From positions 256,001 through 320,000 of the forward strand of contig CAWDVR010000005.1 in the NCBI GenBank assembly GCA_963805975.1: a stretch of 64,000 nt of DNA, in the 5' to 3' direction. Shown here in pieces: positions 1-64,000 of the stretch (positions are counted from its first letter, which is position 1; the number at the start of each line of letters is the position of its first letter). Under the pieces are notes generated by a model. That model was not told where the DNA came from. It did no database searches and worked only from the letters and a program-made list of their open reading frames with translations. Both the position numbers and the translations under genes were made by a program. The stretch is from an uncultured Acidobacteriota bacterium. Its GTDB lineage: Bacteria > Acidobacteriota > Thermoanaerobaculia > Multivoradales > SZUA-115.

Positions 1-3000
1 GTCCATGCGGGCCACGGCCGAGCGATGGGTGAGCGCCACTCCCTTGGGCCGGCCGGTCGAGCCGGAGGTGTAGATGACGTAGGCGAGCTGCTCCGGCCGT
101 ACGTGCGCCGCCGGCATAGCGCCTTCCTCGGAGGGCAACGCGGCTGAGAGGAGCTGGTAGGCGCCGCTCGGCAGCCTGGCCTCGTGGTGCTCCTCGGTCA
201 GGACGGCGGCCAGGCCCGAGTCCTCCACCAGTAGAGCGAGGCGCTCGGCCGGGTAGGCCGGGTCCAGAGGGACGTAGGCGGCGCCGGCCCGCAGCACGCC
301 GAGGAGCGCCGCGGGAAGCTCCGGGCGGCGGTCGAGCATCACGCCCACGCGGGCCTCGGGCGCGAGATCGAGGGCCCGGAGCCGCCCAGCCCAGGCGCCG
401 GCGCGGGTATCGAGGTGGGCGTAGCTCCACTGCTCGCCGCTGCCCGAGATCGCGATGCGCTCGGGCACCAACGCGGCCTGGCGCTCGAAGAGCTGGTGGA
501 GGCAGAGGTCGGTGCTCGCGAGGCCGTCGCCCTGGGCCCACTCGGCGAGGAGCTGGTGGCGTTCGGGCGGGGCGAGGAGCGGGAGCGAGTCGAGGCTGGC
601 GCCGGGAGACTCTACGGCAGCGGCGAGCCAGCTCTGCCAGTGGCCCCAGAGGCGGGCGACGGTGGAGGCGTCGAAGAGGTCCGCGCTCCTCTCCACCCAG
701 CCGCGCACGTGGCCGTCCTCCTCGACCAGGCTCCACAGCAGGTCGAGCTTGGCGGCGCCGTTGGAAAGCTCCAGCCGCTCGGTTTCGAGGCCGGGGACCT
801 GCCAGCGGCTGGCGTTCTGGAGCGCGAACATCGTCTGCACCAGGGGGTTGCGAGACAGGTCGCGCTCCGGCGCGAGGGCCTCGACCAGGTGCTCGAAGGC
901 GAGGTCCTGGCGGCCGTAGGCGGCGAGGGCTTCCTCGCGCACCCGCCCGAGCAGCGCCTCGAAGCTCTCGTCACCCCGCACCTCGGCGCGGAGCACCAGG
1001 GTGTTGACGAAGAAACCGATCAGCCCCTCGGTCTCGGCCCGGCCGCGGTTGGCGATCGGCGTGCCGAGGAGAAAACTTCCCTTGCCGGCATGGCGGGCCA
1101 GCACGGCCTCGAAGCCGGCGAGGAGCACCATAAAGAGGGTGGCGCCTTGGGCTCGGCCCAGGCGGCGGAGCTGGCCCACCAGCTCGTCCGAGAGAGCGAA
1201 GGCGGTCTGCTCTCCGCGGTGGGTACCGGAGAGCGGCCGGGGCCGGTCGGCCGGCAGCTCGAGCACGTCCGGCCAGCCCTGGAGGCGCTCTCTCCAGAAG
1301 GCGAGCAGGTCCGCGTGCCAGTCTCCGGCGAAGACTTGTCGCTGCCACACCGCGAAGTCGCCGTACTGGATGGGCAGCTCGGGAAGGGCTTGCTGATCGC
1401 CGCCGTAGATCTCCGCCACCTCGCGCAGCAAAACCTCGACCGACCATCCGTCGCTCGCGATGTGGTGCATCGCGACGACGAGCAGATGCTCCTGCTCTCC
1501 CGACTGCACCAGCCGCACGCGGAGCAGCGGCCCGTGTTGGAGGTCGAAGGGCAACCGCGCCTTGCGCTCGGCGAGCGAGCGGGCGATCTCTCGCCCCTCC
1601 CGCATTGACGCGAGATCGATCAGTGCCAGGTCCGGCCCGCCGGAGGCCAGCACCTGCGCGGGCCTGCCGGCGTGCTCGCGGAACACGGAGCGCAAGGCCT
1701 CGTGGCGTCCGGCCACGTGATGGAACGCCTCGAGCAGGGCGCGGCGGTCGAGGGCACCTGCGAGCCACAGTCCACCGACCACGTTGTAGGCCGCGCTCCC
1801 CGGCTGGAGCTGGTCGAGGAACCACAGCCGCTCCTGCGCGAAGGAGAGCGGCAGCGGCTCGTTGCGCGCGGCACGCTCGATGGACGGCAACCCCTGGCCG
1901 AGCTTTCCGCGCTCTTCCTCCACGAAGGCCGCGAGCCCGGCCACGGTGGGCCGCTCGAAGAGCGTGCGGAGCGGCAGCTCCACCCCCAGGAGCCTTCGGA
2001 GCCGGCTGGCGACGCGGGTGGCGAGGAGGGAGTGCCCGCCGAGGGCGAAGAAGTCGTCGAAGGCGCCGACGCTGTCGGCCCCCAGCACCTCTTCCCAGGC
2101 CCCGGCGATCAGCTCTTCGAGCGGTGTGCGGGGCGCCACACGCTCGCCTCCGGCCTCGCCCCACGCGGGCTCGGCCCAGGCAGGCTCAGGCAGTGCACGC
2201 CGGTCCACCTTGCCGCTCGGCGTCAGCGGCAAGGCCGCCAGCACCACGAAGCGCGACGGCACCATGGGCTCGGGCAGCCGCCGGCGCAGGTCGGCGGCCA
2301 CGGCCTCGGCGTCGCCGGAGATTGCATCGAGCACCAGATAGGCGGCGAGCGCCGGCCCGGCGGGGCCCGTGCGGAGCGCCACCGCGGCCTCGCGCACGCC
2401 GGGGGTGGCAAGGAGCGCGGACTCGATCTCGCCCAGCTCGATGCGGAAGCCGCGGAGCTTGACCTGGAAGTCGAGGCGCCCCAGGTACTCGATCTCGCCG
2501 GAGGGGAGCGCGCGCGCCAGGTCGCCGGTACGGTACAGGCGCGCACCGGGCTCGCCGCTCACGCCATCGGGCACCCAGCGGTCGGCGGTGAGCCCCGGCC
2601 GGCGGAGGTAGCCGCGGCCGAGCCCCACGCCGCCGATCAGCAGCTCTCCCGGCACGCCGGCCGGCAGCGCCCTGCCGCGGCGATCGAGGATGCGGATCGC
2701 GAGATTGGCGATGGGCCGGCCGATGGGCACCGGGCCTTCCTCGCCGGGCGGGCAGGGGCGGTAGGTGACGTCCACCGCCGCCTCGGTGGGGCCGTAGAGG
2801 TTGTGGAGGCCGACGGCGCGCCCCCCGCCCCCACCCTCGCCACGAGCGGGAGGGAGGGTCTCGGGCTGCGGTGCTCGAGCTCCCTGGCGGGCGGCCTGCG
2901 CTCCTCGCCCGAGACCCTCCCTCCCGCTCGTGGCGGCCCCCACCTGGCTGCCTCGGCCTTCCGGATCGCGAGCGGAAGGAGAGCCCAGCCCACTGTGGAA

Positions 3001-5571
3001 GCGGCGCACCAGCTCGCGCGGCAGGGCCTCGCCGCTCGCCATGACGCGGCTGAGAGAGCCGAGGCGGCCCGGCTGCAGCTCGTCGACGAAGGCGGCGAGC
3101 ATCGAGGGCACGAAATGGAGCGTGGTGATCCGCTCGCGCTCGATGAGGTCCGCCAGGTAGCGCGGGTCGCCCTGGCCGCCGGGGCGCGCCAGCACCAGCC
3201 GCGCGCCCACCGCCAGCGGCCAGAAGAACTCCCAGACCGAGACGTCGAAGCTCGCCGGGGTCTTCTGGAGCACGCGGTCGTGCGCGCCGAGGCCGTACTC
3301 CTCCTGCATCCACAGCAGACGGTTGACGATGCCGCGGTGCGAGTTCATCGCTCCCTTGGGCCGGCCGGTCGAGCCCGAGGTGTAGATCACGTAGGCGAGG
3401 CCCTCGGGCGTCACTGCCTCCACGTGCGGGGCCGGGGCCGCCGGCTCGTCTTCGAGGCCCTGGCCGTCGGGGAGGAGCGGTACGAGCGGTGCCGCCGTCG
3501 CGAGGCCGAGGCTGGCCCAGAGATCGGGAGGCGAGAGCACGGCGGTGACGCCGGCGTCCGCCAGCATGTGCTCCAGCCGCTCGGCGGGGTAGGCGGGGTC
3601 GAGGGGAACGTAGGCGCCGCCCGCCTTTTCCACCGCGTAGAGCGCTACCACCAGCTCGAGCGAGCGCTCGGCCGCCACCGCCACCCGCGCCTCGGGCCCC
3701 ACGCCGAGCCGGCGCAGGCGCCTAGCCAGCCGACTGGCCCAGGCGTCGAGGGCGACGTAGGAGAGGGCGCGGTCCTCGAAGGAGATCGCGATGCGCTCGG
3801 GCACCAACGCGGCCTGGCGCTCGAAGAGGTGGTGGAGGCAGAGGTCGGTGCTCGCGAGGCCGTCGCCCTGGGCCCACTCGGCGAGGAGCTGGTGGCGTTC
3901 GGGCGGGGCGAGGAGCGGGAGCGAGTCGAGCCTGGCGCCGGGAGACTCCACGGCAGCGGTGAGCCAGCTCTGCCAGTGGCCCCAGAGCCGGGCGACGGTG
4001 GAGGCGTCGAAGAGGTCCGCGCTCCTCTCGACCCAGCCGCGCACGTGGCCGTCCTCCTCGACCAGGCTCCACAGCAGGTCGAGCTTGGCGGCGCCGTTCG
4101 AGAGATCGAGGCGCTCGGTTTCGAGGCCGGGGACCTGCCAGCGGCTGGCGTTCTGGAGCGCGAACATCGTCTGCACCAGGGGGTTGCGAGACAGGTCGCG
4201 CTCCGGCGCGAGGGCCTCGACCAGGTGCTCGAAGGCGAGGTCCTGGCGGCCGTAGGCGGCGAGGGCTTCCTCGCGCACCCGCCCGAGCAGCGCCTCGAAG
4301 CTCTCGTCACCCCGCACCTCGGCGCGGAGCACCAGGGTGTTGACGAAGAAACCGATCAGCCCCTCGGTCTCGGCCCGGCCGCGGTTGGCGATCGGCGTGC
4401 CGAGGAGAAAACTTCCCTTGCCGGCATGGCGGGCCAGCACGGCCTCGAAGCCGGCGAGGAGCACCATAAAGAGGGTGGCGCCTTGGGCTCGGCCCAGGCG
4501 GCGGAGCTGGCCCACCAGCTCGTCCGAGAGAGCGAAGGCGGTCTGCTCTCCGCGGTGGGTGCCGGCCAAAGGCCGGGGCCGGTCGGCCGGCAGCTCGAGC
4601 ACGTCCGGCCAGCCCTGGAGGCGCTCTCTCCAGAAGGCGAGCAGGTCCGCGTGCCAGTCTCCGGCGAAGACTTGTCGCTGCCACACCGCGAAGTCGCCGT
4701 ACTGGATGGGCAGCTCGGGAAGGGCTTGCTGATCGCCGCCGTAGATCTCCGCCACCTCGCGCAGCAAAACCTCGACCGACCATCCGTCGCTCGCGATGTG
4801 GTGCATCCCGACGACGAGCAGATGCTCCTGCTCTCCCGACTGCACCAGCCGCACGCGGAGCAGCGGCCCGTGCTGGAGATCGAAGGGTAGCCGCGCCTCG
4901 CGCTCGGCGAGAGCGCGGGCGATCTCTCGCCCCTCCCGCATCGACGCGAGATCGATCAGCGCCAGGTCCGGCCCGCCGGAGGCCAGCACCTGCACGGGCC
5001 TGCCGGCTTCCTCGCGGAACACCGAGCGCAAGGCCTCGTGGCGGTCGGCCACCTGGCGGAACGCCTCGAGCAGGGCGCGGCAGTCGAGGGCACCTGCGAG
5101 CCACAGTCCACCGACCACGTTGTAGGCCGCGCTCCCCGGCTGGAGCTGGTCGAGGAACCACAGCCGCTCCTGCGCGAAGGAGAGCGGCAGCGGCTGGTCT
5201 CGCGCGGCACGCTCGATGGACGGCAACCCCTGGCCGAGCTTTCCGCGCTCTTCCTCCACGAAGGCCGCGAGCCCGGCCACGGTGGGCCGCTCGAAGAGCG
5301 TGCGGAGCGGCAGCTCCACCCCCAGGAGCCTTCGGAGCCGGCTGGCGACGCGGGTGGCGAGGAGAGAGTGGCCGCCGAGGGCGAAGAAGTCGTCGAAGGC
5401 GCCGACGCTGTCGGCCCCCAGCACCTCTTCCCAGGCCCCGGCGATCAGCTCTTCGAGCGGTGTGCGGGGCGCCACACGCTCGCCGCCGGCCTCGCCCCAC
5501 GCGGGCTCGGCCCAGGCAGGCTCAGGCAGTGCACGCCGGTCCACCTTGCCGCTCGGCGTCAGCGGCAGGGC
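1..5571 (-). CDS. NRPS, downstream part (end of A2, T-C-A(Ser)-T-C-A...), continues off the left edge
   Basis: One minus frame has no listed stop-terminated ORF between ~5570 and 1. It reads LTPSGKVDR, FFALGGHSL (T), MHHIASDGWS (C), QKTPASFDVSVWEFFWPL and LHNLYGPTEAAVDVT (A, code DVWHMSLVDK = Ser-type), a second T-C, and YTSGSTGRPKG at 40-80. It joins the upstream ORF across a 1-nt extra base near 5572. Confidence 0.92.
446..2253. repeat. Copy 1 of ~1.8 kb near-identical NRPS segment (A-end, T, C, A-start)
   Basis: Matches 3782-5590 at an offset of 3336 bp. The shadow ORFs 971..2164 and 4307..5500 are nearly identical. Confidence 0.95.
2838..2935. repeat. Perfect 29-bp inverted repeat inside the Ser A domain (in-frame palindromic insert)
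   Basis: CGCCACGAGCGGGAGGGAGGGTCTCGGGC (2838-2866) is the exact reverse complement of 2907-2935, with a 40-nt spacer. Confidence 0.95.
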
Positions 5572-5590
5572 ACGCCAGCACCACGAAGCG
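3782..5590. repeat. Copy 2 of ~1.8 kb near-identical NRPS segment
   Basis: Matches 446-2253 with scattered substitutions. Confidence 0.95.
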
Positions 5591-8500
5591 TGACGGCACC
5601 ATGTAGGATGGCAAGCGCGCCGCGAGCGCGTCTCGCAGCGTCTCCGCCGCGTCGGCCTGGGCCACGCTCTCGTGCAGCACCACGTACGCGACGAGAGCCT
5701 TGCCGCCGCCGGGCGCGTCACGGGCCAGGACCGCCGCCTGGGCCACGGCCGGCAGCGCGGCGAGCGCCGCCTCGATCTCGCCGGGCTCGATGCGGAAGCC
5801 GCGCACCTTGACCTGCGTGTCGATGCGGCCCAGGAAGTCGATCTCGCCGGCTGCGGCCCAGCGCACCAAGTCGCCCGAGCGGTAGAGGCGCGCGCCGGGC
5901 TCGGCGCCCCGCGGGTCGGGCACGAAGCTTTGTGCGGTCAGTGCCGGGCGCCCGAGGTAGCCGCGCGCGAGGCCGGCGCCGCCGATCAGCAGCTCGCCCG
6001 GCACGCCGACCGGCAGTGGCGCGAACGAGCGGTCCACCACCAGGAGGGAGAGCCCGGCGATCGGACGGCCGATCGAAGGCGCCTTGGATACGGCCGCGGC
6101 CGGACGCGGTGCCACTTCGCCCGCGGTGGTCACCACCGTGACCTCGGTGGGCCCGTAGTGGTTGAGGAGGCGGAAGGGGAGCGCTGCGGCGGGCGCGGCT
6201 TGCAGGCGGTCGCCGCCGGTGAGAAGGGCTCGGAGCACCGTCTCCGAGGGCCAGTGCCGCGCGGCCAGGAGCTCGGCCACGGGCGTGGGCTGGAAGCTCA
6301 GGGTGATGCGGCGCTCGACGAGCCAGGGGGCGAGCCGCGCCGGGTCGGCCCGCACGTCCTCGTCCGGGATCTCGAGCCTGGAGCCCGCGGCGAGGGCCGG
6401 AAAGACCTCCCACACCGAGGCGTCGAAGGCCGGGCTCGCCACCAGCGAGGTGCGGTCCTCGGCAGTCAGGCCATAGGTCGCGAGGTGCCAGGCCACCAGG
6501 TTGGCGAGGCCGCGGTGGCGGACCTCGACGCCCTTGGGCCTGCCCGTCGAGCCCGAGGTGTAGATCACGTAGGCGCGGGCGTCGGCGGAGAAGGAGCCCC
6601 TCACCCCGTTCCTCACCCCGCCCATCTCGAAGCTCTCTTCCCGGTCCCCTCTCCCCGCCTGCGGGGAGAGGGTTAGGGTGAGGGGCTCCAGCGTGAGCAC
6701 CAGTACGGCCGGGCTCCAGCCGGCCGGCTGGCCCTGCCCGGTGAGGAGCACGGCGGCCCCGGCGTCCTGCACCACGGCGGCCAGCCGCTCGGGGGGATGG
6801 CCGGGGTCGAGCGGCAGGAAGCTGGCGCCCGCTTCGAGCGCCGCCAGCATACCCACCACCAGCTCGGCCGAGCGCGGTGCGAGGAGCGCCACCACGCCCT
6901 CCGGTCTCCACGCCGAGCGCCGCGAGCCGCGCTGCGAGCAGCCCACGCCCGGCCCAGCAGCGCGCCGTAGCTCAGGTGCTCGCCGCCGGAGACCACAGCC
7001 ACGCGCTCCGGCACCTCGGCGCCGGCTCGCCAATGAGCCCTGTCGTCCTGAGCGCAGCGAAGGACCTGGGCGGGTGCTTTCGGGCTGTGGCGGGAGATCT
7101 GGCTGACCAGGATACGGTCGAAAGGCTGTACCTCTCCTGCGCCCCCACTCATGGCCGAGCTGATGGGCCTCGGCCGCGGAGAGGAGCGGCAGCGTGGAGA
7201 GCGGGCGCTCCGGCTCGCGGGCCACGGCGTCGAGCAGGCGGATGAGCTGCGCCGCCAGGCGCTCGGCACTGGTGCGGTCGAAGAGATCGCTCGCATACTC
7301 GAGGTCGGCCCAAAGCCCTCCCGGCGCAGCGGTCGCGCCGCCGTCTCCCAGGTCCAGGAAGGAAAGGGCCAGATCGAGCTTCGCGGTGCCGGAGTGCATG
7401 GGCAGCGGCTCGACCGCGAGGCCGGGGAGGGCCATCGCGAGCGGCTGCGCCTGCCAGGCGAGGGCGACCTGGAAGAGCGGTGCGTGGCCGCCGCCGCGGC
7501 CGGGGTTCAGGGCCTCGACCAGGTGCTCGAACGGGATCTCGTGCGCCTGGGCCTCGAGCACGGTCGCGCGGCAGCGGGCGAGGAGCGCCCGAAAGCCGGG
7601 ATCACCGGCGAGGTCCACGCGCAGCACGAGGTTGCCGACGAAGAAGCCGATCAGCCCTTCGAGCGCGGGGTCCGGCCGCTGGGCCACGGGCGCGCCCAGC
7701 ACCAGGTCCCGCTGGCCGGTGACGCGATGGAGGAGCGTGGCGAAGCCGGCGAGCACAGTCATGAAGGGTGTCGAGCCCGCTTCCGAGCCCACGGTCGCGA
7801 GCCGCGCGCGGAGCTCCGCCGGCAGGCGGAAGCGCACCTGGCCGCCGGCCAGGCTGGGCACGGCCGGCCGCGGCCGATCGAGGGGCAGCTCCAGCTTCTC
7901 GGGCGCTCCCGCCAGCCGCTCGCGCCAGAAGGCGAGGCCGGCCGCCAGCGCCTCGCCCGCAATCTGCCGGCGCTGCCAGGCGGCGTAGTCCGCGTACTGC
8001 ACGGGGAGCGGCGGCAGCTCCGCCGCCTCGCCCGCGAGCCGCGCGCGGTAGAGCGCGCCGAGCTCGGCCAGCAGCACGCCGATCGACCAGCCGTCGGCGA
8101 CGATGTGATGGAGGGCCAGGAGGAGGAAATGCTCGCCTTCACCCAGCCGGAGCGCCGCGGCACGGAAGAGCGGCCCGCGCTCGAGGTCGAAGGGCCGCGC
8201 GGCCTCGCTTCGGCCGAGCTTCTGGGCTGCGGCCTCGCGGGCGGGAGCGCCGAGCCCGGCCAGGTCCACCACGGGCAGGCGCGCGGGCGAGGGAGGGGCG
8301 ATCGAGAGCACGGGCGCGCCGTCGCCTGCCGCGAAGCTCGCCCGCAGGCCCTCGTGCCGCGCCGCGATCGCCGCCAGGGCTTCGGCAAGGGCGGCAATGT
8401 CCAGGCGCCCCCTGAGCCGCGCCGCCACCGGCATGTTGTAGGCGGCGGTGCCCGGCTGCCACTGCTCGAGGAACCACAGCCGTTCCTGGCCGGCCGACAG

Positions 8501-11500
8501 GGGCAGCGCCCCCCGGTCGGCGAGCGGCCGCACGGGCGCCGTCGCGGTGCGGCCGTGGCGGGCGAGCGCCGCCTCCAGCGTCTCCGCCAGCCCGGCCACG
8601 GTCGGCCGCTCGAAGAGCGCGCGCACGGGCAGCTCGACGCCGAAGGCGTGGCGCAGGCGGGAGATCACCTGGGTGGCGAGGATCGAGTGGCCACCGAGCT
8701 CGAAGAAGGACTGGTGGCGCCCCACCTCAGCCAAGCCCAGAAGATCGGCCCACGCCGCGGCCACCGCCTCCTCGACCGAGCCGCGCGGCGGCTCGTGGGC
8801 GCCGCCGCCGGCCTCGCCCTCCGGTTGTGGCGCGGGAAGGCGCGCCAGGGCGCGGCGGTCCACCTTGCCGTTGGGGGTCAGCGGCAGCGCGGCGAGCACC
8901 ACGAAGAACGACGGCACCATGGGCTCGGGCAGGCGCTCGCGGAGGGCGTCGCGGAGCTCGGAGCCCCTCACCCCGGCCCTCTCCCCGCTGCCGCGGGGCG
9001 AGGGGGCCGGAGGGGAGCCGGGCTCCGCATCTTCGCGGAGCGAGGAGGCCGGAAGGGAACCAGCTTCGGCGCCGCCCGGTAGCCCTGGGCTCCGGTCCCC
9101 TCTCCCCGCTCGCGGGGAGAGGGTTAGGGTGAGGGGCTCCCTCTCCGCCTCGAGGTAGGCCACCAGGGCAGGGCCGGTCGCCAGGTCCTGGCGCAGCAGC
9201 ACGGTGGCGGCGCGCACGCCGGGCTGCTCCACCAGGCGCGCTTCGATCTCGCCCAGCTCGATGCGGAAGCCGCGCAGCTTGATCTGGTGGTCGATGCGGC
9301 CCAGGAAGTCGATCTCGCCGGAGGGCAGCAGGCGGGCGAGGTCGCCGGTCGCGTACAGGCGCCCGCCGCGGCCTGAGAAGGGGTCGGGCACCCACTTCTC
9401 GGCGGTCAGGGCCGGCCGCCCGAGGTAGCCGCGGGCGAGGCCGTCGCCCGCCAGGCAGAGCTCGGCGGGCACGCCCAGGGGCACGGGTGCGAGGCGCCGG
9501 TCGAGCAGGTAGGCGGCGCTCCCCGAGACCGGCCGGCCGATGGTCACCCGCCGCGCGCCGCGATCGACGGCGGTGAATGTGGAGTAGGTGGTGTCCTCGG
9601 AGGGGCCGTAGAGGTTGAGCAGGCGCTCGACCTGGGGATGGCGGTGGAGGCGCGCGGCGAGCTCGGGCTTCAAGGGCTCGCCGGCCAGGTTGACGGTGCG
9701 CAGGCCGGCCGGCAGCCAGCCCTCGGCCAGGCGCTCGGCCACGGAGGGCACGGTGTTGACCAGGGTGAGGGCCGCCGCTTCGGACAGCTCGGCCACGGCG
9801 AGGCCGTTCTGGGCCCCGATGACGGTGCCGCCCAGGGCCAGGGGCACGAAGAGCTCGAAGACGGAGAGGTCGAAGTTGACGGAGGTGGAGGCGGCGACGC
9901 CGGCGAGCTCGGCCGGGGTGAAGGCCTCGGTCGCCCAGGCGACGAGGGCCACGGCGCTCCGGTGCTCGATGGCGATGCCTTTCGGGCGGCCGGTGGAGCC
10001 GGAGGTGTAGATGAGGTAGGCGAGGTTGGCGGCGGAGATGGTGGACGCGGTGGATGCGGTGGACGCGGCGGTGTCCAAGCTTGTGCCGGAGAGTAAGGCG
10101 GAGGCGTGGCCTGGGGTCGGTTGTTCCTGGCGGGTCCTGTCGCCGCAAGATTCCCCGCTGCGGTCCTCGCTGGCGCTGCGGTCCTCGCGGGGTCCCCCAT
10201 GCGGCGCCACCCGCCATGCAACGGGGGTTGATTCGTCGGAGTGTCCGGTAGAGCCGCCAACTGAGGAAGGAGAGAGGAGACGGAAAGAGGCGGGGGGGAG
10301 CTTCTCGGCGTGCTCGGGCTCCGCGATCACAGTGGTCAGCCCGGAGTCCTCGACTAGGAACGTGAGGCGTTCGGCCGGGTAGTTGGGGTCGAGCGGGACG
10401 TAGGCACCGCCGGCCTTGAGCACTGCCAGGAGGGCCGCCGGCAGGGTGGCGGAGCGCTCGAGGAGGACGCCGACCGGGGTCTCCGGTGCGATGCCCAGAG
10501 AGCGGAGCCGCGCGGCGAGGCGAGAGGCGCGGGCGTCGAGGCCGGCGTAGCTCCACTGCTCTCCGCTCCAGGAGACGGCGATCCGCTCCGGCGTCCGCTG
10601 TGCCTGCGCCTCGATGAGGCCGTGGAGCGTGCCGGCCGAGGGCTCGCGCGCCGTGTCGTTCCATTCGCAGAGGAGCTGGTGGCGGTCGGCGGAGGCCAGG
10701 AGGGCGAGGCTCGCGAGGGGCCGGTCCGGCGCCTCGGCGAGAGCCAGGAGCAGCGCCTCGAGCTGCGCCGCGAAGCGCTCGGCCGTGGCGCGGTCGAAGA
10801 GGTCCGTATTGAAGATCAGGCGGCTCGCCAGGGTCTCGCCGGCCTCGGCCACCATCCAGGCGAGGTCGAACTGGGCCGAGCGCTGCGGCAGCGGCAGGGA
10901 CTCGAGCGTCAAGTCGCCCAGGGCCATCCGGCCGCCCGCCTCGCCGAGGGCGAAGAGGCCGATGCCGGAAGCCTCGTGCCGCGGCGCGCGCTCCAGGGCG
11001 AAGAGCACGTCGAAGAGCGGCGAGCGGCTGGGGTCGCGCACCGGCGCCAGTCGCTCGGCGAGCCACGGGAAGGGCGCGTCCTGGTGGGCGAAGGCGGTGG
11101 CGGCGCGGGTGCGCACCCGCTCGATCCACTCGCCGGCGGTGGGGTTCCCGCCCAGGTCGGCGGCGAGCACCACGGGGTTGACGAAATAGCCCACCGCGCC
11201 CGCGAGGTCGGCGCTGGCGCGGCCCGAGGTCGGCACGCCCACGGCCAGCTCGCGCTGGCCGCTCCAGCGGCCGAGGAGCGCCTGGAGCGCGGCGGCGAGC
11301 GACACGAAGAGGGTGGTGCCGCGCTCGCGGGCGAGGGCCTGGAGCCTGGCCGCGAGCGGCGCCGCGAGAGCGCGCGAGACGGCCGCGCCGCGGAAGCTCT
11401 GGGCCGGCGGCCGCGGCCGGTCGGTGGGGAGCGCCAGCGGCTCGCGCTCGCCGCCCAGCTCCCGGCGCCAGTGCTCCCACAGCTCCGCGCCGCGCGCTCC

Positions 11501-14146
11501 GGCGAGGAGCGCGCGCTCGGCCGCGGCGTGGCCGGCCGGCGTTCCGCCGGGCTCGGGCAGCTCTTCCGGCCCGCGGCCGGCGTAGAGCGCGCCCAGCTCT
11601 TCGAGCATCACGGCGAGCGACCACAGGTCGGTCACGATGTGGTGCGTTGCGAGCAGCAGGAGGTGGCTGCCGCCCGGCTCGGCCAGCACCAGCACGCGCA
11701 GCAGAGGCCCGCGCTCGAGGTCGAAGGACCGCTCGGCGGCGTCGAGCAGGCACTCGGTGACCGCGCCCGGGGCGGCCTCCGCCGGAAGCTCCTCGAAGCG
11801 GACCTCCGGCGGCAGGGCCTCCCACACCACCTGCTCGGGCTCGCGGCCCGGCTCCTGGCGAAACGTGGTGCGCAGCGCCGGGTGCCGCGCCACGAGCCCG
11901 AGCACGGCGCGGGAGAGCGCCTCGCGGTCGAGCGCCCCGGAAACGTGCGCCGCACCCGAGAGGTGGTAGGCGGAGGTCGCCGGCGCCAGGCGGTCCAGGA
12001 ACCAGAGCGCCCGCTGGCCGTAGCTCACCGGATAGATGCCCGGTTCGGCCAGATACACCGCAAGCCGCGCGGCCTCCTCCGCCACGGCCACGGGCGTGTC
12101 GAGGCGAGCCAGGGCCGCCTCCACCATGTCGCCCAGCGTGGCGCCGGAGAGCAGGTCTTCGAGCGGCAGCTCGACGCCGAGGCTCGACTCCACCTGGTGG
12201 CGCACCTCGACGGCGGAGAGCGAGTCGAGGCCGGCGGTGGCGAGCACCGTGTCGGGCGCCAGATCCTCCGGCCGGGTGTGGAGCAGCCGTGCGAGCTTGG
12301 CGGCCAGGAAGTCGGTCACCAGCTTGCGCCGCGCCTCGCCACCCGCGGCGGCGAGAGCGTCGCGGGCCAGCTCCGGCTCGGCCGCGGGCGGCGGCTGGCG
12401 CGCCACGCTCGCCGCCACCACGTGCAGGCCGCCTTCGAGGTGCAGCTCGCGGCATTGGCGGCGCTGCACCTTGCCGCTGGTGGTGCGGGGCAGGGTGCCG
12501 GCGCGGATCAGCACCACCTCCGCGGCGTGGACCTCGTGCTCCTCGGCGAGCGCCCGGCGCACGGCCGCCACCACCGCCTCCGGGCTCTCGTCGCCGAGGC
12601 CCCCGGTCTCGGCCACCAGCACCAGCTCCTCGTTTCCTCCGCGCTCCACGGCGAAGGCCGCGGCGCCACCGGCGGCGAGCGCCGGGTGGCTGCGCTCGGC
12701 CGCCAGCTCCAGGTCCTGTGGGTAGACGTTCCGGCCGCGGACGATCAGCAGGTCTTTGAGCCGCCCGGTGATGAACAGCTCGCCGGAGTCGAGGAAGCCG
12801 AGGTCGCCGGTGCGCAGGAACGTGCCCGCGCCGGCATCGTCCGCGAGCCGCGCGCCGAAGGTCGCCACGGTTTGCTCCGGCTGCTGCCAGTAGCCCGCGG
12901 CCACGCTGGCGCCGGCCACCCAGATCTCGCCCACCTCTCCCGGCGGCAGGCGCAGGCCCGTCGCCGGATCGACGATCTCGACCCTCGTGCCCGCGAGCAC
13001 CGGGCCGCTGCCCACCAGGTCGCGGCTGCTGGGGTCGCCGTCGGAGACCGAATCCGCGCGGTGGGCCGCGAGGCCCCGGGCGTCGAACCGTCGCACCACC
13101 GGCGGCGTTCCCACGCCGCCGCCCGAGACCAGGAGCGTGGCCTCGGCGAGGCCGTAGCAGGGCCGGAACGCCTCGCGCCGGAAGCCGGCGGGCGCGAACG
13201 CCTCGGCGAAGCGCTCGAGGGTTCCGGCGCGCACCGGCTCGGCGCCGTTGAAGGCCACCTCCCAGCGCGAGAGGTCGAGCCGCGCCCGCTCCTCGGCCGG
13301 CACGCGCGCCACGGCCAGCTCGTAGGCGAAGTTGGGCGCGCCGCTGGTGGTGGCCTGGTAGCGGCTGATCGCCTCCAGCCAGCGCGCCGGCCGCTTGAGG
13401 AACGCCATTGGCGACATCCACACGCAGTGCGCGCCCAGGAACGGCGTGTGGAGCAGGTTCCCGATCAGCCCCATGTCATGGTAGAGCGGCAGCCAGGAGA
13501 CCAGCACCGAGCCCGCGTGGCGCTCGAAGGCGCGGCCGATCAGCTCCTGGTTGGCGAGCAGGTTGGCGTGCGTGACCATCACGCCCTTGGGCGCCGCGGT
13601 CGAGCCCGAGGTGTACTGCAGGAAGGCGAGGGCACCGGGGTCGACGGCCGGTGGCCGCCAAGTCGAAGGCGCGGTGGCCGCCGCCTCTTCGAGCGTCAGC
13701 CAGGCGATGGGAGCCAGCTCGAGGTCGCCCTCGAACCAGGCGCGCGAGCGGGCGAGCACGGCGGCGCTCGCGAGCCCCAGGGCCGGCCGGCAGTCCTCCA
13801 CCATCGCGGCGAGGCGCGGCAGGGCGCGGCGCGAGCGCGGCGGGTAGGCGGGCACGGCGACCGCGCCGCAATAGAGACAGGCGAAAAAGGCCACGGCCAG
13901 CTCGAGGCCGGGCGGGAACAGCAGCAGCACCCTCTCGCCGGGTGCGACCCGGCCTCCCAGCTCCGCCGCCAGGGCGCGCGCGCGTGCCGCCAGCTCGGCA
14001 TAGCTCAGCCGGTCGGACTCGACCTCACCGTCCAGCAGGAAGGTATAGACCGGCTTCTCGGGCCGCTCGGCGGCCCGGCGGTCGAGGATCTCGGCCAGGG
14101 TGCTTGCCGAGGGGTGTGGGGTGTAAGTGGGAGCGGTCCCTGCCAA
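5522..14146 (-). CDS. NRPS initiation part: FAAL-ACP-C-A(Ala)-T-C-A(Leu)
   Basis: Motifs: FAAL (LQYTSGST, SWLPLYHDMGLIG, CYGLAEATL, PRTTSGKVQR), ACP GLDSL, C HHIVTDLWS, A1 code DLFNNALTYK (Ala-type), T GGHSI, C HHIVADGWS, A2 code DAWFLGHVVK (Leu-type). TTG start. Internal compensating frameshifts at ~6900-7145. Confidence 0.95.
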   Translation of the reverse strand: MAGTAPTYTPHPSASTLAEILDRRAAERPEKPVYTFLLDGEVESDRLSYAELAARARALAAELGGRVAPGERVLLLFPPGLELAVAFFACLYCGAVAVPAYPPRSRRALPRLAAMVEDCRPALGLASAAVLARSRAWFEGDLELAPIAWLTLEEAAATAPSTWRPPAVDPGALAFLQYTSGSTAAPKGVMVTHANLLANQELIGRAFERHAGSVLVSWLPLYHDMGLIGNLLHTPFLGAHCVWMSPMAFLKRPARWLEAISRYQATTSGAPNFAYELAVARVPAEERARLDLSRWEVAFNGAEPVRAGTLERFAEAFAPAGFRREAFRPCYGLAEATLLVSGGGVGTPPVVRRFDARGLAAHRADSVSDGDPSSRDLVGSGPVLAGTRVEIVDPATGLRLPPGEVGEIWVAGASVAAGYWQQPEQTVATFGARLADDAGAGTFLRTGDLGFLDSGELFITGRLKDLLIVRGRNVYPQDLELAAERSHPALAAGGAAAFAVERGGNEELVLVAETGGLGDESPEAVVAAVRRALAEEHEVHAAEVVLIRAGTLPRTTSGKVQRRQCRELHLEGGLHVVAASVARQPPPAAEPELARDALAAAGGEARRKLVTDFLAAKLARLLHTRPEDLAPDTVLATAGLDSLSAVEVRHQVESSLGVELPLEDLLSGATLGDMVEAALARLDTPVAVAEEAARLAVYLAEPGIYPVSYGQRALWFLDRLAPATSAYHLSGAAHVSGALDREALSRAVLGLVARHPALRTTFRQEPGREPEQVVWEALPPEVRFEELPAEAAPGAVTECLLDAAERSFDLERGPLLRVLVLAEPGGSHLLLLATHHIVTDLWSLAVMLEELGALYAGRGPEELPEPGGTPAGHAAAERALLAGARGAELWEHWRRELGGEREPLALPTDRPRPPAQSFRGAAVSRALAAPLAARLQALARERGTTLFVSLAAALQALLGRWSGQRELAVGVPTSGRASADLAGAVGYFVNPVVLAADLGGNPTAGEWIERVRTRAATAFAHQDAPFPWLAERLAPVRDPSRSPLFDVLFALERAPRHEASGIGLFALGEAGGRMALGDLTLESLPLPQRSAQFDLAWMVAEAGETLASRLIFNTDLFDRATAERFAAQLEALLLALAEAPDRPLASLALLASADRHQLLCEWNDTAREPSAGTLHGLIEAQAQRTPERIAVSWSGEQWSYAGLDARASRLAARLRSLGIAPETPVGVLLERSATLPAALLAVLKAGGAYVPLDPNYPAERLTFLVEDSGLTTVIAEPEHAEKLPPASFRLLSPSSVGGSTGHSDESTPVAWRVAPHGGPREDRSASEDRSGESCGDRTRQEQPTPGHASALLSGTSLDTAASTASTASTISAANLAYLIYTSGSTGRPKGIAIEHRSAVALVAWATEAFTPAELAGVAASTSVNFDLSVFELFVPLALGGTVIGAQNGLAVAELSEAAALTLVNTVPSVAERLAEGWLPAGLRTVNLAGEPLKPELAARLHRHPQVERLLNLYGPSEDTTYSTFTAVDRGARRVTIGRPVSGSAAYLLDRRLAPVPLGVPAELCLAGDGLARGYLGRPALTAEKWVPDPFSGRGGRLYATGDLARLLPSGEIDFLGRIDHQIKLRGFRIELGEIEARLVEQPGVRAATVLLRQDLATGPALVAYLEAEREPLTLTLSPRAGRGDRSPGLPGGAEAGSLPASSLREDAEPGSPPAPSPRGSGERAGVRGSELRDALRERLPEPMVPSFFVVLAALPLTPNGKVDRRALARLPAPQPEGEAGGGAHEPPRGSVEEAVAAAWADLLGLAEVGRHQSFFELGGHSILATQVISRLRHAFGVELPVRALFERPTVAGLAETLEAALARHGRTATAPVRPLADRGALPLSAGQERLWFLEQWQPGTAAYNMPVAARLRGRLDIAALAEALAAIAARHEGLRASFAAGDGAPVLSIAPPSPARLPVVDLAGLGAPAREAAAQKLGRSEAARPFDLERGPLFRAAALRLGEGEHFLLLALHHIVADGWSIGVLLAELGALYRARLAGEAAELPPLPVQYADYAAWQRRQIAGEALAAGLAFWRERLAGAPEKLELPLDRPRPAVPSLAGGQVRFRLPAELRARLATVGSEAGSTPFMTVLAGFATLLHRVTGQRDLVLGAPVAQRPDPALEGLIGFFVGNLVLRVDLAGDPGFRALLARCRATVLEAQAHEIPFEHLVEALNPGRGGGHAPLFQVALAWQAQPLAMALPGLAVEPLPMHSGTAKLDLALSFLDLGDGGATAAPGGLWADLEYASDLFDRTSAERLAAQLIRLLDAVAREPERPLSTLPLLSAAEAHQLGHEWGRRRGTAFRPYPGQPDLPPQPESTRPGPSLRSGRQGSLASRRRGAGARGCGLRRRAPELRRAAGPGVGCSQRGSRRSAWRPEGVVALLAPRSAELVVGMLAALEAGASFLPLDPGHPPERLAAVVQDAGAAVLLTGQGQPAGWSPAVLVLTLEPLTLTLSPQAGRGDREESFEMGGVRNGVRGSFSADARAYVIYTSGSTGRPKGVEVRHRGLANLVAWHLATYGLTAEDRTSLVASPAFDASVWEVFPALAAGSRLEIPDEDVRADPARLAPWLVERRITLSFQPTPVAELLAARHWPSETVLRALLTGGDRLQAAPAAALPFRLLNHYGPTEVTVVTTAGEVAPRPAAAVSKAPSIGRPIAGLSLLVVDRSFAPLPVGVPGELLIGGAGLARGYLGRPALTAQSFVPDPRGAEPGARLYRSGDLVRWAAAGEIDFLGRIDTQVKVRGFRIEPGEIEAALAALPAVAQAAVLARDAPGGGKALVAYVVLHESVAQADAAETLRDALAARLPSYMVPSRFVVLACPAADAERQGGPACTA
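6646..6685. repeat. REP-like palindrome family A, in-frame in NRPS A2
   Basis: CCCCTCTCCCCGC-CT-GCGGGGAGAGGG-TTAGGGTGAGGGG, encoding PLTLTLSPQAGRG. Confidence 0.9.
7041..7067. repeat. REP-like element family B in the NRPS C-A2 junction
   Basis: TGTCGTCCTGAGCGCAGCGAAGGACCT; near-copy TGTCATCCCGAGCGCAGCGAAGGATCT at intergenic 55561-55587. Confidence 0.85.
8964..9136. repeat. Inverted doublet of REP-like family A, in-frame in NRPS A1 C-terminal subdomain
   Basis: 8964-9005 and 9097-9136 are oppositely oriented copies, encoding PLTLTLSPRAGRG...PSPRGSGERAGVRG. Confidence 0.9.
10120..10222. repeat. Imperfect palindromic element (family C), in-frame in NRPS A1
   Basis: Arms TGGCGGGT..CGCCGCA..CCCCGC and GCGGGG..TGCGGCG..ACCCGCCA enclose a 15-bp direct repeat CGCTGCGGTCCTCGC (10156-10170, 10174-10188). 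Confidence 0.75.
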
Positions 14147-14478
14147 CGGTCAGCCCGGCCTTGCGCCGCGGCCAGACACGGCGGCGGCGATGTCCCCCCT
14201 AATGTGCGGAAGGCCGGGGCTTCTAGGACAGCGCAGGCAACCTCTTGGAGATGCAGATGCGTCTGGGCTGGTGGTGGGGTCGGGCGGGTCAGAGCGGGGC
14301 CGGGGAGGCCGGGCCCCCCGGTCCGGCAGATCTCGCGTTGTCCAGCGAAGACAACCCCACGGCGACCTTTGGTGTTGAGCGTAAAATGCGTCCAGCCGCA
14401 ATCAAGATGGAAGATTGACTGTCCGGCGAGGCGGGCGCAACGGCCGGCCTCGTCCGTCCAATGGGAGGAGTCGCGACG

Positions 14479-15057
14479 ATGTTTCGCTACGACGGATTGG
14501 TGGTCCTGGCCGGCGTGCTCGGCTATCTGGTATCGATCGGCGCCAGCACTGTGCTGGTGCTGTTGTTCTTCGACCTCAACAGGCGGCTGCTGCCCGGTGG
14601 CAAGGTCACGAAGCTCTTCACCGGCGAATCAGCGGGCCAGTCGACGGCACCTGCCATCGCCCTGGGGGCCGCCACGCTCTGTCAAGCCTACCTCCTGCGG
14701 CACGCCGTCTTCGTGGTCATGGCGCTGGTCCAGGACTTTCTCGTCGCCTACGGGGACCATCTGTCCGTCACGAGCTTCCCCTTCGGGCCGTTCTTGAAGC
14801 TGGTCGTACTGGCGCTCGGCCTGCTGTTCCTCCTCTGCCTGCTCGCTCTGGCGTCGATCTTGATCGCGGGCAAGTTCTTCGACTGGATGACACGCGGGAT
14901 CGAGGAGCTCCACGAGATCGCGAACGGCAACGTTCCAGTCGCCATCCTCTTCGCATTCGTCCTCTTCGCGGTGACGGCCATCCTCAACGAAGGGATTGAA
15001 GACGTTGCGCGCGCGCTCGTCCCGTACAGCCGGTCCGGGGTGGTGAGTGTGCCATGA
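14479..15057 (+). CDS. Multi-pass membrane protein, DUF350-like
   Basis: GGAGG RBS before the ATG; about 4 hydrophobic helices; C-terminal EELHEIANGNVPVAI resembles the DUF350 motif. Confidence 0.7.
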   Translation: MFRYDGLVVLAGVLGYLVSIGASTVLVLLFFDLNRRLLPGGKVTKLFTGESAGQSTAPAIALGAATLCQAYLLRHAVFVVMALVQDFLVAYGDHLSVTSFPFGPFLKLVVLALGLLFLLCLLALASILIAGKFFDWMTRGIEELHEIANGNVPVAILFAFVLFAVTAILNEGIEDVARALVPYSRSGVVSVP

Positions 15058-16232
15058 GGCCTTCTTCTGTGGAGTGGTGTAGCGCCCTCGGCGCGATCGC
15101 CGTCGGTCTCTGGGGAATCCTCCAAGTTGGAGGGGCACGCGCCACCCCCGTGGATCTCGGCGCGGCTGTGGGCGACCAACCTGCCGGCGTCCACAAAGTT
15201 CACTTCAAGTACGAAGACATCAGGCAGGATCCGCACGAGATCACCTGCGAGCTGAAGGAGGAGGCCGAGGACGATTTCGGATACTCGCTCGATCCTCAGG
15301 CGAACCTGCGCGAGCTGGATGACATGCTGCGCGCAAGGATCACTGCATTGGTAGGCGACCTTGCAGAACATCTTGAGCACAAGGTGTCGCACGACACCCC
15401 CGACTCGCCAGGACGAGAGTGTGCAATCGACTGGAAATACAGGCTTGGCGGCGATTGGGAGAAGTTCTATGCCCGGGTGCCAGCCGACGATCGGGGGCGT
15501 GCCTTGGCCCTCCGGCAGGCGCTCGAGGGGGAAGCGCTGAAGACGATAGGAAGCGAGGCCCTGAGTGCCTTCCTTCGCGAACGTGGATTCGAGAGCCGGC
15601 CATGTAAGCGCAACCCCAAACTTCGGGAGCTCTTCCCTGCCTATAAGCCCTTGGCAGAAAAGGGGAGGAAGGAGCTAGCGAACTGCTATCGAGAGCTGGT
15701 GAGAGAAGCGAAACTCGCCGACGAGGAAGACCAAAGGAAAATCCTCAACCATCTTCTTGCGATTATCATCAATATGCCCGAGGTGTTACCGCCCACACCA
15801 GAAAATGGGCGCTGTCAGGCGGGCTTCTGGGTTCCCACCAAGGTCATCCGCCGCGGCAGTGGCGACTGCGAGTCGAAGGCGACTGCGCTCTTCGCCCTGT
15901 GGCAACAGCCCGACCGGCAGGTAGCCCTGGTCGCCCGACCCGGGGCCGGTTCTCAATGCTTCGCTGACGAGATCAACGAGATCAGACTGCCGGCGGAGGG
16001 GCACATGTTTCTGGCGATCGAGCACAAGGCGGGGGAAAGACTTCCCGAGACGTACTGTCAGATCGGATTGCGCCAGTACGTTCTGCACGAGATGTTGTCA
16101 GGCAAGGTGGAGCCAAACCCGCCCTGTACTAACAATGATTACCACCTGGTAAGAGATCCCTGGTTCTCCTACTGCATGACCGACGACTGTGAAGGCCCTC
16201 AGCGCCCCATCACTCTTGGCGCAGCACCGTGA
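15054..16232 (+). CDS. Hypothetical exported protein with a transglutaminase-like Cys/His motif
   Basis: ATGA overlap with the upstream gene; N-terminal hydrophobic segment; GSGDCESKA and downstream GHMFLAI; visibly less GC-rich than its neighbours. Confidence 0.6.
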   Translation: MRPSSVEWCSALGAIAVGLWGILQVGGARATPVDLGAAVGDQPAGVHKVHFKYEDIRQDPHEITCELKEEAEDDFGYSLDPQANLRELDDMLRARITALVGDLAEHLEHKVSHDTPDSPGRECAIDWKYRLGGDWEKFYARVPADDRGRALALRQALEGEALKTIGSEALSAFLRERGFESRPCKRNPKLRELFPAYKPLAEKGRKELANCYRELVREAKLADEEDQRKILNHLLAIIINMPEVLPPTPENGRCQAGFWVPTKVIRRGSGDCESKATALFALWQQPDRQVALVARPGAGSQCFADEINEIRLPAEGHMFLAIEHKAGERLPETYCQIGLRQYVLHEMLSGKVEPNPPCTNNDYHLVRDPWFSYCMTDDCEGPQRPITLGAAP

Positions 16233-18603
16233 TGGGATCGACCCGCGTCGCCCGCAGCGCCGGTACGTAGCTCGCGGCCAGGCCCACCGCCAGGAGCAGC
16301 AGGGCCACGCCGATGAAGGTGAGGGGATCGAAGGGCTGGACGCCGAAGAGGAAGAAGGCGAGGGCGCGGGTGAGGCCGAAGGCGAGCACCAGCCCAATGC
16401 CGACGCCGAGGCCGGTCAGGCGGGCGCCTTCGCCCAGCACCAGGCGCAGGACGCCGCGGCGGTCGGCGCCGATCGCCATGCGGATGCCGATCTCGCGGCG
16501 GCGCTGGGCCACGGAGTAGGCCATCACGCCGTAGACCCCGATCACCGCCAGGATGAAGGCCATGGCGGAGACCATGCCGAGGATCTTCATCATCGCCCGC
16601 TGGCCGCCCAGCCAGCCGCCGAGCACCTCGTCCATGGTCAGCACCTCGTGGATGGCCTGGTCGGCGTCGAGGCGCGCCACCTCGCGGCGCACGGGGTTGA
16701 CCAGCGAGGCCGGGTCGCCCTGGGTGCGAATGGTGAAGGTGGGGTTCCGGAGCGCGGCCTGGAAGAGGGGCGCCAGGACCGTGGGCTGCGGCGCGTTCTC
16801 GGGACCGAAGTCGCGCACGTCCCGCGCCACGCCCACCACCTCGTGCAGCACGCCGTCGAGCCCCACCCGCTGGCCGATGGCGCTCTGGTCCGGCCAGTGA
16901 CGGGCGGCGAAGGACTGGTTGACGAGCGCCACCGGCGGGCTGTCGACGGCGTCCTCCCAGCCGATCTCGCGGCCCGCCGCCAGCTCCATGCGCAGGGCCG
17001 CGAAGTAGCCGGGCGCCACGCGCTTCACCGCCACGGTGGGCGGCGCGTCGGACGAGGCCAGGTCCTGGCCGGGGACCGAGTAGGCCACGGTCTCGCTGCC
17101 CCGCGTGGGCACGTGGGAGGTGGCCCCCGCCACCTCCACGCCGGGGAGCGCCGCCAGGCGCTCGAGGAGCTGGCGCTCGAAGAGGCGAACCGCGCCGTCG
17201 TCGGCGTACTTGGGCTCGGGCAGCGTCACCTGGAAGGTGAGGACGCCTTTCGTCTCGTAGCCGGTCTTGGCGCCGGCCAGGCGCAGATAGGACTGGATCA
17301 AGAGCCCGGCACCGATCAGCAGCACCAGCGAGAGGCAGACCTCGGCGGTGGCGAGCGTCCTGCGCAGCCGGCCGCCCTTGCCCGCGGTGCCGGTGCGCCC
17401 GCCTTCGCGCAGCGACTGGGCGAGGTTCGGCCGCGAGCTGCGCAGCGCCGGCGCCAAACCGGCGGCGAGCGCGGCGACCACCACCACGAGGAGGGTGAAG
17501 AGAAGGGGCCGCGGGCCGAGCCGCAGGTGCTCGCTCTCCGGCCAGCCGGGGGGCAGGAGGGCGGCGAACCAGCGCACGCCGCCCAGCGAGAGCAGGATGC
17601 CGAGGAAACCGCCGCCCAGCGCCAGGAGCAGGCTCTCGGCGAGCTGGCGGCCGACGATGGTGGCACGGCTCGCGCCGAGCGCTCCCTCGAGGGCGATCTC
17701 CCGCCCGCGGCCCAGGGCGCGGATCAGCAGCAGGTTGGCGACGTTGGCGCAGGCGATCAACAGCACGAGGAGGGCGGCGGCGCCGGAGATCAGGCTCGCC
17801 TGGCGGAACTCCTCGTCGAACCAGTACTGCTGGAGGAGGATGAGCGAAACGCCGTTGCCGGCGCTGGTGTCCGGGTGGGCGGCGGCGACCCGGCGGCCGA
17901 TCGAGTCCATCTCGGCGCGCGCCTCGGCCAGGGACCGGCCGTCCTGCAAGCGGCCCAGCAGGTAGAAGGCCCGCAGGTCGCGAGGCTCCTCGCCGGTGGT
18001 CACGATCGGCACGAAGACGTCCACGAAGCCCTCGCCGAAGCGGAAGCTCGGCGGCAGCACCCCGACCACCGTGTGCGGCACGCCGTCGAGCGACAGGCTC
18101 TGGCCCACCGCCGCCGGGTTGCCGCCGTAACGCCGCTTCCAGGCGCGGTCGGAGAGCAGCACCACCGGCGCGCCGCCCAGCCGGCCGTCCTCGGGCAGGA
18201 AGTCGCGGCCGAGCGCCGGCCGCACGCGCAGCAGGTCGAAGAAGCCGGGGCCCACCCGCAGGGCGTCCACCCGCTCCGGCAGGTCGCCGCCGGAGACGTT
18301 GAAGCCGGCGAGCTGGTAGGGCGCGAGCTCCAGGGTCGCGCTCTCGGCCTGCCAGTCGCGCAGGTCGGGCATCGAGCTCCGGGTGCGCCGGCCGCCGCGC
18401 TGGGCGTTGAGCGTGGTGACGAAGAGCAGGTCGTCGCCCTTCTCGAACGAGATCGGTCGGATCATGAAGACGTCGATGGCCGAGAAGATGGTGGTCGCCG
18501 CGCCGATACCGAGCGCGAACGACAACAGCGCCACCACCGTCGGCCCGGGATTGCCGCGCAGCGAGCGCAACGCCACGGCGAGATTGCGGCCCAGGTTGCT
18601 CAT
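16210..18603 (-). CDS. Duplicated MacB/FtsX-type ABC permease (acidobacterial ADOP-like)
   Basis: 797 aa with two periplasmic+TM repeats; LLIACANVANLLL, GVYGVMAYSVAQRRREIGIRMAIGA, PALRATRVDP. Confidence 0.92.
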   Translation of the reverse strand: MSNLGRNLAVALRSLRGNPGPTVVALLSFALGIGAATTIFSAIDVFMIRPISFEKGDDLLFVTTLNAQRGGRRTRSSMPDLRDWQAESATLELAPYQLAGFNVSGGDLPERVDALRVGPGFFDLLRVRPALGRDFLPEDGRLGGAPVVLLSDRAWKRRYGGNPAAVGQSLSLDGVPHTVVGVLPPSFRFGEGFVDVFVPIVTTGEEPRDLRAFYLLGRLQDGRSLAEARAEMDSIGRRVAAAHPDTSAGNGVSLILLQQYWFDEEFRQASLISGAAALLVLLIACANVANLLLIRALGRGREIALEGALGASRATIVGRQLAESLLLALGGGFLGILLSLGGVRWFAALLPPGWPESEHLRLGPRPLLFTLLVVVVAALAAGLAPALRSSRPNLAQSLREGGRTGTAGKGGRLRRTLATAEVCLSLVLLIGAGLLIQSYLRLAGAKTGYETKGVLTFQVTLPEPKYADDGAVRLFERQLLERLAALPGVEVAGATSHVPTRGSETVAYSVPGQDLASSDAPPTVAVKRVAPGYFAALRMELAAGREIGWEDAVDSPPVALVNQSFAARHWPDQSAIGQRVGLDGVLHEVVGVARDVRDFGPENAPQPTVLAPLFQAALRNPTFTIRTQGDPASLVNPVRREVARLDADQAIHEVLTMDEVLGGWLGGQRAMMKILGMVSAMAFILAVIGVYGVMAYSVAQRRREIGIRMAIGADRRGVLRLVLGEGARLTGLGVGIGLVLAFGLTRALAFFLFGVQPFDPLTFIGVALLLLAVGLAASYVPALRATRVDPITVLRQE

Positions 18604-18671
18604 CGACGGGCGAAGCCCTCAGCGAACCGAAACAGCGGGTGAGAAAGCCGCGAGCGGCTCAGATGCCTCTC

Positions 18672-19913
18672 TCAAGCAGCGGAGATTTCCACGCGATAGC
18701 GGTCCAGGTTGTCCATGTGGCAGTTCGGCCGCTCGACCGTCCGGTGCACGATGGTCTCGAACACGCCCGAGGCGCTGGGGTACATCACCGGCTCGAGCAG
18801 CTCGCTCTCGTCGCGGATCACGCCGTTGTTCTTGGCGATCTCGAAGAGCGGCGCCTCCGGGTAGACCCGCACCCGCGGCGTCACGTCCACGTCCTTGAAC
18901 GGGATGGTGTCGAGGGTGCGGAAGGTCTCGTTGACGGTCTCCGGCGTCTCGCAGGGATGGCCGAAGAGCAGGCTGCACGCCACCTCCATGCCCAGCTCGT
19001 GGCAGAGCTCGACGGCGCGCCGCACGTCCGCCACGGTGAAGCCCTTGCGCAGCTCGAGCAGCACCTTGTCGCACAGGCTGTCGACCCCGAAGTAGACCAG
19101 CTTGCGACCGAAGGGCGGCAGCAGCTCGGCGAACTCACGGGTGAAAGCGGCCTTGTGCGGGTTGATGAAGCCGTCCCAGTCGACATCGGTCATCCCCGCC
19201 TCGAGCATGGCGCGCAGGAGCTTGTTCGCCGACTTGACCGGGATGTTGAACACCGCGTCGCAGAAGAACACCTTCTTGATGCCTTGCGCGCGCAGGTTGG
19301 CGACCTCGTCGAGCACTTCCTCGGTCGGCCGCTGCACCACGTGGTGGCCGTCGACGCCGGGGTAGTCGCAGTACTGGCAACTGAATGGGCAGCCGAACTT
19401 GGTGGCGACGCCGATCTTGTCGCCCTTGTCCAGATAAAAAGTCTTGTCCATCACGTTGCGCTGGAAGCGGCCGTTGACGTACTGCGAGAAGTCGCGGATC
19501 ACCGGCGGCGGCTCCTCGCCGGCGGCGAGCATGGCGAGGAGCTTGTCCACCGCGCCGAAGCCCTTCGAGGCCAGGGCGTGGTCCACCCCGAGGTAGGCGC
19601 GGGTCGGCTCCGGCACCAGGTTGACGCCGCTGCCGGCGACCGCGATGCGGCCGGGATGGTACTGGCGGATCTCGCGGATCACCTCGCGGGTGCGCTGCAG
19701 CTCGAAGACCGAGTTGGCCGAGCCGCTGTCCAGGTTGCGGACGGCGATCAGGAGCAGGTCGTGGCCGGGGACGACCGAGAGGTCCCGGGACACGTTCATG
19801 TCCAGCACCGTGCAGTCCCAGCCCTCGTTGAGGAGGTGCTCGGCGGTGTACTCGAGGCCTACCGGGAAGACCGGGGGGTCGAGCACGTTGGGATTGAGCA
19901 GCAGGATTCTCAT
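18672..19913 (-). CDS. B12-binding/radical SAM enzyme (putative methyltransferase, TsrM-like N-terminus)
   Basis: CPFSCQYC cluster motif; N-terminal LLNPN..PP.FP.GL and IAVRNLD segments typical of cobalamin-binding radical SAM proteins. Start placed at MRILLLNPN. Confidence 0.85.
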   Translation of the reverse strand: MRILLLNPNVLDPPVFPVGLEYTAEHLLNEGWDCTVLDMNVSRDLSVVPGHDLLLIAVRNLDSGSANSVFELQRTREVIREIRQYHPGRIAVAGSGVNLVPEPTRAYLGVDHALASKGFGAVDKLLAMLAAGEEPPPVIRDFSQYVNGRFQRNVMDKTFYLDKGDKIGVATKFGCPFSCQYCDYPGVDGHHVVQRPTEEVLDEVANLRAQGIKKVFFCDAVFNIPVKSANKLLRAMLEAGMTDVDWDGFINPHKAAFTREFAELLPPFGRKLVYFGVDSLCDKVLLELRKGFTVADVRRAVELCHELGMEVACSLLFGHPCETPETVNETFRTLDTIPFKDVDVTPRVRVYPEAPLFEIAKNNGVIRDESELLEPVMYPSASGVFETIVHRTVERPNCHMDNLDRYRVEISAA

Positions 19914-20143
19914 CGGTTCTCCGTTCCTCGCGGGCGCAGTGCCTCGAGCATTCGTACACAGAGTGCTGAGATGACGCGAGGTGTGACGGAATACCCGGAA
20001 CTGCCTCGCCGGGAGGCGATCCGGCCACGGCGGTGGAGCATACATCGGACAAAAGCGGCCATCCCATCCATTTCCTTGGTTTCCGTGTCACGATCGGCCC
20101 GTCTCACTGCATGAAGAGGCGTCAAAGCGCCTTTCCTTCCGTC

Positions 20144-21811
20144 ATGTCGCTTCTCGCGACCCTCCTCCGCTACTCCCGACCGCTGCTGGTGCTGGCCCTA
20201 GTGGTCGGCATCGCGAGCGGAGCGGCCTCGACCGGCCTCCTCGCCCTGATCAGCCAGGCCGTGATCCACGAGCAGCAGCCGGGCCGGGCTTTCTTCCTCG
20301 CCTTCGTGGGGCTCTGCCTGCTGGTGCCGGTCACGCGGCTGCTCTCGGTCTTCCTGCTGCAGCGTCTCGCCCAGGGCGCGATCCTCGACCTCCGGCTCTC
20401 GCTCTCGCGCCAGATCCTGGCCTCGCCGCTGCGCCAGCTCGAGAAGGTGGGGCCGGCGAGGCTGCTGGCGGTCCTCACCAACGACATCGCCATCCTCTCG
20501 GCGACCATCGTGCTGGTGCCGGTGGTGGGGATCAACGGCGCCATCGTCGTCGGCTGCCTCGGCTACCTCGCCTGGCTGTCGCCGGACCTCTTCCTGATCT
20601 TCGTGGCACTCCTCGCCTTCGGCGTCGCCACCTACCGGCTGCCGCTCTTGGCCGGCGCCGAGCGCTTCCGCCGCGTGCGCCAGCTCCAGGACCGGCTGCT
20701 CGAGCACTTCCGCGGCCTCACCGAGGGCGCCAAGGAGCTCAAGCTGCACGCCGGCCGCCGGGCCTCGTTCCTGGGCTCGCTCGAGGAGGCGGCGGACTCG
20801 CAGCGCAGCGCGCAGATCCAGGCCGGCCTGATCTTCGCCTCGGCCGCGGCCTGGGGCCACGCGCTGGTCTTCCTGGTGGTGGGCGCGCTGCTCGCCGGCC
20901 GCACGCTCCTTCCCGGCCTGCCGCACGAGGTGATGGTGGGCTACGTGCTGATCCTGGTCTACATGGTGACGCCGCTCCAGGCGGTGCTCGACTCGACGCC
21001 GGATTTCAGCCGCGCCCGGATCTCGCTGTCGCGCATCGAGGATCTCAATTTGTCGCTTCATATCGCGGGCTCGCTCCGCGCCGAGCCCGGCCTGCGCGGC
21101 GGGGAGGAGCCGGCGCCCGGCTGGAGCGAGCTGGCGCTCGAGGGCGTGAGCCACGGCTACGTCGGCGAGAACCCGCAGGAGAGCTTCACCCTGGGGCCGA
21201 TCGACCTCGTGCTGCGGCCCCGCGAGCTGGTGATCGTGGCGGGCGGCAACGGCAGCGGCAAGACCACCCTCGCCAAGCTCCTGCTCGGCCTCTACGAGCC
21301 CGAGGCCGGCCGCATCGTGCTCGACGGCGAGCCGGTCACCGCCGCCAACCGCGAGGTCTACCGCAACCGCTTCTCGGCGGTGTTCGCGGACTTCCATCTC
21401 TTCCCCCAGCTCCTGGGCCTCTCGGCCGAGGGCCTGGACGACGCGGCCGCCACCTACCTGCGCGAGCTGAAGCTCGATCACAAGGTGAAGGTCGAAGACG
21501 GCCGGCTCTCGACCACCGCGCTGTCGACCGGTCAGCGCAAGCGGCTGGCGCTCCTCACCGCCTACCTCGAGGACCGGCCGATCTACCTCTTCGACGAGTG
21601 GGCCGCCGACCAGGACCCGCTCTTCAAGCGCCTGTTCTACGAGGAGCTGCTGCCGGAGCTGCGCGGCCGCGGCAAGACGGTGGTGGTGATCAGCCACGAC
21701 GAGCAGTACTACGGCGTCGGCGACCGCCTGCTCAAGCTCGACTACGGCCAGCTCACCTACGACGGCCTGCCGCCGCGGCCGGCGACCGCTCAGGCGGCGG
21801 TCAACCCCTAG
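20144..21811 (+). CDS. Cyclic peptide export ABC transporter (PvdE/SyrD family)
   Basis: TM domain plus GGNGSGKTT, LSTGQRKRLALL and FDEWAADQDP (family hallmark). Confidence 0.95.
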   Translation: MSLLATLLRYSRPLLVLALVVGIASGAASTGLLALISQAVIHEQQPGRAFFLAFVGLCLLVPVTRLLSVFLLQRLAQGAILDLRLSLSRQILASPLRQLEKVGPARLLAVLTNDIAILSATIVLVPVVGINGAIVVGCLGYLAWLSPDLFLIFVALLAFGVATYRLPLLAGAERFRRVRQLQDRLLEHFRGLTEGAKELKLHAGRRASFLGSLEEAADSQRSAQIQAGLIFASAAAWGHALVFLVVGALLAGRTLLPGLPHEVMVGYVLILVYMVTPLQAVLDSTPDFSRARISLSRIEDLNLSLHIAGSLRAEPGLRGGEEPAPGWSELALEGVSHGYVGENPQESFTLGPIDLVLRPRELVIVAGGNGSGKTTLAKLLLGLYEPEAGRIVLDGEPVTAANREVYRNRFSAVFADFHLFPQLLGLSAEGLDDAAATYLRELKLDHKVKVEDGRLSTTALSTGQRKRLALLTAYLEDRPIYLFDEWAADQDPLFKRLFYEELLPELRGRGKTVVVISHDEQYYGVGDRLLKLDYGQLTYDGLPPRPATAQAAVNP

Positions 21812-21888
21812 TCCACAAATCCCAACCTCTCCGCACTCTAGTCGGAACGCCGGCCAGCGCCGGGACGATGGATTCTCTCGGGGGATGC

Positions 21889-22914
21889 ATGGACGCACAT
21901 CGGTTGGTCTTGACAGAAGCGGAGATCGCTCACATCCAGGCCCAGCTCGCCGAGCTCGCGGCGCGCTACAGCTCGGTGGAGGACCCGCGGTTCCATCAGC
22001 TCGCCACCCTCCATGCCCACGAGCTGCCGCGGCGCGTGCGCGAGGCGATGATCGACTTTCGGGCGAACGAGCCGGCCTCGGCGCTCCTCATCGTCTCCGG
22101 CTATCCCATCGACGGCGAGAAGATCGGCCACACCCCCAAGCACTGGGAGAGCGAGCGCGACGGCGGCCGGGCGCGCGAGGAATCGATATTGCTGGTCCTC
22201 CTGGGCTCGCTCCTGGGCGAGTGCATCGGCTGGTCCACGCAGCAGGACGGGCGGCTGGTGCACGACATCTTTCCCATCAAGGGCAACGAGCAGGAGCAGC
22301 TCGGCACCGGCAGCGAGCAGGTTCTCTGGTGGCACGTGGAGGACGCCTTCCACCCCCACCGCGGCGACTACCTGGGGATGCTCTGCCTCCGGAACCCGGA
22401 CCGCGTGCCGACCACCTTCGCCGCCATGGCCGACCTCGACCTCGACCCCACCCATCTCACCCACCTGTTCGAGCCCCACTACTCGATCCGCCCGGACGAG
22501 TCGCACCTGCAGAAGAACAAGAAGAGCGATCGCGCGGTCGACGGCGAGCTCGCGGTGGCCTACGAGCGCATCGAGAAGATGAACTCGCAGGCCGAGAAGA
22601 TCGCCGTCCTCTTCGGCGACCCGCGCGCGCCCTACATCCGGCTCGACCCGTACTTCATGGAGCCGGCGGAGGACCCCGAGGCCCGGCAGGCCTTCGACAC
22701 GCTGGTCAAGGCGGTGGACGAGAAGCTCGGTGACCTGGTGCTCGAGACCGGCGACTACTGCTTCATCGACAACTTCCAGGGCGTCCACGGCCGGCGGCCG
22801 TTCAAGGCCCGCTACGACGGGCAGGACCGCTGGATGAAACGCATCAACATCACCCGCGACCTGCGCAAATCGCGCCCCTTGCGGGCCAACGCCCAGTCGC
22901 GGCTCATCAGCTAG
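21889..22914 (+). CDS. Fe(II)/2-oxoglutarate arginine beta-hydroxylase (VioC/MppO-like, TauD superfamily)
   Basis: QDGRLVHDIFP, WWHVEDAFHP (HxE iron ligands), DN..VHGRRPFKARYDG.DRWMKR. Confidence 0.88.
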   Translation: MDAHRLVLTEAEIAHIQAQLAELAARYSSVEDPRFHQLATLHAHELPRRVREAMIDFRANEPASALLIVSGYPIDGEKIGHTPKHWESERDGGRAREESILLVLLGSLLGECIGWSTQQDGRLVHDIFPIKGNEQEQLGTGSEQVLWWHVEDAFHPHRGDYLGMLCLRNPDRVPTTFAAMADLDLDPTHLTHLFEPHYSIRPDESHLQKNKKSDRAVDGELAVAYERIEKMNSQAEKIAVLFGDPRAPYIRLDPYFMEPAEDPEARQAFDTLVKAVDEKLGDLVLETGDYCFIDNFQGVHGRRPFKARYDGQDRWMKRINITRDLRKSRPLRANAQSRLIS

Positions 22915-22919
22915 ACGCC

Positions 22920-24083
22920 ATGCTCGGTCACCTCGCTCCGGCGCTCCTCGAGCGCTTCATGCGGCAGTACTACTTCGCCGTCGACGCCGACATCGGCTCG
23001 AGCGGCGTCGAGAACTTCTCGCTCGCCGACCTGAAAGCGCTCCTGGGCATCGCCCAGGAGGAGCTCGACTCCCTGGTCTTCCGCGACAGCCAGACGCTCG
23101 GCGGCAGCGGTCTGCGCCAGGCCCTGGCGGACCGCTTCGTGGGCGGCGACGCGGCCCGGGTGATGGTGACCCACGGCTCGACCGAGGCGAACTTCCTGAT
23201 CATGAGCACGCTCCTGGCACCGGGCGACGAGGTGGTGGTGCTCGACCCGCTCTACCAGCAGCTCTACGCCGTGGCCGAGGCGAGCGGTGCGGTGCTCAAG
23301 CGCTGGCCGATGCGGGTGGAGGCCGGCTTCCGCCCCGACCTCACCGAGCTCGAGGGCCTGCTCACCCCCGCGACCCGGATGGTGGTGGTGAACTTTCCCC
23401 ACAACCCGACCGGCGTCACGCTCACCCGCGGCGAGCAGGCCGAGCTGCTGCGGCAGGTCGAGCGCACCGGCGCCTACCTGGTGTGGGACGGCGCCTTCAG
23501 CGAGCTGACCTACGACGAGCCGCCGCTGCCGGAGCCCACGCTCGTCTACGAGCGGGCGCTCTCCATGGGCACTCTCTCCAAGGCCTACGGCCTGCCCGGC
23601 CTGCGGGTCGGCTGGCTGATGGCGAGCCCCGACATCCTCGAGCACTGCGCCCACCTCCGGGACTACACGCTGCTCCATCTCTCGCCGCTGATCGAGCTCC
23701 TGGCCCAGCGGGCCATCGAGCAGGCGGACGTGCTGGTGGGGCTTCGCCTCACCGCCGCCCGCGAGCAGCGCCGGATGACCGACGAATGGATCGCGCGCCA
23801 CCAGGGCGCCCTCGACTGGGTGCCGCCGGCCGGCGGCGTCTGCGGCTTCCCGCGCTTTGCCGAGGGAGTGGACGTCGACCGCTTCTGCGAGCGCCTGGCC
23901 GAGGAGCACCGCGTGCTCCTGGTGCCCGGCTCCTGCTTCGGCCAGCCGCAGCACGCCCGCCTGGGCTTCGGCTGCTCCAAGGCCGAGCTGGTCACCGGGC
24001 TGGACGCCGTCTCCCACCTGCTCGGCGAGGTGCTGGGGCGCGAGATCCCCGCTCTTCAGGCTGCGCCGGCAGCGAAAGCCTGA
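22920..24083 (+). CDS. PLP-dependent capreomycidine synthase-like (VioD-like) enzyme
   Basis: ALLERFMRQYYF..DIGSSGV N-terminus, NFPHNPTG, TLSKAYGLPGLRVGW; starts 5 bp downstream of the VioC-like gene. Confidence 0.85.
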   Translation: MLGHLAPALLERFMRQYYFAVDADIGSSGVENFSLADLKALLGIAQEELDSLVFRDSQTLGGSGLRQALADRFVGGDAARVMVTHGSTEANFLIMSTLLAPGDEVVVLDPLYQQLYAVAEASGAVLKRWPMRVEAGFRPDLTELEGLLTPATRMVVVNFPHNPTGVTLTRGEQAELLRQVERTGAYLVWDGAFSELTYDEPPLPEPTLVYERALSMGTLSKAYGLPGLRVGWLMASPDILEHCAHLRDYTLLHLSPLIELLAQRAIEQADVLVGLRLTAAREQRRMTDEWIARHQGALDWVPPAGGVCGFPRFAEGVDVDRFCERLAEEHRVLLVPGSCFGQPQHARLGFGCSKAELVTGLDAVSHLLGEVLGREIPALQAAPAAKA

Positions 24084-24877
24084 GACAGAAACGCGAACGA
24101 GCCGGGAAGCGCTCCCGCCACGTAGTCCATGTCGTGGCCGCCGGGACGCTCTTCGTAGTGGTGGGCGATGCCGGCCGTTTTGAGCGCCTGGTGGAAGGCC
24201 CGGTTCATGGCCAGCATGCGGTCGTGGTCTCCCGCGCCCACGTCGAGGTAGAGGGCGGCGGCGGGCGCGAGGCCCGGTGACAGGTAGCGGTAGGGGTCGT
24301 ACTCCTGCCGCGTGGCCGAGCCCGGTGGCCCCCACACTGCGTCGTGCTCGGCCTCGGTCGGCATGAACTCCGGCCGCGCCGCTCCCAGGGCGGCGTAGGG
24401 GTCGCCCTCGCGGCGCGGTGCGTCGAACGCCCCGGCGTGGCAGGCCACGGCCGAGAAGAGGCCGGGGTGACGGGCGGCGAGGAGGAAGGCCGCGGCGCCG
24501 CCCATCGAGAAGCCGGCAAGCGCCCGTCTCGCGCCATCGATCGGCCGGCCGATGCGGGCCTCGACCGCGGAGATCAGCTCGCCCACGAAGTAGTCCTCGT
24601 AGCGCAGGCCCTGGTGGTCGTTGATGAGCCAGCGCCGGAAGCTCTCCGGAAAGGCGGAGACCCAGGGCGCGGCCAGCACCTGCGCCGCGATCTCCGGGTG
24701 GGAGAGGAAGGACTCGGCGGTGCCGCCCCAGCCGTGCAGGAAGTAGCAGATGGGGAGCGGCACGCCGTCGTCCGCTCCGTCCGGCACCACCATCAGGCAG
24801 CGCTTGGCCGGGCGCGCGAGGCTGCGCGACGGGTGCCGCAGCGTGAGCACGCGCGGGTGCGAGGCGAGGCCGTTCAT
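24056..24877 (-). CDS. Alpha/beta-hydrolase esterase (S-formylglutathione hydrolase-like), possible thioesterase
   Basis: YFLHGWGG, GFSMGG nucleophile elbow, DVGAGD, GGHD; ATGA overlap with the adenylase gene. Confidence 0.85.
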   Translation of the reverse strand: MNGLASHPRVLTLRHPSRSLARPAKRCLMVVPDGADDGVPLPICYFLHGWGGTAESFLSHPEIAAQVLAAPWVSAFPESFRRWLINDHQGLRYEDYFVGELISAVEARIGRPIDGARRALAGFSMGGAAAFLLAARHPGLFSAVACHAGAFDAPRREGDPYAALGAARPEFMPTEAEHDAVWGPPGSATRQEYDPYRYLSPGLAPAAALYLDVGAGDHDRMLAMNRAFHQALKTAGIAHHYEERPGGHDMDYVAGALPGSFAFLSQAFAAGAA

Positions 24878-26424
24878 GCCGGGGAGCTGCCGAGCCCCGC
24901 GGCGAGCGCCCGGCGGTCCACCTTGCCGCGGTCGGTGCGGGGCAGGGAAGAAACGAGATGGATCTCCGCCGGCACCATGTACGGCGGCAGGCGCTCGGCG
25001 AGCTGGCGGCGCCACGTCTCCGGCAACGCGGCGTCGGGCTCCGCGCCCTTCGCCGCCACCCAGGCCACCAGCCGCTCGCCGACCACGGCCACCGCCGTCT
25101 CGCCGACCGCCGGCAGGGCCGCGAGCTGCTCTTCGACGTCCCCCAGCTCGATGCGGTAGCCGGCGAGCTTGACCTGGAAGTCCTTGCGGCCGTGGAAGAG
25201 GTAGCGACCCCGGCCGTCGACCGACACCAGGTCGCCGGTGGGGTAGAAGGCACGCCCGCTTCCCGGCTCGCGCCAGAGCACGGAGGAGTCCACGGCGCCG
25301 TCCCGGAAGTAGCCGGAGAGGAGCGAGGCGCCGGCCACCAGCAGCTCGCCCACGCCGTCCTCCTCCTGGCGCACCAGGAGCTCGCTGTAGGGGCAGGCGC
25401 GCCCGATCGGCAAGGGGCCCGGGTCCTCGAGGTCGTCCGCGCCCACCTCGTGATAGAGGCAGACGTTGGTTTCCGTGGGGCCGTAGAGGTTGGCGAGCAG
25501 GGCTCCCGGCACGAGCTGCGCGAGCTCCACCACCCCGGCCTTGGGAAAGGGCTCGCCGGCGAAGAGCACGGCGCGCAACGAGTCCAGCCGCGCCGGCCGC
25601 CGGCGCTGGCTGGCGGTGATGCGGGCGAGAACGGTGGGCACCGAGTACCAGACCGTGACCGCCTTCTGCTCGATGAAGCGCGCGAAGGGCTCGCCGCGGC
25701 CGAGCGCGTACTCCGGCACCGGCAGCAGACAGGCGGCAGCGCGCACCGCCGCGAAGAGGTCGAAGACCGAGAGATCGAAGGACAGCGAGGCGTGGTTGGC
25801 CACGCGGTCCTCGGGGCGGAGGAGGGCGAGGTCGCCGGCCCAGTCGACGAAGGCGCAGGCCGCGCGCTGGGAGAGGGCGACGCCCTTGGGCACACCGGTC
25901 GAGCCCGAGGTGCAGAGAATGTAGGCCAGCTCCTCGTCCTCGGCCGCGTGGGGCCGGCCGTTGCCGCCCGCGGCCAGGAGGTCGCGCCAGGAGAGCACCT
26001 CGAGGCCGCCTGCTGCCGGGAGCGGCGCCGCCGTGGGCGCGTCCACCACCACGGCGAGCCGCAGGCCGGGAGGGGCGAGGGGTGCCAGGTGGGCGAGCTC
26101 CAGGCGCCGGCAGACCACGGCCTCGCAGCCGGTCACCGCCAGCACGGCGGCGGCGCGGGCGGCCGGGGCCGCGATGTCGATCGGCACGTAGGGAGCGCCG
26201 AGGCGCAGGGCGGCGAACACCGCGACGGGCACCTCGGCGCTCTTCGGCAGCCACAGGCCGATGCGGGCGCCGGGCCCCACGCCGCGGCGGGCGAGGCCGG
26301 CGGCCACCGCCGCGGCCCGGCGCTCGAGCTCGGCGTAGGTGAGGAGGTCGCTGCCGTGCTCCACCGCCGTGCGGCCGGGGTGGTTGGCGGCGGCGGCGGC
26401 GAGATAGTCGTAGAGCGGCGACAT
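24874..26424 (-). CDS. Stand-alone adenylation enzyme, L-proline-activating PltF/RedM/CloN4 type
   Basis: CTSGSTGVPKG, SFDLSVFD, WYSVP, LFAGE, NLYGPTETNVC; hand-read code DLFYLALVCK matches the pyrrole-pathway Pro adenylase signature. Confidence 0.85.
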   Translation of the reverse strand: MSPLYDYLAAAAANHPGRTAVEHGSDLLTYAELERRAAAVAAGLARRGVGPGARIGLWLPKSAEVPVAVFAALRLGAPYVPIDIAAPAARAAAVLAVTGCEAVVCRRLELAHLAPLAPPGLRLAVVVDAPTAAPLPAAGGLEVLSWRDLLAAGGNGRPHAAEDEELAYILCTSGSTGVPKGVALSQRAACAFVDWAGDLALLRPEDRVANHASLSFDLSVFDLFAAVRAAACLLPVPEYALGRGEPFARFIEQKAVTVWYSVPTVLARITASQRRRPARLDSLRAVLFAGEPFPKAGVVELAQLVPGALLANLYGPTETNVCLYHEVGADDLEDPGPLPIGRACPYSELLVRQEEDGVGELLVAGASLLSGYFRDGAVDSSVLWREPGSGRAFYPTGDLVSVDGRGRYLFHGRKDFQVKLAGYRIELGDVEEQLAALPAVGETAVAVVGERLVAWVAAKGAEPDAALPETWRRQLAERLPPYMVPAEIHLVSSLPRTDRGKVDRRALAAGLGSSPA

Positions 26425-26449
26425 GGCGGCCGGCAGCTCCCGGGGGTAG

Positions 26450-27613
26450 CTAGAGCCCGAGGGCGCTCGCCAGGAGGTTTTTCTGGATGTCGGAGGTGCC
26501 GGAGGCGATGGTCCCCGCCACCGCGTCGCGCACGTCGCGCTCGGCGACGGCGCCGTCGGCACCCGGGCGGCGCGAGTAGCCGGCGCCGCCCAGCACCCGC
26601 AGGCCGTCGAGGTGCGCGGCGAGCGCTCCTTCGGAGAGCACCAGCTTGGCGAGCGGGGCGAGCGTCGAGTCCCCGCGCTCGAAGAGGGCCTGGGCGGCGG
26701 CGCGCAGCACCAGGCGCATCTGCCAGTACTGGGCGAGCATGCCGACGATGCGGTGCGAGACCGCCTGGTAGCTCGCGATCGGCTGGCCGAACTGGCGGCG
26801 CTCGCGGGCGTGCTCCACGGCGCGCTCGATCTGCCGCCGCACGGCGCCCACCTGCGGCGCCTGGATCAGCGCCCGCTCCCAGGCGAGCGAGGTCTGGAAG
26901 ATCTGGTTGCCGCGGCGCTCGCGGCCGAGGAGGGCGCCCTGCGGCACGAAGCAGTTCTGGAGGGTGAGCGAGGCGAGCGGCGCGCCCTCGAGGCCCATCA
27001 GCGGCTCGGGCGGCCCCACCGCGAGGCCCGGCGTCTCGCGGGGCACGAGGAAGGCAGAGATGCCGCGGAAGTGCAGCCGCGGGTCGCTGGTGGCGAAGAT
27101 CACGAACAGGTCGGCGGCCGGCGCGTTGGTCACCCAGCGCTTGGCGCCGTCGAGCACGAACCCGCCGCCTTCCGCGCGGTAGCGGGTGGCGAGGCTCATC
27201 ACGTCGGAGCCGGCCCCGGCCTCGGTGGCGGCATGGGCACCCACCAGGCTGCCGTCGAGGAGCGGCGGCAGCCAGCGCGCTTTCTGCTCGTCGCTGCCGA
27301 AGTCGGCCACCGGCCGGGCCACGGCCCAGAGGTGCGCGCCGGCGCCGAACAGAGGGCCGAATGCGGGCAGGCCGGCGCCCAGGCCCTCGAGGAAGTCCAG
27401 CACCTCCTCGCAGCCGAGCCCCGGGCCGCCGAGCTCCGCGGGGAACGGCAGGCGAAAGAAGCCGCAGCGGCCGAGGCCCCGCCACAGCTCGCGGCTGAAG
27501 CCCGCCGCGTCGCCGTCAGCCGAGCCGTTGACCGCCGGGGCCAGCTCCTCGGCGGCGATGCGGCGCGCCTCTCGGTAGCGCTCCGTGGGCGGCGGAAAGC
27601 ACGGCTCGAGCAT
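26450..27613 (-). CDS. Acyl-CoA dehydrogenase family, L-prolyl-PCP dehydrogenase-like (PltE/RedW)
   Basis: GAHLWAV, AHAATEAGAGSD, GAKRWVTNAP, RRQFGQPIASYQAVSHRI, TIASGTSDIQ; adjacent to the Pro adenylase. Confidence 0.88.
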   Translation of the reverse strand: MLEPCFPPPTERYREARRIAAEELAPAVNGSADGDAAGFSRELWRGLGRCGFFRLPFPAELGGPGLGCEEVLDFLEGLGAGLPAFGPLFGAGAHLWAVARPVADFGSDEQKARWLPPLLDGSLVGAHAATEAGAGSDVMSLATRYRAEGGGFVLDGAKRWVTNAPAADLFVIFATSDPRLHFRGISAFLVPRETPGLAVGPPEPLMGLEGAPLASLTLQNCFVPQGALLGRERRGNQIFQTSLAWERALIQAPQVGAVRRQIERAVEHARERRQFGQPIASYQAVSHRIVGMLAQYWQMRLVLRAAAQALFERGDSTLAPLAKLVLSEGALAAHLDGLRVLGGAGYSRRPGADGAVAERDVRDAVAGTIASGTSDIQKNLLASALGL

Positions 27614-27630
27614 CCGAGGGTCGCCCGACC

Positions 27631-29028
27631 TCAAGCGCCAGCGACGAGGTACTTGTGCTGTTCTTCCTCGAGCGCCGCGAGGCTCCGGGAGACCACCTCG
27701 TCGGGGATCACGCAATCCTCCATCATGCCCTGGAGGTGCTCCTGGTAGCCGCTCAGGTCGAAGGCGCCGCCGCCGCTGATGTTGACCAGCAGCACCGGCG
27801 ACTTGTCGCCGCTGCCGGCGCGGCGCGCCTCTTCGATCGCCGCGCAGAGCGCGTGTGCGGACTCGGGCGCCGGCAGCACGCCCTCGGTGCGCGCGAAGAG
27901 CATCGCGGCGTCGAACACCGCCCGCTGCGGGCAGGCCACGGCCTCGAACACGCGATCGGCGAAGAGCGCGGAGAGAAACGGCGAGGTGCCGTGGTAGCGC
28001 AGGCCGCCGGCGTGGATGCCGGGGGCCTCGAAGCCGCTGCCCAGGGTCATCATCCGCGCCACCGGGGTGGTGCCGGAGAAGTCGGTGCGGGTGTAGGCGT
28101 AGACCCCGCGGGTCATCTTGGGGCAGCCCGCCGGCTCGACCGCCACGCAGCGCGGCCGGTGCGGCTGCGCTGCGTCGCCCAGGAAGGGGAAGGTGATGCC
28201 GGCGAAATTGCTGCCGGCGCCCATGCAGGCGAAGATCGCGTCCGGGTACTCGCCCAGGGCCCGCATCTGCCCCAGGGCCTCCTGGCCGATCACCGTCTGG
28301 TGCAGCAGCACGTGGTTCTCGCCGCTGCCCACGGCGAAGAGGGTGCGCTCGCCGGAGGCCGCCATCTCCAGCGCCTCGCCAGTCGCCAGCGCCAGGGTGC
28401 CGAGCTTGCTGGCGCTCTCGGCAAGGGCGCGCCGCCCGACGGCGGTCAGGTCGCTCGGGCTCTCGTGGAGGCGGGCGCCGAAGATCTCCATCATGGTGCG
28501 CCGCTGCGGCTTCTGGCGCAGCGACACGGCCGGCATGAAGACCGTGCACTCGAGGCCGAAGAGCTGGCAGGCGAAGGCCAGCGCCGTGCCCCACTGGCCG
28601 GCGCCGGTGCCGGTCACCAGATGTCGCACCCCGGCCTGCCGGTAGTAGTAGGCCTGGGCGAGGGCGCTGTTGAGCTTGTGGCTGCCGGAGATGTTGGCGC
28701 CTTCATACTTGTAGTAGATGCGCGCCGAGGTGCCGATGGCGCGCTCCAGGCGGCTGGCGCGGCGCAGCGGCGTCGGGCGGTAGAGGGCATAGCACTCGCG
28801 CACCGGCTCGGGGATCGCGATCTCGCGCTGCGTGGTGTTGAACGACTGGCGGGCGATCGCCAGCGGCATCTTCGGCAGGTGGCGGTAGAGGTCGTCGGCC
28901 AGCGGGTCGGCCGCCCCCGGCAGCTTCGCGCCCGCTTCGCCGTGCTGCGGGTAATCGGCCAGGAGGTTCCGCCAGGTGGTGGGGACGCCGATCGCGCTCT
29001 CCGTGGTGGGCTCGGTCAAAACGCTCAT
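27631..29028 (-). CDS. TrpB2-type PLP beta-substitution enzyme with a remodelled active site
   Basis: YRPTPLRRA, KYEG..SGSHKLNSA (PLP Lys), TGAGQWG, HAGGLRYHG, PAPESAHA; no trpA in the window. Confidence 0.92.
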   Translation of the reverse strand: MSVLTEPTTESAIGVPTTWRNLLADYPQHGEAGAKLPGAADPLADDLYRHLPKMPLAIARQSFNTTQREIAIPEPVRECYALYRPTPLRRASRLERAIGTSARIYYKYEGANISGSHKLNSALAQAYYYRQAGVRHLVTGTGAGQWGTALAFACQLFGLECTVFMPAVSLRQKPQRRTMMEIFGARLHESPSDLTAVGRRALAESASKLGTLALATGEALEMAASGERTLFAVGSGENHVLLHQTVIGQEALGQMRALGEYPDAIFACMGAGSNFAGITFPFLGDAAQPHRPRCVAVEPAGCPKMTRGVYAYTRTDFSGTTPVARMMTLGSGFEAPGIHAGGLRYHGTSPFLSALFADRVFEAVACPQRAVFDAAMLFARTEGVLPAPESAHALCAAIEEARRAGSGDKSPVLLVNISGGGAFDLSGYQEHLQGMMEDCVIPDEVVSRSLAALEEEQHKYLVAGA

Positions 29029-29369
29029 CCAGCCTTCCCCCGCGCCGCCTTGGCGGCGAGAAAATCGATCAAGTCGCCGAGCGTCACCGGTGCGGCCTCG
29101 TAGAGGTCCTCGTCGTCGACCACGATGCCCAGCGCACCCTCCATGCCGAGCAGGAGGCGCAGGAACCCCGAAGAGCTCACCACCTGGCTCAGCAGTCGGT
29201 CCTCTTCGGCAATAGAAGAGGGGCTATCCGAGGTCAGCCGGCAGACCTCCTGCCAGAGGAGCGCGGCGACGCGCTCGCGGCCGTCCGCGGCCCCTGCCGG
29301 TTCGAGGTGGGCGCCGGCCCCTCCTGTTTCGAGGTCCAGAGCCGGCGGTGCATAGGAGGGGTCTCTCAA
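29025..29369 (-). CDS. Stand-alone carrier protein (PCP/ACP), start uncertain
   Basis: Small acidic helical protein, EDRLLSQVVSSSGFLRLLLGMEGALGIVVDDEDL..TLGDLIDFL; ATGA overlap with the TrpB-like gene. Confidence 0.75.
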   Translation of the reverse strand: MRDPSYAPPALDLETGGAGAHLEPAGAADGRERVAALLWQEVCRLTSDSPSSIAEEDRLLSQVVSSSGFLRLLLGMEGALGIVVDDEDLYEAAPVTLGDLIDFLAAKAARGKAG

Positions 29370-29384
29370 GCCGGGTCACTCCGT

Positions 29385-30899
29385 TCAGGACAAATGTGCA
29401 GTCGGCGGCGTTGTAGTGACAGCCGCGGCGCGCGGATCTTGCTCCAGGGGCCCGGGACGGGGGGAACGGCGCCGCTCGAGCAGCCGCCCGCCGCGGATCA
29501 GCCACGCCCAGGCCGCCACCGCCAGGTCGAATCCCAGCCAGCGGGCGATCCGCCGCTGCCGGTTGTAGCGCGCCAGCGCCTCGGCATAGGGCAGGGTGGT
29601 GTGGGCGATCAAGGTGTAGATCGGCACCCAGCGCCGCGGGAAGAAGCGGGCCAGGAGGCCTTCGCAGCCTTTCCTCGCGATCACGTGCGGGTCGCGGATC
29701 TTGTCGCGCAGCTCGACGAAGTTGTGGATCGAGAGCGCCGCGAGCGCGTCCGTGTTGCGCTTCCTGGCGCTCTCGTAGGCGGCGAAGGCGGCGCCGCGGT
29801 CCTGGTGGTGCCGGTCGAGGGAGTCGGCGAGCGCCGCGCAGTCCTCGAAGCCGGCGATCATCCCCTGGCCGAAGAACGGCACCACGGTGTGGCAGGCGTC
29901 GCCCACCAGCACCACCCGCTGCCCGTCGTGCCAGGGCGAGGTCTGGACGGTGGCAAAGGTCGAGGTCGGATGGCGCTCGAAATCGCGCTCCAGGGTGGGG
30001 AGAAGCGGCACCACGTCCGGGAAGCGGGCGGCGAAGAGCGCCCGCACGGCCTCGTCGGTCGAGAGCGCGGCGAAGCTCGGCCGCGCGCCCTCCCGCCACG
30101 GTGCCGTGCTCGGCGAGGAGCCGTTCGCCGCCGCCCGGGCGGGCCCCTCCGCGGGCATCGTGCAGATGCAGTTGAACGAGCCGTCCCGGTTGGGAAGCGC
30201 CATCAGCATGCAGTCGCCGCGCGGCCAGACGTGGAGCGCGTGCGGCTCCATGCGGTAGGAGCCGCCGTTCGCGGCCGGGATCTTCAGCTCCTTGTAGTCC
30301 CAGGACAGGAACTTCTGCTGATAGTCGGCGCGCTTGCCGCGGTGGAGCGCCTGGCGCACGGCCGAGAACGAGCCGTCGGCGCCGATCACCAGATCGCTCT
30401 TGGTGGTCACCGAGCGCTGGGTGTCGAGGTCGCGGAAGAAGACCGTGCCGGACTCGGGGTCGAGACGCAGGAACGACTTGCGGAAGTGGAAGCGGATGTT
30501 GCTCCGCCCCTCGGCGGCGGTCATCAGGGCGCTGTTGAGGTCGTTGCGCGCGATGGCGTGCAGGATCTCCTCGCCCGAGCGGCCGTAGGGGAAGAAGCGC
30601 CGGCTGCCGTCCAGGCCGTGGACGATGCGGCCCCGGACCGGCACGGTGAGCGGCATCACGGCCGGCAGCAGGTCCGCCCGCTCGAGCACCGCGAGGCCGC
30701 GCCGCGAGAGCGTCATGTTGAGCGAGCGGCTGGGGCCGACGAACCCCTTGCGGATGTCGCCCCGCAGCTCGTACACGTCGACCTCGAAGCCGCGCCGCGC
30801 GAGCTCGATCGCGGTCAGGCTGCCGCTCATGCCGGCGCCCACCACACACACCAGATTGCCGTTGCCGGAAGTCATGCCCTCGTCGATCCGTTCTCTCAT
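29385..30899 (-). CDS. Kynurenine 3-monooxygenase-like FAD monooxygenase
   Basis: VGAGMSG, RSLNMTLSRRG, GADGSFSAVR, YKELKIP, ALHVWPRG, GDACHTVVPFFGQGM.AGFEDC. Confidence 0.88.
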   Translation of the reverse strand: MRERIDEGMTSGNGNLVCVVGAGMSGSLTAIELARRGFEVDVYELRGDIRKGFVGPSRSLNMTLSRRGLAVLERADLLPAVMPLTVPVRGRIVHGLDGSRRFFPYGRSGEEILHAIARNDLNSALMTAAEGRSNIRFHFRKSFLRLDPESGTVFFRDLDTQRSVTTKSDLVIGADGSFSAVRQALHRGKRADYQQKFLSWDYKELKIPAANGGSYRMEPHALHVWPRGDCMLMALPNRDGSFNCICTMPAEGPARAAANGSSPSTAPWREGARPSFAALSTDEAVRALFAARFPDVVPLLPTLERDFERHPTSTFATVQTSPWHDGQRVVLVGDACHTVVPFFGQGMIAGFEDCAALADSLDRHHQDRGAAFAAYESARKRNTDALAALSIHNFVELRDKIRDPHVIARKGCEGLLARFFPRRWVPIYTLIAHTTLPYAEALARYNRQRRIARWLGFDLAVAAWAWLIRGGRLLERRRSPRPGPLEQDPRAAAVTTTPPTAHLS

Positions 30900-30949
30900 T
30901 CCATCCAGCGTTCCATCTAAGAGATGCGCTTCCTGAGCTCGCCAGCCGT

Positions 30950-34633
<3,684 letters not shown>

Positions 34634-34792
34634 GAGACAGACGGGCGGGAAGAGCCGACCCCGATCAGCGGCCCTGGCTCAGGATAGCGGGGTGCGTTGC
34701 TGGAGAATTCTCCGGTGCTCTGTCGATCACGCGCTAAAAGTGCGGTCGGAGGAGGGAAGTGAGACAGGGGGGCCTGGGAAGTACTGGAGAAT

Positions 34793-35989
34793 TCAGCGCC
34801 CCAGCCAGTGCTCGACCGGGCGGGAGAGGAAGTCCTCCACCGCGATGCCGTCGCCGCCTACGAGGAGCTTCCGGTGAGGCTTGTATGCCTCCGCGAAAGC
34901 CGCGAGCCCGGGCTGTACGTCCCGTGACCGGCTGCTCTTGACCTCGATCGCGATGAGCATCCGACCCTTCTCGACCACGAAATCCACTTCCCGGTTGCGG
35001 TCGCGCCAGTAGTAGACCTCGCAAGTGCCAGCGGCGGCGGCATTGGCCAAGTGGGCGCCCACCGCCGACTCCACCAGCCGCCCCCAGAGCTCGTGGTCCT
35101 TGCGGGCTTGCTGGAGCGTGAGCCCTAGAGGCGAGGTCATCAGTGCCGTATTGAGCACCTGGAGTTTGGGGCTCGAGGCGCGCCGGCGCACAGTCTCGCC
35201 GGCGTACTTGGCCAGCCCGGTGAGCATTCCCGCCGCGGCCAGAAGGTCCAGGTAGTGCGCGAGGGTGGTCGCGTTGCCGGCGTCCTGGAGCTGGCCAAGC
35301 ATCTTGGTGAAGGAGAGAATCTGTCCTGAGTAGCTCGCCCCGAGCTGGAACAACCGGCGCAGGAGGGCCGGCTTGTCGACCCGCGACAGCAGCAAGACAT
35401 CGCGGGAGATCGTGGTTTCGACGAGGGAGTCCAGCACGTAGCGCGCCCAGCGCTTGGGCTCGCGGATCAGGGGCGCGGCGCCCGGATAGCCGCCGAAGAA
35501 GAGGTACTGATCGAGTGACCAGCCGAAGGCCTCCCGCATCTCGATCAGCGACCAGTGCGGCAGGTAGAGCACCTCGAAGCGCCCGGCTAGACTCTCCGAG
35601 AACCCCTGCTGGAGAAGGAGCGGCGCAGACCCGAGCACGATTACCTTGAGGCGCCGGCCGGCTCGGGTGTCCTCGTCCCACAACCGTTTGACGGGCTCGG
35701 ACCAGCCGGGGATCTTCTGCACCTCGTCGAGGACGAGCACGGCCCCCTGTCGGCCCGCCTCCTGCGCTTCGAGGCGGGCCGCCTCCCACTGCTGCTCGAG
35801 CCAGGCCGACCCGCGAAGCGCGGGTTCGTCGGCACTGGCAAGGCGCGTAGGAAGGCCCGAAGCGCTGGTAACCTGTTGCACGAGAGTGGTCTTGCCGACC
35901 TGGCGAGGGCCGGCCACCGCCACGATGAACCGGCGGGGCTCCTTGAGGCGGCGGGCCAGGATGGCGCCCTGGGGGCGAGAGAAGGGCAT
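34793..35989 (-). CDS. AAA_14 ATPase with DUF4143 / PD-(D/E)XK-like C-terminus
   Basis: GPRQVGKTT, LDEVQ, ESLAGRF, FGGYP, YYWR..EVDFV..IAIEVKS. Confidence 0.9.
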   Translation of the reverse strand: MPFSRPQGAILARRLKEPRRFIVAVAGPRQVGKTTLVQQVTSASGLPTRLASADEPALRGSAWLEQQWEAARLEAQEAGRQGAVLVLDEVQKIPGWSEPVKRLWDEDTRAGRRLKVIVLGSAPLLLQQGFSESLAGRFEVLYLPHWSLIEMREAFGWSLDQYLFFGGYPGAAPLIREPKRWARYVLDSLVETTISRDVLLLSRVDKPALLRRLFQLGASYSGQILSFTKMLGQLQDAGNATTLAHYLDLLAAAGMLTGLAKYAGETVRRRASSPKLQVLNTALMTSPLGLTLQQARKDHELWGRLVESAVGAHLANAAAAGTCEVYYWRDRNREVDFVVEKGRMLIAIEVKSSRSRDVQPGLAAFAEAYKPHRKLLVGGDGIAVEDFLSRPVEHWLGR

Positions 35990-35996
35990 CGACGGA

Positions 35997-36037
35997 TTAC
36001 TCAGTACGCTGAGTAATTTTACTCAATCCCTTGAGTA
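35997..36037. promoter_or_regulatory. Two tandem palindromic operator-like sites upstream of the AAA gene
   Basis: TTACTCAG-TACG-CTGAGTAA (35997-36016) and TACTCAA-TCCC-TTGAGTA (36020-36037), AT-rich in a GC-rich background. Confidence 0.7.
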
Positions 36038-36232
36038 CTGGCAACCGCCCCTAAGCCGACTCCGGGTCCGGGTGGGGCTCGCCTTCTCTAAGGGGAATGC
36101 GGTTGGCCGCCTTCCATCACCCGGCGCTGGAAGATCCGACCGAACTTTCACCCGTCAGGCCCGTATTTGGTACTCGCCCGGCGGTGGAGCCGGAAACAGG
36201 AGAGTCTCATGCGTTCGCACCAGGAGTGGAAA

Positions 36233-37801
36233 ATGAGGACAGCGGCGATCGTCTTTGCCCTCTCGATTTTTGGGCTGCCCGTGCTCGCGATCGAGGAGCC
36301 CGCCCCGCCGCAGGCCGCGGCGGCCGAAAAGAAGCCCGCGGAGCCCTCCGAGCGCCTCCAGGAGACCACCCACACGCTGCGCCTGGGCAACACCGCGCTC
36401 TCCTACCGCGCCTTGGCCGGCGAGATGGTGATCCGCGACGAGAAGGAGAAGCCGACGGCGAAGATCTTCTACGTCGCCTACCTGAAGAAAGAGGACGGCA
36501 AGGACGCGGCCCAGAGCCTGACGCGCCGGCCCGTCACTTTCGCCTTCAACGGCGGCCCCGGCTCCTCCGCGGTCTGGCTCCACCTCGGCGCCTTCGGCCC
36601 GCGGCGGGTGGTGGTCGACGAGATGGGGCGGCCGGCCGGCCCGCCCTACAGTCTGGAGGACAACCCCGAGAGCCTTCTCGACCTCACCGACCTGGTGTTC
36701 GTGGACCCGGTGTCCACGGGCTTCAGCCGCACCGTGGAAGGCCAAAAAGCCGAGCCCTTCCACGAGGTGCACGGCGACATCGAATCCATGGCGGAGTTCA
36801 TCCGCGTCTTCACCACGCGCCACGGCCGCTGGGCCTCGCCGATCTTCCTCGCCGGCGAGAGCTACGGCACGATCCGGGCCTCGGGGCTCGCGGACTACCT
36901 GCAGCGCCGCTACGGCCTCTACCCGAACGGCGTGGTGCTGCTCTCGCAGGCCCTGAACGAGGCGACCTTCATGGCCCAGCCGGGCAACGACCTCGCCTAC
37001 ATGATGACCCTGCCCTCGTTCGCCGCCACGGCCTGGTACCACGAGAAGCTCGCCTCCGACCTCCAGGGCCTGGGCCTCGAAGCGGTGATCGAGCAGGCCT
37101 CCGCCTTCGCGCTCGGCCCGTACGCGAACGCGCTCCTTCGCGGCGCCTCGCTGCCGGCTGCCGAGCGCGCGGAGATCGTCGGCCAGCTCGCGCGCTTTAC
37201 GGGCCTGCCGGCCGCGGAGATCGAGAAGCGGGACCTGCGGGTGGACCACATGAGCTTCGCCGGCCTGCTGCTCGAAGGCGACCGTCTCGCCGTCGGCCTT
37301 CTCGACAGCCGCTACACCGGCTTCGTCAATGCCCTGCCCAACGAGACCTTCGCGGTGCAGTACCTCTACCCACTCTTCGATCCCTTCCACGCCGACGTCG
37401 CCGGCATGTTCACGGCGACCCTCCACCACTACCTCAAGGAGGAGCTGAAGTTCGCGAGCGAAGAGCGCTACGAGACGCTCGCCATGCCGGTCGCCGCCGG
37501 CTGGGACTACCGCCGGGTGACCAACCGCTACCTCTACGCCGCCGGCAACCTCAAGACCGCGATGACTCTGAACCCCAAGCTCAAGGTATTCGTCGCCAAC
37601 GGCGACTACGACCTGGTGACCACCCACCTCTCGGCCGAGTACGTGATCGATCACCTCGGCCTGGACGCACGCCTGCAGAAGAACATCAAGCTGGTCCACT
37701 ACCCGGCGGGGCACATGATGTACATGCACGCGCCGTCGCTCGAAGCGCTGAAGAAGGATCTCGCGGCGTTCTACCGCGCCGCGGTGCCCTGCGACTGCTG
37801 A
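36233..37801 (+). CDS. Secreted peptidase S10 (serine carboxypeptidase)
   Basis: Signal peptide; FNGGPGSS, DPVSTGFS, GESYG, GDYDL, GHMMY. Confidence 0.93.
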   Translation: MRTAAIVFALSIFGLPVLAIEEPAPPQAAAAEKKPAEPSERLQETTHTLRLGNTALSYRALAGEMVIRDEKEKPTAKIFYVAYLKKEDGKDAAQSLTRRPVTFAFNGGPGSSAVWLHLGAFGPRRVVVDEMGRPAGPPYSLEDNPESLLDLTDLVFVDPVSTGFSRTVEGQKAEPFHEVHGDIESMAEFIRVFTTRHGRWASPIFLAGESYGTIRASGLADYLQRRYGLYPNGVVLLSQALNEATFMAQPGNDLAYMMTLPSFAATAWYHEKLASDLQGLGLEAVIEQASAFALGPYANALLRGASLPAAERAEIVGQLARFTGLPAAEIEKRDLRVDHMSFAGLLLEGDRLAVGLLDSRYTGFVNALPNETFAVQYLYPLFDPFHADVAGMFTATLHHYLKEELKFASEERYETLAMPVAAGWDYRRVTNRYLYAAGNLKTAMTLNPKLKVFVANGDYDLVTTHLSAEYVIDHLGLDARLQKNIKLVHYPAGHMMYMHAPSLEALKKDLAAFYRAAVPCDC

Positions 37802-37882
37802 GGGGCTCGTAGCGGTAGCTCTCCTCCGGATCGAGGGCGCTCGCTACGGCATACGACACCTCCTGAGTTCGGGCTCGCCGGC

Positions 37883-38596
37883 TCACTCCACAATCACGCG
37901 AGCCTTGAAGTCGTAGTCCGAGCCGTGCCAGCTCGAGAAGTCGACGTCGTATCGATAGTCCTCATCCTTCTCGAGACTCGCAGTTGCGGCTTTCTCGTCG
38001 ACCAGGCGATTGTCGCGGTAGAGGGCGATCCTGATCCTGACCGACGTACGGCTGTCGCCGTAATTCTTGACATGTCCCCATGCCCGCACGTCGTCCCCGA
38101 TGATGTAAACGAAAGGGCCATAGTAGGCGCGGACATAGGCGGTAGCGGGCCTGGGCTTCACGGCCTCGTGATCCACCGACGACCGAACCCGTTGGCGATT
38201 CAGCTCCTCAACCGCACTGCCGAGGCCCTTGCGATAGGCCTCCGCGGCGCGGGCTGCTTGCTCTGCGGCGGCAGCGGTCGCCTGACGCTTCTGCTCGGCC
38301 TGAACGAGCTCTAGCTTCAATCGCTGGTTCTCCGCCTCGACGACGGCGCTTTCTGCCTCGGCGATACGGGCCGCCTCAGTCTTCTCACGCTCAATCTGCG
38401 CCTGGAGAGCTTTTTCACGCTGAGCTGCGGCTCTTCGAGCGGCGATCTCGGCATCAACCTGCGCAACTGCCTCTGCCTCGGCTGCACGTTGGCGATCCAG
38501 CAGGTAGACCAGACCTCCGCCGACGAGCACGGCCAAGACCACCAAGGCCGCGACGCTACCCACGACGCTCGACCGGCTGGCGCTGGCTGCGGGCAT
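37883..38596 (-). CDS. Hypothetical membrane-anchored coiled-coil protein with C-terminal beta domain
   Basis: N-terminal TM helix, Ala/Glu-rich coiled coil, beta-rich tail; AGGAG RBS. Confidence 0.75.
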   Translation of the reverse strand: MPAASASRSSVVGSVAALVVLAVLVGGGLVYLLDRQRAAEAEAVAQVDAEIAARRAAAQREKALQAQIEREKTEAARIAEAESAVVEAENQRLKLELVQAEQKRQATAAAAEQAARAAEAYRKGLGSAVEELNRQRVRSSVDHEAVKPRPATAYVRAYYGPFVYIIGDDVRAWGHVKNYGDSRTSVRIRIALYRDNRLVDEKAATASLEKDEDYRYDVDFSSWHGSDYDFKARVIVE

Positions 38597-38618
38597 ACAG
38601 ATCTCCTATGCTCGGAAT

Positions 38619-38640
38619 CTCTTAACAGACTCTTAACAGA
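38619..38640. promoter_or_regulatory. Perfect 11-bp tandem direct repeat (candidate response-regulator box)
   Basis: CTCTTAACAGA CTCTTAACAGA, 23-44 bp upstream of the 38596 start. Confidence 0.55.
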
Positions 38641-38721
38641 GGGAAGTCGGCAAGACAAGTGCGCATTCGGCTCTGAGGCGTCAGGCTGGCGGACGCTTCG
38701 TCGGTGCGGCACCGAGTAGAG

Positions 38722-38798
38722 TGGTGCGCCCTAGTGGATTCGAACCACTGACCTACAGCTCCGGAGGCTGTCGCTCTATCCAGCTGAGCTAAGGGCGC
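38722..38798 (-). tRNA. tRNA-Arg(CCG)
   Basis: GCGCCCTTAGCTCAGCTGGATAGAGC..CT-CCG-GA..GGTTCGAATCC..GGGCGCACCA, 77-nt cloverleaf. Confidence 0.97.
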
Positions 38799-38859
38799 GT
38801 GGAGGACCCAGCGCTTGAGGAGGCTTGCTGTTCCAACCGCCGCCGGCGCGGCTTCAAGT

Positions 38860-38936
38860 TGGCCTGCCTGGAGGGATTCGAACCCCCGACCCGCGGCTTA
38901 GAAGGCCGCTGCTCTATCCAACTGAGCTACAGGCAG
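38860..38936 (-). tRNA. tRNA-Arg(TCT)
   Basis: CTGCCTGTAGCTCAGTTGGATAGAGC..CT-TCT-AA..GGTTCGAATCC..CAGGCAGGCCA. Confidence 0.97.
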
Positions 38937-38982
38937 CGGCTGCGCGATTCCGTGCCACCGACTCGAATGTCGACGGTGGCGT

Positions 38983-39059
38983 TGGTCGGGGCGCCCAGAT
39001 TTGAACTGGGGACCCCCTGCGCCCAAGGCAGGTGCGCTACCAGGCTGCGCCACGCCCCG
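38983..39059 (-). tRNA. tRNA-Pro(TGG)
   Basis: CGGGGCGTGGCGCAGCCTGGTAGCGC..CT-TGG-GC..GTTCAAATC..CGCCCCGACCA. Confidence 0.97.
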
Positions 39060-39115
39060 TCGGAAGACGCGACGATAAGTGTAGGGCAGGCCGAGAGGGG
39101 TGTCAAACCTTCTGT

Positions 39116-39604
39116 CTACTGAACTTCGCCCTTCGTCTTCTGAGCTTCCGGAGTCTGGAAGTAGGCCCGCCGGAACTTCAAAGGCGGGCGGCCGGGGCTG
39201 CCCGCGACCCGCAGAGTGAGGCGGATCTCCCGCGCTTCCGCCAGCAGCCGGGAGGCGAGGTCGTTGAGCGGCACGGCGAGCGTCATGTGGTGGAGAGGGG
39301 CGGCCGGCTTCTCCTGCGGCGACCCCACGGTTCCTGCCACGGCCAGGACCGGCCCAGGCTCCTCGGACCCCTCGTCCGGAGGTCCGAGCACTTCGATCGT
39401 CAGCCCTTCGTCCGAGCCCAGCTCGAGGTCTTCGAGCATCAGGACGGCAGCCGGCGCCGAGGCGTCCCCGGCCGAGCGCGCCACGGCCTGTCTCGAAACC
39501 TCCGGCGGAACCTCGAGCAGCACCGATCTCGTCGCCTCCTGTGCGGCGCAGGTGAGGGCCGCTGCCACCACGGGCCAGACGAGCACTGGGTACGGCCCCC
39601 ACAT
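39116..39604 (-). CDS. Hypothetical exported protein, partner of the tyrosinase
   Basis: Starts 14 bp after the tyrosinase stop; signal-like N-terminus; beta-rich body. Confidence 0.65.
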   Translation of the reverse strand: MWGPYPVLVWPVVAAALTCAAQEATRSVLLEVPPEVSRQAVARSAGDASAPAAVLMLEDLELGSDEGLTIEVLGPPDEGSEEPGPVLAVAGTVGSPQEKPAAPLHHMTLAVPLNDLASRLLAEAREIRLTLRVAGSPGRPPLKFRRAYFQTPEAQKTKGEVQ

Positions 39605-39618
39605 GACGCCAGGATAGC

Positions 39619-40971
39619 TCAGGAGATCAGTTGGATCCCGTCCGCCTCGAGCGGGATCGACGGTGCGGTGGTCCTTCCCGCGGCGTCCAAGGGGGCCACG
39701 TGGAGTAAGACCTCTCCCTTCTTCGCCTCGGCGAGCGGTCCGAGCTTGTCGGTGACGTCGAGGGCGGCGGAGAGCGGGCCCGGATGGTTGTGGCCTTCGC
39801 TCAGCACGCGGCTCACGATCCCCAGGAACCCCGCAGTCTTGGCGCTGTCGACACCGACCTCGGGCTGCCCCACGAAGACGCCGAACTGCACCGTCTCGGG
39901 GGGGAGCTTGTCGAGGTTCTTCAAGTTCTCGATGATCAGGAACTCCGGGCCGGCCGCCTTCATCCGAGTGAGGAGAGGCGCGCCCAGCGTCAGGCGGTTC
40001 GCGGTCTTGGGGACCGAGGCCGCGCGCAGTGAGGCCGGCGCCACGGTGGGTCGCATCAGGGAGGAGTACTGGTAGCCGAGCCTGGCCTCGTCCCGCAGGT
40101 CGTTCACCAGCACGTACCGCCAGACGCGGTTCTCGTCGTAGAAGTACACCTTGAGGTCGCCGAAGTCCGGGTTCGAGTGCCCGGCCGCCACCCAGGAGGT
40201 CCACAGGCGGTCGATGTTGCCGTGGTGGGCGTAGAAGACCGGGTCGCGAGGCGAGTACTGCAGGTTCCCCATGTCACCCGGTGAAAAGGCGTTGTGCACG
40301 TTGGCGTGCGGGCCCGAGTAGGCGGCGGGGGTCGGGGTGCGCTGGACGGCGGTGCCGCCGAAGGTCGAGAAGTTGGGTATGGCGAGCAAAGGCTGGATGT
40401 TTACCTTGTCGTTGGTGAGCGGCCAGCTCGGCCCGCTGAGGTTGCGGTTCTTCCAGTAGAGCGACTGGCCGGGCGGCGCGTAGATGGTGGGCAGGATGCG
40501 GTTCTCGGCCGCGGGGTCCTCCCAGCTCCAGTAGACGAGCCGCAGGTCGTCGTCCTGGGCCAGCTTGCGGAGGATGCGCTCCAGGAAGTACAGCAGGCCG
40601 CGGTGCCAGGGCAGGAAGCTCCAGTCGTAGTGGATGTTGCTCGGGTTGGAGCTCGCGCAGTGGATGCAGTGCTGGGCGATCTGCTTGGTCCAGCTGATGA
40701 CGTCGTTCTCGGGCAGGGCACGCACCAGGCCGAAGGCTTCGCGGAGCTTGGCGAGCTGCGCGGCACGGCTGGGGTCCGCCATCTCCTTCGCCGAGTAGCG
40801 CGTCTGGACCCTGGGCTCGTTGGGGACGAAGCGCTGCGCCGTGCCGGGGTCGGCCAGCGTGCACTCCGGGCCGCCCTGGGCCCAGGAGAAGTCGGTCTCG
40901 AGCCAGAAGTACATGCTGACCGGCCCGACGACCAAGGCCTGCCGGATGAAGCCGCGACGACTGATGGGCAT
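39619..40971 (-). CDS. Tat-exported tyrosinase / polyphenol oxidase with C-terminal extension
   Basis: SRRGFI Tat motif; CuA HCIHC..IHYDWSFLPWHR; CuB PHANVH..RDPVFYAHHGNIDRLW; FYDEN motif. Confidence 0.92.
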   Translation of the reverse strand: MPISRRGFIRQALVVGPVSMYFWLETDFSWAQGGPECTLADPGTAQRFVPNEPRVQTRYSAKEMADPSRAAQLAKLREAFGLVRALPENDVISWTKQIAQHCIHCASSNPSNIHYDWSFLPWHRGLLYFLERILRKLAQDDDLRLVYWSWEDPAAENRILPTIYAPPGQSLYWKNRNLSGPSWPLTNDKVNIQPLLAIPNFSTFGGTAVQRTPTPAAYSGPHANVHNAFSPGDMGNLQYSPRDPVFYAHHGNIDRLWTSWVAAGHSNPDFGDLKVYFYDENRVWRYVLVNDLRDEARLGYQYSSLMRPTVAPASLRAASVPKTANRLTLGAPLLTRMKAAGPEFLIIENLKNLDKLPPETVQFGVFVGQPEVGVDSAKTAGFLGIVSRVLSEGHNHPGPLSAALDVTDKLGPLAEAKKGEVLLHVAPLDAAGRTTAPSIPLEADGIQLIS

Positions 40972-41183
40972 CCGATTTCCCTCCTCGATTAGATGTGCCG
41001 GGGATTATGCGATCTTCCTTTGATATCTCCAATCGCCCTTGCTCAATACGCGATAGCGCTGCAAGGCCTGCTGCGTTCCTGCGTCGCCGAGCGAGGATCT
41101 CTCACGAGAAGAAGAGGAAGGCGAGGTACTGCGGGGAGGAAGAGTCGGGGCGCACGTGGGTGCGCCCCGAGAGCGGAGTCTTC

Positions 41184-43628
41184 TTACCAGCTGTACTCGA
41201 CGAACCCGAGGGCGCGGCGGCTCAGGAGGTCACCGCCGAAAGCCTCCCAGTGCTCGTTGTCGGTGACGTTCGAGATGATGGCGCCCACCTTCCAGCTCGG
41301 GTTGATCTTGAAGTTCCCGCCCACGTCCATCGAGTAGTAGTCCTTGACGTCGCCCTGGAAGGGGCCGACCACCCAGCGGAACTCGTCCACCCAGCGGAAG
41401 CTCGTCGAAAAGTCGAAGCGGTCGGCCACGTAGGAGACGCCGGCGCTCAGCTTGTGCTCGGGCGAGTTGGGCAGGAGGATGGTCTCGAAGGTACCCGCGT
41501 CCTTGATGTCGAAGTCGAACCACGAGTAGGAGAAGTTGTAGCGCCAGCCGGCGTCGCCCATCACCTGCAGGCCGAGGTCGATGCCCTGGGTGTCGACGTC
41601 ACCGAAGTTGGTGTAGGAGCGCACGGCGAGGATCGGCGTGCCGTCGAGGTTGTTCGACAGGAAGGCGAACTGCGGCCCGAGCGCCCCTTGCAGCCTGCTG
41701 AGCAGCAGGGCGGCGAGCGGCGCCGGCAGGCCGGCAGGCGGCTGGTAGGCGCCGAAGGTGGGATTGATGCGGCCGAGCGAGGTGCCGACCGTGGGCAGCA
41801 GATCGGTGATGAAGTTCTTGTTCTCGCTGTTGTAGTAGTCCACGGTCAGGAAGGTGCGGCCGCCGAGGATGCCGGTGTAGCCCAGCTCGAAGGTCTTGGT
41901 CTCCTCGACGTCCAGGTCCGCGTTGCCGAGGGCGAGCACGCGTGTCGGGCCCGGGCCGAAGCCGCAGGAGACGCCCCCCGCGGCGCAGATCGCCTCGAAC
42001 GGCGAGAGATTGGCCGGCGCCGCGGCGTTGGCCTGGAGATAGAGCTCGGAGTAGTTCGCCACCTGGAAGGCTTCGTTGTAGGTGAAGCGCAGGCTGTGGT
42101 TGGGGCGGAAGCCCCATACCAGCGAGGCCTTGGGCGAGACCTGCGAGTCGTGGAGAGAGCTGTCGTCGAAGCGGCCGGCGACCACCAGCTTGAGGTTGTC
42201 GGTCAGGTCGTAGTCCAGCTGCGCGAAGACCGCCGTGAAGTCGGCGTCGATGGGCTCGAAGACCAGGGTCTGGCGGCCCTGCGGGTCCGCGGAGTCGATC
42301 GAGTCCTCGCTGTAGGAGACGCCGGCCACCAGGCGGCTCCGGCCGTCGAACAGCTCCCAGTTGGTCTGCGCCTCGAGAGCGTAGTTCTCTTCGTCGAGGT
42401 AGAGCTTGGTGTTCGAAGCCAGGGCGCGCTGGTCCTCGGCCTCGCGGCCGTTGTAGTAGGCGAGGAAGTTCCAGTGCAGGTTGTTGTAGTTGGCGCGGGC
42501 CCAGGGGCGGGTGGCCTCCGTCACCTGGACGCGGCCGATGCCGGTCTGGAAGAGGGGGCCCGAAATGTCCGCATAGCCGCCCTCGAGGGTCAGCACGGTC
42601 GACTCGCCGAGGTACTTGTCGAAGCGCAGGCCGCCGAACTTGACCTCGTTGTCGTTCCGGATCACCAGCGGGGAGAGCTCCTGCGGCAGGCAGTCGGTGG
42701 CGGCGCCCTGCGGGTTGGGGCAGCGCACGCTGTACTCGGCGGCGCCGGCACGCGACTTCGCGAAGTCGCCGCTCGCGTGGTAGCCGCCGGTCACTTTCAT
42801 GTACCAGTCGCCGCCCAGCTCGGTGGCGTAGCGGACGTCGGCGTTGGTGGTCGAGAGCTCGCCTGCCGTCAAGCGCACGGCACCGCCCTGGCTGTCGCGC
42901 GGTGCGCGGGTGGTCAGGTTGAGCACGCCCGAGGAGGCGTTGGCGCCGTAGAGCGCGGCCGACGGCCCGCGCACCAGCTCGAGGCGCTCCAGGTCGTCGA
43001 GCGGGAAGGAGATCGCCGCCCACTCCTGCGAGCCGAGGAAGGGCACCGAGGGCTCGCGGCCGTCGATCAGGGTGGCCACGCGGCGGTTGAGCGAGCTGTT
43101 GAAGCCGCGGGTGTTCAAGTTGTAGTCGTACATGCCGCTCGCCGTGATCTCGACGCCGGGGGTGAACTCGAGGAGCTTGGGCACCAGCCCGTGCGCCGCT
43201 TCGCGCGAGATCTCCTCGTTGCCGAGCACGGTCACCGCGGCCGGCGCCTCGGTGATCTTCTCCGCACGCCGCGAGGCCGAGACCACGGTGATGGTCTCGA
43301 GGAAGGTCAGGTTCCAGTCCACGGCACGGTCGGCAGTGGCGCGGCCGCCGGCTTCGACGGCGACGCCCTCCTGCGCCTCGCGGAACTCGCCCAGCGAGAA
43401 GACGACCTCGTAGCTGCCGGCCGGCACGCCGGAGATCTCGTAGCGCCCGCCGGCGTCGGTGGTGGTCGCCTTGCCGAGGGTGGGGACCTCGACCAGCACG
43501 TCGGCAAGGCCGGCGCCATCTTTGGCCGTGACGCGGCCGGAGATGGTGCCGCTGTCCTGGGCGAAGGCCGGCACGACGCCGGCGAGCAGGCCGGCGACGA
43601 GGACGATGAGCAGGGTTCTCGCTTTCAT
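41184..43628 (-). CDS. TonB-dependent receptor with N-terminal carboxypeptidase-regulatory-like domain
   Basis: Signal peptide, ETITVVSASRRAE, ELVRGPSAALYGANA, terminal aromatic residue (YSW). Confidence 0.93.
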   Translation of the reverse strand: MKARTLLIVLVAGLLAGVVPAFAQDSGTISGRVTAKDGAGLADVLVEVPTLGKATTTDAGGRYEISGVPAGSYEVVFSLGEFREAQEGVAVEAGGRATADRAVDWNLTFLETITVVSASRRAEKITEAPAAVTVLGNEEISREAAHGLVPKLLEFTPGVEITASGMYDYNLNTRGFNSSLNRRVATLIDGREPSVPFLGSQEWAAISFPLDDLERLELVRGPSAALYGANASSGVLNLTTRAPRDSQGGAVRLTAGELSTTNADVRYATELGGDWYMKVTGGYHASGDFAKSRAGAAEYSVRCPNPQGAATDCLPQELSPLVIRNDNEVKFGGLRFDKYLGESTVLTLEGGYADISGPLFQTGIGRVQVTEATRPWARANYNNLHWNFLAYYNGREAEDQRALASNTKLYLDEENYALEAQTNWELFDGRSRLVAGVSYSEDSIDSADPQGRQTLVFEPIDADFTAVFAQLDYDLTDNLKLVVAGRFDDSSLHDSQVSPKASLVWGFRPNHSLRFTYNEAFQVANYSELYLQANAAAPANLSPFEAICAAGGVSCGFGPGPTRVLALGNADLDVEETKTFELGYTGILGGRTFLTVDYYNSENKNFITDLLPTVGTSLGRINPTFGAYQPPAGLPAPLAALLLSRLQGALGPQFAFLSNNLDGTPILAVRSYTNFGDVDTQGIDLGLQVMGDAGWRYNFSYSWFDFDIKDAGTFETILLPNSPEHKLSAGVSYVADRFDFSTSFRWVDEFRWVVGPFQGDVKDYYSMDVGGNFKINPSWKVGAIISNVTDNEHWEAFGGDLLSRRALGFVEYSW

Positions 43629-43963
43629 GACGTCTCCTTGACTCGCTTTCTGCAGAGGTTCGCGGCCTCCCCGAGGGAGCCACGCGATCGGCGCGGCCGA
43701 ATGCGGCTTCAGCCGGGCTGTCAGTTTTTCTTCCAGATACGGGGCTGTAACTTCTTTGTTACCGGGATTCTTGCCTCCGGCCCAGTTCGAGTCAAGGGCG
43801 ATGGGAGAAAAGGACGCGGTTGCGAGTGGGTGTCCTCTCCCGGAGACGAGAGCCACTCTCGAGCCGCTTATTTCCGTGGCATCGAGCTTGCTCAGGCGTG
43901 CTCCCGTCGATGGTCTCAACCAGCGCGGACGCCGGGGTGCCGTGCTCTCGAGGTGAGGTGCCT

Positions 43964-46201
43964 ATGAACCGTCGCGGAGCCCTCGGTGCGGTCGCCGCTC
44001 TGCTTCTTCTCTTCCCGCCGGCGCTCCTCGGCGAGCCTCCCTCGCGGGGTGAGTTCGGCGAGCAGCTCACCGTCAGCGTCGTACAGGTGCCGGTCCAGGT
44101 ATTCCGCGACGGCGAGCCGGTGGCCGGCCTGACCGAGGAGGACTTCGAGGTCTACGACGAGGGCACGCGGCGCGAGCTCTCCTCCTTCGAGGTGGTAGAC
44201 CTCACGGTGTCGAACGTGGAGCGGCCCGCCGCCGTCACCCCCTCCACCACCAGCGGGCGTAACCTCCTGGTGCTCTTCGATTTCGCCTACACCCCGCCCC
44301 CCCAGCTCGTGCGGTCAGCGCGGCACCTCGAGCGCATGGTCGAGGGGCAGCTCCATCCTGCCGACCGGGTGGCGCTCGCCGTGTACTCGCACGGCAGGGG
44401 CGCCCAGCTCCTCCTGGGATTCACCTCCAACCGCGCCGAGATCCTGGCCGGGCTGGAGCTCCTGGCCCGCATGGTCGCCGGCAGGTCTGGTGAGGTGAAG
44501 GTACCGCCGGCGCTCGCCAAGGCCCTCGAGAGGCGTCCCGTGGCCGGTGATCCTACCGCGGAGCTCGCGCGCCTCTCTTCCCGGCTCGGCCCCGCGGCGG
44601 CTCTCGCCCTGAGCAGCAAGGCACCTGAGTCGAAGCCTCTCTTTACCGGCGTGACACTCTGGGGGCTGCCGACTTTGGGCATGTCGGCGGTGGGTGAGGA
44701 CGGAGAGGAGGCCGCCCGGCCGCCGGGGCCGGTGAGCTCCGTGAGCTTCACCAGCGCCACCGCGCTCGGCGGGAGCTTCGAAGACCAGGCCGAGAGGCGT
44801 AGCGCCCTGACCCTCGCACGGCGGATGGCCGAGTCGCTGGCCGAGCTCGCCACGCTGCTGCGCAGCGTGGGCGGCCAGAAACACATGCTCTACCTTTCGC
44901 GCGGTTTCTCCTCCCAACTTCTCGAAGAGCAGGTGACCGGCCAGTTCTCGAGCGGTCTGTTCGAAGCCTTCCGCCGTACCGGCTGGCAGATCCAGGCCCT
45001 GGACCCCGGTGGCGTGCCCGATCCCTTCGGCGGCGGCCTGCACGAGCTCGGGAGCCCGGAGCCCGGCCCCTCGTCCACGGTGGGCTTCCGCTCCGACTCC
45101 CTTCTCTACCTGGCGCAGGGCACGGGAGGCGAGGTCTACGAGAACTTCAACGACCTGGGGCTGGCCACCGAGCGGGTGCTCGACAAGACCCGTCTCACCT
45201 ACGTGCTCTCCTTCTCTGTGGCGGACCTGCCCGCCGACGGCAAGTATCGCAAGCTCGAGGTGCGGCTCAGAGACGGCCTGCGCGGCACCAAGCTCGTGTA
45301 CCGCGAGGGCTACTACGCGGGCAAGCCCGAGCGCGACAAGAACGAGCTCGAGCGCCAGCTCGACTCGGCCGAGCGCCTCCTGGGCGCGGAGGAGGGCGGT
45401 ACTCTCGAGGTCACCGCGGCGGCCTTTCCCCTGCGGCCCGCCGGTGCCCAGGCGCCGGTGCCCTTCTTCGTCGAAGTGACGGGCTCGAGCCTCGGTGCCA
45501 TCTCGGCTGCCGAGCGCCGCACGATCCGCGTGCGCGCCTACGCGCTCGCCGGCGTCGAAGCCCTCTCCGGCGGCACGCTCTCCGGAGCGCTCTCCCACGA
45601 GATGGGGGTCGATCTCCAACAGGCGGAGCCCGCGCTCTCCTCCCACGGCCTGCGTTTCTACGGCGCGGTGGTGGCGCCACCCGGCGAGCTGCGACTGCGG
45701 CTGTCTGTCGAGGACGTCGAAGGCGGGCGCTCGTGGCTGGGAACGATCCCGCTCCGCGTGCCCGACGCCGGGGAGGAGACCTACCTCGCGCCACCTTTCT
45801 TCCTCGACCTCGAGGGCGGCTGGTTCGTGACCCGCTACGACGCCGGCTCGGCCTCCGTGCTCTATCCCTTCAAGGTGGGCGAGCGCGACGTGGTGCCGTC
45901 CGTCCACCCCCGCCTGGTGCCTGGACAGAAGCGCGCCGTGCTCCTGCTCCTGCAGGGCGACGTGCAAGACGACCTGGGCGTCTCCGCGCGTGTCCTCAGC
46001 GCGGAGGGCACCCCCGTTCAGGGCGGAGCTTTCGAGGTGCTGACCCGCGAAGCCCGCGGCGCGGGCGACATCCAGCGCCTCGTCGCCTCGTTCAGCCCCA
46101 CGGGCCTGCCGCCCGGAGAGTACCGGCTGGAAGTGACGCTGGCGGGAAAGGATGGCAAGGCGAAGGCGAAGAGCGAGGCGGGGTTTGCGGTGGGGGAGTG
46201 A
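43964..46201 (+). CDS. Acidobacterial VWA-domain protein
   Basis: VPVQV..DGEPVAGLTEEDFEVYD, LA..TGG.VY..NDL, DGKYRKLEVRL..YREGYYA. Confidence 0.85.
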   Translation: MNRRGALGAVAALLLLFPPALLGEPPSRGEFGEQLTVSVVQVPVQVFRDGEPVAGLTEEDFEVYDEGTRRELSSFEVVDLTVSNVERPAAVTPSTTSGRNLLVLFDFAYTPPPQLVRSARHLERMVEGQLHPADRVALAVYSHGRGAQLLLGFTSNRAEILAGLELLARMVAGRSGEVKVPPALAKALERRPVAGDPTAELARLSSRLGPAAALALSSKAPESKPLFTGVTLWGLPTLGMSAVGEDGEEAARPPGPVSSVSFTSATALGGSFEDQAERRSALTLARRMAESLAELATLLRSVGGQKHMLYLSRGFSSQLLEEQVTGQFSSGLFEAFRRTGWQIQALDPGGVPDPFGGGLHELGSPEPGPSSTVGFRSDSLLYLAQGTGGEVYENFNDLGLATERVLDKTRLTYVLSFSVADLPADGKYRKLEVRLRDGLRGTKLVYREGYYAGKPERDKNELERQLDSAERLLGAEEGGTLEVTAAAFPLRPAGAQAPVPFFVEVTGSSLGAISAAERRTIRVRAYALAGVEALSGGTLSGALSHEMGVDLQQAEPALSSHGLRFYGAVVAPPGELRLRLSVEDVEGGRSWLGTIPLRVPDAGEETYLAPPFFLDLEGGWFVTRYDAGSASVLYPFKVGERDVVPSVHPRLVPGQKRAVLLLLQGDVQDDLGVSARVLSAEGTPVQGGAFEVLTREARGAGDIQRLVASFSPTGLPPGEYRLEVTLAGKDGKAKAKSEAGFAVGE

Positions 46202-46231
46202 GCTCTCCGCTCCTTCCGGTCGTCGCCCCGC

Positions 46232-47113
46232 CTAGTTCGGCGGAGGTGGCTGGTTCTCGTACTTGGGTCCCTTCATCGTAGCGCCCCACCCTTGGAGGTA
46301 CTCGACATCGCCATTGCGGCCCACATCCACCGTCACGCGAACGAGCAGGGGCTCGCCGGATGCCAGCGCCGCGTCGATCTCGTCCGGTGGAACCTCCAGA
46401 CCGATCGAGAAACGGGTCGTCTTCCGCTCCTCGGCGTCGATAGCAGTCTTCTGACCTCGTTTCAGGATCTCTCCCGAGGCTGACAGCTCGATCGTGACTC
46501 GCGCCCACTTGTCGAACGACTCGAGCACGCTGGCCGCGCCGTCGAAATCGAGCTTCACGACCTTCTTGGTCCGATCGACGGTGAGAATCAAGGAAGTGAT
46601 GGACAGAGAATCGCAGGTGAAATGGCGAGTCTTTGGAACTCGCCAGCCAGTGCCCTCCGGAGCGTGAAGCGCCGCATTCGCCTCGAGCTCGAAGCGGATC
46701 GGGCATCCGGCGATCGGTTCCAAGCCCTGATACTTCGCAGCAGGGAAAAAGGCGGAGTCCAGAGAGCCCACGGGGAAGCCCGCCGGTGTGAGCATCAAGA
46801 CGTCGATCTCCGTGCTGGGCACCACCTGATAGACCAGCCCAACCTTGAGCCTGACCGAGCTCTCGACGATCGCGCCTGCGAACTTGGTCCCATCCGCCAG
46901 GAGAAACTCGAAGCCAGACCCAGTCCGCTTGATCTGGAGGATCGCGCCCTTCGGTATCTCGACCTCGCCGGCGGCGGTTCGAATGCGAAACATCTCCGAG
47001 GTCAGCTCGCCGGTGACCTCGGCTCCGGCGACGGTCCGCAGGACGGCAGCATGGGAGGCCGGCGAGCTGGCGACGACGGTTGCCAAGGCAACGAGGATGA
47101 GCACGGCTTTCAT
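46232..47113 (-). CDS. Hypothetical exported protein
   Basis: Signal peptide MKAVLILVALATVVA; GGGAG RBS; less GC-biased coding. Confidence 0.7.
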   Translation of the reverse strand: MKAVLILVALATVVASSPASHAAVLRTVAGAEVTGELTSEMFRIRTAAGEVEIPKGAILQIKRTGSGFEFLLADGTKFAGAIVESSVRLKVGLVYQVVPSTEIDVLMLTPAGFPVGSLDSAFFPAAKYQGLEPIAGCPIRFELEANAALHAPEGTGWRVPKTRHFTCDSLSITSLILTVDRTKKVVKLDFDGAASVLESFDKWARVTIELSASGEILKRGQKTAIDAEERKTTRFSIGLEVPPDEIDAALASGEPLLVRVTVDVGRNGDVEYLQGWGATMKGPKYENQPPPPN

Positions 47114-47353
47114 AGGGGGCTCCCGTGGGATTGCAGCCGTGGGATGTCGCCAAGCCTTCAGCCGCCGCATGCCACCACGGTTGGGAACGCGAGAAGCGGG
47201 AACGAGTGGTGGCTCTTCGAGCCTACTCCCTTTTCGTCTCCGCCGCCCAGTCGAGCAGCCCGCTGGCGAAACGAGCCTGTCTAATCGAAGGTGTCTTCAA
47301 CTGTGGCACCTCTCTTGCGAGCTTCGTGGCGACCAGGAAAGAGGAAAACGGTC

Positions 47354-47791
47354 ATGAGTACCCCGAGACGCCTCGCCACCGCTGTCGTGTGGACCGTGAT
47401 GACAGCGCTGTTCGTGGCTTCCGCGTCGGCAGAATCAAACTTGGCTATCGTCGGTCAGGTGTTCGGCCCGCAGGGTCAGGTCTTGCCGGGAACGCTGGTG
47501 CGGGCGACCGCGCGCGGTTTCTCGGAGAGCATGCTCGCGGACGAGAGCGGGCGTTTTTGGCTCCCGGTGCCCGCGGGGAGACGCTACAAGGTGACCGTCA
47601 GCCTGGAGGGCTTCCAGCCGGTGACCTTCGTCGCCAAGATCCGCGCCAAGGGAAACCTGCGGCCAATGTTTTCCGTGACGCTCGACTACACCCCTTCCTG
47701 CACTATGCCGCAGATCGTGCTCGAGACGCTGTCCGGATCGCCGGACCCGCGCCCGGCACGGTGGCTTGAACCGGAGCTTTCAGTTTTCTGA
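47354..47791 (+). CDS. Small exported carboxypeptidase-regulatory-like domain protein
   Basis: GAGGA RBS; signal peptide; IVGQVFGPQGQVLPG..ADESGRF..YKVTVSLEGF. Confidence 0.75.
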   Translation: MSTPRRLATAVVWTVMTALFVASASAESNLAIVGQVFGPQGQVLPGTLVRATARGFSESMLADESGRFWLPVPAGRRYKVTVSLEGFQPVTFVAKIRAKGNLRPMFSVTLDYTPSCTMPQIVLETLSGSPDPRPARWLEPELSVF

Positions 47792-47931
47792 ACGAGCTCC
47801 GCTCCCGCCACGCAACACGCTGGAAAAACTGAGCATTTATCGCATTTTACGCAGCGATCCACGCTGGCACCGCCATTGCTCTAAGCCGGGTCACGGCATG
47901 GAGACGAATCCGTGCCCGCAACTGGAGGAGG

Positions 47932-50900
47932 ATGGCGATGAGAACCGCAAGATTCTGGCGCGGCTGGATCCCGCGCTTCGCGTTGCTCGCAGTGTGCGCC
48001 CTGCCGCTCGCGGCGCAGCAGGAGTCCGGCAACTTGTACGGCACGGCGAGCGACGGCAGCGGCGCGCCCCTGCCCGGGGTGAGCGTCACCCTGAGCGGCC
48101 TCGGGGCCCCGCAGACCGCGGCCACCGACGTGCGCGGCAACTTTCGCTTCTTGGGATTGGCGCCTGGAGAGTATCAGCTCGAGGCGAAGCTCGAAGGATT
48201 CGTCCCGGTCAACGTCGCCACCGTCACAGTGAGCGTCGGCCGGGATGTGACCTTGCCTCTCCGCCTCGAGCCGCAGGGCGACGATAGCACGGCGCCCAAC
48301 TATGTCGAGACAGTCGTGATCTCCGCCTCGCCGCTGATGGACGAGCGCAAGCTCGTCCTCGGCACGACCATCACGCAGGCCGAGCTCGAGAAGATCCCCA
48401 CCTCCCGCGACCCCTGGGCGCTCCTCCAGCAGGCGCCCGGCGTGCTCAGCGACCGCATCAACGTCGGCGGCAGCGAGAGCGGCCAGCAGTCGAACTTCGT
48501 GAGCCCGGGCACCAACAGCTGCAACTCCACCTGGGCGGTCGATGGCGTGGTGATCACCGACATGTCGGCCATCGGCTCCTCGCCCTCGTACTACAACTTC
48601 GACGCGTTCTCCGAGATGCAGGTCGCGACCGGCGGCTCGGACGTCTCGCTCGCCACCGGCGGCGTCGCCATCAACATGGTGACCAAGCGCGGCACCAACG
48701 AGTGGCGCGGCTCCGGCCGCTACCTGCTGACCGACGAGGACTGGCAGTCCGATCTCGCGCCCGACGCCGGCGACTTCGCCGCTCCTGGCCCCTGGAACCG
48801 CGGCAACGCGCAGGCGCGCTTCAAGCAGGGCAACCGCACGCAGCAGGTCGAGGACTACGGCCTCGAGGCGGGCGGCGCGCTGGTCACCGACCGGATGTGG
48901 CTCTGGGGCTCCTACGGTGTGCAGGACATCGCGGCGCTCACCATCGACGACGTCACCGACCTGACCGAGCTCGAGAGCTCGGCCGCCAAGCTCAACGTGC
49001 AGCTCGCCAAGGGCAACGAGCTGGTCGCCTTCTTCCACAACGGCGAGAAGCTGAAGGAAGGCCGCGACGCCGGCCCGCTGCGCCCACAGCCCACTACCTG
49101 GAACCAGGACGGGCCCACCACCATCTACAAGCTCGAGGACACGCACCTCTTCAACTCGAACTTCTACCTGAACGGCATGGCCTCCTACGTCGAGAGCGGC
49201 TTCGGGCTCACCCCCCAGGCCGGTGGCGTGGGTGATCCCTCGTTCCCCAACGTGGTGCGCGGGCCGGACCGCGTGTGGCAGAACAGCTTCCTGGGCGTCA
49301 GCACCGATCGGCCGCAGACCCAGGCGAAGCTCGAGAGCAGCTACTTCTGGAACACCGACTCGACGAGCCACGAGCTGCGCGTCGGTGTCGGCTACCGCAA
49401 CGCGGAGACCAACTCGGCGTCCAACTGGCCGGGCCGGCAGATCGTGGGCCGCGCGGACCTGGCGCTCGCCCCCGACGTCTACGTCGGCTTCTCGCGCACC
49501 GAGCGCAACGTGTCGGTCGAGAACGAGTACAAGAGCCTCTTCGTGCAGGACACCCTGACCTGGGGCAACCTGACCGCCAACCTGGGGCTGCGCTACGACC
49601 TCCAGACCGGCGAGAACCTGGCATCGACCATCGCCCCGGCGCCGGTCGATGCCGGCGGCGTGCTCACCGGCGGGCGCTACGCCGGCGGCGACGCCGGCTT
49701 CGAGTGGGAGTCGGTCACCCCGCGCCTGGGCCTCACCTACGCCCTGGGCAAGGACCGTCAGTCGCTGGTGCGTCTCTCCTACTCGCGCTTCGCCGACCAG
49801 CTCTCGAGCGCGCAGGCGAGCAACCTCAACCCGTCCAACTCGCAGTACGGCTTCTTCTACTGGTACGACGGCAACCAGGATCTGGAGCTGACCGAGAACG
49901 AGGTCGGCCCGTTCTTCACCTTCGCGGGGGTCGACCCCTCGCGGCCGGGTCTCTTCACCGTCAACGCCAACGACCCGAACCTCGAGGCGCCCATTACGGA
50001 CGAGCTGGTGGCGAGCTTCGAGCACGCCTTCGCTGCGGACCTGGTGGCCGGCTTCTCGCTCACCGGTCGCCGGTACTCCGGCAACGTCGACCTCGAGCGC
50101 CTGGTGATCGACGAGGGTGCCCCGGCCGGTTCCGTGGGTCGCCACGACCGGCGTGAGGACTACGTGCTCTCCCACCGCCTGCGTGGCTCCCTGCCGGATG
50201 GCTCGACGTTCGACGTGCCGCTCTACACTCTCGATCCAGACCTCCGCTACAACGGTGGCGTGCTGCTCGAGAACAGCGACAGCGAGCAGGAGTACCTGGC
50301 GGCCACGCTCTCCTTGCAGAAGCGCCTCTCCGACCGCTGGCTGCTCCGCGGCCACCTGACCTGGAGCGACTGGACCTGGAGCGTGCCCGACAGCGAGAAC
50401 GAGGACCCGACCTCCGTGCTGCCCGGCAACAGCATCGACGGCGGCGCGGTCCTGGTCGGCGGCCTCACCAACTCCGGCCCGAAGGGCGACGTGTTCATCA
50501 ACAGCAACTGGTCCTACGACCTGTCGGCCCTCTACGAGGTGGCGTCGGACAAGGCCTGGGGCTTCAACGTCGCGGCCAACCTGAACGGTCGCGAGGGCTA
50601 CCCCGTGCCGTACAACGTGGCCGTCGATCCGGGCGATCCGATCGGCGCCCGCAACGTGCTCGCGGTGTCGGACGTCGAGAACTTCCGGGTGGACGACATC
50701 CTGATGCTCAATCTCCGGCTCGAGAAGGAGATCACTTTCGGAGACTTCGGGCTCACCCTCTCTCTCGACGGCTTCAACCTGACGAACGAGTCGTTCGCGT
50801 TGCAGCGCGACAGCGCGCTCGCCGCCCAGATGATCGATCTCGAAACCGGAGACGTCACCGCGGTCGGCAGCTCGAGCGGTGACTTCGTGCGCGAGGTCGT

Positions 50901-50946
50901 CAACCCCCGCATCTTCCGCCTCGGCGCCCGGCTGAGCTTCCGCTAG
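47932..50946 (+). CDS. Oar-like TonB-dependent receptor
   Basis: GGAGGAGG RBS; carboxypeptidase-reg domain; IPTSRDPW, INMVTKRGTNEW, NPRIFRLGARLSF end. Confidence 0.92.
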   Translation: MAMRTARFWRGWIPRFALLAVCALPLAAQQESGNLYGTASDGSGAPLPGVSVTLSGLGAPQTAATDVRGNFRFLGLAPGEYQLEAKLEGFVPVNVATVTVSVGRDVTLPLRLEPQGDDSTAPNYVETVVISASPLMDERKLVLGTTITQAELEKIPTSRDPWALLQQAPGVLSDRINVGGSESGQQSNFVSPGTNSCNSTWAVDGVVITDMSAIGSSPSYYNFDAFSEMQVATGGSDVSLATGGVAINMVTKRGTNEWRGSGRYLLTDEDWQSDLAPDAGDFAAPGPWNRGNAQARFKQGNRTQQVEDYGLEAGGALVTDRMWLWGSYGVQDIAALTIDDVTDLTELESSAAKLNVQLAKGNELVAFFHNGEKLKEGRDAGPLRPQPTTWNQDGPTTIYKLEDTHLFNSNFYLNGMASYVESGFGLTPQAGGVGDPSFPNVVRGPDRVWQNSFLGVSTDRPQTQAKLESSYFWNTDSTSHELRVGVGYRNAETNSASNWPGRQIVGRADLALAPDVYVGFSRTERNVSVENEYKSLFVQDTLTWGNLTANLGLRYDLQTGENLASTIAPAPVDAGGVLTGGRYAGGDAGFEWESVTPRLGLTYALGKDRQSLVRLSYSRFADQLSSAQASNLNPSNSQYGFFYWYDGNQDLELTENEVGPFFTFAGVDPSRPGLFTVNANDPNLEAPITDELVASFEHAFAADLVAGFSLTGRRYSGNVDLERLVIDEGAPAGSVGRHDRREDYVLSHRLRGSLPDGSTFDVPLYTLDPDLRYNGGVLLENSDSEQEYLAATLSLQKRLSDRWLLRGHLTWSDWTWSVPDSENEDPTSVLPGNSIDGGAVLVGGLTNSGPKGDVFINSNWSYDLSALYEVASDKAWGFNVAANLNGREGYPVPYNVAVDPGDPIGARNVLAVSDVENFRVDDILMLNLRLEKEITFGDFGLTLSLDGFNLTNESFALQRDSALAAQMIDLETGDVTAVGSSSGDFVREVVNPRIFRLGARLSFR

Positions 50947-50971
50947 AGCCAGGCCCGAAAACCCACCCCCA

Positions 50972-50999
50972 CGACCGCCGGGGAAGCTCCCGGCGGTCG
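50972..50999. terminator. Hairpin between convergent genes (likely terminator)
   Basis: CGACCGCCGGGG-AAGC-TCCCGGCGGTCG; no strong U-tract. Confidence 0.6.
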
Positions 51000-51019
51000 C
51001 CTACCCCTTCTCACCAGAG

Positions 51020-51898
51020 CTAGAGGCCCTCGTAGATCTCCGGGCGGGGGCCGGTGCAGGCGCAGGCCTGGAGGACGACCTGGTCGGTCGCCTTGCCGCA
51101 GGCCTCGACGTGGATGTTGCTGATGGCGTTGCCGATGTCGAAGCCTCCGAGCACGATGGTGACCCGCTTGGTGTCGGTCTGCTCCTTGGCGCGGTCGAGA
51201 ACCTCCGGCGCGATCACCCCGGTGACGAAGAACTGGGCGTCCACCCGCAGCCGGTTGGCCTTCTCGACCTTGTAGTTGCCGAAAGAGTTCTTCTTGAAGA
51301 AGGCGGCCTGGGCATAGGGGGCGAAGAGCAGGACGCCATCCATCCTGTGGGCCGACTGGCGGAGCCGGAACGATCCACTGTCCTTGAACACGACTGGCGC
51401 GGTGCAGTCGGCCGGCACGCTCAGGCTGGTCGGCACGCCCAGATAGGGGTCGCGCGGGTCGATGCCGTCGGGGAACTGCACCTCGGCGTAGCGCTCTGCG
51501 AGCTTGGGCAGCAGGGCCTCCACCTCGGCGGCGATGACCTTGGGGTCCGCACCGCGGCGGCCCTGCATCCAGATCTGCTCGAGCAGGTAGTAGCTGTAGT
51601 CGCGGCCGATCTCGGCGCACAGCGTCTCGTGATAGCGGCAGTCGAAGGGAGCGCTCATCCGTTCGAGGGCCTCACCGCGGTCGTAGTTGTCCTCGCCCAT
51701 GTACTCGTCCATCAGCCGCAGGATCTCGTCGGCCGAGAGGTCGAAGAGGTAGTCGGAAGACGTTCCTCCGTGCGCGGGCATCGTCAGCGCGGCGAGCCCA
51801 ACGAGCAGAGCGAGCGCGCGCAGGCCGCGGCCCAGAGAGGCGAAGCCCAGAGAAATGAAGAAATTGCGGTTGCCGAGGGCAGACGATCCACGGAACAT
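51020..51898 (-). CDS. Hypothetical secreted Cys-containing protein
   Basis: GAGGAG RBS before MFRGSS; signal peptide ending AHG; codon usage consistent with coding. Confidence 0.75.
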   Translation of the reverse strand: MFRGSSALGNRNFFISLGFASLGRGLRALALLVGLAALTMPAHGGTSSDYLFDLSADEILRLMDEYMGEDNYDRGEALERMSAPFDCRYHETLCAEIGRDYSYYLLEQIWMQGRRGADPKVIAAEVEALLPKLAERYAEVQFPDGIDPRDPYLGVPTSLSVPADCTAPVVFKDSGSFRLRQSAHRMDGVLLFAPYAQAAFFKKNSFGNYKVEKANRLRVDAQFFVTGVIAPEVLDRAKEQTDTKRVTIVLGGFDIGNAISNIHVEACGKATDQVVLQACACTGPRPEIYEGL

Positions 51899-52207
51899 GG
51901 TTTTCTCCTCAGAGTCCGGCGCGGCCCTGCCGCGCCGGCGATGGTTGGTCTTCTGTCGTATCGGTTCAGACAGCGGGCGGCGGTGTGCCGCCCATCGAGT
52001 GCATTGTCGCGGCCGAGCAGACCGGGCAGAACTGACCTGCGGCCGGACTTTGTCCTGTCTTTTGGGCCCTGCCCTTCGGCCCCTGTCTTTCGGCGGGGCG
52101 CTGCCTTTTGGTGGGTCTGTCCGCGCCTGCACCCGGCTGGCGGTAACATGCCGCGCTCTGCGTTAGAAGAGAGAAAGGCAGTCCTGTCGGGGCGAGGAGA
52201 GGCGGGT

Positions 52208-54958
52208 TTGAACGATCGCAAGCGTGTGGATGCGCTGTTCGCGGCGGCGCTCGAGCTGGCACCAACGGAGCGGCGAGCTTTTCTCGCTCGCGAGTGCGAG
52301 ACCGCGGAGCTTCGCGCGGCCGTGGAGCGCTTGCTGGCGGCGAGCGAGCGGAGCGTGACGGAGCCACGCATCGGCCCCGCACTCTGGCAGCAGCTCTCGA
52401 ATGATCTCGGGGGAATGGTCTTGGCGCCGGGAGACTGCGTGGGTGCCTGGCGCATCGTCGGCGAGCTGGGCCGCGGCGGCATGGCCGTGGTCTACCTGGC
52501 GGAGCGGGCGGACGGCCAGTACCAGCAGCGGGCGGCGCTCAAGATGATGGAGCGGGCGGCCTCCGATCTGCCTGCCATGGCCCGCTTCCACCGCGAGCGC
52601 CAGATCCTCGCCAGGCTCGAGCACCCCAACATCGCCCGGCTCCTCGACGGCGGCATCGCGCCGGATGGCCGGCCCTACTTCGTGATGGAGCTCGTGGAGG
52701 GCTCGCGCCTCGACACCTACTGTGACCGGGAGCGGCTCGACGTACGACGGCGGTTGGCGCTCTTCGCGCAGGTGGGGCGAGCGGTGGCCGCGGCGCACCG
52801 GCAGCTCGTGGTGCACCGGGACATCAAACCCGCGAACATCCTGGTGGGCGAGGACGGCAGCCCCAAGCTCCTCGACTTCGGCATCGCCAAACTGATCGAG
52901 GAGGAGGGCACGGCATCCGCAGCCGACCTGACGCGGGCCATGGCGCCGATGACGCCGCGCTACGCCAGCCCGGAACAGGCGGCCGGCGCGCCCGTGACGA
53001 CGGCATCGGACGTCTACCAGCTCGGGCTGCTGCTCTACGAGCTGCTGGCGGGGGAACGGGCTTTCGAGCCCACGGGCAGGACCCCGAGCGAGCTCGAGGA
53101 GCGGGCGGCGACGCGACAGCCAGCGCGGCCGAGCGCCGTAGTGACGCGAGCGCCGGACGACGAGCGTGCCCAGCGGCGTGGTTGTGCCTCGGGCCGCCAG
53201 TTGCGCAAGCTCCTGGCCGGCGACCTCGACACCGTGGTGCTCACCGCTCTGCGCCCGCAGGCCGAACGGCGTTACGAGTCGGCGTCGCGGCTGGTGGAGG
53301 ACGTGGAGCGGTACCTCGCGGGTCGGCCCATCCTGGCGCGGCCGGACTCCCCGGCCTATCGCGCGCGGAAGTTCGTGGGACGCAACCGCTGGGCCGTGGC
53401 CGCGAGCGCGGCGGGGCTCGCGGCGGTGGTGGGGCTCTCGGTGTTCTACGCCGTGCGCCTGCGGGCCGAGCGGGACACGGCCCGGCAGGAGGCCGAGAAG
53501 GCGCGGCAGGTGTCACGCTTCCTGGAGGGGATCTTCCAGGCACCGGACCCCTTTTCGCTCCGCAGCACCGCCAGCCTGACGGCGTTGGAGCTGCTCGACG
53601 AGGGCGCCGCCAAGCTCGAGACCGGCGGCGACGTCTCGCTTGCCGGCCAACCCGCGGTCAGGGCCGCGATGCTCCAAACCATCGCTTCGGTGTATCGCAA
53701 GCTGGTCCGGTTCGAGCCCGCGGAGCGGCTGGCCCGCCGGGCGCTCGAGCTGCGGGTCCGCGAGCTGGGCGAGGATCACCCGGAGACCCTCGAGAGCCGG
53801 TACGAGCTGGCGAGCATCCTCGCGGTTCAGGATCGCGCAGACGAGGCCCTGACGCTGCACCAGCGGGTGCTCGCGGCGCGGCGGCGGGTTCTGGGAGCGG
53901 AGCACGTGCAGGTTGCCTTGAGCCTCAGCGAGATCTCCAACCTCTCGCACCGCCAGGGCCTCTTCGAAGAGGCGCGGCAGGCGGCCGAGCAGGCCATCGC
54001 TATCTACCAGCGATTGCCCGAGCCGGAGCCCTTGCGCCTGGCCTGGGCACACCTCTATCTCGGGCGGACCTTGAACTCGCTCGAGCGCTCGCAGGAAGCG
54101 CTCGGCTCCTACCAGCGGGCGATCGCGCTGCTGCGCAGCCACGTCGATCCTCACCATCCGAGCATCCCGCCCTTTCTCTCGGAGCTGGCCTCGGTCTACT
54201 ACAACCTGGGCCAGCTCGACGATGGTCTGCGGAGCTATCGCGAGGCCCTCGAGGCCGCCGAGGCGAGCCCCCGCGTGCACGAGGGGCAGGCGGCCGTCAT
54301 CCGCGTCAATGCCGCCCACGGGGCCATCGTCTCCGAGCGCTATGACGAAGCTCTGAGGATGGCCGACCAGAGCCTGCCGGTGCTCGCGAGAGTGCTGGGG
54401 CCGGACACGTTCTGGATCGGCATCGGCCACTATCGCCGCGCTCGCGCGCTGCACGGGCTGGGGCGATCCGAAGAAGGGCTGCTGGATCTCGCCGAGGCGA
54501 GGCGGCGTCTCGCCGCCGCCTTCGGCGAGACCTCCCCGGACGTCATCCTCTGCGACAAGGTCGGGGGCACGCTTCTGGCCGCGGTCGGCAGGCAGCGCGA
54601 GGCCGTCGAGCGGCTGCGCGGGGTTCTCGCTTTGGCCCCGAGCGTGCTCGCCGCCGACTCCTGGATCCGCCAGGAGACCCTGGACGAGCTGGGCAGGGTC
54701 GAGCTGGAGCACGGGGACCTCGCCGCGGCAGAGGGCGCTTTCCGCCAGGCCCTCGAGCTCGGCCACCGTCTCTGGCCCAAGGGCACGGCCGAGCTCACGG
54801 CGGCCGAAGCGAGGCTGGGCACGATTCTGCTGGGGCGGGGCGACAGGCAAGGGGCCCGCCAGGCGCTCGAGCGTGCCCTGGCTCTGCTCACCCGCGTACA
54901 GGGAGTGACGCCGAAGGTCGAGAAAACCGTGCGCGACCTCGAAGCGTCGCTGCGGTAG
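52208..54958 (+). CDS. Ser/Thr protein kinase with TM helix and TPR repeats
   Basis: GRGGMAVVY, HRDIKPANIL, DFGIAK, TPRYASPEQ; TPR-like C-terminus. TTG start after GAGGAG (alternative ATG at 52148). Confidence 0.93.
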   Translation: MNDRKRVDALFAAALELAPTERRAFLARECETAELRAAVERLLAASERSVTEPRIGPALWQQLSNDLGGMVLAPGDCVGAWRIVGELGRGGMAVVYLAERADGQYQQRAALKMMERAASDLPAMARFHRERQILARLEHPNIARLLDGGIAPDGRPYFVMELVEGSRLDTYCDRERLDVRRRLALFAQVGRAVAAAHRQLVVHRDIKPANILVGEDGSPKLLDFGIAKLIEEEGTASAADLTRAMAPMTPRYASPEQAAGAPVTTASDVYQLGLLLYELLAGERAFEPTGRTPSELEERAATRQPARPSAVVTRAPDDERAQRRGCASGRQLRKLLAGDLDTVVLTALRPQAERRYESASRLVEDVERYLAGRPILARPDSPAYRARKFVGRNRWAVAASAAGLAAVVGLSVFYAVRLRAERDTARQEAEKARQVSRFLEGIFQAPDPFSLRSTASLTALELLDEGAAKLETGGDVSLAGQPAVRAAMLQTIASVYRKLVRFEPAERLARRALELRVRELGEDHPETLESRYELASILAVQDRADEALTLHQRVLAARRRVLGAEHVQVALSLSEISNLSHRQGLFEEARQAAEQAIAIYQRLPEPEPLRLAWAHLYLGRTLNSLERSQEALGSYQRAIALLRSHVDPHHPSIPPFLSELASVYYNLGQLDDGLRSYREALEAAEASPRVHEGQAAVIRVNAAHGAIVSERYDEALRMADQSLPVLARVLGPDTFWIGIGHYRRARALHGLGRSEEGLLDLAEARRRLAAAFGETSPDVILCDKVGGTLLAAVGRQREAVERLRGVLALAPSVLAADSWIRQETLDELGRVELEHGDLAAAEGAFRQALELGHRLWPKGTAELTAAEARLGTILLGRGDRQGARQALERALALLTRVQGVTPKVEKTVRDLEASLR

Positions 54959-54980
54959 GAAGCCGGGCGGCCCGCCGCCG

Positions 54981-55499
54981 TCAGGGGGAAGCGGCGAGCG
55001 TGTACTCGAAGTCGTAGAAGTGCTTGCCGTCCGTGATCTCGATCCCCATCTTACCGGCGAGGCCGGCCAGCTGGCCCGTGCCGGAGTCCGGCACCACGGT
55101 GATCGAGAGCTGCGGCGTGCCGCGTGCCATGGTGCCGCTGTGCTGGAGCATGAAGGTGCCGGTGCGGCCCTGGAGCGTGCCGCTGACCTTCTCGATCGCC
55201 ACGTAACCGGCCGAGCCCTGAACCTCCGTCATGGCGGTCAGCATCGTGCCCTTGGCCGTCGCCTCGAGATCGCCGTGATACTGCTTGTCGAGCGACATCC
55301 TGCCCAGGGTGGCGTCGTCCGCCGCCTGGGGGGCGAGCTTCACGTCGAAGGTCCCACGCACACGAGCCGTCACATCCACCTCCTTCTGCATTGCACCCGA
55401 ACCCGACACCGGCGCCTGGGCAGAGGCCCAGGGCCCAGGGCCAAGGGACAGGCAGAGACCCACGACAACCCCGGCCGCGACACGAAGTCGGTTGCTCAT
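54981..55499 (-). CDS. DUF3224 family protein
   Basis: [45 protein letters not shown]. Confidence 0.85.
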
Positions 55500-55560
55500 C
55501 CTTGCTCCCTCGGGCATGCACGGCCCCTTCTCGAGTCTGCCGATGCTACTCCACCTGGTG

Positions 55561-55587
55561 TGTCATCCCGAGCGCAGCGAAGGATCT
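55561..55587. repeat. Intergenic copy of REP-like family B
   Basis: TGTCATCCCGAGCGCAGCGAAGGATCT, 3 mismatches to 7041-7067. Confidence 0.85.
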
Positions 55588-55612
55588 CGGCCCCCATGCG
55601 CTGCCGGGCCCG

Positions 55613-56992
55613 CTACCGCACGCGTACCACCACCAGCGTCACGTCGTCGCTGCGCCGCACGTCGCCCTTGAAGTTCGAGAGGTCGGCGAGCACGAGGTTG
55701 CGCACCTCGCGTGCCGGGCGGCCGCGGCTGGCGGCGTCGGCGAGGATCTTGGTCAGCCGCTCCAGGCCGTAGCCCTCGCCGTCGCCGTTGGCGGTCTCGG
55801 TCAGCCCGTCGGTGAAGAAGCAGACGAGATCGCCGACCTCGAGCGGCGACTCCACCTCGGAGTAGTGGCTGCGGAGCCGGGTGCCGAGGGGCAGGGCCGG
55901 GCAGGAGATCTCTTCCACCTCGCCGCTCGCCGCGGCGTAGCGCAGCGGCGGCGGATGGCCGGCCGAGGACAGGCGCAGGCGTCGTGCCACCGGGTCGAGG
56001 AAGCTCGCGAGGAGCGTCACCAGCATGCGGCGGTCAGTGGTGTGGCGCACCATGCCGTCGAGCTGCTCGAGCACCACGGCCGGCGAGGAGAGCTCGTTGC
56101 GCAGCAGGTAGAGGCAGCTCCTGAGGCCCGAGAGCAGCAGGCCGCTCGCCAGGCCGTGGCCGGCCACGTCGCCGACCACGATCGACAGGCCCCGCCCGGC
56201 ACCCGGCACGCCGGACGGGGCGGCGGGCACCTCCAGCTCGAAGAAGGCGTAGTAGTCGCCTCCCACCTCGCTCGCCGGCAGGGAGACGCTGGCGATGTCG
56301 AGCCAGGGAAGCTGCGGCGTGGTCCGCGGCAGCATGCTGAGCTGGATCTGCCGTGCGTCCTCGATCTCCGACTGGATCCGGCTGCGTTCGCGGTCGAGCG
56401 ACATCTCGCGGCGCCACTCGCCGATAAACGCCTGGCGGCGGCTGCGCGCCAGGCTGGTGGCGACGGAGAGGAACAGGGCGGTGGCGAGAGTGGGCCACAG
56501 CACTCCACCCAGCCCGCGCGGCGCGCCCCAGAGGCCGGTGAGCTTGGTGGTCCAGAGCCAGACGGCCACCGCCCACATCACCGCCAGAAGGGCCGCGTAC
56601 TCGACGCCGCGCAGCCGGAAGACGAGCACCAGGAAGGGGAAGACGAGCCCGGCGAGCGCCACCCGCATCTCGGGTGCAAGGCCCCAGAGTGGGAACACCG
56701 CCAGGCCGAGCTGGAGGAGCAGGAAGGCGATGCAGACGGCGCGGAAGCGGTCGGCGAGGAGGCGCGAATCGCTCTTCAGGTAGACGACCACCAGCAGCAC
56801 CGCGTTGCCCAGGGCCACGGCCATCGGCCAGGGCCTGGCAAGGGCGAAGGAGAGCAGGCCGACGCCCAGCGAGATGGTGCCGGCCACCACCGCCAGCCGC
56901 CAGAGCACGGCGGTGTTGACGTTCTCCTGATGGCGGCGGACAGCCCCCTGCTCTTCGGAGAGATGGACCTGTAGCTCGTCCGCGCCGCCCAT
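55613..56992 (-). CDS. Membrane-bound SpoIIE/RsbU-type PP2C phosphatase
   Basis: Several TM helices; EVGGDYY, GDVAGHG, SAGHPP, FTDGLTE, DDVT. Confidence 0.92.
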   Translation of the reverse strand: MGGADELQVHLSEEQGAVRRHQENVNTAVLWRLAVVAGTISLGVGLLSFALARPWPMAVALGNAVLLVVVYLKSDSRLLADRFRAVCIAFLLLQLGLAVFPLWGLAPEMRVALAGLVFPFLVLVFRLRGVEYAALLAVMWAVAVWLWTTKLTGLWGAPRGLGGVLWPTLATALFLSVATSLARSRRQAFIGEWRREMSLDRERSRIQSEIEDARQIQLSMLPRTTPQLPWLDIASVSLPASEVGGDYYAFFELEVPAAPSGVPGAGRGLSIVVGDVAGHGLASGLLLSGLRSCLYLLRNELSSPAVVLEQLDGMVRHTTDRRMLVTLLASFLDPVARRLRLSSAGHPPPLRYAAASGEVEEISCPALPLGTRLRSHYSEVESPLEVGDLVCFFTDGLTETANGDGEGYGLERLTKILADAASRGRPAREVRNLVLADLSNFKGDVRRSDDVTLVVVRVR

Positions 56993-57148
56993 GGAGGGGC
57001 ACTACTGTACCCCGAGCGCGCGGGCGGCTACCTCCCGCCCCGGAAGAGGATCGTCCATCCTTCGCTCCACGCCTGGTCGCGCGTGTAGGATGTACGCTTC
57101 GAACGTCAGCTCTCGAAGGAAGCCAACTCCCACCGGGAAGGAGTCCCC

Positions 57149-58381
57149 GTGAAGCGAGGCATGGGTCTTCTCGTTCTCTCGTTGCTCGCCGCTGCCGCGG
57201 CCGGCGCGCAAACGGCGCCGGCCCCCGAAGCCGTGCCGGCGCCTCCTGCTGCCGCCCTGCCGGCGGCCGGAGGGCCCACGGTGACGCAGGTCTTCAAGCT
57301 GCCGGCGGATGGCTCCACCGGCGCCGGCCTGGGTGACGAGATCGTGGTGGTGGTCGACGGCTACGCGCAGCTCCTCGCCGCGGCGGGTGGCAACTGCGAG
57401 TCGGTCGTGCTCTTCCTCGACGGCCTGCCCTTCCCCGGCATCGATCCCAACTCCTGCGACCCGCAGGAGGGCCGCCTGCGCTACGAGCTCTTCCGCAGCA
57501 ACGAGAGCGACGAGCGCTGGCACTCGCTCCTCGGCGCGCCGCGGTCCTTCACCCGCAAGATCACGGTCTCGGTGGGGCCTACGGACCACCTCTCGATCCC
57601 CACCAAGGTGCGGGAGTTCCCGCTGGTGGTGATCCCGAGAAACGAGTTCTTCGTGGTCTTCGCCGTGCTCCTGGCACTCTGGGGCGCCGGCTTCTGGCTC
57701 GCCCGGCGCACCGACATCATCCGCGACCCGCAGGCCGAGCCCGGCCCCGGCGAGCGCCGTCCCTACAGCCTGTCGCGCTTCCAGATGGGCTTCTGGTTCC
57801 TGCTGGTGATCTCCGCCTACTTCTTCCTCTGGGTGGTGATCGAGGAGCTGGACACCATCACCGACTCGATCCTCGCCCTCATCGGCATCGGCTCGGGCAC
57901 GGCGCTGGGGGCCTCGCTGATCGACTCCGACAAGGAGCAGACGGCGGACGTCGCCACCAGCCGTCTCACGGCCGAGAAGCAGGCCCTGTCCGGCTCTCTC
58001 GACGGCCTGAGCCAGCAGGCGGCGGCCACCCCGGACGCGGTGGCCCGCGCGCCCATCGACTCGCAGGTGGTGGCGAAGCAGGCGCGCATGGCGGAGATCG
58101 ACACGCTGCTGGAGCAGAAGCAGGGGGTGGTCAAGGCCGGCTCGACGGGGAGCTTCCTGCGTGACGTGCTCGACAGCTCGTCGGGGATCAGCCTGCACCG
58201 GTTCCAGATGCTGGCCTGGACCCTGATTCTGGGGGTGATCTTCGTGGCGACGGTCTACCGCACGCTCTACATGCCCGAGTTCTCGGCCACGCTCCTGGGG
58301 CTGATGGGCATCAGCTCCGGCACCTACCTGGGCTTCAAGTTCCCGGAGCGCCACGACACCGACGGCACGCCGCCGGCCTGA
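57149..58381 (+). CDS. Hypothetical membrane protein
   Basis: AGGAG RBS and GTG start; signal peptide; internally repeated SLxRFQM..W TM hairpins (YSLSRFQM, ISLHRFQM). Confidence 0.8.
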   Translation: MKRGMGLLVLSLLAAAAAGAQTAPAPEAVPAPPAAALPAAGGPTVTQVFKLPADGSTGAGLGDEIVVVVDGYAQLLAAAGGNCESVVLFLDGLPFPGIDPNSCDPQEGRLRYELFRSNESDERWHSLLGAPRSFTRKITVSVGPTDHLSIPTKVREFPLVVIPRNEFFVVFAVLLALWGAGFWLARRTDIIRDPQAEPGPGERRPYSLSRFQMGFWFLLVISAYFFLWVVIEELDTITDSILALIGIGSGTALGASLIDSDKEQTADVATSRLTAEKQALSGSLDGLSQQAAATPDAVARAPIDSQVVAKQARMAEIDTLLEQKQGVVKAGSTGSFLRDVLDSSSGISLHRFQMLAWTLILGVIFVATVYRTLYMPEFSATLLGLMGISSGTYLGFKFPERHDTDGTPPA

Positions 58382-58387
58382 CGCCCA

Positions 58388-58497
58388 CCTCACCCCTGCC
58401 CCTCTCCCCGCAAGCGGGGCGAGGGGTTCTGAGCGGCTGTCCCGTCTCTCTTCCGGCTCCCTCGCCCCGCTTGCGGGGAGAGGGCTGGGGTGAGGGG
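58388..58497. repeat. Intergenic inverted doublet of REP-like family A
   Basis: CCTCACCCC..CCTCTCCCCGCAAGCGGGGCGAGGGG (58388-58426) and its inverse (58459-58497) between convergent genes. Confidence 0.9.
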
Positions 58498-58504
58498 CCT
58501 GGGG

Positions 58505-59257
58505 CTACGGCGCCGGCGGCTCGACGATCTGAATCGTCGCGCTGCCCTCGACCACCGCGCCGCTCGGCACGTCGGTGACGCGGGCGAAGATCGTCACCGT
58601 GCCGCGGAAGGTGGTCTCGCCGGCGGTGAAGAGCGCAGTCGCAGTGCCACTCGCCGTCGACAGCGTCACGGCGCGGAACTCGCCCAGCCGCGTGCCCGCG
58701 GAGGTCAGGGCCCGAAACTCGACCAGCGTGCTCTCGCTGGCGATCCCCTGGCCGCGGCGCAGAGTGGCGGTCACGGTCGTGGTGTTGGCGAAGCCGGGCT
58801 CGAGCGAGAACGCTCCGGGATCGACCAGGATGCGATCCGGCAGCGCGCCGGTGAAGGCCACGGTGAGCGCCTGGAGGAAGGTCGAGACCTGGGCCGAGAC
58901 CTGCGCCGAGCCCGGCCGGGTGGGGCTCTGGAGCTGGACCACCGCCCGCCCCTCGACATCGGCCGGCACGGCGAGCGACATGCTGGTGCCGCTTCCCGGC
59001 GTGCCGCCCACCAGCGTGCCGCCGGTCGAGGTGAAGGTCACGGTGCGATTGCCGGCCGAGGCGTCGGCCGGGATCAGGGCGGTGAAGGTCACCCGCGACA
59101 CCCCGTCGGCCGGGATCGCCGCCGCGGAGGCGCTCAAGGCGATCAGGTCCCCCGGCGCCACGCTGCGCTGCGGATCGGACTCGGAGCAGCCGAGGAGGGC
59201 CACAAGGGCAGCCGGCAGGAAGAGGTCGGTGACGAGGCGATGGCGCATGGTGGGCAT
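58505..59257 (-). CDS. Lipoprotein with Ig-like (Big/invasin-type) domains
   Basis: Lipobox LLGC; IPADGVSRVTFTA; Thr/Val-rich beta sequence. Confidence 0.75.
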   Translation of the reverse strand: MPTMRHRLVTDLFLPAALVALLGCSESDPQRSVAPGDLIALSASAAAIPADGVSRVTFTALIPADASAGNRTVTFTSTGGTLVGGTPGSGTSMSLAVPADVEGRAVVQLQSPTRPGSAQVSAQVSTFLQALTVAFTGALPDRILVDPGAFSLEPGFANTTTVTATLRRGQGIASESTLVEFRALTSAGTRLGEFRAVTLSTASGTATALFTAGETTFRGTVTIFARVTDVPSGAVVEGSATIQIVEPPAP

Positions 59258-59271
59258 CCTATGGCGCGCCG

Positions 59272-59650
59272 CTACTGGATGCGCACGGTGCAGGCCAGTT
59301 GCTCGATGGGCGAGCTGTCGTCCTTGGCATCGCGCACCACGATCGAGGCCCAGATCGTCACCAGCTTGGCCTTGCCGCCGTTGCCGGCCGGGACCAGGCG
59401 CATGGGCTCGATCACGTCCTGCGGCAGGGCGGTGAAGGTCACGTTCTCGCGGCGCAGGATCTGGAACGGCCCGGTGGGCGTCTCGAAGGCGACGTCGAGC
59501 TGCTGGCCGGTCACCTCGACGATGCGATAGATCAGGTCCGTGGTCACGTCGTCGTCGGTCGAGGCGGCGCGGAAGGTGAGCGTCACGTCGAAGGGTATGG
59601 CCCCGGACGTGGGTGCGGCGGCGAGCTCGCGGCTGATGGCGATCGGCATC
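59272..59650 (-). CDS. Small hypothetical beta-rich protein
   Basis: GGAGG RBS before MPIAISR; operonic spacing with both neighbours. Confidence 0.65.
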
Positions 59651-59685
59651 GAATCCTCCACTCAGGTCTGGGCTACGAGGTCGGG

Positions 59686-61518
59686 CTACGGTCCGGCGAC
59701 CGCCGTCCCCAGCTTGCCCAGCAGGCTCTTGACGTTCCAGTCGAAGGAGATCGAGACGAACAGCTCCTCGGTGAGGCGCAGGTCGTCGATCAGCGGGTTG
59801 GGCGAGTTTTCCTGGAAGACCAGCACGCCGCCGTTGATGCGCGCCGTGTCGGTCAGGCGCAGGCCGGCGCCCGCCACCAGCGCCTGGTTGCCGAAGAGAT
59901 CGTCGCGCAGCACGCGGCCGGCGGCGTCCTCCTCCTTGACCGAGTTGAAGGTCACCCCGAGCAGGAAGGAGAAGCGGCGGCGGAAGCCGCCCAGCACGGA
60001 CAGCGGCACGTCGCGATTGACCGCCCGGGTGTAGAAGTTGGCACCGAAGTAGGGGGTCACCTCGCCGATCTCGCCGGCGTAGAGCACGCCGAAGTCGGCG
60101 CTGATGTGGAAGGCGGCGCGGGTGGTGAAGCTGCCGGTCGAGGTGGCGACGATCGGCACCCGGACCGCAGCCTCGCGCCGCAGGTAGGTGGCGAGGTCGT
60201 CGAGCGCCGCCTCGCGCCCGGCGAGGATCGACGACAGCCGGGTCAGGCTCGAGCCAACGGCCGCCGCCGCGCTCGCCGCGGAGCCGAGCTTGGCACGCAG
60301 CCCGGCCATCTGCGCCGCGTTGGGTCCGAGGGCCGTGGCCAGGGCCGTCACCTGCTCCGCCGTCTTGGTGAGCTCACCTAGCGTGCGGAGCGTCGCGTGG
60401 ACGGTCGCCATGTTGGCGGCGAGCGGGGCGACGTCGGCCGGGGTCCAGAGGTCGGAGGCGAGGGTGTCGGCCGGCACCGCGGCGCTCGGCCCACCCAGTG
60501 CCGCGGCACCGCCGGCGATCGCAGCCAGGAGCGGCGGGTCGGCGCTCGCGAGCGTCGCCAGGCCGGCGAGCGCGGCGTCCGGCAGCAGGTGGGCGAGGTC
60601 CGAGCGGTCGGCGGCCGAGAGCCCGTCCACCGCCGCCAGCAGGGCGGCCGTCGCGGGGTCCTGGTGCACCGCGCGCAAGGCCGAGAAAAGGGCGTCGATC
60701 CGTGAGCCGGCGCCCGAGCCCAGGGGCTTCACCACCACGCGGCGCTGCTGCTGCGTCTCGTAGACGCGCCGCAGCGGCTCCTGCCAGGGCGGCCCCGGTT
60801 CCTCGTCGCCGGCCGTGGATGCGGGGTCGAAGACCGATCCCTTCTCCGGCTGCACCGACTGGCCGGCCGGCAGCGGCTGGGCGGCGAGCACGCGGCGGAT
60901 GGTGTCGAGCAGGCTGGCGTACTGCGCGGCGCCCAGGCTCGGGGGGTTGGCAGCGTCGATCGCACGCAGCTCCCGGTCGAGCCCGGCGCGGACCTGGATC
61001 TTGAGCGCCGCCAGCTCGGTCTCGGAGAGCGCCCGGGAGATGGTGAACAGGAACAGGAAGTCGCGGTTGGGCGACAGGCGGTCGGGGACGAAGAGCTGGA
61101 AGCGGCTGGTCTGCCCGGTCCAGGGCACGAGGTGAGTGGCGGTGGACGCGCCGCCCTTGCACAGGCTCAGGGGAGCGTTCGCGGCGGGGCCGCCGGCCAG
61201 GAGGTTGCCCAGGTTCTTGCCCGAGCTGTCGCCGGCCTCGCAGTAGCTGCCCTCGAGCCTCACCGCGCCCTGGGGCGGGGTGCCCACCAGCAAGAAGGGT
61301 TCGTCGAACGGCAGCACGGCGTTGATGGTGCCGGACGCCAGGTCCACCTCGACCTGCTTGATCTCGGGCGTGTCGGGGACGTTGTTCGTCTGGGCGAAGC
61401 CCGACAGCGCCAGGAGGGCGCTCGAGAGCGCTGCGGCTGTCATGCGCGAGCGCACGAAGCGGCTCGCGGAGCAAAGAGAGAGTCCCGTCATGAGGCCCCC
61501 GCGGAAGGTCTGACCCAT
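59686..61518 (-). CDS. Hypothetical exported protein, beta-strand-rich C-terminus
   Basis: Signal peptide ending GFA-Q; helical middle; amphipathic beta strands at the C-terminus. Start may be 61491 or later. Confidence 0.75.
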   Translation of the reverse strand: MGQTFRGGLMTGLSLCSASRFVRSRMTAAALSSALLALSGFAQTNNVPDTPEIKQVEVDLASGTINAVLPFDEPFLLVGTPPQGAVRLEGSYCEAGDSSGKNLGNLLAGGPAANAPLSLCKGGASTATHLVPWTGQTSRFQLFVPDRLSPNRDFLFLFTISRALSETELAALKIQVRAGLDRELRAIDAANPPSLGAAQYASLLDTIRRVLAAQPLPAGQSVQPEKGSVFDPASTAGDEEPGPPWQEPLRRVYETQQQRRVVVKPLGSGAGSRIDALFSALRAVHQDPATAALLAAVDGLSAADRSDLAHLLPDAALAGLATLASADPPLLAAIAGGAAALGGPSAAVPADTLASDLWTPADVAPLAANMATVHATLRTLGELTKTAEQVTALATALGPNAAQMAGLRAKLGSAASAAAAVGSSLTRLSSILAGREAALDDLATYLRREAAVRVPIVATSTGSFTTRAAFHISADFGVLYAGEIGEVTPYFGANFYTRAVNRDVPLSVLGGFRRRFSFLLGVTFNSVKEEDAAGRVLRDDLFGNQALVAGAGLRLTDTARINGGVLVFQENSPNPLIDDLRLTEELFVSISFDWNVKSLLGKLGTAVAGP

Positions 61519-61624
61519 CGAGCTCGTGATCTGTCGGCAAGGTATCAGAGCAGGGAGGAGCCGGCAAGCACGAAACCGACGCCGCTCTAAGAGGCGCGAC
61601 CGCCGGTCGCCCCTACGTTCCGGT

Positions 61625-61667
61625 CCCCTCGCCCCGCGTCAGCGGAGAGAGGGCAAGGATGAAGGGG
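61625..61667. repeat. Degenerate intergenic copy of REP-like family A
   Basis: CCCCTCGCCCCGC-GTCA-GCGGAGAGAGGG-CAAGGATGAAGGGG. Confidence 0.75.
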
Positions 61668-61671
61668 TGCC

Positions 61672-62124
61672 TCAGGAGCCGTACGCGCGGCTCTCGTGCC
61701 CGAGCTGCGCGAGCACCGAGCGCAGGGCGATGCGCACCCGCTCCTCGAGCTCCGCCTCGTCGGCCGTTTCCGGCGCCGGGCCGGCGACGGGTGGGCTCGG
61801 CGGGGCCGCGACGGCGGGGAGCGATTGCGCCGCCGGCCGCGGGTCGCTCGCCAAGCGCTGGGCCAACAGCTTGAGCAGGCCGCCGCTGCCGGTCGGGGCA
61901 GCCTCGGCCACGGCCTCGAAGAAGCGGCTCGGAGGGATGCCCAGGGCGTCGAGCGCGCGCAGGAGGTCCATCACCTTGAGGTCGACCCGGCGTTGGAACA
62001 CGTGGGAGAGGTAGCCACGGCGGCGGCCGATCCGCTCGTCGACCTCGGTCTGCGTGAGGCCGGATGCGCGAATGGCGCCCTGCAATAACTTCAAGCCTCT
62101 GGAGAGAAGTTCTTCTGTGTTCAC
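61672..62124 (-). CDS. XRE-family HTH protein (paralog 2)
   Basis: AIRASGLTQTEVDERIGRRRGYLSHVF..DLK; GTG start overlapping the upstream stop (GTGA). Confidence 0.8.
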   Translation of the reverse strand: MNTEELLSRGLKLLQGAIRASGLTQTEVDERIGRRRGYLSHVFQRRVDLKVMDLLRALDALGIPPSRFFEAVAEAAPTGSGGLLKLLAQRLASDPRPAAQSLPAVAAPPSPPVAGPAPETADEAELEERVRIALRSVLAQLGHESRAYGS

Positions 62125-62546
62125 GGCACCGATCTTATCGCAAGAAGAGAGGGTTCGAGGCGAAGCTCTTCGGCGAGGGCGTTGGCCACCAACCGCTCGA
62201 GCGAGGCGCTTCCGTTCGACAGCTCGGTGGCGGGCGGCCGTTCCGCGGCGGAGTCGGCGCCGTTGGTCTGCGGCAGCAGCCGCAGCAGGTCCCCCCCGGA
62301 GAAATCGGCATCCTGGTGGCCTTCGGGGAAGGCGAGCTCGAAGAAGCCGACCGCGTCCACCCCGATCGCCTCGAGGGCCCGCAGCAGGTGCTTGAGCTTG
62401 AGATCGAGCCGTCCGATCATCACTTGCGACAGGTAGCCCGGCTGCACCCCGATGCGCCGGTCCACTTCCTTCTGGCTCATGCCGGAGCTGCGGATCGCCC
62501 TCTTCAGAAGGGAGAGGATTCTTGCAACCACTTCCTCGTCGGCCAT
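62121..62546 (-). CDS. XRE-family HTH protein (paralog 1)
   Basis: AIRSSGMSQKEVDRRIGVQPGYLSQVM..DLK. Confidence 0.82.
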   Translation of the reverse strand: MADEEVVARILSLLKRAIRSSGMSQKEVDRRIGVQPGYLSQVMIGRLDLKLKHLLRALEAIGVDAVGFFELAFPEGHQDADFSGGDLLRLLPQTNGADSAAERPPATELSNGSASLERLVANALAEELRLEPSLLAIRSVP

Positions 62547-62631
62547 GATGGAAGCCTACACTCGGCCGCAAGAGGTTTCGGGGGGCCTGGGGGAAACACC
62601 CCAGTGCCCGCCACAGGCTGCATGGATCTCG

Positions 62632-63150
62632 TCAGTTGACGCCGCCCTCGTGGATCTCTGGAGGTGGCGCCGCCTGGTCGAGGCGGCGAGCCACGGTCCA
62701 CAGCACCGCGAGGATGGCGTTGCGCACCTGGGAGACGCGCTGGGTGAAGCGGTCGCGGGTCAGGGCGTCCTGGTAGATGCGCTGGCCGAGCACCACGCGC
62801 TCGAAGGGCTCCTGCACGCCGTGGAAGTCGACCCCCAGGGCGAGGAGGGTGAAGCGCAGGTCCCACAGCAGATCCTGCCGGGTGGGGTGGGGGAGGGCCA
62901 GGAAGCGCTCCCGGTGCTGGTCGGAGAGCGCCACGGCGCCCTCGAGCAGAACCTGCTCCGTCTTGCCCTTGCGCAGGCCGACCACCAGGTGGCGGCCCTG
63001 GCTGTCGCTCGCCTCGAGCAGCCAGACGGCGTCCTCGTGGTTCTTCTCGGCGAGCTGCCAGCCCTCGGCCAGGAGCCAGCTCGTGATGCGGGCACGGAGC
63101 GGCTCCCACTCGCGCTCCTCGACTTTGACTGCCGGGGTTTCCTCGCTCAT
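62632..63150 (-). CDS. Hypothetical protein, DUF2299-like
   Basis: I.SWL..EGW, LWDLRFTLL..GVDF, IYQDALTRDRF pattern. Confidence 0.6.
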   Translation of the reverse strand: MSEETPAVKVEEREWEPLRARITSWLLAEGWQLAEKNHEDAVWLLEASDSQGRHLVVGLRKGKTEQVLLEGAVALSDQHRERFLALPHPTRQDLLWDLRFTLLALGVDFHGVQEPFERVVLGQRIYQDALTRDRFTQRVSQVRNAILAVLWTVARRLDQAAPPPEIHEGGVN

Positions 63151-63176
63151 GGCCGGCGGGCAGCTTAGCATCGGAG

Positions 63177-63299
63177 CCCCTCACCCTAGCCCTCTCCCCG
63201 CAGGCGGGGAAAGGGGATCAGAGTGGCGAGCGCGGGCCTCCCAGGAGGGGCGGTGGCGCCCTCGCCCCGCGTGAGCGGGGAGAGGGTCGGGGTGAGGGG
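63177..63299. repeat. Intergenic inverted doublet of REP-like family A
   Basis: CCCCTCACCCTAGCCCTCTCCCCGCAGGCGGGGAAAGGGG (63177-63216) and its inverse (63259-63299). Confidence 0.9.
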
Positions 63300-63301
63300 C
63301 T

Positions 63302-64000
63302 CTAGGCGAAAATCCGCGGCGGGGCGGGCATGTCCTGCGTGTCGCTGGAGCTCCAGACCGTGCCTGCCGGGGTGCGATACCGGCCCCGGCCCATGTCGAG
63401 GAGGCAGAGGTTCCTGCCCCGGCGCTTGGCCTGGTAGAGGGCACCGTCGGCAAGCTCCGCGAGCTCCGCGGGCGAGGTGACGTAGAGCTCGGGGAAGGCG
63501 GCGACGCCGATCGAGAGGTTCAAGGGCAGGCGCTTGCCGTCGGCCGTCACCGCCAGCTTCTCGACCTCCTTGCGCAGCCGCTCGGCGACCACCAGGCCGG
63601 TCGCGCCGTCGGCGTCCACCAGCAGCAGCATGAACTCCTCCCCACCCCAGCGGCAGCACAGGTCCCGCTGCTTGATGCGGCCGGAGAGCACCCGCGCGAC
63701 GGCGACCAGCGCCTGGTCGCCGGCGGCGTGGCCGTGGGTGTCGTTGATGCGCTTGAAGTGGTCGAGGTCGCACATCAGGATGGTCATCGAGGCGCCGTCC
63801 TCGACACAGGCGCGGTAGGTCACCTCCATCTTCTGCTCGAGCACCCGCCGCATGGCGACCCCGGTCAACGGGTCGAGGTTGGCCTCGCGTTCGAGGAGCG
63901 CGCGGTGCACCGAGGCCGCGAGCTGGGGGAGGAGCGCCTCGACCAGCGCCACCTCGGAGGCATCGATCGCCCGCGGGTCGCACCACAGCCGCAGCGTTGC
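63302..64000 (-). CDS. Diguanylate cyclase (GGDEF domain), 5' end outside the window
   Basis: DPLTG, DLDHFKRINDTHGHAAGD, RWGGEEF, ADGALYQAKRRGRN. Confidence 0.93.
   Translation of the reverse strand, partial: ATLRLWCDPRAIDASEVALVEALLPQLAASVHRALLEREANLDPLTGVAMRRVLEQKMEVTYRACVEDGASMTILMCDLDHFKRINDTHGHAAGDQALVAVARVLSGRIKQRDLCCRWGGEEFMLLLVDADGATGLVVAERLRKEVEKLAVTADGKRLPLNLSIGVAAFPELYVTSPAELAELADGALYQAKRRGRNLCLLDMGRGRYRTPAGTVWSSSDTQDMPAPPRIFA

Follow-up and report, generated by a model that had tools for sequence, protein, structure and literature searches.

A widespread gene cassette with a carrier protein, a Gly-type TrpB2-like enzyme and probable pyrrole-forming genes, and its possible product, an apparently undescribed amino acid

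The stretch of DNA analysed here, hereafter the window, comprises 64,000 nucleotides of a contig from an uncultured member of the Acidobacteriota and carries, next to nonribosomal peptide synthetase (NRPS) genes, a compact cassette of small biosynthetic genes. The features relevant to its interpretation are as follows.

5522-14146, minus strand: gene that opens a large lipopeptide NRPS (FAAL at its start); the NRPS continues upstream beyond the window
18672-19913, minus strand: B12-binding radical SAM enzyme, probable methyltransferase (family match; cassette-associated elsewhere)
24056-24877, minus strand: PF00756 esterase (Ser124 in GFSMGG, likely Asp217, His248)
24874-26424, minus strand: stand-alone Pro adenylase (code DLFYLALVCK)
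26450-27613, minus strand: prolyl-PCP dehydrogenase-like flavoprotein, acyl-CoA-dehydrogenase-like (Glu246 in WER motif; PDB matches)
27631-29028, minus strand: TrpB2-like PLP enzyme of the Gly-type clade (PLP lysine K118; G140 at the catalytic-Glu position; clade-specific G236-E237)
29025-29369, minus strand: stand-alone carrier protein (likely phosphopantetheine Ser66 in VVSSSGF; acidic DDEDL helix; custom profile)
29385-30899, minus strand: KMO-like flavin monooxygenase (amino-acid-gripping residues retained, ring pocket changed; accessory)
30950-34633, minus strand: stand-alone T-C-A-T NRPS (domain matches; 78% identical copy in locus L001)

An earlier note on this DNA had described six co-oriented genes with overlaps or gaps of at most 25 bp. 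All six are real open reading frames on the minus strand, and the intergenic gaps from the KMO-like gene to the esterase gene are 15, -4, 17, 25 and -4 bp. The adenylase code read in that note was re-derived from the sequence; its positions were taken from GrsA numbering, and we take DLFYLALVCK to be a Pro code. The top stand-alone PDB match of the adenylase is L-proline--[prolyl-carrier protein] ligase 6o6e. The dehydrogenase retains the Glu of the WER motif, and its top PDB matches are 6cxt (243 bits), the prolyl-ACP dehydrogenase 4irn (236) and the L-prolyl-PCP dehydrogenase 5zw0 (226), while its best NCBIfam models, RedW (319.7, cut-off 650) and PigA (290.6, cut-off 500), both score below their cut-offs. 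6cxt and 5zw0 are presumably 4-electron enzymes and the AnaB-type 4irn a 2-electron enzyme; because the scores for both kinds are about equal, an aromatic pyrrole is not fixed by homology. The carrier protein has no match in Pfam and matches a custom profile of 13 Pfam-verified neighbouring carriers (E 1.3e-16), retaining the Ser and the Asp that are invariant across 64 aligned sequences. A stand-alone Pro adenylase and a carrier, with a probable prolyl-PCP dehydrogenase, liken this cassette to the pyrrole trios PltF/PltL/PltE, PigI/G/A, RedM/O/W, Bmp4/1/3 and also AnaC/D/B. Known pyrrole trios yield a pyrrolyl group that undergoes halogenation or methylation or is handed on as an acyl starter, whereas the constant partner in the cassette is a PLP enzyme and some NRPSs partnered with the cassette lack a starter C domain. 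The esterase matches PF00756 with 71.5 bits (cut-off 22), with motifs at 122, 212 and 246 and a Ser-Asp-His triad whose Asp is placed by alignment only. It likely frees the product from the carrier, and release by a Bmp1-type thioesterase provides a precedent.

In a family-model search the TrpB2-like protein exceeded the cut-off of PRK12391 (558.8 bits against 366) and stayed below that of TIGR01415 (471.9 against 518.85). With the stand-alone TrpB2 paralogues of tryptophan synthase β covered by these models (PDB 6hul, 4qys, 6hte) it shares the sequence family, the PLP lysine (SHK118LN) and the glycine-rich phosphate loop (GAGSN at 270), and probably also β-substitution through an aminoacrylate. 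It differs from them in several respects. When placed in register with PDB chains, G140 aligns without gaps to the indole-activating Glu of solved TrpBs (E105, E109, E104), the GSVL loop of TrpB2 has become GSGE with a new Glu (E237), acidic surface residues of TrpB2 are missing at the face predicted to dock the carrier, and a carrier gene lies beside the enzyme gene. Gly140 occurs together with G236-E237 in 108/108 Gly-type proteins and in none of 23 Glu-type proteins at the conserved columns, and in a FastTree phylogeny of 63 rows the Gly-type enzymes form a single clade spanning six phyla. Cluster members bear generic names only, and no named gene was among the plasmid matches. The two-residue signature (TGTGAGQW with GSGE) offers a means of mining the many orphan clusters that currently bear a tryptophan synthase annotation. 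According to two publications, E105G variants of TrpB accept phenol or naphthol (PMC12909874, PMC13174591). TyrS, or Tm9D8 E105G (PDB 8egy), has the identical Glu-to-Gly change at the same position, tied there to a non-indole aromatic nucleophile; TyrS is a laboratory-evolved TrpB1 acting on free phenols (PMC12909874, PMC13174591), whereas the enzymes considered here form a TrpB2 clade that occurs in nature, has an additional new Glu and is predicted to act on a substrate bound to a carrier.

The genomic neighbourhoods of the two types differ sharply. A carrier gene is adjacent in 141/150 Gly-type loci and in 0/20 Glu-type loci. The dehydrogenase and Pro adenylase genes lie nearby in 83 of the 103 well-flanked Gly-type loci (0/15 Glu-type), in 42/47 (again 0/15) in a scan unselected on Gly-type motifs, and an even draw across the class recovered carrier plus dehydrogenase in 3/3 Gly-type and 0/14 Glu-type loci; the Gly-type counts trace to one clade and do not represent independent events. 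The conserved core consists of the carrier, the TrpB2-like enzyme, the prolyl dehydrogenase, the Pro adenylase and the esterase. The KMO-like gene is a local add-on, present beside the cassette in 1 of the 103 other Gly-type loci. Thus, the cassette recurs in other genomes as the earlier note had proposed to check, but not as the six-gene unit that it envisaged. Cultured Streptomyces, Actinomadura and myxobacteria are among the carriers of the core, so the cassette chemistry is directly testable. A known compound for the Streptomyces cassette clusters was sought via their terpene genes, Dap genes and Tyr-like module, and none matched; likewise, a search of the openly accessible literature found no description of the cassette.

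The reading that we prefer, by a modest step beyond an even chance, is a carrier-dependent route whose chemical steps we infer. Proline is likely loaded onto the carrier by the adenylase and, once bound there, is likely oxidised by the dehydrogenase, which would give pyrrolyl-2-carbonyl-S-PCP. Docked on the carrier, the TrpB2-like enzyme would then add an aminoacrylate derived from Ser or phosphoserine to the tethered ring, with carbon C5 or C4 as the favoured position, and the esterase would subsequently free (carboxy-pyrrolyl)alanine for tailoring and use by an NRPS. Docking of the TrpB2-like enzyme on the adjoining carrier is predicted by a structural model with a score of 0.74, compared with 0.00 for the best of three controls. 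The mark that this score passes was passed by 116/157 solved pairs and 2/215 mismatched pairs, counts that apply only roughly here because own alignments and the PLP ligand were used. The runs share at least 59% of contacts, the partner pLDDT is at least 77, and the phosphopantetheine Ser of the carrier falls within the modelled interface. The claim of the earlier note that a re-specified TrpB joins Ser-derived alanine to a Pro-derived pyrrole gains strong comparative support from the Glu-to-Gly swap, the cassette across phyla and A-initiated sister NRPSs without a starter C domain, with the alkylation itself still conjectural. That note had left open whether the pyrrole is released or presented on the PCP. 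Carrier adjacency, the docking model and the cassettes with no detected esterase favour presentation.

Were release to come first, the esterase would set free pyrrole-2-carboxylate, from which UbiD would remove the carboxyl group in some of the clusters, and TrpB would alkylate the free ring to pyrrolyl-alanine. General chemistry favours this order, since a pyrrole-2-carbonyl thioester is deactivated as a nucleophile, which counts against carrier-bound alkylation, and pyrrole or pyrrole carboxylate in free form should attack more readily; esterase-adenylase fusions (L258, L277) and a UbiD gene after the esterase gene (L243, L164) would also fit. We nevertheless regard it as unlikely. An adjacent carrier is kept in 17/17 Gly-type loci without pyrrole genes, and the docking model passes. 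The esterase gene occurs in 50 of the 103 Gly-type loci. Among the 83 pyrrole cassettes, 50 have the esterase, 29 an acyl-carrier-type acyltransferase, none has both (the two are mutually exclusive) and 4 have neither, which leaves 33/83 in which no esterase gene was detected. Moreover, the UbiD of L243 is closer to 6h6x (278 bits), which we take to be furandicarboxylate decarboxylase, than to PA0254 (130 bits), presumably pyrrole-2-carboxylate decarboxylase, and a substituted ring fits this better. That no cluster-type UbiD is present in the genome under study counts against the preferred route.

Alternatively, the reaction may depend on the carrier and form another bond, by alkylation at N1 or C3 or by attack of the enamine of a 2-electron-oxidised dehydroprolyl-PCP, and the new amine might cyclise onto the thioester, so that the product would be a bicyclic lactam, or an amino acid of the pyrroline or pyrrolidine kind, and not an aryl-alanine. 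In TrpB, the known control of C versus N attack lies in the Glu that directs reaction to indole C3, and its loss removes that control; in addition, 4irn nearly equals 6cxt as a dehydrogenase match, and cassettes without the esterase require a different exit. We consider this rather unlikely. The additional genes differ among sister clusters and include those for UbiD, an amidotransferase, a tRNA-editing domain and an NRPS that begins with an A domain and has four nearly identical aromatic modules; an Asn-synthase-like gene, for example, follows the esterase gene in Actinomadura loci. Partner enzymes such as UbiD and the amidotransferase imply that an aryl carboxylate survives. In L296, an A-initiated NRPS (4 A, 3 C, TE) without a starter C domain faces the cassette and has four near-identical aromatic-type codes, and a B3/4 (tRNA-editing) domain is also encoded; both suggest a free α-amino acid with an aromatic side chain.

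The KMO-like protein shares its fold family and its amino-acid-end residues with kynurenine 3-monooxygenase and violacein VioC: Arg84, Tyr98, Asn369 and Tyr404 of KMO are retained as R91, Y105, N393 and Y428. In contrast to kynurenine 3-monooxygenase, the ring pocket (Leu213, Ile224, Leu226, Phe238, Met373) reads L, M, L, T, L (I224M, F238T, M373L), and the gene does not lie beside kynureninase or Trp dioxygenase; Phe238 with Met373 is retained in 18/20 comparison homologues (L099-L118). The nearest relatives were found away from the cassette, and a KMO-seeded scan of 66 loci (L097-L120 are tabulated, the other 42, weak matches, left out) showed the cassette only on the L001 contig. A pyrrole-specific pocket was considered and is unsupported, as L098 and L307 have the identical pocket with no cassette nearby. 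The monooxygenase possibly tailors the product of the preferred route by hydroxylation or decarboxylative hydroxylation, an assignment to which we lean slightly less than to its opposite. The earlier note had seen no trpA, Trp dioxygenase or kynureninase in the window, and none was seen there; trpBA, Trp dioxygenase and kynureninase are encoded elsewhere in the genome, so this absence tells little. Trp dioxygenase and kynureninase, together with the retained KMO residues, could point to indole salvage, with TrpB2 as a tryptophan synthase, the KMO-like enzyme yielding 3-hydroxykynurenine and the pyrrole trio as an independent acyl-starter unit. The lost catalytic Glu of TrpB, the absence of carrier and pyrrole genes beside Glu-type TrpB2s, the presence of trpBA and the changed KMO pocket make this combination highly improbable. 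Its KMO part is plausible by itself.

The main NRPS opens with a FAAL-type domain, assigned by motif reading, in line with the fatty-acid start stated in the earlier note. This lipopeptide NRPS (5522-14146 onward) is the probable user of the cassette product; an aromatic-type module would take up the tailored amino acid. Selection of the consuming module by A-domain likeness seemed specific among 86 domains, mostly from cassette clusters, and failed a class-wide control: the candidate module DSFTLAAVSK, outside the window, is generically aromatic-type and has relatives of 52-56% in genomes in which no Gly-type TrpB was found. The T-C-A-T NRPS, co-oriented 50 bp upstream of the cassette and conserved in L001, could instead combine with it to make a separate small compound, such as a basic amino acid carrying a pyrrolyl amide, leaving the lipopeptide unfed. 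This is very unlikely, as its C motif HQIAAD, alone among the cluster's 21 detected C motifs, has no second His, its A domain has the code DALDLGSVTK in common with a main-line module to which it is also most similar (51% identity), a pattern that a supplier acting in trans would show, and TrpB would be left unexplained.

More broadly, and with the balance about even, the Gly/GSGE clade may represent widespread, undescribed carrier-protein-dependent PLP enzymes that form C-C bonds, a natural counterpart of engineered E105G TrpB. Starting from acyl units held on a carrier, they would make new amino acids, namely pyrrolyl-alanines in lipopeptides, the homo-tetrapeptide of L296 and surface glycans, and another product from a Streptomyces flavoprotein/CoA-ligase/LysE cassette. 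A related precedent is CysM with the sulfur carrier CysO, a fold-type II PLP enzyme whose aminoacrylate alkylates a protein-borne C-terminal thiocarboxylate to form a C-S bond; the nucleophile proposed here is a phosphopantetheine-bound ring, not a thiocarboxylate. If right, the proposed pathway would be a hitherto unknown way of making non-proteinogenic aromatic amino acids for peptide natural products, and its TrpB would be a precedent from nature for an active-site change that enzyme engineers reached by directed evolution. The predicted amino acid is apparently undescribed. In this cluster, it may further be methylated by the B12 radical SAM enzyme, which is 45% identical to the product of the gene immediately upstream of the carrier in L258; such genes occur in 8 Gly-type loci and in 0 Glu-type loci. 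The gene at 18672-19913 had been absent from the list in the earlier note.

The six co-oriented ORFs of the earlier note are there as it had them; they lie on the minus strand, with spacings of 15, -4, 17, 25, and -4 bp between neighbors, and family scans, in which the carrier had no Pfam match, characterize them as follows.

29385-30899, minus strand: KMO/VioC-like flavin monooxygenase
29025-29369, minus strand: small carrier protein
27631-29028, minus strand: TrpB2-like PLP enzyme
26450-27613, minus strand: acyl-CoA-dehydrogenase-like protein, closest to RedW/PigA and below both cut-offs
24874-26424, minus strand: stand-alone adenylase
24056-24877, minus strand: PF00756 esterase

The adenylase code, DLFYLALVCK, was re-read from the sequence exactly as first reported, with the code positions in GrsA numbering. 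The top stand-alone PDB match of this enzyme is the prolyl-carrier ligase 6o6e, and the dehydrogenase matches 6cxt, 4irn, and 5zw0 best (243, 236, and 226 bits). The cassette sits inside an NRPS cluster that extends over about 115 kb; this assembly splits the long genes of the cluster into many ORFs, and 21 C-domain motifs were found. The nearest relative, contig L001 from Thermoanaerobaculia, carries the entire region at 70-91% identity; among 40 related genomes, only the same-genus one has a TrpB match at 1e-80. The reported lack of trpA, Trp dioxygenase, and kynureninase holds for the window only, because the genome encodes trpBA and both other enzymes. A second KMO-like gene lies elsewhere in the genome, beside another NRPS. 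Between the cassette and its radical SAM gene, the plus strand (21889-24083) encodes a VioC/GntD-like hydroxylase, a VioD capreomycidine synthase (510.5 bits, cut-off 390.9), and a cyclic peptide exporter. The far end of the cluster (L295:5559-9504) holds argininosuccinate-lyase-like, PLP-enzyme, and ATP-grasp genes, which resemble a diamino-acid supply set.

The cassette is real and widespread, would build an amino acid, and is centered on a TrpB2 that lacks the indole-activating Glu and is predicted to dock a carrier. Three scans (best 80 of 91, 226, and 286 matches) gave 210 distinct TrpB loci, 186 with Gly at the Glu position (Gly-type, as Gly140 here) and 24 with Glu (Glu-type); 83 Gly-type and 9 Glu-type loci with less than 4 kb of flank on either side were left out. 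Among these best 80 per scan, which represent one clade and not independent events, 83 of 103 Gly-type but none of 15 Glu-type loci hold both a dehydrogenase and a Pro-code adenylase within 8 kb; of the 103, 50 have the esterase and one the monooxygenase. The five-gene core of the pathway proposed earlier and the radical SAM gene form one unit, to which the flavin monooxygenase is a local extra. The Gly and GSGE motifs served as selection criteria in the second and third scans (226 and 286 matches); in the scan free of motif selection (best 80 of 91), dehydrogenase and Pro adenylase accompany 42 of 47 Gly-type versus 0 of 15 Glu-type genes. An even draw of 300 genomes from the class, which may overlap those underlying the earlier loci, returned 17 other TrpB matches at 1e-125. 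Three were Gly-type, and the short flanks of each hold a carrier, a dehydrogenase, and a radical SAM gene; none of these genes was found in the short flanks of the 14 Glu-type matches. The literature searched, which excluded subscription papers and MIBiG, yielded no description of the cassette, and database names are generic in nine clusters; apparently it has not been described before.

The TrpB motif here reads VTGTGAGQWG versus VTETGAGQWG in solved TrpB2s. In an ungapped 51-residue register, Gly140 aligns with position 105 of 8egy and with positions 109 and 104 of Salmonella- and Pyrococcus-numbered chains, the site of the Glu that activates indole. Two reports on engineered TrpB (PMC12909874, PMC13174591) link E105G to the alkylation of phenol or naphthol. 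The collected loci gave 131 full-length proteins, in which G236-E237 is present in 108 of 108 Gly-type sequences and V-L or V-M in 23 of 23 Glu-type sequences, so that, as far as the alignment tells, loss of the old catalytic Glu is always accompanied by gain of a new one. In a FastTree phylogeny of 63 rows hand-picked from these proteins, a branch with SH-like support of 100 separates the 44 Gly-type rows from all others; these rows come from Acidobacteriota, Actinomycetota, Pseudomonadota, Myxococcota, Chloroflexota, and Gemmatimonadota. The top 120 protein matches comprise 112 Gly-type, two with Ala, and six without a motif match. The enzyme differs from tryptophan-forming TrpB2 in lacking its defining Glu. 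We infer the cassette chemistry, the ring position, and the final peptide: the cassette would work like a TrpB beta-substitution enzyme supplied by a PltF/L/E-type trio. A further TrpB2 in the same-genus genome (L333) has Asp at the catalytic Glu position (TDTGAGQWG). In L058 (cupin-MetRS and Lys/Orn hydroxylases), L071, and L261 (carbamoyltransferase and ATP-grasp enzymes), carrier-linked Gly-type TrpBs that branch deeply or are divergent adjoin other chemistry.

The carrier is the constant partner of this TrpB. Its gene abuts TrpB in 141 of 150 Gly-type versus 0 of 20 Glu-type loci with enough flank (best 80 per scan), a comparison in which the carrier profile favors Gly-type loci because it was built from 13 Gly-type neighbors. 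The carrier is kept in all 17 well-flanked Gly-type scan loci without pyrrole genes (best 80 per scan), mostly beside a PF13454 flavoprotein, a CoA-ligase-like enzyme, and LysE. Modeled as a complex with PLP, TrpB residues 14-458 and the core of the carrier reached a score of 0.74, versus 0.00 for the best control, with at least 59% contact agreement between runs and a partner pLDDT of at least 77. In a benchmark, 116 of 157 solved and 2 of 215 mismatched pairs reach that mark, counts that hold only roughly since our own alignments and a ligand were used. The model supports TrpB-carrier binding; we know of no solved TrpB-carrier complex. The predicted interface joins the invariant Ser and Asp of the carrier to TrpB residues 44-63, 131-133, and 319-323. 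At positions 57, 60, 62, and 132, the Gly clade mostly has Ser, Arg, Ser, and Ala, whereas Glu is commonest in the Glu clade (8, 11, 22, and 14 of 23), a difference that fits an acidic carrier helix.

Partner genes offer clues to the product. Of 83 full cassettes (best 80 per scan), 50 encode the esterase without a lipid-A-type acyltransferase and 29 the acyltransferase without the esterase; no cassette has the two together and four lack both, a split that follows lineage. The two enzymes both consume acyl-carrier thioesters. In the nearest relatives outside the genus (L243, L164), the esterase gene is followed by a UbiD gene, whose product is closer to 6h6x than to PA0254, the furandicarboxylate and pyrrole-2-carboxylate decarboxylases, respectively; a UbiD of this cluster type is absent from the genome studied here. 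Actinomadura loci have an extra Asn-synthase-like amidotransferase, and alphaproteobacterial and myxobacterial loci an extra PaaK-like ligase. All three additions fit a product retaining the ring carboxylate. The best, if indirect, support for an aryl-alanine comes from one locus and its companion contig.

L296:5569-17429 with L297:1-5349: MbtH and an A-initiated NRPS of four modules, near-identical in their aromatic codes, facing a full cassette with B3/4 domain and radical SAM gene

This cassette comprises B3/4 domain, radical SAM, carrier, TrpB, dehydrogenase, and adenylase-esterase fusion. The NRPS (4 A, 3 C, 4 T, TE) begins with an A domain, carries the code DTWTVAG(V/C)GK four times, and has no slot for an acyl starter; the tRNA-editing-type B3/4 domain would suit a free amino-acid mimic. 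From this layout, similar to those of L299/L300 and L186, the predicted product is a homo-tetrapeptide built from the new residue. In the genome studied here, the candidate module is DSFTLAAVSK, closest to an L243 domain (60%). Its 52-56% relatives occur in genomes in which no Gly-type TrpB was found, which counts against a firm assignment.

The KMO-like protein keeps all four residues that grip the carboxylate end of kynurenine and two of five ring-pocket residues, the other three being changed (I224M, F238T, M373L), according to the residue roles given for Pseudomonas KMO in PMC6376250; it differs from kynurenine 3-monooxygenase in its ring pocket. It probably oxidizes a free aromatic amino acid. 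This substrate may be the cassette product, at somewhat less than even odds; kynurenine or another residue is an alternative candidate. The KMO-like proteins of L098 and L307 have an identical pocket, and neither a nearby cassette nor a match to the TrpB query was found in their genomes (the L098 assembly may be incomplete). The B12 radical SAM gene (18672-19913) shares 45% identity with the L258 gene that immediately precedes the carrier gene on its upstream side, and it is present in 8 Gly-type loci (best 80 per scan), which makes methylation of the ring or side chain likely in this cluster. The stand-alone T-C-A-T NRPS (30950-34633, minus strand) has the C motif HQIAAD, and the main-line lipopeptide module to which its A domain is most similar (51% identity) also has the same code. 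A second KMO-like gene adjoins a DUF6875 gene in four loci (L293:7509-15656, L328, L329, L330), three of which have an MFS transporter and three a reductase-ended NRPS.

Other settings of the carrier-TrpB pair include a compact cassette.

e.g., L249:8995-14978: LysE, carrier, Gly-type TrpB, PF13454 flavoprotein, and CoA-ligase-like enzyme

Such compact loci (L245-L257, L265, L269, L280, L291) have neither pyrrole genes nor an esterase match. We speculate that the carrier bears an Asp-derived N-oxidized C3 unit, which would undergo alkylation and release itself as a TAN-950A-like isoxazolinone-alanine, an idea on which a literature search found no paper. The cassette also occurs without a nearby NRPS, in L002, L025, and many soil Actinomycetota loci, and in L018, L022, L282, and L292, a setting that suggests decoration of surface glycans. 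A lipid-A-type acyltransferase and glycosyltransferases accompany the cassette in the Actinomycetota loci, some of which also have a LanB-N/PEARL-like gene; L018, L022, L282, and L292 have a PaaK-like ligase, which adjoins polysaccharide genes in L018. Three groups of Streptomyces loci (L081-L086, L087-L091, L092-L096), which probably make terpenoyl or acyl lipopeptides, carry the cassette in NRPS clusters that also include SbnA/B-like genes, TauD, and a Tyr-like module that is conserved. MEP-pathway genes occur in two of the three groups, and prenyl/terpene synthases are annotated in one.

Follow-up and report, generated by a model that had tools for sequence, protein, structure and literature searches.

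Glycine stands in place of the indole-activating glutamate in a TrpB2-derived PLP enzyme of an uncultured Acidobacteriota bacterium, and the same replacement marks a whole clade of such proteins, the genes of which are linked to a carrier protein gene. The locus was studied in a 64,000-nucleotide stretch of DNA (hereafter the window) and compared with related loci. Since the indole-activating Glu is lost and the neighbouring carrier is predicted to bind, the enzyme likely joins serine to a proline-derived pyrrole held on the carrier. The chemistry we infer, at a probability of about 55%, is that a likely phosphoserine-dependent beta-substitution enzyme alkylates pyrrolyl-2-carboxyl-S-ACP, after which an esterase would release carboxypyrrolyl-alanine. 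The protein is conserved, and its function is probably a new enzymatic one on a known scaffold.

The TrpB variant and its clade

The open reading frame encodes 465 residues (GC3 0.95), with G140 in LVTGTGAGQWG, K118 in SGSHK, E237 in GSGENHV, A271 in MGAGSNF and G420 in NISGGG. The G140 column of the alignment holds the Glu of ETGAGQ(W) in S. solfataricus TrpB2 (6HUL) and in 4QYS, which together with 6HTE are the top PDB matches. The PLP lysine, the GAGQW loop, the Trp after GAGQ and an Arg at the D300 position are present, features given for TrpB2 in the accessible part of PMC1854888, and the AlphaFold model (pLDDT 91.2) has the TrpB2 fold, matching 6hul_B at Z 52 (rmsd 2.1 A, 410 residues aligned, 42% identity). 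The protein also shares with TrpB2 the carboxylate and phosphate loops, Trp146, Arg344 and the lack of an adjacent trpA. It differs in the Glu-to-Gly, SVL-to-SGE and GGG-to-GAG changes, in forming a clade of its own and in being carrier-linked in biosynthetic operons; it passes the NF009057 profile (558.8 bits, cut-off 366) and stays below the cut-off of TIGR01415 (trpB_rel; 471.9 bits against 518.85). The indole-activating Glu (E104/E105/E109) by which a tryptophan synthase is recognised is missing.

The original prediction had pointed to this Gly codon, to an intact PLP lysine and to three altered segments. The codon is GGC, and among the best 120 of 7999 matches (query included) position 140 is Gly in 118 and Ala in 2, with Glu237 in all 120 and Ala271 in 119; the exchange is thus real, and the GSGENHV and MGAGSNF segments are altered as described. 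The third segment, NISGGG, is present as well and proves to be private, since His420 is kept in 77 of the 88 clade members; Gly occurs there in the window protein only, and Ala in its ortholog in locus L002. A sequencing error at Gly140 is ruled out by the clade-wide Gly/Ala and by a dN/dS of 0.23 against that ortholog (86%). Public contigs from 95-98% relatives cover the codon, among the 40 of 585 difference rows listed, and were set aside as evidence.

In a FastTree phylogeny of 168 rows, from which four diagnostic columns had been taken out, all 88 Gly/Ala-type rows formed one clade (support 0.998) nested in TrpB2. Position 140 is Gly in 85 and Ala in three of them, against Glu in all 75 comparison TrpB2. 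Relative to these 75 proteins, G236, E237 and K304 are fixed in 88/88 clade members and A271 is found in 86/88. Invariant throughout the 88 are K118, A143-G144-Q145-W146, S235, H243, G270, G272-S273-N274 and R344, and H117 is likewise kept. R344 corresponds to the Arg through which TrpB2 contacts the phosphate of phosphoserine, as stated in the portions available of 10.64898/2026.03.11.711232 and PMC1854888.

Loss of the Glu could also signal a pseudoenzyme, a scaffold or an enzyme capable of elimination only, with pyruvate and ammonia formed from phosphoserine; or the protein could be an ordinary indole scavenger, with E237 taking over from the lost residue. E237 is indeed invariant and co-occurs with Glu140 in none of 150 distant representatives, and plant TSB-like pseudoenzymes, which have naturally lost the same Glu, have neither synthase nor phenol activity according to the accessible part of PMC12727527. 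The plant proteins, however, are described there as TrpB1-derived, with Glu-to-Ala, and as activators of TrpA, whereas the window protein is nested in TrpB2, has no TrpA nearby and is predicted to bind a carrier on that face. We hold a role of this kind to be very unlikely: the other catalytic residues are invariant, the new pocket residues are coordinated, the carrier linkage is strict, and the genome has a canonical trpBA. The latter comprises its single other TrpB, a Glu-type TrpB1 adjoining trpA on another contig, so that tryptophan supply is independent of the variant gene. Invariant catalysis, a remodelled indole pocket, the separate trpBA and a biosynthetic operon together give good support to the earlier idea of a naturally evolved non-indole beta-substitution enzyme, the activity itself being predicted.

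The clade is patchily distributed. Among 401 genomes of the same phylum, the best 29 non-self matches are all Glu-type, a count outside which 32 further matches fall, and with this query an ortholog was found in one of 40 close relatives. In Streptomyces, 16 of the best 30 loci are of the Gly/Ala type, and a search of plasmids yielded a single clade member. Outside the clade, the catalytic Glu has been lost to Asp, Ala, Ser or Gln among the 150 distant representatives; other TrpB2 lineages with these residues (L257, L155, P0124, P0135 and others) have different loop motifs.

Gene neighbourhood in the window and in other loci

The variant gene is the middle one of a compact same-strand run comprising an NRPS module, a flavoenzyme, the carrier, a dehydrogenase, an adenylation (A) domain and an esterase, inside a lipopeptide NRPS cluster that also has VioC/VioD-type genes and a B12 radical SAM gene (Table 1).

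Table 1. Coordinates of the features discussed, in window positions.
Feature	Position	Strand	Remarks
Multimodular lipopeptide NRPS genes	1..14146	(-)	same cluster, extending left of window
B12-dependent radical SAM enzyme	18672..19913	(-)	
GntD/VioC-type hydroxylase and VioD capreomycidine synthase	21889..24083	(+)	NF041363, TIGR03947, both above cut-off
Alpha/beta esterase (GFSMG), predicted carrier-release hydrolase	24056..24877	(-)	PF00756; overlaps adenylation gene by 4 nt
Stand-alone adenylation enzyme, proline type	24874..26424	(-)	code DLFYLALVCK
Acyl-CoA dehydrogenase, putative prolyl-carrier dehydrogenase type	26450..27613	(-)	best PDB matches 6cxt, 4irn, 5zw0
TrpB2-derived PLP enzyme, Glu-to-Gly clade	27631..29028	(-)	G140, G236/E237, A271, K304; K118, R344 intact
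Gly140 codon GGC at catalytic-Glu position	28609..28611	(-)	
Acyl/peptidyl carrier protein	29025..29369, start putative	(-)	stop overlaps TrpB ATG by 4 nt
Kynurenine-3-monooxygenase-like flavin monooxygenase	29385..30875	(-)	directly upstream of carrier gene
NRPS module T-C-A-T, candidate product consumer	30950..34633	(-)	code DALLLGSVTK

The PF00550 match of the window carrier is weak (E 0.004, below cut-off) and is stronger in the carriers of relatives; its attachment Ser is invariant in 40/40 aligned family members, the window copy included. For the dehydrogenase, the top NCBIfam matches are RedW and PigA, both below cut-off (NF045652, 319.7 against 650; NF053553, 290.6 against 500). The code of the A domain agrees at 9/10 positions with that of the L-proline--carrier ligase 6o6e (DLLYLALVCK, read from the alignment), and its best core matches, by sequence only, are two proline ligases, 6o6e and 7thn. 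The code of 7thn, DLFYIAWVCK, likewise taken from the alignment, is identical to that of the actinomycete group of clade loci, and the A-domain codes of the clade are the same as, or one residue from, those of these two PDB entries.

From its sequence, the VioC/VioD-type pair would make a separate building block of the same cluster, a capreomycidine-type residue. A 48% homolog of the radical SAM enzyme abuts the carrier gene in L198, which makes the window enzyme a candidate pyrrole methyltransferase. The lipopeptide NRPS, continuing leftward, has an acyl-ligase-like start domain and at least ten A domains; its reading frame is broken at 5475/5522, at the junction of an A domain with its T domain, which may be a frameshift. 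A module of the 'AAVSK' code, considered as a shared consumer, was rejected, its core identity to the window module (0.41-0.45) being no higher than its identity to other modules. Outside the cluster, a tyrosinase gene adjoins a TonB-dependent receptor gene (39619-43628).

Across loci, no partner of clade TrpB genes is as constant as the carrier. Its gene lies at most 600 nt away in 125 of 139 Gly-type loci and in none of 72 Glu/Asp-type loci, counts from which short-flank loci are left out (14 of 153 and 5 of 77, respectively). In most of the exceptions among the Gly-type loci, an acyltransferase gene has been inserted. The carrier profile was trained on the carriers of the first set, and held-out loci matched it as well (77/97). 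An A domain and a dehydrogenase both occur in the fetched flanks of 51/56 Gly-type and 0/24 Glu-type loci (80 genome loci, L061 being assigned to its group by context because its gene call is broken), and in 32 of the 40 metagenome loci of at least 8 kb (40 of the 80 fetched). These loci are kin, and include the duplicate L035/L126, so that the counts are not independent trials. Aligning the TrpB families and collecting homologs with their neighbourhoods, as had been suggested, thus gave one Gly/Ala clade linked to a carrier; the protein, first described as a single odd one, belongs to a large clade whose carrier partner has predicted binding.

The question arises as to whether the pyrrole is alkylated on the carrier or off it. 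An esterase homolog is found in 29/56 clade genome loci and in 5/40 metagenome loci of at least 8 kb; in L198 the esterase is fused to the A domain. Were it to act first, freeing pyrrole-2-carboxylate (or pyrrole, after decarboxylation) for the TrpB variant, carrier binding would be absent or would serve channelling only. ChmF frees N-hydroxypyrrole-2-carboxylate from its carrier, as the accessible part of PMC10849742 relates, a UbiD decarboxylase gene follows the esterase gene in L176, and the invariant K304 could bind a carboxylate. We nevertheless regard this main alternative as unlikely, since the carrier is kept beside the TrpB variant where the esterase is absent (27/56 genome loci and 35/40 long metagenome loci) and the predicted docking uses clade-specific residues. 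The UbiD gene is seen in one locus and is equally compatible with a step after alkylation; its closest matches, 6h6x/6h6v, are presumably furan-dicarboxylate decarboxylases. For alkylation on the carrier, which we prefer, the UbiD of L176 fits further pyrrole tailoring, as does the carrier-adjacent radical SAM homolog of L198. Counting against it, some actinomycete loci have a separate triad and acyltransferase without TrpB (L222), and an acyl-pyrrole thioester is less nucleophilic than either indole or pyrrole.

The original analogy with phenol use and tyrosine synthase activity fares less well, being without contextual support, as the neighbours indicate a proline-derived pyrrole. A natural tyrosine synthase would act on a phenol, for example the product of the neighbouring kynurenine-monooxygenase-like enzyme. 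A271 stands at what we take to be the G229S position of TmTyrS, and the part available of PMC12727527 cites E105G/A/S as making phenols usable by engineered TrpB. This is barely conceivable here: the monooxygenase gene occurs only in the window locus and L002 among all collected loci, for which reason it was rejected as a conserved cassette partner, and the cassette has no conserved gene that would supply a phenol. Pyrroles had been listed merely as a screening option, one with which the neighbours agree. If the substrate is carrier-bound, usefulness as a biocatalyst for free substrates becomes less certain.

Beyond the proline-type cassettes, loci in which other genes stand in for the proline genes (L059, L112, L174, L072, L172) still have an adjacent carrier, and distant subclades keep it while swapping other genes, with other A domains in L072, L172 and L166. 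In locus L059 (1400-12400), a clade member is accompanied by a carrier, an esterase, a hydrazine synthetase of the cupin/MetRS type and two lysine/ornithine N-hydroxylases. L112 (19600-35200) and L174 lack the proline genes; there, a clade member and a carrier occur with AsnB, an acyl ligase, an AurF-type oxygenase and an FAD/NAD(P)-binding protein of 630 residues, and L112 also has pabB/DAHP genes. In L179 (7945-9741), L180, L209 and L019, the TrpB variant is directly preceded by a PaaK-like ligase that is fused to the carrier or adjoins it. In uncultured actinomycetes (L003-L028, L181-L254), the cassette forms part of glycan loci that contain an LpxL-like acyltransferase and, in many cases, a Lant_dehydr_N (PEARL-like) protein standing alone, L213 and L222 having two carriers or two triads. 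L035 with L113-L115, L053, L054 and about 25 Streptomyces loci share an orphan cluster in which the cassette is accompanied by an NRPS of 5 to 9 modules, among them Asp/Gly-type ones, and by SbnA/SbnB-like Dap, terpene synthase, polyprenyl synthase, TauD and ECH genes; the module codes gave no identification of its product. Streptomyces Glu-type TrpB2 also occur in cassettes (L165, L168-L170) with an A domain (DLLQ[LV]T[VI]DSK), a dehydrogenase, a transglutaminase-like protein, an ectoine-synthase-like cupin and a carrier that does not abut TrpB2, so that such a neighbourhood alone implies no new nucleophile.

Predicted carrier docking and the proposed reaction

A model of the TrpB variant with the carrier reached a score of 0.63, where the best of three controls, none of them another carrier or a canonical TrpB2, gave 0.00; the complex was folded as a monomer, without pantetheine or PLP. 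The score mark is reached by 116/157 solved and 2/215 mismatched pairs, a calibration only roughly valid for the alignments of our own used as input (117 rows for the TrpB variant, 40 for the carrier). Contact agreement between runs was at least 68% and partner pLDDT at least 78. The modelled interface comprises residues 38-47 (with attachment Ser39) and 57-63 (with invariant Asp59) of the carrier, and residues 46-63, 132-134 and 319-323 of the TrpB variant. Residues 319-323 align with LBCA 272-276, and positions adjoining these are placed at the alpha-beta interface in the portion available of PMC11917138. Sixteen clade-diagnostic columns had been listed before the comparison, and four of them (56, 60, 62, 320) fall within the 27 interface residues, where 0.96 would be expected (p 0.012). 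The canonical Glu60/Glu62 have become Arg60/Ser62 in the clade, opposite an acidic carrier patch in the model. Carriers use the same helix to dock many enzymes, which counts against docking specificity. The model supports binding of the carrier by the TrpB variant, and suggests that the carrier may occupy the place of TrpA at the mouth of the indole channel, as judged from the tunnel-lining residues and arm length generally given for such proteins.

From the specificity code, the adenylation enzyme would load L-proline on the carrier. Going by its family, the dehydrogenase would then form the pyrrolyl-2-carboxyl-S-carrier, with a stop at the pyrroline being possible; AnaB stops at that stage. 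The carrier may sit on the TrpA-type face of TrpB, as the model and alignment suggest, and feed the ring down the indole channel into a pocket putatively reshaped by Gly140 and Ala271, where Glu237 may stand in for the lost NH-binding acid. An aminoacrylate, likely from O-phospho-L-serine, would alkylate the ring at C4/C5 or N1, and the esterase would free (carboxypyrrolyl)-L-alanine for an NRPS module. In the actinomycete glycan loci, an acyltransferase or a PEARL-like protein might take the tethered product in the esterase's stead.

An earlier intermediate might serve as the tethered nucleophile, either prolyl-S-carrier through its amine N or the pyrroline enamine through C3; the alanyl ring so formed, substituted at N or C3, would later be oxidised or cyclised to a bicyclic lactam. 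Carrier linkage and docking would fit equally, TrpB reacts with indoline (title of PDB 3pr2), distant clade members lie in hydrazine and N-oxidation clusters, and PLP beta-substitution with amine nucleophiles is known from Tln5, as the accessible part of 10.1101/2025.10.30.685158 describes. This seems to us quite unlikely, for thiotemplated pyrroles are usually tailored once the ring has formed, as far as the available text of PMC10849742 goes, and self-release as a lactam would make the conserved esterase needless. Alkylation of the finished pyrrole remains our preferred reading.

The Glu-to-Gly change in engineered TrpB favours enolate nucleophiles, and a role upstream of the A domain can be pictured in which (phospho)serine and a carbon acid such as oxaloacetate yield a substituted pyrroline or proline, which the A domain then loads. 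A reaction of this sort has been proposed for a 'tryptophan synthase-like' enzyme of demiguisin biosynthesis, and CouR1/DmgAA4, likewise fold-type II PLP enzymes of secondary metabolism with a proposed serine-type electrophile and a non-indole nucleophile, have been proposed to form pyrrole or carboxyproline (both from the accessible part of PMC11446937). These enzymes, CouR1 being compared by description only, differ in using free oxaloacetate as nucleophile together with decarboxylases. Such a role is highly improbable for the window protein: the A-domain codes fit plain proline ligases, none of the decarboxylases, reductase and linked kinase of that route was seen in the window cassette, and carrier docking would be left unexplained.

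A wider reading, which we offer tentatively and at a little less than even odds, is that the clade forms a carrier-dependent class of 'TrpB' in which an acyl carrier replaces TrpA and the pantetheine arm would bring varied tethered nucleophiles through the indole channel to the aminoacrylate. With the same reserve, these nucleophiles would be pyrroles here, and the subclades linked to hydrazine, AurF and glycan genes would use other rings or N-nucleophiles. Should the class be real, amino acids so far undescribed may be expected in lipopeptides and surface glycans of Acidobacteriota, myxobacteria, Alphaproteobacteria and actinomycetes.

Relation to known systems

The engineered TmTyrS (Tm9D8* E105G, PDB 8EGY) has the same Glu-to-Gly change at the indole-activating position, a change named as that of a tyrosine synthase in the portions available of PMC13174591 and PMC12909874. 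It differs from the window protein in its TrpB1 scaffold, its use of serine and free phenols and its laboratory origin, whereas here the change is natural and the scaffold a TrpB2, which has gained a Glu and for which the predicted substrate is a tethered pyrrole. If our reading is correct, the clade parallels in nature the best-known mutation of engineered TrpB and reaches non-indole beta-substitution through coordinated changes at G140, G236, E237, A271 and K304.

The triads PltF/L/E, PigI/G/A, RedM/O/W, Bmp4/1/3 and ChmJ/I/H, the last with its hydrolase ChmF, resemble the cassette in A-domain code and carrier, and putatively in dehydrogenase subfamily and release hydrolase. To our knowledge, the steps downstream of such proline-to-pyrrolyl triads are halogenation, methylation, N-hydroxylation, PKS extension and acyl transfer, and full-text literature searches found no PLP aminoacrylate alkylation on pyrrolyl carriers. 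PLP-dependent alkylation would, on our reading, join pyrrolyl-carrier chemistry, and a new non-canonical amino acid is predicted in orphan lipopeptides.

Full-text searches, most subscription papers lying outside their reach, found no description of the clade or the cassette. The 2024 survey by Almhjell reportedly covers 18,051 sequences, and it or its supplements may already record natural Gly variants. Members listed in ten 90% clusters have only generic names, 'TrpB-like' or 'tryptophan synthase', and many clade members belong to cultured Streptomyces and Myxococcus strains, so that the motif pair GTGAGQW and GSGE is a ready marker for genome mining.
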